Shown: piece after piece, positions 1 through 64,000 of the stretch
How positions within the stretch are numbered: the stretch's first letter is position 1
Layout of the letters: the number at the start of each line of letters is the position of its first letter
Assembly (NCBI GenBank): GCA_044892525.1
Contig: CM097885.1
Coordinates: forward strand, 17,548,001-17,612,000
Direction: 5' to 3'
Source: Schmidtea polychroa
Taxonomy: Eukaryota
DNA length: 64,000 bases
The notes under the pieces: generated by a model
What the model saw: only the letters and a program-made list of their open reading frames with translations
Told to the model about the DNA's origin: nothing
Databases searched by the model: none
Made by a program: the position numbers and the translations under genes

Positions 1-1669
1 TCGCTGAGATACGTTTCTATAATAACTTTATTTTAGACAATTTTGAGGAAAGAAATATAGCTAAATATGTTTTTAATGTATTTTTAAAGAAACTACTTTA
101 AATTGTCATGAAAATGACGAAATATCATCGTAAGAATTATTTTTGAGTTAAAATTAAGTTAAATATTCATGAGAATTTCTAATATTTGTTTTAGAACGAT
201 TTAGAACGATTTAATTATAATTAAAAATATATCTGACTTATATTATGTCAAAATAATTTTAAAATAAATTTCATGAAATTCCTAAAAACCTGAAAATTAA
301 TTAAAAATAATTTATAATACAAATGTTGACTAAAAGTAATATTTAAGAACTTCAATAATGATGTCATATCTATATGGATCAAAATTGAAGTCTTAAAATT
401 TACTTAACATCTTACCTGAAAGCCATTTCTAAGGAAAAATGAAATTCGTTAAATTGATGAGTCACCGATTGTAGATCAATTTGTGTACACACTAACCATC
501 ACTATAGAAAATGTTAAATATTAAATCGAATAAAACATTCTGAAATTGAAAATCAACATAACGATTATGATGACAGTTATTGGCAGCTCCGAAGCTAAAG
601 AAAAGCTGACGGATGAAACGCGATTTAGGAAATCAGTAGATAATTTAAAATAGATAAAAAACAATCAACTTTTCAAAATAATAGAAAAAAATAATTGTAT
701 TTTTATGAATAATAAATGGAATGTTGGAAACACTAATTTGATAAAGCACTTAAAGCACAACAGAAGGGTCAATTTTAATAAAACCATAAACTTAGAAAAC
801 AATTTAATAATTAGACAATGTGAATTCTAATGAAATGCGTTACGGGTATGCGCGCGGAAGAAAGAAAAGTTGAAATACTATTATGTTTATATTTTTGATC
901 GTTGAATAAAATTACAGAAAGGAAAGCATTTCCAATGTCAAATATTGAAGGAATGGACAAAATTCTAAGGTCATATAATTAACAAAAAAAAATTAAAAGT
1001 GATGAAATATTTTTAAAGGACAAAATGTATTAAAGATTTTCGAAGTTTCTTTGGAATTTGGAATTATTATGTGAAATTTATAAAAAATTATGCAAAGTTT
1101 TCAAGGCGATTGGAATCACTATATGGAAGCAATAAGAATAAGTTGATACGGACTGATGACTTCGGAAAAGTATTCATTGAACTACTACACCAGTTTTAAT
1201 ATATCCACATTTTAAAAAGACTTCCATTCTTAAAACTTCAAACGCAAGTTTTAATACAATAAAAGCGGTGTTATTACAAAAAAATTTAAGATGGAAAAGA
1301 AAGAGTAAGTGTTTACGGATTTCATGCAATGAACAGTCATTGTAATGTTCGTTTCACAAAGTATTGTTTTCAGTACATCATGCTGGAATTGAAGTTATGT
1401 TTTACCTCCAGCTTGTCAAACTTTGTAGAGAACAAATGCATTTAGCATCGACAATTGAAGAAGATGGTCCTCCTCATGGTCCTCCTTGTGGTCGAATATG
1501 GCTGCGATTAAATTTGAAAAAATTGTTATGCGATAGCAATTAAATTCAGTGTGCTGAATAATTTTATTAGTTACGTAATTGCAATACACAACATGACGAG
1601 ACATTCTAGTTAGTCGCACATGGGAATACACTTTCATGTCGAGACATACTTGTCCTCCGCTGTGAAGGG
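1..1669. mobile_element. Degenerate piggyBac-like DNA transposon remnant
   Basis: Minus-strand fragment HLLQLSMLNAFVLYK resembles the piggyBac transposase C-terminal helix. A broken Cys/His-rich segment lies at ~1260-1385 (+), and AAGGG|TTAT at 1665-1673 resembles a piggyBac end with a mutated TTAA. There are many stops and frameshifts. Confidence 0.45.
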
Positions 1670-2643
1670 TTATTGAACCATGAAAGTTGAAAGATTGAAA
1701 AAGTTAAAGAAACATCTTTGGCTATGTTCTTAGATATTCAAGGCAAAAAATGGGAAGAAAACAATTGTGAAATTGATTTGGTCTTATTCTTATCAATTAG
1801 TATATTTGAAGCAATACATTCTAAGGACATTCCATCAATTTGAAATTATTTAATTCATATTTGTTTTATTTCACCAGTTTCCATTCTTCCTTTTCCTGAG
1901 ATTATTAGAATTTTACACTCGAAAGTTTATGAAATTTTAACCAATATTTTTAATTAACTTGCTCATTCTTAACAATTCTTTACTTTTATAGAAATGTATT
2001 GCAAAATAAACTTGTATAAAATGCGCATTAATATATTGGGGGTACCTGTCATTGTGTCAATTAATTTAATCTTATAATTATACTGCATTTTTTTACTGTA
2101 ACTAATTTTTTAGTTAATTATTAATAAAATTCAATAGAAGTAATAAATTTTAATTGCTTACACTTGAGTGACCCATAACGCACGTGATAAAGGTCATTCC
2201 AAAAATTTAAGACGGCTTTTAAATCGCTTTTAAATTATAATGACACGCAAGAGCGGATTTGTGCATGACGGCCCCATGAGTAACGGAAAACGTAGAATAA
2301 TTGCAAACGTGGTATAGCAATATAAAATTGTTTTTTTTATAAAATTAATTAATTAACCAACCATTATTTTTTACTGCTAAAATCTAACAGTTCAATTAAA
2401 ATTTATTATTTAGTTTCTAATGGATATACGCCGGCAGCAATCTCTATTCTTCTATTATTCTATTATTCTGCTGACGTTCCTGCAGCATTTGTTAGTCATG
2501 AAAATTCAACCAATCAGATTCCTTCATCAATACTTCTGAATTTTGACTTGATTCTGTAGATATGCATATTTATTTAAATGTTGGACTTATTTGAAATGAC
2601 TATTATTTCAAAATTCAAACTTATTGATTGACTCGATTTGAAA

Positions 2644-27411
<24,768 letters not shown>

Positions 27412-28256
27412 CGTTGAGAATTTATCAAATCCTGAACCTGTAAGGGTCTGGGTTTTGTTTAGGCTTACCCAGAGTTACTATTCAATCAGATGTCAATGTA
27501 GGAGTCATGATTCATGAAAACAAAATTTTATAATTTTTTTATTTGATTGACATGTGAACCCATTTTGTTGATTGGACATACAATATTTGTAATTGCCTAC
27601 GGCAACTCACCAAATTAAAGTGCAAAATAAGAAATTTTATTTGTTTGTTTACTTTGGAAAATGTCAATCTTTTCGTCATTTACAAAATTCTAATTTTAAT
27701 TTTTTGCATTGATTCTATCTGATAAAACAAAAAATTTTTTTGGAATAATTCTTCAAAAAGAACATCGGATTCGTAAGAAAGGTTTCTAAATATTAAAATT
27801 GAAAATAAAAATTTTAAACGATTCAAAAGGACAAATTTTAAAATTTAAAACACCTGGAAAAACCTCGGCCGAAAATAAATAAAAAATATCGATTTATAGC
27901 TAAAAAAAACATGAAAATAAATGAATTTGATAATTAAAACAATTCTACGGTGGCAAGAATAAAAGATTATACTCTGTCATTTCTTGTCATCGTCAGGTAG
28001 GACAGAATAACTATAGATATAATAGATTTTTTAAAAAATTTATTAATTATATTAATTATATAATATATTTTTAAAGAATTAAAATTTATAAAAATTATAA
28101 TGTAAATAATAAATCATTTTTTAAATTGTATTAATTGGAAAAAAAGAAATTTTAAAATATTGAAATCCAATTTAATAATTTAATAAATATTTAATTTAAC
28201 AACACAATCCATATATATAATTTATAAAAAAACTATTTAAAAACATTTAAAACACA

Positions 28257-28490
28257 AGTACGCAGAAGTGTGCTCCATGACTCATCGTTAAACAAAAACA
28301 TATGACCCACCCCCTACTATAGGTGAGTCATTGATGACTCATAACACATATGACTCATCAAATGTGACTCATTTCAAATTAAAATTAAAATTTTTAAAGG
28401 GCCAAATAAGGTCAACCTTTAAGGGTATCATTTGAAAGGTCTTGATGAGCACTATCCAATGGTCATATCCTCGAATGTTTAAAGTGTATC
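28257..28490 (+). mobile_element. Terminal fragment of a related Maverick family
   Basis: AGTACGCAGAAGTGTGCTCCATGACTCATC resembles the Maverick left end AGTAGAGGGAAGTGTGCTCCATGACTCATC. It has further TGACTCA sites and a segment like TIR 35940-35990 (GAAAGGT...CTATC.AATGGTCATATC.TCGAATG). Confidence 0.7.
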
Positions 28491-29237
28491 CAATTTATAA
28501 TTATTTAATTTAACAACAACAATCGATAATAATAATAATTTATAAAAAACTGTTTAAAAATATTTAAAAAACAAGTATTCATTGCATTTTACACGTCAAT
28601 TTTCGGATCCAATGACTTTATCAATAACACTTCACAAATTGATTCAGTAAAACAAATTTGAATTATTTTAAATCTGATTAATTTTGAATTTTAATTTTTA
28701 TCAATTTTGATGGCGATTTATTATAATTTGTTGAGTTATTGGGTTGGTGGCAATATTTTCAAGTCACCAATCAAATCTCAGACTCCAAAGTGTATTTTAT
28801 CTGATCCACAAAAGAACAATTCTCAGATAAGATAAATATTTATTGATTATCACAATTGATTACACGAATTATAACAACACAATCAATTCAATACTCAGAT
28901 AGGTTATTATACAGAGCTTATTACGACACTAGGTGAGAAATAGCTCTACCCGTATAATTCCCGCTGATCTGACTCAATAGTCTGGTAAAGTGAATTAAAT
29001 TTTTTTGCTTTGACTTGAAGTTATTCCTTTTATTATTGAACTCAATTTTAGCGCACAGTTTAGTTCCAACATTTTCTTAAAGTTCCAATTTCTAATTTCT
29101 CACTTGTAATTTCTCTAGATTTCTGTTATATTTAATTCCGAATTATTTTCTCAGCTATTTTTTAATTGTTCCTCTACCATTAACTTTTGAATCAGTAGGT
29201 AGAATTCAATGTCAATCCAAATACGACAAATTTTTTC

Positions 29238-29626
29238 TGTGAGGTGTTTTCAGCTGAGAGTTAAATATTTCAATGGTTTATCAAAATAATTTTAAATTGT
29301 AAATAATTGACTATTAAAATAACTTTTAAATAATTTTTAAATTGGATTTTTTAAGTTGAAATTTTTAATTAAAAATTAAAATAGCTTTGTAAAAAAGAAG
29401 TTTTATTAATGAAAAATTTTTAAATAAATATGTTTTAAATATTGAAATATTTTGATAAATGGTTTTGAAAATATTTTGATAAATGGTTTTGAAAATATTT
29501 TATTCAACGCTGAAAATTTGTTTAAAATTAAATAATATGTGATATAAAAAATACTTGGAATTATGTCGTTCATTTTTGAACCGGATTTAAAAAATAATTT
29601 AGAAGATATGTTAGCAGCTTCTAATA
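29238..29626 (+). repeat. Gypsy 5' LTR
   Basis: TGTGAGGTGTTTTCAGCTGAGAG...GCAGCTTCTAATA, a direct repeat of 62342-62706 with an extra 24-bp internal tandem duplication. Confidence 0.92.
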
Positions 29627-29637
29627 TGTCGACCACG
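29627..29637 (+). promoter_or_regulatory. Primer-binding site, tRNA-Arg-like
   Basis: TGTCGACCACG follows the LTR directly. It is one mismatch from TGGCGACCACG, the complement of a tRNA-Arg 3' end (..CGTGGTCGCCA). Confidence 0.6.
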
Positions 29638-29640
29638 TCT

Positions 29641-30757
29641 ATGGATTTCTTCATAAGGAAGCTATTCTCAAATGATTATCATAAAGGAGATGATATTGAA
29701 ACATTCATTAAAGAATGCGATAGATATTTTAAAATGGTACAAATGCCTACTTCAAGACAAGAAGTGATGATCGAATTACTGATCGACAAGCAGATCACAG
29801 AGATATATACAAGAGTTTATCAAAATATCAAATGTTATAAGGAAAAATTGCGAAAGGCATTCGTCATAAAAACAAGTTTCGCAGAAGATTTACAATCTGC
29901 TATGTCTTATAGACAGACTAGTGAAGAGCCCGATAAATATTCTACTATCATAGACGAGTTAGTCGATAAAATATTGGGGCATGAGTTAAACAAGGAAAGT
30001 TTAACAGAATATCTGCTGGTACACTGTGCAGCCGAGAAGACTTTGAAACGAGAATTGTGTCTAAGTGCTACCAAAGGAACAACGGAAGTGAAGAAAAAAT
30101 TAAGAAGTTACATGAATCTCGTATGGTTGCAGAAGAGATCTACGCAATTAGAGAAAGAAGACCAGAACAGAATATAACAAGAAATTACAGAGACTCGGTT
30201 ACAAATCAAGCAAAAAATATTGTATCACCAAGATATAATAAAGAGCAGAGAGAGCAACGAGAAGAAAGACCGAAAAGAAATAAGAACGAATGCTGGACAT
30301 GTCACAAGGTAGGACATTTGAATAGAGATTGCATAACGAAGAAGGCAGTTACATGTTTTACATGTGGAAGACAAGGACATGTAAGAAGTCAGTGTCCACA
30401 GATGCAGAGAAAGGTAGTCGAATTTTATGCGTGTGGTACCCCGGGACACGTGAGAAGAGATTGTAAAAAAATAAGGTGTACGAGGTGTATCTTGGGAGGT
30501 CTTAAAGAAGTAGATTGTTACACAAATTTGGACAAAATGAGATATCGAAGAATCAATGAGAATTTTGGAAGACAACAAGAACGATACGAAGCAGAGAATG
30601 GTTATCAAGAAACGAGAAAGGAAACAAGACCGATGCAGACAAGAGATACGTAGCATTCATAGACGAACAAAGTGATGAAAGAATAAAAGATAAATACAGA
30701 GAATACCCAAATATCAAAGCCACGATAGAAGAGGAGATAGTGGGGGCAGTGTATTAA
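29641..30757 (+). pseudogene. gag: Gypsy gag (frameshifted)
   Basis: DDIETFIKECDRYF capsid-like region, a frameshift near 30090, then CX2CX4HX4C knuckles CWTCHKVGHLNRDC and CFTCGRQGHVRSQC plus two degenerate ones. Confidence 0.88.
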
Positions 30758-32042
30758 GCAGTAATGCTGACTCCCAAATTATTAATTATTATAATAAAAG
30801 TAAAATATCATGTATTATAGAAAAAGATGTGAAAGATACAAAGGTAACGGAAGATGAAAATAATGTAATAAGGAAAGTGAACAGATTCATAAAAAAGGAT
30901 TTTGCAGAAAAAGAGAAAATATACAAATACTCACCTTAGATAAATGGAAAAATGATTTTATAAGATATGATAAATGCAAGGCCGACCAAGTGTAACTATT
31001 AGAATACAAGACCAGAAGATGGAATGCTTGCTCGATACAGGATCTACAGTAAATATCATGAGTTGAAGCAAATTTGAGAAACTTAAAGATGTAAAATTAA
31101 CAACAAAGACTGATACATTGAGATGTGCAAATAATAGTGTTTTAGAAACGAAAGGTAAAGCAATATTAGAAATAGTAATAAATGGCAGGAAAAGAAGGGT
31201 AAAATTTACGATAGTACAATATATAAACGTTTTGTAGTTATATTGTTTGTTATTCATCATTTTTTCAAGGTTTTATAAATACGCACATATACACGCATCC
31301 CGATTGTCCCGCCACAATTTTTAACAGTGACTCTATCGGGCTCATCAAATTCCTTACAACATAGACATTCAAATACTAACTACATACCCATTACACGCAC
31401 AATAGTACATCACATAGATACTGTAAATCAATTAAGTATAGACAAACCCTCGGACATAATAACACGTAGCATTCATAGACGAACCAAGTGATGATAGAAT
31501 AAAAGATAAATACAGAGAATACCCAAATAATAACGCCCGTTAGAAGAGGAGATAGTCGGGGCAGTGTATTAAACAGTAATGCTGACTCCCAAATTATTAA
31601 TTATTATAATAAAAGTAAAATATCTTGTATTATAGAAAAAGATGTGAAAGATACAGAGGTAACGGAAGATGAAAATAATGTAAAAAGGAAAGTAAACAGA
31701 TTCATATAAAAGGATTTTGCAGAAAGAGAAAGAGAAAATATACAAATACTCACCTTAGATGAATGGAAAAATGATATTATTAGTTATGATAAAATACAAG
31801 GCCGACCAAGTGTAACTATTAGAATACAAGACCAGAAGATGGAATGCTTGCTCGATACAGGATCTACAGTAAATATCATGAGTTGAAGCAAATTTGAGAA
31901 ACTTAAAGATGTAAAATTAACAACAAAGACTGATACATTGAGATGTGCAAATAATAGTGTTTTAGAAACGAAAGGTAAAGCAATATTAGAAATAGTAATA
32001 AATGGCAGGAAAAGAAGGGTAAAATTTACGATAGTACAATAT
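30648..32042 (+). repeat. Direct duplication of the gag-end/protease segment (30648-31222 and 31464-32042) around a 241-bp unrelated spacer
   Basis: Near-identical ~575-bp copies that share the same TGA in the protease frame. Confidence 0.9.
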
Positions 32043-34483
32043 CTGACTCCAGAGGCAATTGGTGGTATAGAGTTGCAAATGGAACGATTTCAAAGAGCAA
32101 AAAATACTTTAAAGATAAATAATTCGATACTATTGAACATTGTAAAAAAGAATCAAAATGTTTTTATGGCTGATAAATGGGACATTGGCTGCACAAAGCT
32201 GTTGAAGCATAAGATAGAAACTCAAGGAAAACCGATAAATATTGAACCTTGGAGACAACCAGTGAACTTGGAAGGTAAAATAGATGAAGCGAAAAAAACT
32301 TATTGGAAAACAATAATATCAAAAAGTGTAATTCGCCATGGAACACTCCATTAATATGCGTCTCGAAGAAAGAAAAGCAAGATATCATATTGTCTTGATT
32401 TCAGGCAATTAAACCTAGTAACAGAGAGACAGGTGTTCCCTATGCCGAATATAGCAGAGATGTTAGATAAATTGGGTGGACCAAAGTATTTCAGTTCGAT
32501 AGATCTTGGAAATGCATATTATCAAGTAGAACTAGAAGATGAATCAAAGTTAAAAACGGCGTATTCAACCAAATCAGGGCAATACTGTTTTAACAGAATG
32601 CCATTTGGAATAGCAGCGGCACCAGGTATCTTTCAGGAACTGATGGGAAAAGTATTAATAGGTACTAGATATGCAGCAGTATACCTAGACGATATTTTGA
32701 TATTTACAGAAACGATCAATCACCACTAGGAAGTTTTAAATGAAGTGCTGTACAAAATTGAAAAGGCGGGTCTTAGGATAAACCCTGAAAAGTGCCAAAT
32801 CCTTAAAGCGGAAGTCAAAACCTTAGGTCACATAATAAACAAAGATGGAATACAGACGGACCCATCAAAGCTAGACGCGATTAGAAGAGCTATGCGGATT
32901 AAACAACAAAAAATTAATTTGGACTGACGGATGCAACATCGCATTCGAAAATATGAAAAATGTTTAAGTATTCTCACCTATTCTAGGGTTTCCAGATTTC
33001 GAAAGAGAATTTATTCTGGATACTGATGCGAGTTTTGACACGATTGGAGCAGTATTATCACAGAAAGATGACAACGGATGCGAAAAGGTTAAAGCATACG
33101 GTTCTCATGCAATGAGCAATCATGAAAAGGGATATAGCATAACAAGGAAAGAGTTGCTGGCAATCTATTATTTTTGTCAACACTTCAATCATTATTTTTA
33201 TGAAAAACGGTTCATTTTGAGAACGGACCATAAAGCTATCAATTTTATGTTATCCACAAAGAAACCAATAACAACTCAATTTCAGACATGGATTAACTAC
33301 CTCAGAGTCTGGATATTAAAATAGAGTATAGAAAAGGTACTGATCTTGCAAATGCAGATATGTTGTCAAGGAGTACACGTGGAACATGCAAACAATGTTT
33401 ATTGGCACACGAAGACGCGAAAGTGGAAAGAATGTAAACTCGGAGAATGAACACGATGGAAAAAGCTGAAGATAACAAGTGGCAAAAAGATAATAGAGAA
33501 ATAGAACAAATAAAAAAAGAAATAGCACAGGGTTCAAGTTGGAAATTTATACTGGTAGACAACGTGGCGAAAACGATAGAGGGTAAGATATGGATACCTA
33601 GAGAAAAAATACAAGAAATGATAAAGTGTATGCATATTTTGCTATCACACGCAGGAGCAGAAAAGGTGACAAAATATTTAGCGGACAATTACGATATGGG
33701 AGACATAAAAGAATCAGTTACAGAAACAATTGGACAATGCGAGGCATGTCAAAGAACGAAAGTAGTGACAACAAAGATGAAGGAAGAGACAATAAAGCTG
33801 ACAGTAGAGGAGCCATGGGAAAAAATGAACATTGATATATGTGTTCCATTACAGGAAACATTCAGAAAGAAAAGATTTATATTCGCAATGATTGATCAAT
33901 TTAGCAGATAAATCTATCTGACTGCTGTCGCTAAACAGGATGAAGAAACGGTGAAGGAAACAATACTACAAAAATGGATTCTTAGATTTGGAGCACCAAA
34001 GGAAATTCACACAGATAGTGGAAAAGTATTTGAATCTAAGACGATGAACGAGTTTACAAAATCAATGGGAATTACACTATGCTTTTCAAGTCCATATCAC
34101 CATAATACAAATGGTGTGATAGAACATCAATTCAGGACAATAAGAGACTATATAAATGCATCATTAAAAGAAAAAAGTAGAACAGATTGGGCAGAGATCA
34201 TACCAGAGATTGAATTTACCATGAATGCAACATTTCAGAAATCAATTGGACGAAGTCCCGCAGAAGTAATATTTGGAAGAAAAATAGCTCGAGAACAATT
34301 TCATAATAAAGCGACGATTTCACAAAAAGAAGATACAAAGAAACAACGCAGACAAAGAGATCATTCAATATTGGAGATGAGGTTCTGGTAAAAGTAGAAC
34401 CAAAAACGAAAGACAAGGAAATAAACGAAGGGCCATACAGAATAATGCAGAAGATCCACGATCCCCGATATCTGCTACAAGAC
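30975..34483 (+). pseudogene. pol: Gypsy pol (protease, RT, RNase H, integrase), disrupted
   Basis: Motifs CLLDTGSTVN (present twice), SSIDLGNAYYQ, RMPFG, YLDDIL, FILDTDAS, KELLAI, RTDHKA, H..LSH..CEAC, HTDSGKVF, SPYHHNTNGVIE and GPYRI, with many stops and frameshifts. The last codons resume at 62280. Confidence 0.93.
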
Positions 34484-39509
<5,026 letters not shown>

Positions 39510-40037
39510 TGACTTTGAGAATAACTGACAATATATAAAGAAATTAAAAAAATAGAATAAATTAAAAAGTAATAATTAGAATAATATAGAAAAAAAAAAT
39601 TTTAAAAAATAGGGTTTGAAAATCAAAATTGACACATTTATTGAAATATTTAAATAGCATATATAAGTAGTTATTGGAGGCTTTATTTAAAATATTTTCA
39701 AATATTTTATTAGGCTTTTAGAAGCTAATTATAGAAGCTGTAAAAAAATTTAAAAATTTTTAGTTTGTGTCATTTTGAAATTTTAAATGTAAAAATTTTA
39801 AAAGTTTTTAGTAAAACAATTCATTCTATTTACAACCAATGAGAATTAAGAGAAAGGAAATAAAAGAAAGATTGAAGGGTATTTTGGGGAAGAACATTGC
39901 TAAATTCCAGGAGATTGACAAGGACTATCGTATAGTCGAAATTTCTTTCATTAAATACATTATTTGCAGCAAAAGGCTTAAATTATCATTTTATTGTTTT
40001 AAATAATAAATGCTGCTACCAAGCAATCATCATTTTA

Positions 40038-40140
<103 letters not shown>

Positions 40141-40427
40141 AGAGAGAGATGTAGTTGCATGCTGACTGCAAACTACTGTTACAAATTATTTTCTCGTATA
40201 CCAAATCTAAAAATGAAAACATTACAAGTTTTCAAAAATAAAAATTTTTACCAATAATATCCTTTCTATGCTGAAACATTTTCGATAATTTTATATGAAA
40301 ATATAATGTTAAAACATAGAAAGAATTGTGAAAACTATAACGAGTTTTCAATAAAATATATACATTATAAAAGAATACAAATCAATAAAAACATTTTTTT
40401 TTTAAAAAGATATATTAATATATCACA

Positions 40428-43400
40428 TTAGTCCGATAAAATGACATCATCAATGTCAGTAACATCATCATTATTTATAATTCTTGGACTGTCCTGATCA
40501 TCGAAAGATGGGCTTTCGCCACCAAAAAGCGGTCCAATCTCTTCATGAGTAAATACCTGGCCAGCATCAGTTTCCTCAAATCCTAAATAATGTCCATATG
40601 CCAGACTGGTATTAGGCCCCACCCATAGTCTCTTGTCATCGTTGTTCGACAAGGCTATCTTCCTATTCTTGAAAGTAAAGAGCTGATGGTTTCTAGTACT
40701 TATTCTCGTTTGTGGCACCGTATATACTACGCTGTTGTTGTAGCAGTCTAAATAAGACTGGTGCCCTATCTCAGTATTACCAAGCTGAACTCCCTTAGCC
40801 CTAAGTGTTGCTGTATCTCCTAACAAACTATAACACTTAGGGCGCAAGAACACCCACTCCTTATAACCAAGCCCTTTACTTTCATCCTTAAATTTCCCTA
40901 TCACAGAATCCAAACTCTTTGAATACAAAGGATGAGCAGGATCATAATTACTAGTGTCTAGAAGATTATCACGAATCATTGCCGGCAAAAGAGTGTCAAG
41001 CTTACAGTGCTTTATCTCTAAGAAAAAGGAGTCGGTGTCGCCGGCAACGATATTTATATCACAGTTAAATTCATTTCTATATTTTGCCAATTCTATATAC
41101 TGTAACTGGTACATCCTCAGTTTAGACAGGTCTAGCACAGATTGGCCAATGTAGCTAGGCCTGTCTAAACATATAGAATCCTTATTTAGATGAGCTGCAA
41201 TCAGATCATCATCAATTCTGATAGATTTTCTGAATGTAGGTTTTGAGGCATATACAATCATCTTTTCAGCTGAATTGCATAGCCTCAAATTCATCCGTTT
41301 TTTAAGGTTTTCCACGGATTTCCCATACAGACTATTATTAAATAATTTATATAAATCTCTATGCAGCTCGCATGTAGAATTTGAGAGCAAATTAGTATTA
41401 GTTGATATGTAATCTTTAAAAATAGGTGCATGCTTAAATTTAATTGCCCTATGTACATTTTTAATTAAAGCCCCCAATTCAATATACAATTTGAGAAGTC
41501 GTCAATGAAGAACATGGTTCTTCTTCGGCCAATGCGTGAGCATCAGCTTCTCAACTTTTGAATCTGGCGGGCACATTTTTTCCGGAGCAATCGGAAAATC
41601 ATTCAAAAAATCATGCAAGCAATCAGGGATATCGATATCAACCTCCATAGTATAGCCATATGGAAGGTTATCAATATCAGCATTCATACATTCATACAAG
41701 ACAGAATCAAGGTCATCATACACCCATTCAAAATCACCATACGGAAGATTTTGGCTTAAGGCCCAACCATACAAGTTGTTTATATCTATATACAAGAGTT
41801 CTGTGTCTTCAGAACTTACAACATAATGTTTGTTAACAAATGTTAACCCACCCCGTATCCCTCCTTCATAGAAATTAAACATTTCCATGTCCTGTAAAAG
41901 TTCAATGGGTTCCTTTAATGTCATAAGCGCTGAGGCCCATGACATACCGGGAATACCATAAAAATTTAGAGGCTCAAGACCATTGTATGCAATGGCCTTT
42001 TCACGGAATTGTGTAAAATAATCTGCGAGGAGAAACACATCAAGTTTAAGGTATGTTAACATATAGTCTAACATATTGTTGCAATTTTGTTGAGTCCAAA
42101 TAACTTGGGCTAATTCATATTCATCATTAGACACAGAATCCCAAATAGGAGGCAATTCAAGAGTTGATTCCAGGACCTCAAGAGATGTAGCGAAGTCATA
42201 AGGGAAGATACCTTTTGCTCGAACAATTGCGCCATCAAAAACAGAAGAAGTTAAAGGCAGATCGGAAAGAGTCTTAACAGCTTTTGCAAGTGATGAATTA
42301 ACAAACTGCATGCTGTCAATAAAACGAACAGGCAGTTTGTTAATGTACGCGATGAGAGAGATAAATTTTTCCGTAGTGGTTGGAATAATATTCAATTCCC
42401 AAGAAGGAAAATTATTCAAACCATACTTCAAAATATGATGGAGGTCATACCCCCTAAAATTGTGAAATACAACAGGTAACTGTCTCTGAATTCTGCGAGA
42501 CACATTACATTTCCTACAGGCAGCACCAAGATACTTACCTGTGAAGTGACAATGGTCCCTAACTTTATCTCTAATAAATTTTTTACAAAGATAGCAGGTC
42601 CTGGAATTATAAAAGGCACGATCTTCAGCGAAAGACAAGGTTTGCATAGGCTTATTACCGTTAATTTCGTAATATGGTAGGACAATTGTGACAGCAATTT
42701 CCTCCACCTTATGCAAGAAAGACAACACGCAATCCTCACCAACAAACTCATAATAAAATCTAGTTTTGTTATAATTGTTAATTAGTAACATGCCTGCTGT
42801 TATTGGCATGTGTTTTTGATGGTGGGTGATATCCTCAGGTAAAATCGACTCAAAATCGGCATATATCACGAATGGCGGGGTTACTGTTTTTGCATAGTTT
42901 GAGAATATTAAATTTTTCTCTTTCGGTAATGTATATAAAGTAGAACCTATTTGATTCTTACGGCATAGGTCTACATGGATATCATATGCGCTCCTATGTC
43001 TGAAGCCATTAAGGCAATGTGGGCACCATTTGACGCGAATCCAAAGGTGACAGGAGCTATTTGGGTGTGAATTCATAAGTTTTTGAAGATCAAAAACTGC
43101 GGTGTAATGAAAATTATCACCGTCTTCTAATAATAATAAATATATGGGTTTACCACCTATAACCTTAGATCGGTGCATAATATCTAACTGGGGATGATGA
43201 GGGATATAATCTTCATTGTTGATAGGTTTCGCTGGTTTATTTCTATATATTAAAACGTTAATAGCTAAGTTCAGTTCACGGTTTTTGCGTTCGAATTTAG
43301 GTATGTTACTTAATCTCATCGGGCAATCACTAATGGGGTCAAAATTAATTTCATCCAAATAATTTTGGTAAGCACTAACTCGATGCTTATTTCTGCGTAT

Positions 43401-44426
43401 AACATCACGCTTTAAGAGGGCTAGAACACTATATATAAAACACATATCATCATCTGTGTTCTGGATATTGACAATTGCGTATTTAGACTTTAACGCTATC
43501 GGGGTGGGGATATAACTATGTCCAGCTAACCTATTCATAATCTTATACTTATTTATTATGAAGTCAATTTCTTTTATTTTAACAACCCGCCATCCGCTAC
43601 CTAAATATGTGAATTTTTCTATCTTATTATTTAATTTAGTGATGCCATTGATTAAAAAGTTTTCTGAAAAAACTTCGGCGTTATTGGAGAAAAAATTATC
43701 TCGGATTTCGCCATCTTTCTCAAATTGTATGAGAACCGTGAACTGAATTTTAACGGGCCCCATACCGTTCATTTCTGATACTAGTTTTTGAATAATTTTT
43801 GGTGTTATTGCTATCTGTACTAAGGCGTCTTTCTCCACGTCAAACCTTAGATTTTTTCTAGCCCCCTTAAAATCTATTTCTATTTCTGGCTCGTCGTCTA
43901 GATCGACTGAACCGCCTATTTGATTATTTAGTATATTATTTAGGATATTATTTAGGTTATTATCTATTTCATCACCACCATCATTAACTTTAACAATTTT
44001 AGATGGAACACAAGACCCAGGACTAACAGCAGGCCGTTTTTTATTTTTAATTAGATTATTATTCACATTTTTAATTAGATTATTATTCACATTTTTAATT
44101 ATATGTTCTGCGCTAATCGCATCATTATTTACAGTTTTAATTATATGTTCTGCGCTAATCGCATCATTATTTACAGTTTTATTTTTATATACAGTTTTAT
44201 TTACAGTTTTGATATGTTCTGTATTATTTAACTTATTAAAAAGTTTCTTTTTATTTAAAGTAAACTGATTTAGATGTTTACTATGTATATTATAAAAATC
44301 CTTATATTTTATAGGTTGGGAAGTCTGGCATAGTGGACATAAATAGTATTTGAGTCCATAGAATTTATGCCCATAGTATTTTTTCATGTTTTTGTGACAT
44401 ACTTTAGTATGCCCAGTCGAAGACAT
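40428..44426 (-). pseudogene. polB: Protein-primed family B DNA polymerase (one in-frame TGA at 41502-41504)
   Basis: ExoI YADFES, endonuclease-VII-like CYLC..RDHCHFTGKYLGAACRKCN, ExoII FHNFRGYD, KGIFPY, ExoIII YLKLDV, motif A YIDINNLYG, motif B KLFNNSLYGK and motif C GDTDS. The two track ORFs are in the same frame. Confidence 0.96.
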
Positions 44427-44642
44427 GCAATACCGAGGATATAATTGGCCTATTAATAAATTTATTTAATAATTATCTAAATATTGTTGTAATATAGAAT
44501 GTTTAATATCTTTATTAACAATTGTTAGTAGTTATTCAGTTTTTTTATTAGACAATAATTATAAAACTGAATAACTATTAACAATTATTAATAAAGGAAA
44601 TATTATTAGCAGTTAGATCAAAGACATGGAAATTTAAAGGTA

Positions 44643-44719
<77 letters not shown>

Positions 44720-44772
44720 AGAGATATGTAGTTGCATGCTGACTGCAAACTACTGGTAGAAATTATGGGTCA

Positions 44773-44898
<126 letters not shown>

Positions 44899-44951
44899 AG
44901 AGAGATGTAGTTGCATGCTGACTGCAAACTACTGGTAAAAATTATGGGTCA

Positions 44952-45023
<72 letters not shown>

Positions 45024-45096
45024 TCTAAACTTAAATTATAACTTTCTCAAGAATATTTCAAAATTTTCTTCTACATTTTCATCGTTTTAAATTTTC

Positions 45097-45305
45097 CTCA
45101 TCATTTCATATAAATTTTCATCATCATTTCATATAAATTTTCATCATCTGTTCATATAAATTTTCATCATCTGTTCATATAAATTTTCATCATCTGTTCA
45201 TATAAATTTTCTTCATATAAATTTTTCAAATAAAATTGTTCAGGATTTTTCAAATAAATTTTCATCATCATTTTCTAATAAATTTTCATCATCTGTTCAT
45301 ATAAA
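45097..45305. repeat. ~23-bp tandem repeat
   Basis: TTCATATAAATTTTCATCATCTG units, bracketed by a short inverted repeat (AAACTTAAATTATAACTTTCT ~45026 / AGAAAGTTATAATTTAAGTTT ~45353). Confidence 0.8.
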
Positions 45306-45411
45306 TTTAAATCGTCAATTACAAATTTACAGCATTTTTTAAAATAATTTAAAGAAAGTTATAATTTAAGTTTATAAATAATTTATAAATAATTATGATT
45401 AATAAAAAATA

Positions 45412-46095
45412 TTATTCATGAAAAAAAAAACTAACATTTAGACTCTGAATCAGAGTCTGTTTCGTCCTCAGTGAGGATATTTCCAAAAACCTTCCAATAA
45501 AAGTAGAGGCAAAATCTGCTTCCTCCCCAATAGCAGTGGGGGCATCAATTAGCATTGTTTCATCAATGCGTGCAGCATAAATTGGAGCATCATCCTCAGA
45601 GAGGGCATACGGAATAGGGGCATCATTCAAAACATTTGAAGCTTCTAAATCATTTTTAAAAATTACATATAAAAATAATAAAAACTTACGAGTATTTTCT
45701 ATCATCGCATGTTCGATGCAAAACTCATTGTCGATATGATTAGGAATCATTTGACTATGTCCTAAAAAAAGGTTTTTAATTTAATACAATAATAATAAAA
45801 AATTACTTGATAAATCATCATCATCCTCACTAATGACTATTGTATCGTCATTGTCGCTAATAATTATAGGATCTTCATCATCGCTCACCATTATAACGTC
45901 TAAATAATAATAATAATAATATTAATAAATAAAAATAAAATTACCATATGTACAATTTAAATTAAATCCATCTTCATTTTCAGTAACTTCGTACCACAAA
46001 TCATCTATAAAATATAAAAATAAATAAAATAATAATATTTTGCCATTGCTGCCAGCCATCATACATCTTAGAATATTATTTTCTTGTCCTTCCAT
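45412..46095 (-). CDS. Maverick accessory acidic protein with three tandem SIM-like motifs; 5 exons
   Basis: Exons 46095-46044, 46004-45945, 45899-45807, 45761-45690 and 45644-45412. Introns are 39 nt (GC-AG), then 45, 45 and 45 nt (GT-AG), all phase 1. Introns 2 and 3 contain in-frame stops. Exon 3 encodes DVIMVSDDEDPIIISDNDDTIVISEDDDD. The 3' end is uncertain. Confidence 0.72.
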
Positions 46096-46524
46096 TTTGT
46101 AAAAATTTTAAATTAATTGTGACGAATTTGGAAATTGCAAATGTTTATAAAGAGATTTAAATTTTCCTGTCCCAGCCAATAAGATTTCGGTATACACACA
46201 TAGAAACTTAAATATTTTACTCTGTTAGCCAATCACATTGCATCTACACGTGCCTTGTTAATCACACTGTTTCCATGTGACTGTCTTTATTAGTCAGTTC
46301 TTTGTTAACATGCACTGTGCATGCACGGAGCATGTGATGGCTTTATGATAAGTTAATTAAAAATAATTAATAAGTTAATAATAACAATAAAATTAAAGTC
46401 TTTCTTATTAAATAATAATAAAAGTCTTTCTTATTAAATAATAATAAAAGTCTTTCTTATTAAATAATAATAATAAAAGTCTTTCTTATTAAATAACAAC
46501 AACAAAGCATACACTAAACATTTA

Positions 46525-46857
46525 TTAAACATGAAACTTTTTGTACAACAACCACGCCAAACAGTGTTGACCACATGTTTAAGTCAAGGGATTTTGAAAC
46601 ATAGTTTTATTATACACAATAGGTTTCCCCATTGTTTGTAGTTTTGATATCAACAAAGCCGGGTAATAAAAACCCATAGGATCGAACACGATTATATTAC
46701 CAGGTTTCATATATATAGCTATCCAATGTTCTCCACCAAGATGAGACGATTGAGTATTGACGATTATTGCTTGATTATTGCTCAAATATGGAATTTTATC
46801 AAGAGGAAAAACTCCAACAAATTCATTTCCCAATATCTGTTTTCCAATTCTCAGTAC
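46525..46857 (-). pseudogene. Adenain-like cysteine protease (in-frame TAA at 46579-46581)
   Basis: FVGVFPLD, IVNT...GEHWIA, FDPMG, then FQNPLT*TCGQHCLAWL. The catalytic His, Asp, Gln and Cys are all present. The start codon is unresolved. Confidence 0.92.
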
Positions 46858-46928
46858 CTGAACTTAAATAAATCCAGAGTATAAAAAAGAACTTACTCCA
46901 TGACAACTTTTTGTGTTTCAATATACAT

Positions 46929-48149
46929 TTATACCAACACAGTTCTATTTGCAGTAATTTGAACTTCATTTTCAAATACTCCATATATTATAACATGTAC
47001 TGGTTCAGTAATAGCTTTTGCAAACTTTATATCCAGTCGTAAATTTCCATTTTGAGGTAATTGACTTTGATTTAAATCAAAATCAGGGGCTAAAACAAAT
47101 GTAAAAAATGGGTATTTGCTTTTAAAATCCTCTAGAGTTATTCCGCAATTCAAATTTTTATCTAAATAACCCAGATTTCTAACAATACTCTGCATATATG
47201 TCGCACAGTAATTGTCATTCTCGAAATCTTGAATATATGTTTCTCTATAATCAGTATTTTTCGACAAAGTCAATGATGTAACACCAAAGTTTTTGAAAAT
47301 TGAGCTGGACGCAGTATATGATCCATTATATTGTGCTTCACTTTGAAATGTTATCAGAATAAAATTAGGCATTCTTCTGTCACCAAATATTTGTTCTTTA
47401 TAGAATGATGAAGCACCTTTAGCAATAGCAAATTGTACAATTTCCTTTGTTTTTAATGGATAAATTGCATGTTTTGAATTAAGACCCAATTGATGACCTG
47501 CTAATACTGAGGGGTCTACTCGAACTCTTCTCACCAATAATTTTGCATCAACTAATTGACATATTGTTGTAGTAGTTGCACTAATAAGAGATAATGCAGA
47601 ATCAGACCTTTTCAGTCTAATATGTACATTAACTCCCGGTAGTAAATATTTCGGTTGATCCATAAAATCAAGTTGTAATGATGAGCACATGGTGAAAACC
47701 TTTGAGCCTTTTACCCAATTTTTTCTTTCATCATCACTGCCATAGCCCATAGGAGTAAGACATGAATTTTTAGTATCGGAATTGTAATTTAAAATAGTTT
47801 CTATTAATGCCTTGTGAATGAATGTATTATTTCCGCCCTCAATCTTGATATTATTAAATCCCAACACTGCATCTTTAAAAAGAGTATGAAACAGGAAATT
47901 GTTCGGTATTACATCTGCATTGGCATCCAAAACTTTTCTATCTTTATCTACAACCTTAATCTGAACAGTCAATAAAGTATCGTTCAAATCTAAATATTCG
48001 GTTTGTGAACCATTAATATAAAACTCGATATCATTTCTACTATCGGTAATTGAATTCATAGGAAAAACTTCCTCAAATGCCCCAAATTCTATTACAGCCT
48101 GGGGCGACGGTCTATCAAATATACATAATTCAGATTTACCACAAATCAT
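46929..48149 (-). CDS. Major capsid protein (double jelly-roll, PY/hexon-like)
   Basis: Intact 406-aa ORF with Polinton MCP motifs KSEL.IF..P, IEFYINGS..EYLDL..TLL, QPKYLLPGV...IRLKR and GNLRLDIKFA. Confidence 0.92.
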   Translation of the reverse strand: MICGKSELCIFDRPSPQAVIEFGAFEEVFPMNSITDSRNDIEFYINGSQTEYLDLNDTLLTVQIKVVDKDRKVLDANADVIPNNFLFHTLFKDAVLGFNNIKIEGGNNTFIHKALIETILNYNSDTKNSCLTPMGYGSDDERKNWVKGSKVFTMCSSLQLDFMDQPKYLLPGVNVHIRLKRSDSALSLISATTTTICQLVDAKLLVRRVRVDPSVLAGHQLGLNSKHAIYPLKTKEIVQFAIAKGASSFYKEQIFGDRRMPNFILITFQSEAQYNGSYTASSSIFKNFGVTSLTLSKNTDYRETYIQDFENDNYCATYMQSIVRNLGYLDKNLNCGITLEDFKSKYPFFTFVLAPDFDLNQSQLPQNGNLRLDIKFAKAITEPVHVIIYGVFENEVQITANRTVLV

Positions 48150-49408
48150 TTTGCAAATATAGTTCCATGTCCTTTCATTCGTTTGTTTATACGTGATATT
48201 CCATGTCTTTTACGTTTTGGAGCTGGAGCTGGAGCTGGAGGTTTTTGAAACATACCTGCAACCCCAGGTAAAACTTTCCCTAATTCAGCTAAAGCATTTG
48301 TTTTTAGAGATGGTAATATTTTCTGTTCATTCATAATAACATCTTTTGCAGTTTTCATACCAAAACTACCAATACGTTTAAGAATAGGCAGGGCAAAACA
48401 ACCAATAGTTCTCAACCATCCTGATCCGTACTGTTTACCTTTTGGAAAGTTTATAAGTTTTCCACTATCATCACGAATATTTATTTCTATATTGTTTATA
48501 CATGAACTTGCTATTGGTAAATACATGGGATTATCGATATTTATATTGACAACTTCATCATGTTCATATTTTCCAATCCATACCGATTTCAAAAGAGGAA
48601 CACTGGAATCACCAACAATTATGGGTTCGATAATGTTAGTATATATGAACATTTGTTGATGATGTTCTAGTATTCTTGGTTTGCGTATACCAGTCGATTT
48701 TTCTCGATATTTTTGCCTATCTAATCCAAGTGAATTTGCCAAATTTTTATCAAATGTAACTTCGCAAATATCCTCATTCAAACTGAAGGTAAACATCAAA
48801 TCTTTCACAATTTCCAAATTTTTAAATATGTGTGAACAATTGAACTTTAAATATTTAAGTAAATCATCAAGTTTATCAAAATATAATTCATCAGCAAAGG
48901 TAAATGATTCTTCAACTTCATCATTATACGACACAGATATTTTGATTTCTTCTTTCATTACACTGTTTGCTTCAAATAGATTAAAACGTAATAAATACTC
49001 GGTCTCTGTAACAATATTTTTCAACTTATTGCAACCCATTCGTTTGGCATCTTCAATAGTTTCGAATGTTATTGTAAATGGTTTAAAATCTCAACTGAAA
49101 TTTAATCCATCCTTGTAAAACATATAGCAATGCGAATCTAATATTTGGTTCGGAATATGATATGTTTTATCATAATTACTAATAAAAAAGATACCGCTAC
49201 ATGTTTTCACAATATTCCTTCTGAAATCAATCGTACAATGACTATAAAATGGGAATGTGTTGTACACGAATGTAAAATCTTGCAGTGCAACTTCCCAGTC
49301 ACCATTTAAAGAAATCGGATTCTGGAGATTGACCATAAATTTACTGGCTTGATTGTCTGGATGAATTAATGGGCAACTATTGCTCGGTAAAATAGTATAA
49401 AAATTCAC
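48146..49408 (-). pseudogene. Minor capsid (penton) protein, in-frame TGA at 49091-49093, running in frame into a basic core-protein-like tail
   Basis: N-terminal FYTILPSNS...PDN..SKF...L..PISLNGDWEVAL and C-terminal FIYTNIIEP.IVGD..VPLL...PMYLP....INNIEINIRDDSG, followed directly by QYGSGWLRTIG..ALPILKRIG. The two track ORFs are in the same frame. Confidence 0.85.
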
Positions 49409-50037
49409 TTTACTAGGTCTTTTGCTGATATCCATGACGGGTTTTGATAACCATGCCATTTGACATAGTATTGTTTATCCTTACCGACCTTTTTAGTTTT
49501 CAATATTTTTTGAATTCTAAATACTTTTGGGGGAGTAATGACTTGTAATTCCTGCTCATAAAATTTCCCTTGTACAATATTATTGTCATTGTCTTTGATG
49601 ACATACATTACAGGATTCTGTTTAGTATTTATTTTTGAAATTACAAAGACTTCATCACTCCAATTTGTATCAAAATTTTTAATAAATGGTGATGCACTAA
49701 TTTTACTAATTCTAACATGGTCACCGACTTTATATTTAGGTTTTGCAATTTATACAGATTTCTTAGAAGTCAATGATGTTTTTGATGTAATATCAACAGG
49801 TCTCAATCCATTCAGTCCTCGATGTGATGAATGATTATAACTTGTTATTATTTTCGGTAAAGCATTTACCCATTTTTTATTACCTTGATGCACGAACAAT
49901 TTCTTTAATCTATCTCTCAATGTTCGATTAAATCTTTCAACATGGGCAGCTTTGTATTGAGAATGTACCGAGTAGTGATTTATTTTCAGTTTATCGAGGA
50001 TTTGCTTAACTTTGCTATTGTAGAATTCTTTACCTAA

Positions 50038-50117
<80 letters not shown>

Positions 50118-50505
50118 CTAAATCTGTTTGCAAGTTATTAGGATGTCCATCTTTAAATAAAATATTAATTGCCTTGGAAATTTCTTCTGCAGATTTTGCC
50201 TTGACTGGTATTGCTCGTGCAAACCTGCTGTATACATTAATACATGTTAAAATATATTTATTTCCATTGTTAATTTTCGAATAAGGTATCATCTCCATCA
50301 AATCCATTTGCCATAAATTGTCAATATTAAATGTTTTATATGCTCTTGTTGGAAATCTTTTCCGCATTGGTTTGTTCAAACTGTACGCAAGCTGATCTGA
50401 TAACCACTTCTGGGTTTCTTTTTTCGAATTCGGAACTCTTTACTTTAATTTTGCCACTCCACCGAAACCGGCTTCGTCTTCTGGGTTCGTCCAAATCTTC
50501 TCCAT
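49405..50505 (-). pseudogene. Retroviral-like (rve) integrase with C-terminal chromodomain; two in-frame TAA and one 84-nt intron
   Basis: One frame from ATG 50505: MEKIWTNPEDEAGFGGVAKLK*..WLSDQLAYSLNKP, WQMDL, LQTDLG[intron 50117-50034]KEFYN, VERFNRTL, YNHSSH, SV*IAKPKYKVGDHVRI and YYVKWHGY..PSWI. Stops are at 50440-50442 and 49750-49752. Confidence 0.93.
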
Positions 50506-50566
50506 TACAACAAGAAGATTTAAAATTAAATTTAATGTCGGGAAATGAAGGATTAGCACCCATTGT

Positions 50567-51094
50567 TTATGACTGTGTAACTCCACCTAATAATGATAAT
50601 GCCAGAGGTATCAATGCACCAATAAATCCACCTTGTTGTTTATATATAATTTTCCTCATTTGCTTACGATTTTTATTATTTACTAAAGATAACAATGGTT
50701 TCCTATGTTTGCTCAATAAATGCCTTTTTGATTTACTGATTTGATTTTTTCCTTTGACTACTTTAAGTATAATATTGAGTAAATCATCGACAACGAAATT
50801 TGGGAATGATTGCAATATATTCATTCTTTTCATACTCGGAGCCTTTAACAATGCATTAAAAAATGGAAAACTTCGATAATTTTTAACTACTTTTTTACTG
50901 GTTTTACTGGTTTTACGGGTTTTACGTTTAGGTTTAGGATTTTTCGAAATAAGATTCATTGCAGAGAAATTTTCAGTTACAAGTTTTTTAGATGGTGTAT
51001 AACTAGTTGTTGGTGGAACTTTTGGAACTTTAATACTCTTTCTAATACTTTTTCTTAATTTCCTAATATTTTTCACCCTTGCTTTTAGAAACAT
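50567..51094 (-). CDS. Basic core-like protein with QQGG|F motif and amphipathic C-terminus
   Basis: Very K/R-rich 175 aa ending KQQGGFIGALIPLALSLLGG. This type of ORF typically lies between ATPase and integrase in Polintons. Confidence 0.78.
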   Translation of the reverse strand: MFLKARVKNIRKLRKSIRKSIKVPKVPPTTSYTPSKKLVTENFSAMNLISKNPKPKRKTRKTSKTSKKVVKNYRSFPFFNALLKAPSMKRMNILQSFPNFVVDDLLNIILKVVKGKNQISKSKRHLLSKHRKPLLSLVNNKNRKQMRKIIYKQQGGFIGALIPLALSLLGGVTQS

Positions 51095-51112
51095 TATTAT
51101 TCATAGAGGTTT

Positions 51113-51739
51113 TCAACTTTGTTTATAAACCATGGCACCTTTTGGGTTGAAAATATCGGTTTTTACTCGTAAATCACCGGGACATTGTTGCGTGAAATCA
51201 AGAAATATATATCCATGAGGTATTTTTGTAGCATCTTGAAATGCACTGATAAGAAAATTACGATTGTTAGGGTATGCTTGACGTGCAAGAAAATCAATCA
51301 CTGTTGCATCTCTAGGATTCTTGAAAATAACTAAATATTGTACATTTAAATTACGTGTTCGATGTGCACCACCTTGATGAAATAGATTTTGTGTTATGAA
51401 AATAACTGTTACACCGACATGTCTGCTGATCTTTGTAAATAAATTATTAAAATCTTTTTCTTTATTAGCTTCTTGATACAGATCATCGATAATAATGACA
51501 TCACCTTTCTTTAATCGGCTGGACCAGTTTTTATCGAATCCCTTTACTATTTTCATGTTTTTTAATTTACAGAAACTTGATTGAGTTAATCCATGTTCTT
51601 CATCAGCACCCCTATGCCAATAAATCCTGTTGAATTTTGATTTGAATAAATTTGATTTTAGTAATTTACAAACAAATAATGTTTTTCCACTACCACTCGG
51701 ACCAACGATTTGGTATACTGCATCATTTCTTAATTCCAT
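51113..51739 (-). CDS. A32/FtsK-HerA-family DNA packaging ATPase
   Basis: Walker A GPSGSGKT, Walker B IIIDD, SRH, IFITQNLF and RTRNLNVQYLVIFKNPRD. Confidence 0.95.
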   Translation of the reverse strand: MELRNDAVYQIVGPSGSGKTLFVCKLLKSNLFKSKFNRIYWHRGADEEHGLTQSSFCKLKNMKIVKGFDKNWSSRLKKGDVIIIDDLYQEANKEKDFNNLFTKISRHVGVTVIFITQNLFHQGGAHRTRNLNVQYLVIFKNPRDATVIDFLARQAYPNNRNFLISAFQDATKIPHGYIFLDFTQQCPGDLRVKTDIFNPKGAMVYKQS

Positions 51740-51804
51740 TTCAAAAATTTTTTAAGTGTGTATTTGTTTATATTCAATGATTTAATGAACTCGTGCTCAA
51801 TTTG

Positions 51805-51812
51805 TATATAAA
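51805..51812 (+). promoter_or_regulatory. TATA box upstream of the TBP-like gene
   Basis: TATATAAA ~30 bp before ATG 51839, in the 100-bp divergent gap shared with the ATPase. The AT-rich background weakens this. Confidence 0.45.
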
Positions 51813-51838
51813 GACTAATTTTCATAAATGATTTAATA

Positions 51839-52276
51839 ATGTTAGCAAATATAAATTATCGAGGAAATTTTGATGTATCGAATATGAGGTTCCCACCCGG
51901 GAAACCCCAGCAAATTATCGATAGAAGCGGGAAATATCCGATAATATTTTTCAAGACTGGTAAATGTAGAATCATGGGATGTAAGAAACCCTTGGATATT
52001 AATAAATTACAATATCGAATAAATAATATTAAAATTCAATCAATTACCGTTACTATGGATATGGGACATAGTATCAATCTATATAACATGTCGAAAAAAT
52101 GTGATTGTATGTTTGAACCGGAATTGTTTCCGGCACTAAGACTATTAAAATATAACCCTATATGTGTCAACGTGTTTGCTAGTGGAAAGGTTGTCATGTT
52201 GGGGTTGAGAAATTTGGAGTATAGAAAATTTGTTGACAATGTTCGAAATGAGATAATTTCATTGGTCGATTTCTAA
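51839..52276 (+). CDS. TATA-binding-protein-like protein (145 aa)
   Basis: Two TBP repeats: IIFFKTGKCRIMGCK and IKIQSITVTMDMGHSINL...FEPELFPALRL...VNVFASGKVVMLG. Compare TBP ALIFSSGKMVCTGAK and FKIQNMV...YEPELFPGLIYR...LIFVSGKVVLTG. Confidence 0.88.
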   Translation: MLANINYRGNFDVSNMRFPPGKPQQIIDRSGKYPIIFFKTGKCRIMGCKKPLDINKLQYRINNIKIQSITVTMDMGHSINLYNMSKKCDCMFEPELFPALRLLKYNPICVNVFASGKVVMLGLRNLEYRKFVDNVRNEIISLVDF

Positions 52277-52350
52277 TTGGTTAATTTCTAATTGGTTATT
52301 GATTGATTTAAACAAACGGTTTTTTGTTTAGGATTCATTTATTCAACAAA

Positions 52351-52762
52351 ATGTACAAAATTCCAAGCGCAGCAAATATAATGAAAGATATTGACGACTA
52401 CGGTAAATTTTATATTTATTATTTTCATTTTTATATTTGTTATTTTAGAAAAATATTTAGAAGTGATGTTGAATCGGATAAAATATTATTACCCGCAAAT
52501 TGCAGAAATTATCAAGGATCGCGAACCTGAGATCATTCCAGATCTGATATTCTATGAGACTCAAATTCGAATCATGGAGGTATTCCATCAATTCCTATGG
52601 GATCTGAAGATCAATAGGACAATGAAACAAATGGAGACGGAATACCAATGCATCATCGGATGCTCATGTTGTGCCGATCGATATCGGCGATATGTTGAAT
52701 GGGAGTTAGTGAAAACTCTGAGAAGGTTTCACTACTCCCGGATTGTAGATATAGGATATTAA
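52351..52762 (+). CDS. Maverick hypothetical protein (121 aa, 2 exons, C..GCSCC cluster)
   Basis: Exons 52351-52402 and 52449-52762 are joined in frame across a 46-nt GT-AG intron. AATAAA follows the stop. Confidence 0.72.
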
Positions 52763-52838
52763 TAAATGTATTTTTTCTTTCTATCGTGTTTTTATATTTG
52801 AAATAGTAATAATATAAATAGTAATAGTAATAATATAA

Positions 52839-52873
<35 letters not shown>

Positions 52874-53001
52874 TATAATAATAATAATAATAATAATATA
52901 AATAATAATAATAATAATATAAATAATAATATGACACATAAATAATAATAAAACATTAATAATAATATGTCACATCAATAATATGAACATAAATGCAGCA
53001 T

Positions 53002-53080
53002 TAATGCAAATGACATGCAAATTTAAACAAAGACATGCTATAATCTGATTGGTTGATAGGCATGAGTCAAAGGTATAAAA
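53002..53080 (+). promoter_or_regulatory. Pol II-like promoter: two ATGCAAAT, AACAAAG, inverted CCAAT, TGAGTCA, TATAAAA
   Basis: The motifs occur in this order just upstream of ATG 53115. The ATGCAAATGACATGCAAATTTAA(A)CAAAGA block is repeated at ~53596-53624 before the next gene. Confidence 0.6.
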
Positions 53081-53114
53081 ACCCTGTAACATTTCAATTT
53101 AATCATTATTCACT

Positions 53115-53535
53115 ATGACCAAGAAAATTTCATGCACCGAAAAACCTATATAAATGGTACAACCAGTTCAAATGTTCCACAACTACAAAATGTATTTTTT
53201 GAAAGAAGAAATCAATATGAAATTGGTTGCACCGATCAAGCTAATTCCAACTAAATTTCAATTCTTATCCGGCACGCTTTCAATGATTGATGTCAAAACT
53301 ATTGATGATGTTTTTAAACGGTTAGATTCGAATCTATCATGTAATCAACATGCATGGTTCAACAATAGATATGCAAGATTTTATGATCTTTTATGATTTT
53401 TTTGATGAAATCAGTTTCAAAGAAAATGAAAATTGGTATATAACAATTGCAATCCAGGGATATAAAGTTGATAATAATGATGTATATTCTCCTATTTGGA
53501 AAATTATGTCTGCTAGACTTTCACAAATATTTTAA
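53115..53535 (+). pseudogene. Maverick hypothetical protein (in-frame TAA at 53151-53153; 10-bp duplication frameshift at ~53378-53397)
   Basis: Removing one TTTTATGATC/T copy joins track ORFs 53154-53396 and 53350-53535 (..YARFYDFFDEISFKENENWYITIAIQGYK..). Confidence 0.68.
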
Positions 53536-53661
53536 TGTTATATTTAATAAATGTTTTAGTCATATTTGTTTTTCTCTTTATTAATTGCAACATAAATGCA
53601 AATGACATGCAAATTTAACAAAGAAAATCTATAAACAAACTTAAAATATAGCTTTAAAGTG

Positions 53662-54038
53662 ATGAAAATGACTGCAGAAAAAGGTTAACATGATTAATTA
53701 ATTACCGAATTATTTATTATTTAGAATTATTAATCAACTTTTTGTTGGAAAAGTTAGCAGAAATAGCTGGTGTGAAAATTGAGGACATATTATCTGTTAC
53801 AAATGCATTAAATATCGGCTGGGTAGTTGAGAGTCAAGATTCAGGATTTGATGATCAGGAAGAAGAAACTCAAGAAACTGATACTCAAGAAATTGATGAG
53901 GAAATATATGAACCTATAGATGAACCTATAGAGGAACCTAAAGATGAACCTAAAGATAATATTACGAATGATTGTATTGATCATGTCGTTGAAAATATAA
54001 TGAAATGTGGAGATGACGACTGCGAATGTGTTAATTAA
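53662..54038 (+). CDS. Maverick acidic hypothetical protein (2 exons)
   Basis: Exon 53662-53683, a 41-nt GT-AG intron, then exon 53725-54038 give MKMTAEKELLINFLLEKLAEIAG... with an E/D-rich middle and Cys-rich end. Confidence 0.7.
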
Positions 54039-54107
54039 TAAATCTTAGTGTTTGTAAATTTATTTAAAATTTTATTTAAAAATCAAACAAAATAACTATA
54101 TTAATTT

Positions 54108-54619
54108 TTATTTAAAAAATCGCGATAAAGCATACAAAATAGCAACACCTGTTGCAAGTTTTATATAGTTTTTAAATTTCATTTTCTGTTCATCTATTTC
54201 CTTCGCATTTCTGGCGAGTTGATTCAGAGTTGATCCGCCATTGGCTTCAATCCATGGTTGAAACTTTGACTTGATTATCTAGAAAATATATATTAATAAA
54301 ATATAGATTATAAAAGTATTACTTCTTGAGACCACTGATAATAATGTTCAGAGTCCCATAAACTTCTTTCGATTATGATCTTCATATAAGCGAACCCTAC
54401 TAGTATTCGGGTCCACTTCATCTCATCATCGCATAGACAGTTAAAAATCCTATGAAAATAGAATTTTTTCGTTTCGAGGCAATCGCAATTGAGCACATCC
54501 TCATAATTAATGTGATTTCCTTCTATAATCTTTTCGGTCCGATCGACCAGGAAACTGAGGCTTTCCATAATCTTCTTGTTAATAAGTTCGCTTAAAAGAT
54601 TTTCCATAAAATGAGACAT
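54108..54619 (-). CDS. Bcl-2-family-like protein (155 aa, 2 exons, tail-anchored)
   Basis: Exons 54619-54323 and 54278-54108 with a 44-nt GT-AG intron. BH1-like FHRIFNCLCDDEMKWTRILVGFAY, BH2-like FQPWIEANGG and tail LATGVAILYALSRFFK. Confidence 0.82.
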
Positions 54620-54724
54620 TTCTACAATAATTTAAAATATGATGTTTTATTTATACTAATACCGTATGATTTTGATTGGTTGATAGACTATAAATGTAAA
54701 AGAAAGGTTTTGATTTGATACACC

Positions 54725-55225
54725 ATGAAAACTATATTCATATTGCTAATTATTATAACGAGTGTGTGCTCACACAATACAACAATAACAGTGAAGTCTT
54801 TTAATAAATCAATATGTGTTTGTCCGAATACCGCCAAGTTGATGGATATTTTATATATCCTCGATAAACCAAATTGGTCAAAGCATCCAGGAAAAAGAAT
54901 ATCTCAAAGATTGGAGAATTTAGAAAACAGTTATGAACTATCATTTGCATATATACAAAATATAAAAATTAAATTGATTGATCATATTGAAGTTTTCAAT
55001 AACTCTATTGTTGAAAATAAGAAGAATATGAAAATTATTGATAAGAAGCATGATTATTTGTTAAAAAAGATTGAATTATTATTAAGAGAAATTAAAACAA
55101 TCAAAGGATCAATAGAATATCTGAAAATCAATTCAACGTTACCAATTTCAAACAATAATGCTGCGAATAGTAGTACATCAATATTAGGTTTACCTTTGTT
55201 AGTTTTACATTATTTTTTTGTTTAA
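54725..55225 (+). CDS. Predicted secreted/surface coiled-coil glycoprotein with GPI-like C-terminus
   Basis: Signal-like MKTIFILLIIITSVCS, several NxS/T sites, a heptad-like central region, then a small-residue stretch and a hydrophobic end (NSSTSILGLPLLVLHYFFV). Confidence 0.7.
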   Translation: MKTIFILLIIITSVCSHNTTITVKSFNKSICVCPNTAKLMDILYILDKPNWSKHPGKRISQRLENLENSYELSFAYIQNIKIKLIDHIEVFNNSIVENKKNMKIIDKKHDYLLKKIELLLREIKTIKGSIEYLKINSTLPISNNNAANSSTSILGLPLLVLHYFFV

Positions 55226-55366
55226 ATAAATGTATGTTTTGTTGATTTGTTTAATAATACCCTTGTGAGTTGTTGAGCGTGAGCAATACCCTTTTGAGCA
55301 TTACCCATTGGGGGAGAAAATATTTTGTCGGATAAACTCGGGGCAGTACCCTTGCGAGCAATACCC

Positions 55367-62273
<6,907 letters not shown>

Positions 62274-62330
62274 CAAGACCAAAGTTGGAAAATGCTTCAA
62301 AGAAATGTTGAAAAGATGAAGAAATTTCTT

Positions 62331-62341
62331 AAAGAAGGGGA
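62331..62341 (+). promoter_or_regulatory. Gypsy polypurine tract
   Basis: AAAGAAGGGGA immediately precedes the 3' LTR. Confidence 0.85.
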
Positions 62342-62706
62342 TGTGAGGTGTTTTCAGCTGAGAGTTAAATATTTCAATGATTTATCAAAATAATTTTAAA
62401 TTGTAAATAATTGACTATTTAAATAACTTTTAAATAATTTTTAAATTGGATTTTTTAAGTTGAAATATTTGAATTAAAAATTAAAATAGCTTTTTAAAAA
62501 GAAGTTTTATTAATGAAAATTTTTTAAATAAATATGTTTTAAATATTGAAGTATTTTGATAAATGATTTTGAAAAACTTTTATTCAACGCTGAAAATTTG
62601 TTTAAAATTAAACAATATGTGATATAATAAATATTTGGAATTATGTCGTTCACTTTTGAACCGGATTTAAAAAATAATTTAGAAGATGTGTTAGCAGCTT
62701 CTAATA
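62342..62706 (+). repeat. Gypsy 3' LTR
   Basis: Direct repeat of 29238-29626, roughly 15 differences by hand count. Confidence 0.92.
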
Positions 62707-64000
62707 CTTTCGATCAAGCTACCACTTACATAGTGATTAAAACGGGTCTTACGATATTTTTTATGTTAATAAAAGTTGGATAATATTTTTTTGGTTGTAT
62801 TTAGTTAATCTTTTTAGACATTATTTTTTTATTGTATATTTTTCAACACACATTCACCCCAGCTGCCCCAAGACAGTTCATTTACTGGTGACTCGGCTGG
62901 GCTCTTCAATTCTCCCCACACACACACACACACAAGCACCTAAAATACACAAATATAATATACACGTATAAACTATTAAACTTTATAACAGATATAACAA
63001 ATATTGTAATTTAAATGAATTTACTTGTTTATCAGATGTTATAATTAGTTATCAGTCTCTTTTGATAATTTTATGATAATTATTTTTAATGTAGATTGAT
63101 GACATTGATAATTGTAATGAATTTATACTGAATATTTGGAATATTTTGAGTAATCAGTCAATCAATTTGAGTACATGTATTACTTTTAAAAAAATAATTA
63201 AAATTAATTTATTTCAATTAATTTATTCAATTTAAATCAATTATCTACTTGATCTTATTTCAAAATTCTTATTAATTTATTATCTTAGTTGATGATTCAT
63301 ATTAACTTGAATGATTAGTATTTTTATTTACTAGATGATTAATGACTAGAATTTAAAGTTATTTGTTGTCCATTAATTACATTTTTATGATATTTATTTA
63401 TTATGTTTTGAATAATTTAAATTGTAATTAAAAATATTTTTGAACACAAATTAAAAATAAATTTAAAAAGTATTTGATAAAATATTTAGTTGATTGTAAG
63501 AGGTTAGTACTTGGTATCTGGTACCTAATCGGTTGCTTGTTGTTGGTTGTTAGTATATATTACCTATTTGTAGGTATTTAGTACTTATTTGTTAACGCCT
63601 AGCAAAAAATATTTAGTAGCTGGAAGTTGGTATCAGATATTAGGTAATATAAAAATTTCCATTAAAAATTATCTTAAAAAAATCTACATTTAAAATGAAC
63701 TTAAAAAAATATTCCATAAAGATTAAAAATCTATTAAAAATTTGCTTTGAAAAATATTTCATTAAAATTTTCATTAAAAATTACATTTCTCAAAGGAGTT
63801 ATTCAATCTTTTTTTAATAAATTAAAAAAATATTACTTTGATTTATTTATTACATTACTCTAATTTTCTTATTTAAAAATTATTACTTTAATTTACTTTT
63901 ATTTACTTTTATTTTTAAATTTTTACTTTAATTTACATAAATTAAAAATATTACTTTAACTTTAAAATGTTAGACCATTGATTACTTAATTTTAAAAATT

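Follow-up and report, generated by a model that had tools for sequence, protein, structure and literature searches.

The core of a SUMO-interacting motif (SIM) is described in the accessible part of one source as about three Val, Ile or Leu residues in a run of four, with acidic or phosphoserine flanks that are often CK2 sites; the motif is said there to be loose, and SIM and LIR sites to be similar (PMC12751080). The sequence IVISDS, reported as the one proven SIM of ICP0, is common to Daxx and HCMV IE2 (PMC3174244), and in RNF4 it is the spacing of the SIMs that is reported to decide the binding of neighbouring SUMOs, of which the closer pair SIM3-SIM4 is incapable (PMC3901395). Lysine deserts are reported to protect Slx5, San1 and other proteins of the ubiquitin system, and to occur in some viral proteins too (PMC10169902, PMC13696103). 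As far as the accessible sections of two further reports go, both piRNA-guided silencing in flies (PMC8490990) and SMC5/6 silencing of plasmid or extrachromosomal DNA in human cells (PMC12656486) need SUMO and SIM-bearing effectors. A short multi-SIM peptide would offer one testable answer to how Mavericks persist at high copy against host silencing. The genes of intact vertebrate Mavericks are reported to be intronless (PMC8097293), and introns in Maverick-like elements are known in the form of dinoflagellate introners, according to the available part of that report (PMC11957031). The locus considered here is predicted to hold a small five-exon accessory gene, referred to below as the SIM gene, which would lie between the protease and pPolB of a Maverick and carry a set of SIM-like units in its middle exon, exon 3.

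The DNA analysed (the window) is a stretch of 64,000 nt from Schmidtea polychroa (assembly GCA_044892525.1, contig CM097885.1, positions 17,548,001-17,612,000 of the forward strand), AT-rich and animal-type in composition, with numerous ATT runs. It contains two nested elements, a Maverick having inserted into a separate outer fold-back element. The outer element (34484-62273, about 10.2 kb without its insert) has AGTAGAGGG..CCCTCTACT ends and a CAAGAC target duplication; it is itself Maverick-ended, and is not gene-less, as it holds an IAP-type RING gene. The inner element, the Maverick/Polinton that hosts the SIM gene (38380-55979, 17,600 bp), has AGTAGG..CCTACT ends and terminal inverted repeats (TIRs) of 412 bp at 92%. 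It sits in an ATT run of the left arm of the outer element, the right (mirror) arm of which provides the empty insertion site, with an unbroken ATT run and both flanks. TTATTA is duplicated on both sides of the inner element, which is weak evidence alone as the duplication lies in the ATT run. Pfam matches within the inner Maverick are to DNA_pol_B_2, rve plus chromo, Pox_A32 and Peptidase_C5, that to rve falling below the curated cut-off. The copy is decayed: a stop at 41502-41504 divides pPolB (40428-44465, minus strand) into two frames, the protease frame has 94 residues and an ATT run lies in the integrase. The adenain-type protease (46579-46863, minus strand; Peptidase_C5, E 2.5e-5) is the upstream neighbour of the SIM gene. 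Beyond it lies the likely major capsid gene (46929-48209, minus strand), which has no informative Pfam match and is assigned on size, position and 50-56% identity to capsid-type frames conserved in the expected place in five related elements that hold the capsid-protease block. The capsid block is intronless.

Several other genes of the inner element and its surroundings may be mentioned. A TBP-like gene (51812-52276, plus strand; Pfam TBP, E 1.4e-15) has counterparts in two related loci, L010 and L015; it runs opposite to the ATPase in the window and in the same direction as the ATPase in both of these. At 52351-52762 and at about 53666-54038 (both plus strand) lie two accessory genes that a single short intron apparently interrupts, of 46 nt in the first gene and about 41 nt in the second; the latter gene is 31% acidic. 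The acidic ORFs at 53727-54035 of the window and in L010 resemble each other at their ends, yet they fail to align (E 0.11), and we rejected homology between them. A two-exon gene at 54107-54616 (minus strand), with a 44-nt intron at 54322-54279, encodes a C-terminal hydrophobic anchor; weak matches (Pfam E 0.019-0.075; PDB Bcl-2-A1 E 0.2; none in the second exon) hint that its product could be a Bcl-2 homologue. Reading by eye also showed a broken Gypsy-type retroelement (29548-34391) beside the left end and, at 20653-27261, exons that probably encode a cyclic-nucleotide-binding protein of the host.

Predicted exon 3 (45807-45899, minus strand; 93 nt) is bounded by a T-rich ..TTTAG acceptor and a GTAATT donor and is in phase 1 on both sides. 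One of the three minus-strand frames is open across it, and this frame reads as three units of nine residues (27 nt), each made up of a SIM-like core, a Ser and then an acidic run, with the cores V-I-M-V in unit 1, P-I-I-I in unit 2 and T-I-V-I in unit 3. This is the peptide that the original prediction had reported at 45899-45807, and its statement that the exon is absent from the ORF track is also borne out: the open stretch ends at TAA codons in the intron on either side and so is missing from a list of ORFs of 100 aa. The further claim, that the units follow the phospho-SIM consensus, holds in part: all three have the order hydrophobic, Ser, acidic, but the strict four-residue core is found only in unit 1, while units 2 and 3, with three hydrophobic residues as in IVISDS, lie outside the strict hh-x-h form. 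Each of the three cores has at least three Val/Ile/Leu-type residues in four, and each is followed immediately by Ser with Asp or Glu at +1 and +3, which is a CK2-type Ser-x-x-acidic site.

The pattern [VI]x[VI]S[DE]x[DE], which was drawn from the exon 3 units after they had been seen and is therefore favourable to them, has three matches when all six frames of the window (64 kb) are searched, each of them inside exon 3. Local order-3 Markov shuffles gave 0.57 matches per window, with an in-frame pair within 60 nt in 0 of 200 shuffles. DNA identity among the three units is 63-70%, and their differences are distributed 9:2:15 among codon positions 1, 2 and 3. All changes in codons 2-9 preserve residue class, an outcome with a simulated frequency of about 0.004 per pair when six changes are placed at random and the residue classes are those that we chose. 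To judge from this pattern, the three units are an old triplication that has diverged in the manner of coding sequence, and the evidence from the DNA itself supports both the coding status of exon 3 and the SIM-like nature of its units.

The gene model around exon 3 starts at an ATG at 46095 and comprises five exons on the minus strand, joined across four phase-1 introns. Exon 1 (46044-46095) has two candidate donors, both in phase 1, namely a GT at 46064 (giving a 60-nt intron) and a GC at 46043 (39-nt intron); the 21 nt between them are 52% GC and thus exon-like. Exon 2 (45945-46004, 60 nt) encodes acidic plus aromatic residues, exon 4 (45690-45761) has 72 nt, and exon 5 (45412-45644) encodes three repeats that each begin with D-A-P. 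Introns 2 (45900-45944), 3 (45762-45806) and 4 (45645-45689) are predicted as GT-AG introns of 45 nt each, with a GC content of 4%, 11% and 11%, respectively, compared to 26-39% in the exons (33% in exon 3), and the first two contain an in-frame stop. In the unspliced frame both stops and four of the five Lys codons fall inside predicted introns, the lengths of which are all multiples of three. An intron scan run without guidance recovers introns 2 and 3 and misses introns 1 and 4; it also returns similar GT-AG candidates of 44-46 nt in two other Maverick genes and in the RING gene. The region upstream of the ATG (46096-46250, minus strand) is a likely promoter, in which ATTGG (reverse CCAAT) occurs twice and a TATAAA stands some 50 nt before the ATG. 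Accessory genes of Mavericks that are split by introns in this way are missed by ORF-based annotation.

Variation among copies was taken from contigs of public runs, with 12 of 20 indel rows listed and the repeat at 45895-46039 set aside. Among the rows listed, all five non-triplet indels within the SIM gene sit in introns 3 and 4, as deletions of 1 and 2 nt at 45764 and 1-nt indels at 45658, 45662 and 45670, although two of these five rows probably cancel within one contig. Variants in exon 5 keep the frame (3 nt at 45560, and a net 45 nt at 45561-45636), the number of D-A-P units differing between copies, and a 7-nt insertion at the start of the gene in another copy leaves the ATG in place. 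The introns are homopolymer-rich and prone to slippage, so that indels would favour them in any case. The 40 substitution rows listed, of 295, include none in exon 3. None of 15 listed splice joints (of 99) matches a predicted intron; these come from contigs of four among 15 runs, three of the four only guessed to be RNA, and skip 45895-46039, so that they speak neither for nor against splicing. In one run (X9), protease and capsid had about 30-50 times the summed contig depth of the SIM gene, a measure that cannot rank genes, and in a second run under another species label (X4) there was coverage at 45637-45834, though too thin to be relied on. It is very probable that exon 3 is included in the transcript of the predicted gene; since the exon is symmetric (phase 1-1), skipping it would preserve the frame. 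Across the last 25 or so codons of exon 5 an acidic Ser-rich tail can be read in another frame, so that the gene in this copy may have suffered a break near 45.5 kb. The interval from the SIM gene to pPolB holds, at 45060-45340 of the window, an array of 23-24-nt units, in which two 24-nt units give an acidic peptide in one frame and the 23-nt units shift the frame.

The predicted product has about 162 residues (about 18 kDa), with 36 Asp/Glu compared to 6 Lys/Arg (22% acidic), two Cys, and no RING, basic patch or DNA-binding region. The frame of exons 4 and 5 has no Pfam match, exon 2 contains a W-x-x-V word, and the overall composition suggests an unfolded protein. There is no Lys in the first 146 residues. 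In 15 other frames from both elements, by comparison, Lys makes up 8.8% and the longest stretch without it is 83. Lys-free runs in eight acidic ORFs of related loci extend to only 17-67 residues; runs above 100 are found among the related loci too, in 3 of 81 ORFs, as well as in some relatives of pPolB (up to 242).

An alignment of pPolB retrieved 50 related loci from metagenomes, and the single pPolB query gave three distant loci. Protein searches with the SIM gene found no homologue among 223 and 9 candidates, using a read-through query in which intron residues and X lower the sensitivity, and tblastn with the predicted product gave no match among the listed loci (those above 3.4 kb of the 53). 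The slot after the protease is filled in three of the five elements with a capsid-protease block by a gene for a Cys-rich protein of 130-155 aa, in one by an apparently spliced gene on the opposite strand, and in one it is empty. As no homologue was found and relatives fill the slot otherwise, the SIM gene would be lineage-specific or fast-evolving. The strict SIM motif has six matches in the 231 kb of the 53 loci, never paired, one of them in an acidic ORF of L010. When viral contigs were scanned with a degenerate pattern for SIM arrays of nine-residue period, 13 loci emerged; on inspection these were short frames, giant-virus simple repeats and, once, a chance match in a long ORF, with no credible SIM array in any Maverick-like gene. 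Neither the capsid queries nor the pPolB alignment found matches in viral contigs.

Further features of the related elements were noted in passing. The Cys-rich protein is conserved in the slot of L004, L010 (4144-4608) and L029, and its L010 copy has no Pfam match. L010 also has an acidic ORF of 142 aa (11781-12209, minus strand) with one V-I-Y-I-S-D-S-D motif, directly upstream of its TBP-like gene, and a gene for a ubiquitin-conjugating enzyme (E2; 13480-13977, plus strand; Pfam UQ_con, E 1.7e-12). pPolB has the same direction as the capsid-protease block in the window, and is tail-to-tail with it in all five elements (L004, L010, L015, L024 and L029). An apparent multi-exon gene with short AT-rich introns in L024 (about 890-2200, plus strand), which has an N-terminal Cys/His motif similar to the N-terminus of pPolB, raises the possibility that spliced accessory genes are general in this lineage.

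The original prediction also saw what looked like one more SIM in the tail of pPolB. The SIM-like motif is present, as V-I-L-S-D at the end of a tail extension of 53 residues, but it is not a conserved feature: three increasingly loose patterns, all of which detect the query, match 0, 1 and 3 of 113 relatives (7 of 120 proteins were dropped, having no end landmark), and most relatives have no extension at all (median tail 9).

Taken together, these features lead us to read the product, tentatively and with a little less than even confidence, as a RING-less and almost lysine-free multi-SIM decoy for SUMO that shields the element from SUMO-dependent silencing. That the protein really binds SUMO is fairly probable, and a role against silencing, should it bind SUMO, is at least equally so; antagonism of SUMO-dependent silencing may reasonably be inferred for the gene. 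In the proposed sequence of events, the host would splice the 45-nt introns and keep exon 3, and the resulting acidic, unfolded protein of about 18 kDa would reach the nucleus without an import signal. CK2 would then phosphorylate the Ser following each core, and the cores would bind the grooves of SUMO. With a nine-residue period, this binding would probably involve unit 1 jointly with unit 3, or bring in several SUMOylated proteins simultaneously, rather than engage adjacent SUMOs within a single chain. The SIMs of RNF4 are 10-11 residues apart, and it is because the period here is tighter that the use of units 1 and 3, or the cross-linking of SUMOylated proteins, appears more likely than RNF4-like binding of poly-SUMO. 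At the nuclear DNA of the element, the decoy could compete with SIM-bearing silencing factors of the host or tether factors of the element, and the absence of lysines would guard it there against attachment of SUMO and ubiquitin. For a protein with SIMs and without a catalytic domain, basic patch or lysines, competitor or tether is the simplest role. The reported SUMO dependence of silencing in flies and human cells, and the acidic single-motif ORF and E2 gene of L010, are in line with a decoy. Points against a decoy are the looseness of the SIM motif, the existence of acidic low-complexity look-alikes, the restriction of the strict core to unit 1, the failure to find a homologue in the searches above, a slot that is otherwise filled or empty in five of five related elements, the Lys-free runs above 100 residues in other ORFs, the inability of the closer RNF4 pair to bind adjacent SUMOs, and the decay of the copy with a possible break at the end of the gene. 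A wider version, in which this spliced, lysine-free triple-SIM protein is the poly-SUMO trap of the Maverick, blocking the SUMO step common to piRNA and SMC5/6 silencing, and is one of a set of swappable SUMO- or ubiquitin-directed accessory genes in a TBP-carrying lineage, is on balance unlikely.

The decoy reading has to be weighed first against one in which the SIMs serve the element positively: like those of HCMV IE2, they would hold an activator or a replication factor at nuclear sites rich in SUMO, and the protein would be an acidic co-activator acting with the TBP-like factor of the element. Activation domains mix acidic and aromatic residues, as do exons 2 and 5 of the SIM gene, and a TBP-like protein is indeed encoded by the element. 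The acidic ORF of L010 with its one SIM-like motif immediately precedes the TBP-like gene there. The IVISDS class of SIM includes that of an activator, IE2, as reported in the accessible part of the source (PMC3174244). However, the product has no DNA-binding or basic region, with only 6 Lys/Arg in 162 residues, and a tether requires neither triplication nor a lysine desert. Moreover exon 3 uses only Val and Ile, which are poor activating residues. We regard a co-activator as rather improbable.

It is also conceivable that the gene is real and its motifs incidental, the product being an acidic, repeat-built protein (a DNA mimic, capsid cement or Atg8-binding protein) that does not bind SUMO in vivo. 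The whole protein is made of short repeats, with a number of D-A-P units that varies between copies; the gene follows the capsid-protease block on the same strand; the motifs that define SIM and LIR sites resemble each other and are both permissive; and exon 2 contains a W-x-x-V word. Incidental motifs would nevertheless not be expected to retain Val/Ile, Ser and acidic residues in all three cores despite 30-37% divergence in DNA, nor an acidic residue at +3 of every Ser, and the SIM gene has promoter-like signals of its own and four introns, whereas the capsid block has none. We consider this explanation improbable, and more so than a co-activator.

According to the original prediction, the SIM protein might, speculatively, work in trans with the RING protein of the element as a split SUMO-targeted ubiquitin ligase (STUbL). 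On such a reading it would supply the SUMO-reading half of the ligase, completed by a ligase of the host or by the RING protein encoded at 58024-57373. The anatomy is suggestive, in that clustered SIMs and a lysine desert recall Slx5, the RING gene is 11 kb away on a Maverick-ended element and L010 encodes an E2 enzyme. The RING gene (57373-58024, minus strand; one predicted 46-nt intron), however, lies outside the right end of the inner Maverick, at the centre of the outer element, which has its own ends and target duplication and into an ATT run of which the Maverick was inserted; both elements share Maverick-type ends and a nucleus, which would allow action in trans, but beyond the insertion nothing ties the two genes together. 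Nesting of Maverick-ended elements can in this way make unrelated genes resemble the toolkit of one element. The 5' part of the RING gene is duplicated in inverted orientation at 55980-56480. Its closest relatives of solved structure are the RINGs of cIAP1/2 and XIAP (E about 1e-9 to 1e-7), so that it is of IAP type, and it belongs to a small family with a helical N-terminal part and a RING, which we picked as 13 of 150 listed matches. A SIM-like word was found in none of these 13; among all 150 listed matches, a single such word occurs in 3 (strict) or 8 (loose), and an array of the strict motif in none. Known split STUbLs pair via two RINGs. The SIM gene product has several SIMs (three predicted units) and neither a RING in its chain nor RING-RING pairing, it does not pass as a STUbL because it has no RING, and no ligase-binding box could be recognised in it by eye. 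The attribution of the RING gene to the same element was thus mistaken, and a ligase half, with whichever partner, appears less probable again than incidental motifs. The last explanation, that exon 3 is unused, being either skipped or part of a non-coding repeat or dead remnant, would fit a symmetric phase-1 exon among introns that are all multiples of three, in a decayed element with no matching splice joint among 15 listed of 99, but is very improbable given the strong donor and acceptor, the recovery of its flanking introns by the unguided scan, the codon-position pattern with class-conserving changes and a GC content of 33% between flanks of 4% and 11%.

If its product is a decoy, the SIM gene would connect an integrated virus-like element with the SUMO-based means by which herpes- and adenoviruses counter restriction. 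In the open literature we found no SIM protein of a Maverick and no transposon-borne antagonist of SUMO silencing in animals, although the supplementary maps of the adintovirus report (PMC8502044) may annotate such genes; 'SUMO' and 'splic' have no occurrences in the main text of that report, and SUMO is absent from the accessible main text of a preprint on gene transfer among animal viruses (10.1101/2024.03.25.586562). The closest counterpart by position is the Oncoid of adintoviruses (PMC8502044), which is likewise a small linear-motif protein encoded upstream of PolB with CK2 acceptor sites; about 950 bp separate the end of the SIM gene from the pPolB frame, which follows it on its own strand, so that its placement relative to PolB is that of an Oncoid. 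It differs in having five exons and a SIM array, and in lacking LxCxE, a CR1 word and paired CxxC, as judged by eye in both models of exon 1. RNF4 and yeast Slx5-Slx8, as described in the parts of the reports available (PMC3901395, PMC13696103), share with the product clustered SIMs in a probably unfolded region and, for Slx5, a lysine-free stretch, whereas the product has no RING, no VDLT-type (SIMb) cores and a tighter spacing.

The phospho-SIMs of HSV-1 ICP0 (SLS-4), Daxx and HCMV IE2, as far as the available part of the source describes them (PMC3174244), are the nearest match to the motif itself, with three hydrophobic residues, Ser and an acidic stretch to which units 2 and 3 come close, and with a viral context. 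In contrast to ICP0 and IE2, the SIM gene carries three copies at a nine-residue period within one exon and encodes a predicted SUMO-binding protein of 162 aa with neither the RING of ICP0 nor the DNA-binding domain of IE2. The host element agrees with Mavericks/Polintons as described in the accessible part of the literature (PMC8097293) in its TIRs, 6-bp target duplication, pPolB, integrase, ATPase and adenain protease and in its length of 17.6 kb; conserved frames that are likely capsid genes occupy the expected place. It differs from the vertebrate elements in that its accessory genes appear to hold introns of 39-60 nt. Viral SIM proteins are thus already known, and what is new here, and real at the level of the predicted coding sequence, is a RING-less, spliced and lysine-free triple-SIM gene in a Maverick.

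Follow-up and report, generated by a model that had tools for sequence, protein, structure and literature searches.

A candidate intron with a microsatellite interior at a duplicated AG|GT site in a planarian Maverick integrase gene

Few cases of intron gain have been observed directly, and PMC3488318 treats the origin of new intron sequence as an open question. Among the closest described systems are the neointrons of Daphnia, for which the account in PMC4202315 gives 33 gains with repeats of 4-12 bp between the intron end and the exon, together with a high AT content. On the side of the host elements, Maverick expansions are reported from Dugesia genomes in the text of 10.64898/2025.12.11.693146, and the available portions of PMC12220804 and 10.1101/2023.08.22.554363 mention group I introns only. 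In the literature apart from its supplements, we found no Maverick integrase described as having an intron, and no described intron that consists of a microsatellite alone and has a duplication at its edges. The locus described here lies in a 64-kb stretch of Schmidtea polychroa DNA (the window) and consists of a short ATT-repeat insert in the integrase gene of a Maverick. It resembles a break-repair neointron, and, judged from its sequence, the chance that it is a spliced intron is about even.

The element that carries the insert is a Maverick/Polinton, with terminal inverted repeats, AG-type ends, a 6-bp duplication and genes for an integrase, an ATPase and a pPolB (Table 1). The Pfam-type profile matches of Pox_A32 and DNA_pol_B_2 are above the curated cut-off and that of rve is below it (E 4e-06), and the ORF at 46929-48209 has no Pfam match. 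A profile made from 28 relatives of the integrase matches solved retroviral integrase cores, and in this alignment the Asp of QTD falls on the Asp of the TD(N/x) motif; we take this residue to be the second of the DDE triad. The window copy of the Maverick is dead, having two stops in the integrase (50440-50442 and 49750-49752), one in the next gene downstream and one in the polymerase.

Table 1. Positions in the window of the Maverick, its main genes and the parts of the integrase insert.
Feature	Position	Strand	Remarks
Maverick/Polinton, 27.8 kb	34484..62273		AGTAG ends, long terminal inverted repeats rich in (ATT)n
6-bp target-site duplication of the Maverick	34478-34483 and 62274-62279		
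Retroviral-type integrase gene (rve core + C-terminal chromodomain)	49405..50505	minus	broken by in-frame stops
Packaging ATPase gene (Pox_A32-like)	51113..51751	minus	upstream neighbour of the integrase
Protein-primed DNA polymerase B (pPolB) gene	40428..44465	minus	one in-frame stop
First TTTAGGTA copy	50115..50122	minus	holds candidate donor TAG|GTATTA, 5/9 consensus matches, element average
Perfect (ATT)n run	50038..50116	minus	26.3 units, 100% matches
Second TTTAGGTA copy	50031..50038	minus	holds candidate acceptor TTTTAG|G
Candidate 84-nt phase-1 GT-AG intron	50034..50117	minus	predicted from sequence
Asp codon of QTD	50122..50124	minus	aligned with the TD motif of solved integrase cores

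The surroundings of the integrase are themselves rich in repeats and in smaller elements. The terminal inverted repeats of the Maverick (34484-39190 and 55412-62273) extend over several kilobases, are only 80-90% alike, and are full of (ATT)n runs and of tandem units of 87-92 nt. The right one contains a 2.3-kb inverted-repeat element (55980-58298) with a RING-finger ORF (57376-57921) that is absent from the left; (TAT)n runs stand at both of its ends in inverted orientation, whereas there are just four units at the empty site, as though the tracts belonged to its termini. Short inverted-repeat elements of one family, with a AAGTGATGATTTCTTGGTAGCAG-like terminus beside a long (TAT)n run are found at 16856, 18096, 19050-19218, 39191-40037 and 8935, which is true of all five places seen. 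A 68-unit (TTA)n run (18843-19053) flanked by a GTTA 4-mer stands at the left end of a palindromic element and is a smaller case of a duplication with a tract. On both flanks of the polymerase gene a 55-nt hairpin-like unit follows the (TAT)n runs (40139-40189 and 44718-45023), being tandemly duplicated upstream. The long polymerase ORF starts without an ATG, with a T-rich AG there (44440-44465), and the ORF at 41505-44465 has a weak match to Endonuclease_7 (HNH-type; E 4e-04, codons 621-655). A broken Gypsy-type LTR retrotransposon (29548-34391), with zinc knuckle, reverse transcriptase, RNase H and integrase, ends just to the left of the Maverick.

The sequence-only reading that first pointed to the site described an 8-mer on both sides of a nearly pure ATT run, and we confirm this: the two TTTAGGTA copies lie on the minus strand at the two ends of the insert, separated by 76 nt of filler. 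The insert is placed two codons past the Asp of QTD, with AG|GT inside a conserved Gly codon. The same reading held that removal of 84 nt restores the conserved motif, and in agreement with it the bounds have the form GT…AG and the homologues lack the span, whose only AG is the one at its end. It was also right that about 26 in-frame Ile would result without splicing; by translation, the unspliced frame stays open and after QTDLG reads 26 Ile, Leu and Gly.

The direct repeat of 8 bp at both ends of the insert is beyond what chance provides. When random flanks from the coding core of the element were set around the tract, a G/C-containing flanking repeat of at least 8 bases was obtained in 47 of 20,000 null trials (0.24%). 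The tract as such is of a commonplace type, since the 64-kb window holds 30 perfect runs of at least 10 units that total 2,388 bases. When the tracts of the window are merged into 26, a clean, non-tract duplication of more than 4 bases is confined to the one in the integrase; the other duplications beside these tracts are one 4-mer and three matches made of tract letters.

Relatives of the element have the site without the insert. The motif D-x-G-x-E-F is uninterrupted in 119 of the 120 homologous proteins listed, which are the best 120 of 287, and the site is uninterrupted in all 80 of the JGI metagenome loci (80 of 113 matches), a set for which one of the two search patterns favoured the uninterrupted form. 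Five of these 80 loci have the same nine bases as the downstream copy in the window. Of 150 representatives obtained by clustering at 50%, 141 match the uninterrupted motif, and among the other nine only the protein P0200 has an Ile run. The GTDB contigs contained three distant relatives, two of them uninterrupted and one without a match to the motif. The exact 26-base flank had no matching stretch in the JGI metagenomes, no relative was found in viral contigs with either the protein P0076 (see below) or an alignment as the query, and none of the 48 matches of an 18-base degenerate motif in viral contigs encodes an integrase. Because the outgroups are uninterrupted, one copy of the 8-mer is old coding sequence and the event was an insertion with duplication. 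By comparison with these relatives the insert is derived, and was gained together with a target-site duplication of the AG|GT site.

Other origins of the tract were considered and set aside. Birth by pure slippage does not fit an empty site that has no repeat seed, and slippage gives no 8-bp duplication. Telomerase-type addition would have added TTAGGG, the telomere unit of flatworms, whereas the unit found here is ATT. The inverted-repeat elements capped by (TAT)n in the window might have left an excision footprint, but they show no 8-bp duplications.

The closest sister copies are informative about the age of the insert. In a set of 348 proteins, the nearest three to extend as far as the site (97, 97 and 85% identical) all depart from the family sequence there, P0122 (85%) ends before the site, and relatives from 80% down are uninterrupted. 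Three protein searches, including those with the middle part and the C-terminal half as queries, gave no uninterrupted protein of more than about 80% identity; from the C-terminus they gave only one 67-residue fragment of the family, and no family-level C-terminal half starting at the site. The first of the close proteins, P0121 (97%), reads QTDLG, then INIIIFIIELKGFTMIL, and then has a stop, its tail beginning INIIIFII…L. Six Ile in the eight codons after a GT were seen at one of 2,378 GT sites in the flanking host DNA (the first 28 kb of the window), and since an Ile run is that rare after such sites, the tail of P0121 appears to begin as a worn ATT tract. From the ATT-like part it passes into non-repeat sequence, which has no match in the window, and in the ESM Atlas the protein falls only in generic integrase clusters. 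If the stop of P0121 were the TAG of an acceptor, an insert of 56 nt would follow, a length not divisible by three, by amino-acid arithmetic only; the first stop after GT is TAG at only 177 of 1,071 host-DNA sites, so this arithmetic does not discriminate.

In the second close protein, P0076 (97%), the sequence passes directly from the same Gly codon to the final 14 residues, which is a deletion and not an intron. This in-frame deletion has a 3-base microhomology at its joint, and P0076 is possibly a non-autonomous derivative. In the third, P0200 (85%), IIII stands directly before GK, as it does before none of the 250 other GK dipeptides in the six frames of the window; this protein, which resembles a chimera produced by automated gene modelling and is missing five conserved residues after GK, is given little weight. 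Neither P0121 nor P0076 has the four private residue changes of the window copy in the N-terminal half, the stop included, and both may be mosaics, since they are genes called on short contigs in which a repeat family is collapsed, the tail of P0121 being available as amino acids only. Because the closest sisters are disturbed at the same codon, and P0121 and P0076 are free of the private changes, the insert seems to be older than the death of the window copy, which is suggestive and not proof, and it is probably common to a lineage. The possibility, raised together with the original observation, that the tract is unique to this dead copy seems not to hold, P0121, P0076 and P0200 all being disturbed there.

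The family to which these copies belong is abundant, 15,786 contigs of run X1 matching 1 kb of the element; no RNA source is listed among 23 runs. In a comparison of contigs from four runs that covers 50096-51100 except for 31 letters at the repeat (50096-50126) and 10 loose contig ends there, more than 99% of the depth in every run is without the upstream integrase stop of the window copy. Variants were classed in two conserved coding stretches, at 25 sites among 40 of 204, with 7 spacer sites and 8 sites further upstream excluded. For these 25 sites, from 40 of 204 variants, all 15 segregating coding sites are at third positions and 13 of them are synonymous (2 of 4 in the integrase), and 9 of the 10 sites private to the window copy change a residue. 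By this pattern the Maverick family looks to be under selection. Should most copies have an insert at this codon, they would have to splice it. On the tract side, 39 letters of a contig of run X14 are unplaced, as would be the case for a contig ending in the repeat, but also for an uninterrupted or a different form; neither this contig nor the fall of contig depth near the junction was counted as evidence.

Short ATT seeds evidently grow to 20-40 units in this DNA, as can be read from tracts that are paired in the two terminal repeats of the Maverick. At 38367 and 58229 the partners differ as 4 versus 23 units, and at 35095 and 61561 about 11 units are paired with several runs of 16-21 units. 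A/T trinucleotide repeats are common in planarian promoters, according to the text of PMC10558129, which also reports repression of Polintons by the piRNA pathway. The simplest link between P0121 and the window copy would be a seed-bearing AT-rich insert that became expanded in the window copy.

We therefore put forward, at what we judge to be an even chance, a short lineage-specific intron that was born at AG|GT and whose ATT-rich interior expanded in the window copy; it is a candidate, and its splicing is predicted. An ancestor of the Maverick lineage would have taken up a short AT-rich insertion at the AG|GT site of the integrase, where the filling in of a staggered break would leave the 8-bp duplication, with staggered-break repair or a retroelement tail as the presumed source. 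The duplication alone could have supplied the GT at the left edge and the AG at the right edge. The host spliceosome may then remove the span, because it is short and U-rich and has a good acceptor, and the lineage would have kept a working integrase and multiplied. From the sister copies and the tract expansion elsewhere in the same element, we infer that an unstable interior with ATT seeds expanded in the window copy to a pure run, giving 84 nt overall. This copy, as its private decay indicates, later died by point mutation. The poly-Ile frame would be a by-product of a length divisible by three, with no function, and there is no support for a role in regulation other than the simple requirement for splicing. 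The sequence-only reading had offered two origins, namely intron birth by AG|GT duplication with microsatellite fill-in, and an older intron overwritten by repeat expansion. The duplication at AG|GT is retained from it, now as a derived gain by comparison with the metagenome loci and homologous proteins above, and of the two origins P0121 agrees better with the second, in which expansion overwrote an older AT-rich intron, than with pure-repeat fill-in.

The splice signals of the candidate are mixed. By a simple T-richness score, and not by a trained model, the acceptor is among the best 13 of 560 AG sites. By a crude U1 consensus, a score at least as high as that of the candidate donor is reached by 208 of the 509 GT sites of the element, and the duplicated downstream donor, with 6 of 9 matches, is above the 5 of 9 of the candidate. 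The usable branch point for which the original observation recommended a check did not appear in canonical form: the 84-nt span has no YTRAY or CTRAY motif, only the minimal TnAY, 25 times. Species with short introns may use degenerate branch sites. The short introns of Schmidtea mediterranea peak at 45-85 nt, and the authors of PMC13594981 propose intron-defined splicing in its text; both the 84 nt of the candidate and the hypothetical 56 nt of P0121 are within this peak.

The weak donor and the missing branch motif are what one would expect if the insert were instead an unspliced scar that knocked out the integrase in a sub-lineage, which was copied in trans by intact helpers or persists among many dead copies. 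In such a case the GT and AG would be a side effect of the AGGT duplication, and the unstable tract would have seeded both the deletion in P0076 and the junction in P0121. The window copy is indeed dead, with stops in three genes, and throughout the window junctions are marked by (ATT)n runs. However, the interrupted sister proteins match the family majority in the N-terminal half, with no sign of decay, and the three protein searches gave no uninterrupted close copy, although a majority allele should assemble most easily. We consider the scar a possible but rather unlikely explanation.

A second explanation is that a non-LTR retroelement with a (TAA)n or (ATT)n tail was inserted independently at a preferred target, in copies that were dead on arrival, the window insert being a tail-only insertion and that of P0121 having the same orientation but less truncation. 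Target-primed reverse transcription leaves just such an 8-bp duplication around a 3′ microsatellite, 5′-truncated RTE copies with microsatellite tails and duplications are described in PMC2887409 and PMC6007223, and the passage of P0121 from ATT-like to non-repeat sequence would fit such a copy. However, there is no element body at the site, where the filler is pure repeat, and the non-repeat tail of P0121 matches nothing in the window; such a duplication is seen at only one of the 26 tracts, no (ATT)n-tailed retroelement was identified, and the Ile run of P0200 is on the other edge. We consider repeated retroelement insertion improbable. That the tract is an assembly artefact, or a translated poly-Ile loop that the integrase tolerates, is very improbable: long (ATT)n runs are hard to assemble and the 84-nt span keeps the frame open, but an artefact would make neither a clean 8-bp duplication nor, in a record independent of this one, a tail rich in Ile at this codon, the spacing of D-x-G-x-E-F is kept in 119 of the 120 homologues listed (best 120 of 287), and 28 mostly hydrophobic residues two positions from the catalytic Asp would hardly be tolerated.

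The intron reading has a stronger form, which we hold to be less likely than not, in which a whole, recently active, high-copy animal Maverick lineage gained a spliceosomal intron two codons from the catalytic Asp with a hypervariable (ATT)n interior and no canonical branch site. If this were true, thousands of copies would form a natural series of intron birth, in which the length of the repeat would decide between integrase (spliced), a truncated protein (retained, length not divisible by three) and poly-Ile (retained, length divisible by three). A gain in a high-copy element provides many replicates of one event, and the outgroups still show the empty site. It would also test whether nearly pure (AUU)n RNA can be spliced, and the integrase would join the evidence against animal Mavericks being intronless throughout. 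Should the insert be no more than a scar in dead copies, it would be an ordinary mutation in a genome rich in (ATT)n.

Set beside the known systems, the insert shares with the staggered-break neointrons of Daphnia pulex, as characterised in PMC4202315 and PMC3488318, a short AT-rich sequence, repeats at its ends (8 bp here), GT…AG bounds and absence from relatives. Unlike them, it lies in the integrase of a transposon or provirus, has a pure microsatellite interior and is a candidate whose splicing is predicted from DNA. The insertion at AG|GT in a conserved Gly codon is in keeping with the proto-splice-site model, (A/C)AG|Gt, as outlined in PMC3488318, whereas the site here is TAG|GT and a duplication with foreign filler takes the place of the plain tandem exon duplication considered in that source. 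With the 5′-truncated RTE retrotransposons as PMC2887409 and PMC6007223 present them, it has in common a trinucleotide run flanked by a target-site duplication; unlike those copies, it has no element body, and no source element was identified. The introners in dinoflagellate eupolintoviral proviruses, as reported in PMC12166617, are likewise spliceosomal introns gained by insertion in Polinton-like elements. They form families of similar mobile sequences at many sites in that account, whereas the present insert occupies one site and has no unique body and no terminal repeats; no introner-type family at many sites was seen in the window, where one of 26 tracts has a long duplication. The element itself is like the vertebrate Mavericks of PMC8097293 in its terminal inverted repeats, 6-bp duplication, integrase, ATPase and pPolB. 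The intact vertebrate Mavericks are intronless by the description in that source, whereas the planarian lineage may have an intron in the core of its integrase.

Follow-up and report, generated by a model that had tools for sequence, protein, structure and literature searches.

TBPL, the TBP-like gene described here, sits inside a 27.8-kb Maverick that occupies positions 34484-62273 of the window, that is, of the whole 64,000-nucleotide stretch of DNA analyzed. The element has terminal inverted repeats (TIRs) of about 4.7 kb and is flanked by a 6-bp target-site duplication (TSD), CAAGAC. Its termini read AGTAGAGGGAAG... at 34484 (+ strand) and 62273 (- strand), and CAAGAC flanks both of them; thus, the element is TSD-bounded, as an earlier note on this DNA had proposed, with ends that lie further out than the repeats first implied. 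The left TIR holds five copies of ATGACTCATC in its outer 500 bp and three at its inner end. The right TIR has an extra nested inverted-repeat segment (55980-58272), within which lies a RING-finger ORF (57373-57699). The element and its genes are laid out as follows.

34478..34483, no strand: left target-site duplication, CAAGAC
34484..39211, +: left terminal inverted repeat, starting AGTAGAGGGAAGTGTGCTCC (inner boundary approximate)
40428..44426, -: two-part conserved gene, with the same two-part match in all related loci (tblastn: L029, L035, L072, L077, L080, L090)
46579..46863, -: adenain-like cysteine protease, N-terminal part of the frame (Peptidase_C5, 24.5 bits against a cut-off of 21.3)
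46929..48149, -: orf406, putative double-jelly-roll major capsid protein (atlas 0.98, cluster with PF21738 on 65% of members, a lead)
48146..49459, -: orf297 and orf122, putative minor capsid protein (a single 361-aa ORF in locus L057; no match in Pfam)
49405..50563, -: integrase in three frames, comprising an N-terminal piece, an rve core broken by a poly-Ile microsatellite, and a chromodomain
50567..51094, -: orf175, conserved basic protein
51113..51739, -: A32/FtsK-type genome-packaging ATPase (Pox_A32, 30.4 bits against a cut-off of 22.8)
51839..52276, +: TBPL, the TBP-like gene that is the subject of this report (145 aa, ATG start, intact frame without a stop)
52351..52762, +: Cys-rich accessory gene (probable short intron at about 52404-52449, read by eye)
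53154..53535, +: conserved OB-fold (T7 gp2.5-like SSB) gene of ~110 aa, in two frames in this copy
53662..54038, +: acidic right-arm ORF (probable intron, read by eye)
54725..55225, +: orf166, with hydrophobic N- and C-termini, and with a CCAAT-type box (gattgg) and TATAAAT upstream
55367..62273, -: right terminal inverted repeat (inner boundary approximate)
62274..62279, no strand: right target-site duplication, CAAGAC

The minus-strand genes form a run that leads from the ATPase through orf175, the integrase and the capsid ORFs to the Peptidase_C5 protease. The ATPase start codon (ATG at 51739) lies 99 nt from that of TBPL, which confirms the head-to-head arrangement of TBPL with an ATPase-to-protease run that the note had described. 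The integrase of the window scores 27.5 bits for rve, under the cut-off of 32.6, and 24.7 bits for Chromo; its homologue at locus L057 is intact, with 359 aa, 56.9 bits for rve and a chromodomain. The putative capsid gene orf406 is conserved in 16 loci and gives no match in Pfam. Pfam and PDB sequence searches with the gene at 40428..44426 also produced no match; the nearest atlas clusters (0.96) carry PF03175 on 34-45% of their members, which is a lead only. Homologues of the Cys-rich accessory gene were seen in L114, and a Cys-rich ORF of the type found in L024 in eight loci. The ~110-aa OB-fold gp2.5-like gene usually adjoins TBPL in related elements (26 loci); it was considered as a partner of TBPL and dropped, as its model resembles a gp2.5-type single-stranded DNA-binding protein (SSB). 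A Pfam scan of 26 of the 27 ORFs of at least 60 aa in the element, all but the nested ORF at 42428-42751, gave no match to RNA polymerase or TFIIB, in agreement with the earlier statement that the element has no RNA polymerase of its own.

TBPL is a genuine, though minimal, TBP homologue that is carried by a whole Maverick clade. The 145-aa ORF reported in the note is indeed intact, with an ATG start and no internal stop, and its assignment to the TBP family stood up in both profile and structure searches. The product matches PF00352 in two stretches with 57.2 bits, against a cut-off of 22.9 (E = 1.6e-15). When the PDB was searched by sequence, TBPs made up 35 of the 36 entries listed at E ≤ 10, the top match being 2z8u_A (2e-11), and when Foldseek was run with a structural model, all 44 matches at E ≤ 1e-3 were TBP entries (TMq 0.67-0.79). 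Identity to the TBP paralogues of the host is at most ~25-30%; hhalign aligned TBPL to these paralogues with a probability of 98, leaving a gap of 13 residues at the site expected for lobe-1 helix H2. At E ≤ 1, Pfam returned only TBP and a sub-threshold DUF4467 for TBPL, and no herpesvirus vTBP family (ORF24/UL87/BcRF1).

The AF2 model of TBPL, built from a 97-sequence alignment, has a pLDDT of 96.0 and a pTM of 0.84. VIA-align superimposed it on TBP cores with a Z score of 13.3 and an rmsd of 2.4 Å over 143-145 residues, pairing residues 1-145 of the model with residues 66-240 of yeast TBP. In the model, the whole 145-residue length is taken up by the TBP core, with no added domain and no N-terminal tail. 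Both TBP repeats are therefore present at the level of the fold, as had been claimed, and the first is shortened, as had also been claimed. By DSSP, residues 1-60 form strands only, bar a 3-residue turn; the first lobe keeps its strands and DNA-facing sheet, and both of its helices, H1 and H2, are missing in the model, the hhalign gap falling at H2. The basic cluster of N-lobe H2, which is the TFIIA/TAF1/NC2/Mot1 site of eukaryotic TBP, is absent from TBPL, where the 13-residue deletion falls. This cluster is described as a regulator interface in the available text of PMC7221094.

The C-terminal lobe is canonical, with two DNA-kinking Phe residues and a Glu-Pro-Glu motif. Conservation among the homologues is high at thirteen positions that are invariant or at least 90% conserved (E93, P94, E95, F97, P98, A99, L100, R101, F38, F113, C43, R44 and M46). 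Three kinking Phe had been read as retained, and this holds: F38, F97 and F113 pair with Phe positions of host TBP in PDB sequence alignments and hhalign. The note also had the first kinking Phe as looking replaced; that position lies outside the hhalign coverage and does not align at residue level, K22-D28 contains no Phe, and a conserved F18 lies five residues upstream. Relative to cellular TBP, C43, R44, M46, S68 and N111 on the DNA face have been replaced and then frozen, with C43 and M46 of lobe 1 invariant and R44 near-invariant. Since one kinking Phe is apparently missing and several DNA-face residues differ, TATA-type binding by TBPL is not assured. Glu93 and Glu95 are invariant in alignment A1 and at least 90% conserved in alignment A2, and the E-P-E of TBPL pairs with the E-P-E of solved archaeal and microsporidian TBPs in PDB sequence alignments. 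According to the available text of PMC7221094, two C-lobe glutamates of TBP touch TFIIB/TFB directly; the Glu-x-Glu of TBPL is thus a candidate TFIIB contact, its role taken from that source. In the host TFIIB gene (L124/L125), an intron splits exactly the TBP-contacting region.

At least 150 copies of TBPL are present in this genome, and all 150 that were scored are intact. Protein databases yielded 109 full-length homologues at E ≤ 1e-3 from 113 candidates, every one of the 109 with a precomputed PF00352 domain; relatives of TBPL form 64 clusters of 50% identity at E ≤ 1e-30, and 181 of 381 metagenome stretches encode one. An IMG/VR scan with the TBPL profile had as its sole match one distant giant-virus-type TBP. 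A search for syntenic copies in other Mavericks found the gene in syntenic loci: where contigs are long enough, syntenic Mavericks carry TBPL, although their ATPases are only 27-40% identical. Five loci hold PolB, integrase, capsid, ATPase and TBPL together. An ATPase is present in 27 of the 80 loci kept: 24 have it downstream of TBPL in the same direction, 2 have it in divergent orientation and 1 has it elsewhere. Between co-resident element subfamilies, the morphogenesis genes are ~95% identical and TBPL is only 53-63% identical.

TBPL is under purifying selection. Pairwise dN/dS was 0.03-0.07 at a dS of 0.02-0.3 (147 pairs) and 0.23-0.34 at a dS of 0.3-1.6 (219 pairs). Among 20 window-type copies, which were the best protein matches of 4174 first-look candidates and are for that reason biased toward few amino-acid changes, 17 codons vary, 16 of them synonymously and 1 non-synonymously (P = 7e-11 in a binomial test with 0.197 as the neutral synonymous fraction). 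That TBPL is a host TBP captured recently and neutrally, in this copy or family only, is ruled out by the identity to host TBP of no more than ~25-30%, by the occurrence of TBPL in metagenome Mavericks and by the purifying selection.

What is new here is the division of promoters: TBPL has canonical TATA+Inr promoters, and the ATPase and capsid genes have YATAAACAW instead. The boxes of the window are these.

48184..48190, -: ATAAACA before orf406 (capsid), within the orf297 coding sequence, 41 nt to the orf406 ATG
51120..51126, -: ATAAACA before orf175, 32 nt to the orf175 ATG
51765..51771, -: ATAAACA within TATAAACAA, the proposed class-II (late) TATA-like element, its first A 32 nt from the ATPase ATG
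51805..51812, +: canonical TATA box of TBPL, TATATAAA, 34 nt before the TBPL ATG
53631..53637, +: ATAAACA before the acidic right-arm ORF, 31 nt to the ATG at 53662

A canonical TATA counterpart of ATAAACA would be TATAAAAG; the element's canonical box reads TATATAAAG.

ATAAAC was found at -90..-1 of the ATPase start in all 26 distinct lineages, against a background of 6.4% in 16,746 windows, and in 19 of them its first A is 31-37 nt from the ATG. The position at +5 is C in 26/26 and that at +6 is A in 23/26; TATAAA is contained in 19 of the 26 boxes. The hexamer also precedes the capsid gene in nine of nine lineages and orf175 in two of two, and it precedes TBPL in merely 5 of 58. TATA[AT]A[AT][AG] lies upstream of TBPL in 29/58 lineages (background 3.4%), compared with 3/26 for the ATPase, and an Inr-type TCA[TC][TA] occurs in the -35..-1 interval of TBPL in 46/58 (background 17.5%), compared with 2/26 for the ATPase. 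Boxes of the canonical TATA and ATAAAC types stand at equal distance from their ATGs. In the inner element of the window, 9 of the 11 ATAAAC[AG] sites fall on the strand that codes for the morphogenesis arm. The candidate consensus, YATAAACAW, is found on the ATPase, capsid and orf175 genes ~32-37 nt ahead of the ATG. An enrichment of CCAAT/ATTGG upstream of TBPL, striking by eye, was dismissed after counting (16/58 against a background of 19%).

Three points bear on how these counts are to be read. The motif copies of the capsid gene and orf175 fall in coding sequence, where they make Ile-Asn codons, so that peptide constraint contributes there. The link between TBPL and YATAAACAW is one of co-occurrence only, and all loci scored for promoters were picked via TBPL; when TBPL-less Mavericks were sought for comparison, scanning IMG/VR with the ATPase profile gave no relative, and searching this genome with a divergent ATPase led to the same Maverick family only. 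Finally, forkhead factors have the consensus RYAAAYA, which ATAAACA fits, so that a host factor could read it.

No sequencing run is on record as RNA; contigs of four runs guessed to be RNA cover 50400-52750 patchily and cannot serve as evidence of transcription. In one of these runs, X4, poly-T loose ends stand before 50449, 50920 and 51069, and a further loose end at 51749 is probably adaptor-like. Were X4 an RNA run, these ends could mark poly(A) tails of transcripts that cover orf175 and the ATPase on the minus strand, and a 5' end located 10 nt ahead of the ATPase start codon.

We tentatively propose, with a probability of about 45%, that TBPL may act as an element-encoded late-promoter TBP that works with host TFIIB and Pol II, its binding being hypothetical. 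Under this proposal, an ordinary TATA+Inr promoter of host type would drive early transcription of TBPL, and the protein would then bind YATAAACAW where a TATA box would stand in the capsid genes, orf175 and the gene of the packaging ATPase. The canonical lobe would read the ATA(A) at the 5' side of the box, and the remodelled lobe (C43, M46, R44) the deviant AACA at its 3' side. Box-bound TBPL would recruit host TFIIB and Pol II beyond the reach of host TBP regulators. In this way, a Maverick that has no RNA polymerase would gain a switch from early to late genes, comparable to the vTBP system of herpesviruses. The putative redirection of Pol II to element promoters, which the earlier note had raised, draws indirect support from the retained Glu-x-Glu and from the element-specific class of TATA-like boxes on the morphogenesis genes. 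Host TBP might, on the other hand, simply bind the TATAAA inside the motif, which counts against the late-promoter proposal.

A broader version, for which we see rather poorer odds, is that a whole Maverick clade might run a two-stage programme. In it, TBPL, expressed from TATA+Inr, would read YATAAACAW by its remodelled lobe and join TFIIB-Pol II via a Glu-x-Glu stirrup, and it would escape TFIID, NC2 and Mot1, as the helices to which regulators bind are deleted. If this is true, Mavericks would have invented the vTBP strategy of herpesviruses a second time, independently and from a genuine TBP, and no smaller natural TBP saddle that nucleates a Pol II pre-initiation complex would be known. 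The 53-63% identity of TBPL, set against ~95% for the morphogenesis genes, would then represent modular exchange or diversification of a regulatory module.

TBPL could instead be a general, regulator-insensitive substitute for TBP that acts on any TATA-like box of the element and boosts all of its transcription, either by escaping control through NC2, Mot1 and TFIID or by making up for limiting host TBP. Such a protein would have no specificity for YATAAACAW, which would be left to host TBP or a forkhead-type factor. We consider this unlikely. A canonical C-lobe with its TFIIB motif, together with an N-lobe that has lost H2, is what a general substitute might look like, and both the TATAAA within 19/26 ATPase boxes and the forkhead consensus, matched by ATAAACA, would provide the other readers. 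Yet ordinary TBP binding does not explain the C at +5 in 26/26 boxes and the A at +6 in 23/26, or a spacing of 31-37 nt that is fixed across lineages with 27-40% ATPase identity, and sites of enhancer-type factors, such as a forkhead reader would use, seldom hold a fixed distance to the ATG. Also against it is the lobe-1 DNA face, which is both remodelled and strictly conserved at C43, R44 and M46.

That same conserved, remodelled face, along with the positionally fixed TATA-like boxes of the element, is left unexplained if TBPL is a decoy or shut-off factor that titrates host TFIIB (or Brf) or blocks host TATA boxes, damping host transcription or innate responses while the element replicates. 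The small size of the protein, without an added domain, and the retention of TFIIB-contact residues where the surfaces for cooperation with TFIIA and TFIID are gone would suit a decoy; at least 150 intact germline copies, however, would expose the host to a general transcription poison at each expression, and we hold this to be improbable. About equally improbable is a non-transcriptional role in which TBPL, together with the SSB-like protein and the ATPase, bends AT-rich DNA where replication starts, in the terminal repeats or at a packaging signal. These conserved neighbors would also suit a replication or packaging role, the OB-fold gene adjoining TBPL in 26 loci and the ATPase following TBPL directly in 24 of 27 ATPase-bearing loci, but gene order is by itself weak evidence, the repeated terminal motif ATGACTCATC is not TATA-like, and a near-invariant Glu-Pro-Glu has no obvious use outside transcription initiation.

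Mavericks/polintoviruses lack an RNA polymerase and are thought to depend on the host. A conserved and selected element-encoded TBP, combined with two sharply separated promoter classes, offers a concrete model of an early/late switch for an ancient virus lineage. As a natural "minimal TBP" that, judged by its sequence and model, would consist of the saddle and the TFIIB contact motif with no lobe-1 helix, TBPL speaks to the question of how much of TBP is required to nucleate a pre-initiation complex. TBPL and the YATAAACAW box could also be put to use as an orthogonal promoter/TBP pair.

There is precedent for a TBP-like gene in a polinton-type virus. A "TBP" gene label appears in the maps of MELD viruses with an adintovirus-like PolB, in the legend of Fig. 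5 of Starrett 2021 (Virus Evolution, PMC8502044), and a preprint legend of the same work puts TBP among "homologs of host proteins". In the parts compared here, section 3.4 and the legends, there is no analysis of TBP structure, conservation, selection or promoters, and family membership is not deducible from them. These legends were all that emerged from the literature on Mavericks, Polintons or adintoviruses with TBP or promoter motifs, in a survey of the text and figure legends of openly available papers. The label in the MELD-virus maps corrects one premise of the earlier note, and the note's observation that TBP lies outside the usual Maverick gene set is upheld.

Giant viruses (Nucleocytoviricota) likewise encode members of the TBP family; the NCLDV-like contig L021, for example, has a 182-aa, two-repeat TBP that is 25% identical to TBPL. 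In contrast to TBPL, which has neither beside it, these viruses encode an RNA polymerase and, in nearly every case, a TFIIB-like partner as well. The available text of PMC7221094 gives the TFIIB-contact glutamates of giant-virus TBPs as only ~40% conserved, with pairing to viral TFIIBs instead, whereas TBPL keeps the glutamates and has a truncated first lobe.

With cellular TBP and TBP-related factors, TBPL shares the PF00352 family, the saddle fold, a C-lobe with both kinking Phe and the Glu-x-Glu, and the S4-S5 hairpin of lobe 1 with its Phe. It differs from them in being encoded by a mobile element, in its length (145 aa, against a core of ~180 aa in cellular TBP), in having one apparently non-aromatic kinking-Phe position, and in a lobe 1 that is without H1/H2 and so without the TFIIA/TAF1/NC2/Mot1 surface.

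The TBP mimics of herpesviruses include EBV BcRF1 and HCMV UL87. As described in the available text of PMC12529657, the mimics of beta- and gamma-herpesviruses work with host Pol II at late promoters with a non-canonical TATA-like box, which corrects the earlier note's association of viral TBP homologues with viruses that have their own RNA polymerase. TBPL resembles these vTBPs, of which KSHV ORF24 is one, in its TBP fold and in its setting, a nuclear DNA virus or element that has no RNA polymerase of its own, and the Maverick has an analogous split into two promoter classes. By sequence, at a Pfam threshold of E ≤ 1, TBPL and the vTBPs have nothing in common beyond the fold. The same text presents ORF24 as a large, multidomain protein that depends on a C-terminal domain to bind DNA, is assembled with Pol II and ORF34 beforehand, and has a model described as incompatible with direct TFIIB binding. 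Unlike ORF24, TBPL is the saddle alone, without the extra Pol II- and DNA-binding N- and C-terminal domains, and keeps the TFIIB contact motif. A herpesvirus-type vTBP strategy may thus have arisen independently in polinton-type viruses.

A Maverick clade carries a conserved, selected minimal TATA-binding protein (TBP), here designated TBPL. The element that encodes it is a Maverick/Polinton of 27,790 bp (34484-62273), with AGTAGAGGGAAGTGTGCTCC starting both ends, the 6-bp duplication CAAGAC on either side, and terminal inverted repeats (TIRs) of ca. 4.7 kb; the earlier note had correctly taken it to be bounded by a target-site duplication. The TBPL open reading frame (ORF) is intact and begins with an ATG (51839) that diverges from the ATPase ATG (51739) with 99 nt between them, which bears out the head-to-head arrangement with the ATPase-to-protease run described in that note. 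The main features are listed here.

51839-52276, plus strand: TBPL, 145 aa
ATG at 51739, minus strand: packaging ATPase, A32-type (Pox_A32, 30.4 bits vs 22.8)
minus strand: orf175, conserved basic protein
49405-50563, minus strand: rve integrase with chromodomain, in three frames in the window copy
minus strand: capsid module of two ORFs; orf406 is nearest to double-jelly-roll clusters (score 0.98 in the atlas, a resource of protein clusters; lead only)
minus strand: adenain-like protease (Peptidase_C5, 24.5 bits vs 21.3)
minus strand: putative protein-primed PolB (atlas score 0.96; lead only)
34504-34970, 38493-38544, 55810-55861, 61882-62253, also 28277, 28350 and 56139: copies of ATGACTCATC

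The integrase core of the window copy is interrupted by a poly-Ile-coding microsatellite, and the gene is intact in a related Maverick locus (L057; rve, 56.9 bits); the window copy is probably non-autonomous, though its TBPL, ATPase, and capsid ORFs are open. The PolB candidate had no match among Pfam families or PDB sequences. Pfam scanning of 26 of the 27 element ORFs of at least 60 aa revealed no RNA-polymerase or TFIIB-like domains, in keeping with the earlier remark that the element lacks an RNA polymerase.

Several other features of the element were recorded. The right TIR holds an additional segment (55980-58272) with its own inverted repeats (56147-56487 and 57783-58123, 99% complementary), within which a minus-strand ORF (57373-57699) specifies a RING-finger protein of the C3HC4 type (108 aa; zf-C3HC4_3, 41.2 bits) whose C-terminus has short matches in other Maverick subfamilies. 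The window contains 19 copies of ATGACTCATC, against 0.09 expected, each TIR having five within its outermost 500 bp and three near its inner boundary; the sequence includes an AP-1/GCN4-type core, TGACTCA. Two copies near 28.3 kb, outside the element, may mark another TIR fragment. A 103-aa ORF (54308-54619, minus strand) has a weak, sub-threshold match to the Bcl-2 family (E=0.063, 14.3 bits vs 31.4) and homologous pieces in two same-genome Maverick subfamilies (L116, L118).

TBPL matches the Pfam TBP family PF00352 in two stretches (E=1.6e-15, 57.2 bits, curated cut-off 22.9), and TATA-binding proteins account for 35 of the 36 PDB entries found by sequence at E<=10, the best being Methanocaldococcus TBP (2z8u_A, 2e-11); in the PDB sequence alignment, residues 63-130 fit the second TBP repeat better than the first. 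An AlphaFold2 model built from a 97-sequence family alignment (mean pLDDT 96.0, pTM 0.84) gave 44 Foldseek matches in the PDB at E<=1e-3, all of them TBP entries, with the following match at E=0.087. VIA-align superposed model residues 1-145 onto yeast TBP 66-240 and human TBP 164-337 (Z 13.3, rmsd 2.4 Å, 143-145 residues aligned), and its top non-TBP row had a Z of 6.5. Because the model superposes on whole TBP cores, TBPL is a complete TBP saddle compressed to 145 residues. By DSSP, lobe 1 consists of strands only (E2-10, E25-28, E35-38, E42-48) and lobe 2 has the full S1-H1-S2-S3-S4-S5-H2 pattern. Profile-profile alignment with host TBP paralogues covers residues 32-127 (probability 98, E=2.4e-13) and places a 13-residue gap exactly at helix H2 of lobe 1. 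The presence of both repeats and the shortening of the first, as described in the earlier note, were therefore confirmed.

Across the 97 sequences, C43, M46, F97, P107, C109, N111, F113, and G122 are invariant, and at least 90% conservation was observed for N4, I5, N6, Y7, P23, F38, G41, R44, and G47 in the N-terminal part and for Q67, S68, E93, P94, E95, P98, A99, L100, R101, G116, and K117 in the remainder. Three of the four DNA-kinking phenylalanines are matched, by F38 (lobe 1, S4) and by F97 and F113 (lobe 2), as the earlier note had stated; its remark that the first looks replaced concerns a position that falls outside the profile alignment, where K22-D28 contains no aromatic residue and a conserved F18 lies five residues upstream. 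At several DNA-face positions TBPL has residues that host TBP lacks and that are then frozen (e.g., 'GKCRIMGCK' vs host 'GKMVCTGAK', 'IQS' vs host 'IQN'); their assignment to particular DNA contacts is presumed from TBP structures. TBPL 'EPELFPAL' aligns with 'EPEqFPgL / EPELFPGL' of solved TBPs. According to Ravarani et al. 2020 (PMC7221094), both glutamates of this EPE loop touch TFIIB/TFB at an Arg and a Thr that are conserved there, and they are only ca. 40% conserved in giant-virus TBPs, which are almost always accompanied by a viral TFIIB; TFIIA, TAF1, NC2, and Mot1 use a surface of clustered basic residues on helix H2 of the N-lobe. Unlike giant-virus TBPs, TBPL retains both glutamates and has no adjoining viral TFIIB; unlike cellular TBP, it has lost N-lobe helix H2, the regulator surface.

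The host genome encodes a canonical intron-containing TBP and at least five paralogous TBP-domain loci (L102-L111), which are about 25-30% identical to TBPL, with only one reaching tblastn E<1e-3. Two of these loci (L103, L104) lie ca. 38 kb apart, and three (L105, L107, L108) are single-exon ORFs of 166-215 aa. The same genome has at least 12 clustered intron-less TFIIB paralogues of 301-310 aa (C3:38.2-39.1 Mb and C1:23.8-24.2 Mb; e.g., L126:4572-5477, minus strand; Zn-ribbon 40.9 bits, TFIIB repeat 41.7 bits), distinct from the intron-containing TFIIB (L124/L125) and Brf1-like (L120/L121) genes; no Maverick genes were found among the ORFs of at least 150 aa in L126.

TBPL is widespread. A word-indexed search of ca. 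5.8 billion proteins yielded 109 homologs at E<=1e-3 among 113 candidates, mostly 144-165 aa long, covering the whole query at 37-97% identity; all 109 have a precomputed PF00352 domain, and nine carry the source name 'TATA-box binding protein'. When 1.84 billion cluster representatives were searched with a profile, 3504 matched at E<=1e-3, of which 822 reached <=1e-10 and 64 reached <=1e-30; the best ca. 100 are short proteins matched in a single end-to-end stretch. A relative is encoded in 181 of 381 pattern-matched JGI metagenome stretches, the best 80 of which were retained as loci and searched by tblastn with the window element proteins. The syntenic copies thereby sought were found: the ATPase occurs in 27 of the 80 loci (24 times downstream and co-directional with TBPL, twice divergent like the window copy, once elsewhere), TBPL follows the capsid gene in six and PolB in four, and five (L029, L035, L080, L090, L094) have PolB, integrase, capsid gene, ATPase, and TBPL together, the other contigs being mostly too short for neighbors to show. 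Because distant loci have an ATPase only 27-40% identical to that of the window, TBPL is, on sequence divergence, a long-standing part of this Maverick lineage. In the viral collection, the sole relative found was a TBP of ordinary two-repeat form (182 aa, sharing 25% identity with TBPL) on a giant-virus-like IMG/VR contig (L021, 9902-10450, plus strand), where inspection of the ORFs suggests ribonucleotide-reductase-like and PolB-like genes.

Within the 781-Mb S. polychroa genome, the best 150 of 4174 first-look TBPL candidates were scored, and all 150 were stop-free with 99-100% protein identity to TBPL. First-look searches with PF00352 and a divergent ATPase gave 2998 and 3483 candidates, and 150 of 150 scored matched each time under the E-value limit. 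Given these thousands of candidates, Maverick DNA must make up a sizeable share of the genome.

Complete TBPL coding sequences (89) were extracted from 108 loci with a match. Twenty window-type copies, which as top protein matches are biased toward few amino-acid changes, comprise 10 distinct sequences with 17 variable codons, 16 synonymous and one non-synonymous (E130K, private to the window copy); the binomial probability of at least 16 of 17 is 7e-11 at a synonymous-site fraction of 0.197. The proposed dN/dS comparison gave ratios of 0.033-0.34 over dS 0.02-1.6, and by these codon counts purifying selection acts on TBPL, both inside an element lineage and from one lineage to another.

Table. 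Nei-Gojobori comparison of TBPL (3916 pairs, non-independent; ratio is mean dN / mean dS)
dS 0.02-0.1: 124 pairs, ratio 0.033
dS 0.1-0.3: 23 pairs, ratio 0.067
dS 0.3-1.0: 12 pairs, ratio 0.23
dS 1.0-1.6: 207 pairs, ratio 0.34

The commonest TBPL neighbor in related elements is a ca. 110-aa protein with the motifs MxFLK...IQGYKT...TPIWKI and without any Pfam family. Its gene (window 53154-53535, plus strand; aligned with L024:1503-1838 and 19 further loci) adjoins TBPL in tandem or divergently at 26 loci, and occupies two frames in the window copy and one in L114. The four top structural matches of its AlphaFold2 model (pLDDT 94.8) are all of the gp2.5-type SSB family (T7 gp2.5, Z 7.8; phage Enc34 SSB, 7.6; DUF2815, 7.2; ASFV CP312R, 6.6), with 103-109 of 112 residues aligned, and it is probably the element's single-stranded-DNA-binding protein. 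In same-genome Maverick subfamilies (L112-L119), the ATPase, integrase, and capsid-module proteins are 95-96% identical to those of the window, with TBPL only 53-63% identical. Nucleotide identity to the window drops inside the ATPase gene, in its 5' half, and a second time on entering the intergenic region (97-100% at 51100-51400, ca. 85% at 51400-51700, ca. 71% intergenic, ca. 60% in TBPL). This indicates mosaicism at the regulatory module, and the regulatory arm may have undergone recombination or module exchange.

Two TATA-type boxes, alike in position and distinct in sequence, split the element's genes. We compared the 130 nt upstream of homologous start codons in the window and related loci, TBPL-bearing throughout, after collapsing near-identical sequences (at least 85% over 60 nt). 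ATPase-based scans of IMG/VR and of the S. polychroa genome turned up no Mavericks free of TBPL for comparison.

Table. Motifs upstream of start codons
ATAAAC, -90 to -1: TBPL 5/58; ATPase 26/26; capsid (orf406) 9/9; orf175 2/2; background 6.4% of 16,746 windows
ATAAAC, -60 to -20: TBPL 2/58; ATPase 25/26; capsid 7/9; background 2.8%
TATA[AT]A[AT][AG], -70 to -20: TBPL 29/58; ATPase 3/26; capsid 1/9; background 3.4%
TCA[TC][TA], -35 to -1: TBPL 46/58; ATPase 2/26; capsid 1/9; background 17.5%

The ATPase box reads ATAAACA in 23 of 26 lineages, its first A lies 31-37 nt before the ATG in 19, and the base just before the box is a T in 19 lineages and a C in six, giving the consensus YATAAACAW. 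In 25 of 29 cases, TBPL has its canonical TATA 31-49 nt before the ATG, the position of the ATAAACA box. In the inner element of the window, nine of 11 ATAAAC[AG] sites fall in the morphogenesis arm on its coding strand, including those 32, 32, and 41 nt before the ATPase, orf175, and capsid-gene ATGs; one plus-strand site lies 31 nt before a right-arm acidic ORF. The signal is positional, not compositional, since the 7-mer is not enriched across the entire AT-rich window (35 found vs 41 expected).

Promoters of the gattgg plus TATAAA type, as in TBPL, were recognized by eye ahead of orf166 and of the gene at 53154. TGTTTTA occurs at -100 to -30 upstream of TBPL in 14 of 58 lineages (background 1.6%; L024, L027, L028, L029, L036, L043, L044, L065, L070, L081, L083, and others), often followed by ATCATAATT immediately before the ATG, and TTGTTTA/TTGTTTTA upstream of TBPL resembles the reverse complement of the ATAAACA box. 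Contigs from one sequencing run mapped to the window (X4) have poly-T loose ends at 50449, 50920, and 51069, just past the minus-strand orf175 and ATPase stops. Another loose end, which we take to be adaptor-like, lies at 51749, 10 nt upstream of the ATPase ATG. These ends would fit separate polyadenylated mRNAs, from a run not on record as RNA.

We favor, with a probability of roughly 0.45, a reading in which TBPL would be made from a host-type promoter, would bind YATAAACAW, and would recruit host TFIIB and Pol II while being blind to host TBP regulators. The 3' half of YATAAACAW (AACA) does not follow the canonical TATA consensus; in TBP-DNA structures the 3' half of the TATA box is read by the N-terminal lobe, the lobe that is remodelled in TBPL. 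Weighing against this reading, the motif also fits the forkhead consensus, and coding constraint contributes at two motif sites, since the capsid-gene and orf175 boxes fall inside the coding sequence of the preceding gene. TBPL might instead be a regulator-insensitive but non-specific TBP substitute, which we consider rather unlikely. A DNA-bending role in replication or packaging, suggested by the neighbors of TBPL, is improbable, and we give just as little credence to TBPL acting as a decoy. Neutral capture of a host TBP is refuted.

Virus-encoded TBP homologs and mimics are known already; the promoter dichotomy of Maverick genes is new here. In the full text of papers on Maverick, Polinton, or adintovirus elements with TBP or promoter motifs, the only precedent found for a TBP gene in a polinton-type virus was a figure legend (Fig. 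5) in Starrett et al. (PMC8502044), which labels a 'TBP' gene in maps of MELD viruses with adintovirus-like PolB; their preprint puts TBP among 'homologs of host proteins'. The same literature contained no family-wide TBPL conservation in Mavericks, helix-less first lobe, retained TFIIB contact, selection signal, or promoter dichotomy. Functionally, TBPL has its closest analogue in the vTBP of herpesviruses, a large multidomain protein that brings Pol II to late promoters and whose model is described as incompatible with TFIIB binding (PMC12529657). Because of these differences, the Maverick solution would be independent of the herpesvirus one and mechanistically different from it.

Follow-up and report, generated by a model that had tools for sequence, protein, structure and literature searches.

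Bcl2 and IAP homologues in adintoviruses were already reported by Starrett et al. 2021 (PMC8502044), where, in the accessible parts of the work, Bcl2 is mentioned in one sentence and in supplementary map labels; that text and supplement text, figures aside, name no flatworm, donor gene or spliceosomal intron. Anti-apoptotic homologues have also been described in mammal-associated adintoviruses (PMC11071296). The giant LTR retroelements of planarians known as Burro have a BCL2-like motif in their polyprotein (PMC6431247), and planarian Polintons are piRNA targets that are de-silenced in differentiation (PMC8532177). Introns were not seen in intact vertebrate Mavericks (PMC8097293), and the available text of PMC10748475, on nematode Polintons, mentions neither a spliceosomal intron nor an apoptosis gene. 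Among cellular genes, RNAi of planarian bcl2-1 leads to systemic cell death and lysis (PMC6970515, citing Pellettieri 2010), and total lysis upon bcl2-1 RNAi was reported in PMC4993586.

Here, we analyzed a window of 64,000 nucleotides of Schmidtea polychroa DNA (contig CM097885.1), which contains a spliced Maverick Bcl-2 gene, likely derived from bcl2-1; its product is predicted to be tail-anchored and would probably act, likely at mitochondria, as an apoptosis blocker during element replication. Bcl2 cargo in this class of element is already published, and what is added here is a traceable donor and an intron history. The features referred to below, in window coordinates, are the following:

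34484 to 62273, no strand assigned: Maverick/Polinton (adintovirus-like) of about 28 kb, recognized by inverted arms and gene content
54648 to 54655, minus strand: TATA-like word TATAAATA, 28 nt 5' of the ATG, read from the sequence; chance matches are likely in this DNA of 27% GC
54323 to 54619, minus strand: exon 1, 99 codons, with a short alpha1, the BH3 region, BH1 (KWTRI) and helices alpha1 to alpha6
54279 to 54322, minus strand: intron, 44 nt, phase 0, GT-AG
54108 to 54278, minus strand: exon 2, 56 codons and stop, with BH2, a linker helix and a short tail anchor with basic flanks
54107 to 54112, minus strand: probable polyadenylation signal AATAAA, overlapping the stop codon, from the sequence and one contig of run X3

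This locus shares with the adintovirus homologues both the class of element and the kind of cargo, with a RING gene here and an IAP there (PMC8502044). Burro is likewise a planarian mobile element carrying a Bcl-2 domain, and such frames are also present in this genome: dozens of open frames, 300-3090 aa long, that contain such a domain (e.g., L042) fit the published description. However, the Burro Bcl-2 is a domain of a retroelement polyprotein on a long separate branch, whereas the gene described here is free-standing, spliced and located in a DNA element. The viral Bcl-2s of gammaherpesviruses, iridoviruses and ASFV (A179L) also combine a compact Bcl-2 fold with a tail, but identity to them is only 9-20%, and the element gene would represent an independent capture from a flatworm gene. 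Compared with S. mediterranea bcl2-1, it is collinear over residues 40-181, including the tail, and BH1 is non-canonical in both; it differs in being 26-33% identical, in an N-terminus about 28 aa shorter, in lacking the host intron while having its own, and in being present in at least 150 copies. Searches of openly accessible article text listed no paper on a Bcl-2 gene of planarian Mavericks. IMG/VR viral contigs held no relative (four pattern matches, none confirmed), and a protein search with exon 1 returned a single match, an unspliced 103-aa gene call.

Judged by its inverted arms (about 34484-39190 and 55367-62273) and its genes, the host element is a Maverick/Polinton, and the Bcl-2 gene is located in the unique part between the arms. 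The A32 ATPase matched PF04665 above its cut-off (E 3.6e-7), the TBP-like and RING genes gave Pfam matches, and the rve integrase, with an intron-like insert included, reached E 3.8e-6 and 27.5 bits against PF00665, below the cut-off of 32.6. The Pfam scan of the element ORFs gave no PolB or capsid match; long ORFs conserved across lineages occupy the positions expected for these genes, and we take them to be the protein-primed PolB (pPolB) and capsid-type genes of a Maverick. The element in the window is broken: a stop splits the polymerase ORF at 41504-41502, a second one lies at 49093-49091, and two frames have been fused by a deletion near 48440. The TBP-like gene (51839-52276, plus strand; PF00352, E 1.6e-15) is kept in all the lineages seen, and the RING gene (C3HC4 with an IAP-type tail; 57373-57699, minus strand) lies within additional sequence in the right inverted arm, which is itself bordered by an inverted repeat (55980-56480/57790-58272). 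Two plus-strand neighbors flank the Bcl-2 gene. The convergent one (about 53725-54030) encodes an acidic protein with a Cys/Asp-rich end and is probably spliced, with a candidate intron at 53659-53724; the divergent one (54725-55225) encodes 166 aa, hydrophobic at both termini with a coiled coil between them, is 81-83% conserved in lineage B and is possibly a membrane or secreted protein. Left of the Maverick, decayed open frames were observed on the plus strand (29563-33911); these are presumably LTR-retrotransposon-like (gag-like with Cys/His knuckles, and integrase-like).

The minus-strand ORF at 54619-54308 encodes 103 aa and ends in VILL, as stated in the initial annotation, and the unspliced frame is closed by a TAA at 54310-54308, inside the intron. 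That annotation had proposed that removal of 54322-54279 as a 44-nt phase-0 GT-AG intron extends the product to a hydrophobic tail followed by basic residues. Beyond the intron, the frame indeed continues with WIEANGG and a basic linker, followed by a short hydrophobic tail that ends in RFFK and is homologous to that of host bcl2-1. No other of the 36 listed GT/AG pairs nearby gave a product as long as the 155 aa obtained with this intron. The intron itself was confirmed by a contig, by alignment to the host protein and by sister copies. Contigs of four public runs (X1-X4) were placed on 54110-54630; X1 and X3 belong to one study, and X1-X3 are presumed to be RNA, although none of the runs listed for this sequence is recorded as such. 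In one X3 contig (depth 18, with 33 letters on its shorter side), precisely 54279-54322 is skipped and the skipped stretch has GT..AG ends, so that the exact joint 54278>54323 predicted by the initial annotation is present in probable RNA of a single study. A contig of X1 departed from the reference at 54278, and 10 letters matched the end of exon 1; X2 has no coverage on either side of the joint, and X4, which is DNA-like in that it continues through the intron and the 3' flank, showed no such joint in 2661 records. A contig of X3 ran about 13 nt beyond the AATAAA and then into poly(A), where X4 goes on as genomic sequence (one contig). Other X3 contigs entered the intron, and unspliced or antisense RNA is therefore present besides the spliced form. 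An additional X3 contig showed a plus-strand poly(A) end at 54301, inside the Bcl-2 intron and about 12 nt after an AATAAA found in variant copies, a possible end of an antisense transcript.

When compared with S. mediterranea bcl2-1, exon 1 aligned to residues 40-126, itself without gaps, and exon 2 to residues 127-181, with neither gap nor overlap at the joint; the exon 2 of a sister copy aligned gap-free. Addition of exon 2 increased the score from 10.8 to 19.3 bits on a profile of 148 outside Bcl-2 matches (with X at the break), a value matched by none of 200 exon 2 shuffles; copy L004 reached 30.3 bits on the same profile. The donor, the acceptor and the 44-nt length were kept in 20 of 20 close copies. 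Further away, the site is retained but the intron drifts in length and sequence: near relatives have 45 and 30 nt, lineage B has 39, 42, 48 and 51 nt (TTA-rich), lineage C has 45 nt, and the distant copies L098 and L091 have 45 and 44 nt, respectively. Comparison of element lineages showed purifying selection on each exon: across seven pairs, two of them near duplicates, dN/dS was 0.03-0.11 for exon 1 (five pairs, the other two being saturated) and 0.13-0.32 for exon 2 (all seven). We judged the intron to be real because of the contig joint, the abutting host alignment, the site kept across lineages and the selection on exon 2. A chance GT-AG pair beside a truncated ORF, with no real second exon, might be suggested by the very AT-rich DNA and by database entries that are only unspliced gene calls of 103-108 aa, but it is hardly credible against an RNA-type joint at the exact bases, two exons that meet gap-free on the host protein, an exon 2 under selection and the shared intron site, and it was rejected on the joint, the bcl2-1 alignment and the shuffles.

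A genome protein search with exon 1 found at least 150 copies that were 90-100% identical (the best 150 of 2380 candidates), and an internal stop in exon 1 was detected in only seven of these, a count biased by the choice of the best-scoring copies. Such a stop is found in copy L049, and the Bcl-2 gene was broken in three of 20 close copies. Inverted Bcl-2 gene pairs 3-10 kb apart were also observed (L058 and others, e.g., C1:42746907 and 42750514); these are palindromic elements with internal deletions, in which this end is duplicated.

The proposed membership in the Bcl-2 family was borne out by profile and fold. Exon 1 of the window alone gave E=0.064 and 14.3 bits against PF00452 (cut-off 31.4), single exons falling short of this value; sister copies with in-frame introns, with X at the intron stop, were used to stand in for the spliced 155-aa product, and four of four exceeded the cut-off (32.4-34.6 versus 31.4 bits). 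In a phmmer search of the PDB, all 60 sequences listed (the best 60 of 75) were of the Bcl-2 family. The AlphaFold2 model of sister copy L096 is a Bcl-2 helical bundle of eight helices (pLDDT 82.9, pTM 0.72); it was built from a 127-sequence alignment of Bcl-2 matches, so it is not fully independent, and includes 10 intron-derived positions. A first model from a shallow alignment of 15 sequences was poor (pLDDT 60, pTM 0.38). All 35 Foldseek matches listed for the L096 model were Bcl-2 family members with probability 1.0, none at E <0.001, the best being the schistosome pro-survival sjA (3qbr; TM 0.61, E 2.3e-3), and a viral structure library placed viral Bcl-2s, those of the large DNA viruses named above, on top (best E 9.6e-3).

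The initial annotation had read BH1 as KWTR and BH2 as ending in GGS, and had taken this as a divergence typical of viral Bcl-2s. The first reading stood: BH1 is KWTR, with Trp and Arg retained and Thr in the Gly position, and this Thr is found in lineages A-C. Host bcl2-1 itself reads RWSR, also non-canonical, with Ser in the Gly position, so KWTR is not a viral drift from NWGR; many BH1 variants were seen among 150 outside Bcl-2 matches. The GGS reading, by contrast, is not a trait of the gene. Among 20 close copies including that of the window, BH2 reads GGW in 15, SGW in two, GRW in two and GGS in one; the window copy is 3 nt shorter than the 19 others at about 54230-54232 and misses the BH2 Trp, which all 19 retain. 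The contigs listed over these positions carry the other, Trp-keeping form, and in an alignment of 127 sequences this Trp hardly varies. GGS is thus a lesion of one copy, and the idea of viral divergence was dropped. Given the broken element and the loss of this residue, the window's own copy is likely impaired and possibly non-working. The tail anchor is short and moderately hydrophobic (best Kyte-Doolittle window 1.41-1.56 over 15-17 residues). The BH3 region reads LSFLVD, LSFLIN or LNFLVN according to lineage; the Gly position is occupied by a bulky residue, and the Asp is not conserved. The consensus of killer BH3s is L-x-x-x-G-D, and the region does not follow this Bax/Bak/Bok pattern. The N-terminus is short, and BH4 is not clear.

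The donor was sought with PF00452 against the genome (781 Mb, AT-rich), with the best 150 of 909 candidates scored. The matches fell into three groups: paralogues of cellular type, Burro-like frames reaching about 3000 aa, and genes of Mavericks. Exon 1 was matched only by L032 among the cellular loci fetched, and both exons only by bcl2-1 and the ortholog-like P0014 among 156 proteins compared; here, bcl2-1 is P0002, i.e., ACW83059.1 (FJ807655; UniRef C9WPR4), an accession tied to this gene in the supplement of PMC4993586. The bcl2-1 ortholog of this genome (L032/L094) is a single two-exon gene, 86-93% identical to S. mediterranea bcl2-1; L032 is single-copy, with no Maverick gene within about 10 kb on either side. 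Its intron, of about 3 kb, lies directly after the GGW codons, and a GT stands at the same place in the cellular paralogues L028, L033, L034 and L035, with none there in L021, L024, L029 and L031. All element genes read through this site, and their own intron, where present, is 16 codons upstream. These alignments indicate that the element gene was likely captured from host bcl2-1, and the absence of the host-type intron from all element genes suggests capture via a spliced mRNA, with the new intron gained later in one element clade. Seven near-identical canonical NWGR Bcl-2 paralogues (L021-L027) were also found in a tandem region at G000:C4:89.9-90.8 Mb, either a real expansion or an assembly duplication.

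In a distant Maverick lineage (L043-L048, L053-L056, L068), the Bcl-2-like gene has no intron, shares about 45% identity with bcl2-1, lies elsewhere in the element and has a different tail. In a tree of 19 rows, the intron-bearing genes grouped at 91/97, the intronless genes at 86/86 and the two bcl2-1 proteins at 98/98, and the fork joining element genes to bcl2-1 was without strong support (51/66). The AU test did not reject a single element clade (p=0.35), a clade that the free tree does not display; the intron-bearing and the intronless genes may stem from one capture or from two. The insert in the integrase gene (50117-50034, minus strand) is an 84-nt GT-(ATT)n-AG stretch whose two ends share a few identical bases; it has a frame-shifting length in copy L059 and is absent from the distant intronless lineage (L068), and it is likely a second gained intron of the intron-bearing lineage. 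It is doubtful, though conceivable, that the whole sequence of events holds together, i.e., that planarian Mavericks took bcl2-1, that one clade gained introns in both cargo and integrase, and that hundreds of expressed copies of Maverick and Burro tune the death of planarian stem-cell progeny. If true, two unrelated kinds of mobile element, Maverick and Burro, would be armed with Bcl-2 in the same animal.

As for function, splicing would yield an mRNA for a Bcl-2 bundle of 155-156 aa with a short tail anchor. A hydrophobic tail flanked by basic residues is the usual signal for the mitochondrial outer membrane, and the anchor would direct the protein to a membrane, likely mitochondrial. The protein would then bind Bax/Bak-type BH3 helices and restrain these proteins as the donor does, and a cell running the replication and integration of the element would survive. 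Since bcl2-1 is the nearest host gene, such a role against apoptosis at mitochondria is plausible for this family, and we infer it from the RNAi phenotype of this donor together with the tail anchor. The fold could also have been kept for a role outside the Bax/Bak switch, such as autophagy through Beclin binding, calcium, mitochondrial shape or innate signaling, as some viral Bcl-2-like proteins act outside this switch. The canonical BH1 Gly is required for BH3 binding, and the Thr at this position in lineages A-C, the identity to bcl2-1 of about 26-33% only, and the short N-terminus with an unclear BH4 would fit such a role; we regard it as unlikely, since purifying selection has preserved Trp and Arg of BH1, W..NGGW of BH2 and the tail, and since cell survival depends on the donor, whose BH1 is similarly odd.

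A bulky BH1 residue could also disable the groove while the membrane anchor remains, and the unspliced form would be a 103-aa product without BH2 or tail. Both points would suit a decoy or pro-death factor acting against host bcl2-1, or a late membrane opener for particle release; nevertheless, the killer-type BH3 is absent, the nearest folds are pro-survival proteins and the donor is itself pro-survival, which makes this reading improbable. Another view, that the gene now mainly serves the host, with many expressed copies adding to planarian cell-death control by domestication or mutualism, would draw on the copy number, the identity and the scarcity of stops among the best-scoring copies, on the spliced and polyadenylated forms in probable RNA runs, and on the de-silencing of Polintons in normal planarian differentiation (PMC8532177). 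We consider it very improbable because the elements that house the copies are young and multiplying and the copies decay along with them, because the selection was measured between lineages of the element, as would fit selection acting while the element replicates, and because no single fixed locus was found. An apoptosis blocker acting during replication of the element remains our preferred reading, although the Thr at the BH1 Gly position and the weak tree support for bcl2-1 as donor count against it.

Collectively, this analysis links an accessory gene of Mavericks to a named cellular donor, likely bcl2-1, with a known knock-down phenotype. It also offers a clear example of one intron lost and another gained in a virus-like element, where a host exon free of introns fixes the joint. 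Since automatic gene calls miss the second exon, the forms in databases are all truncated. The spliced gene supports nuclear, splicing-dependent expression of Mavericks and, with the donor named and RNAi routine in planarians, the idea that Mavericks may block apoptosis becomes testable.
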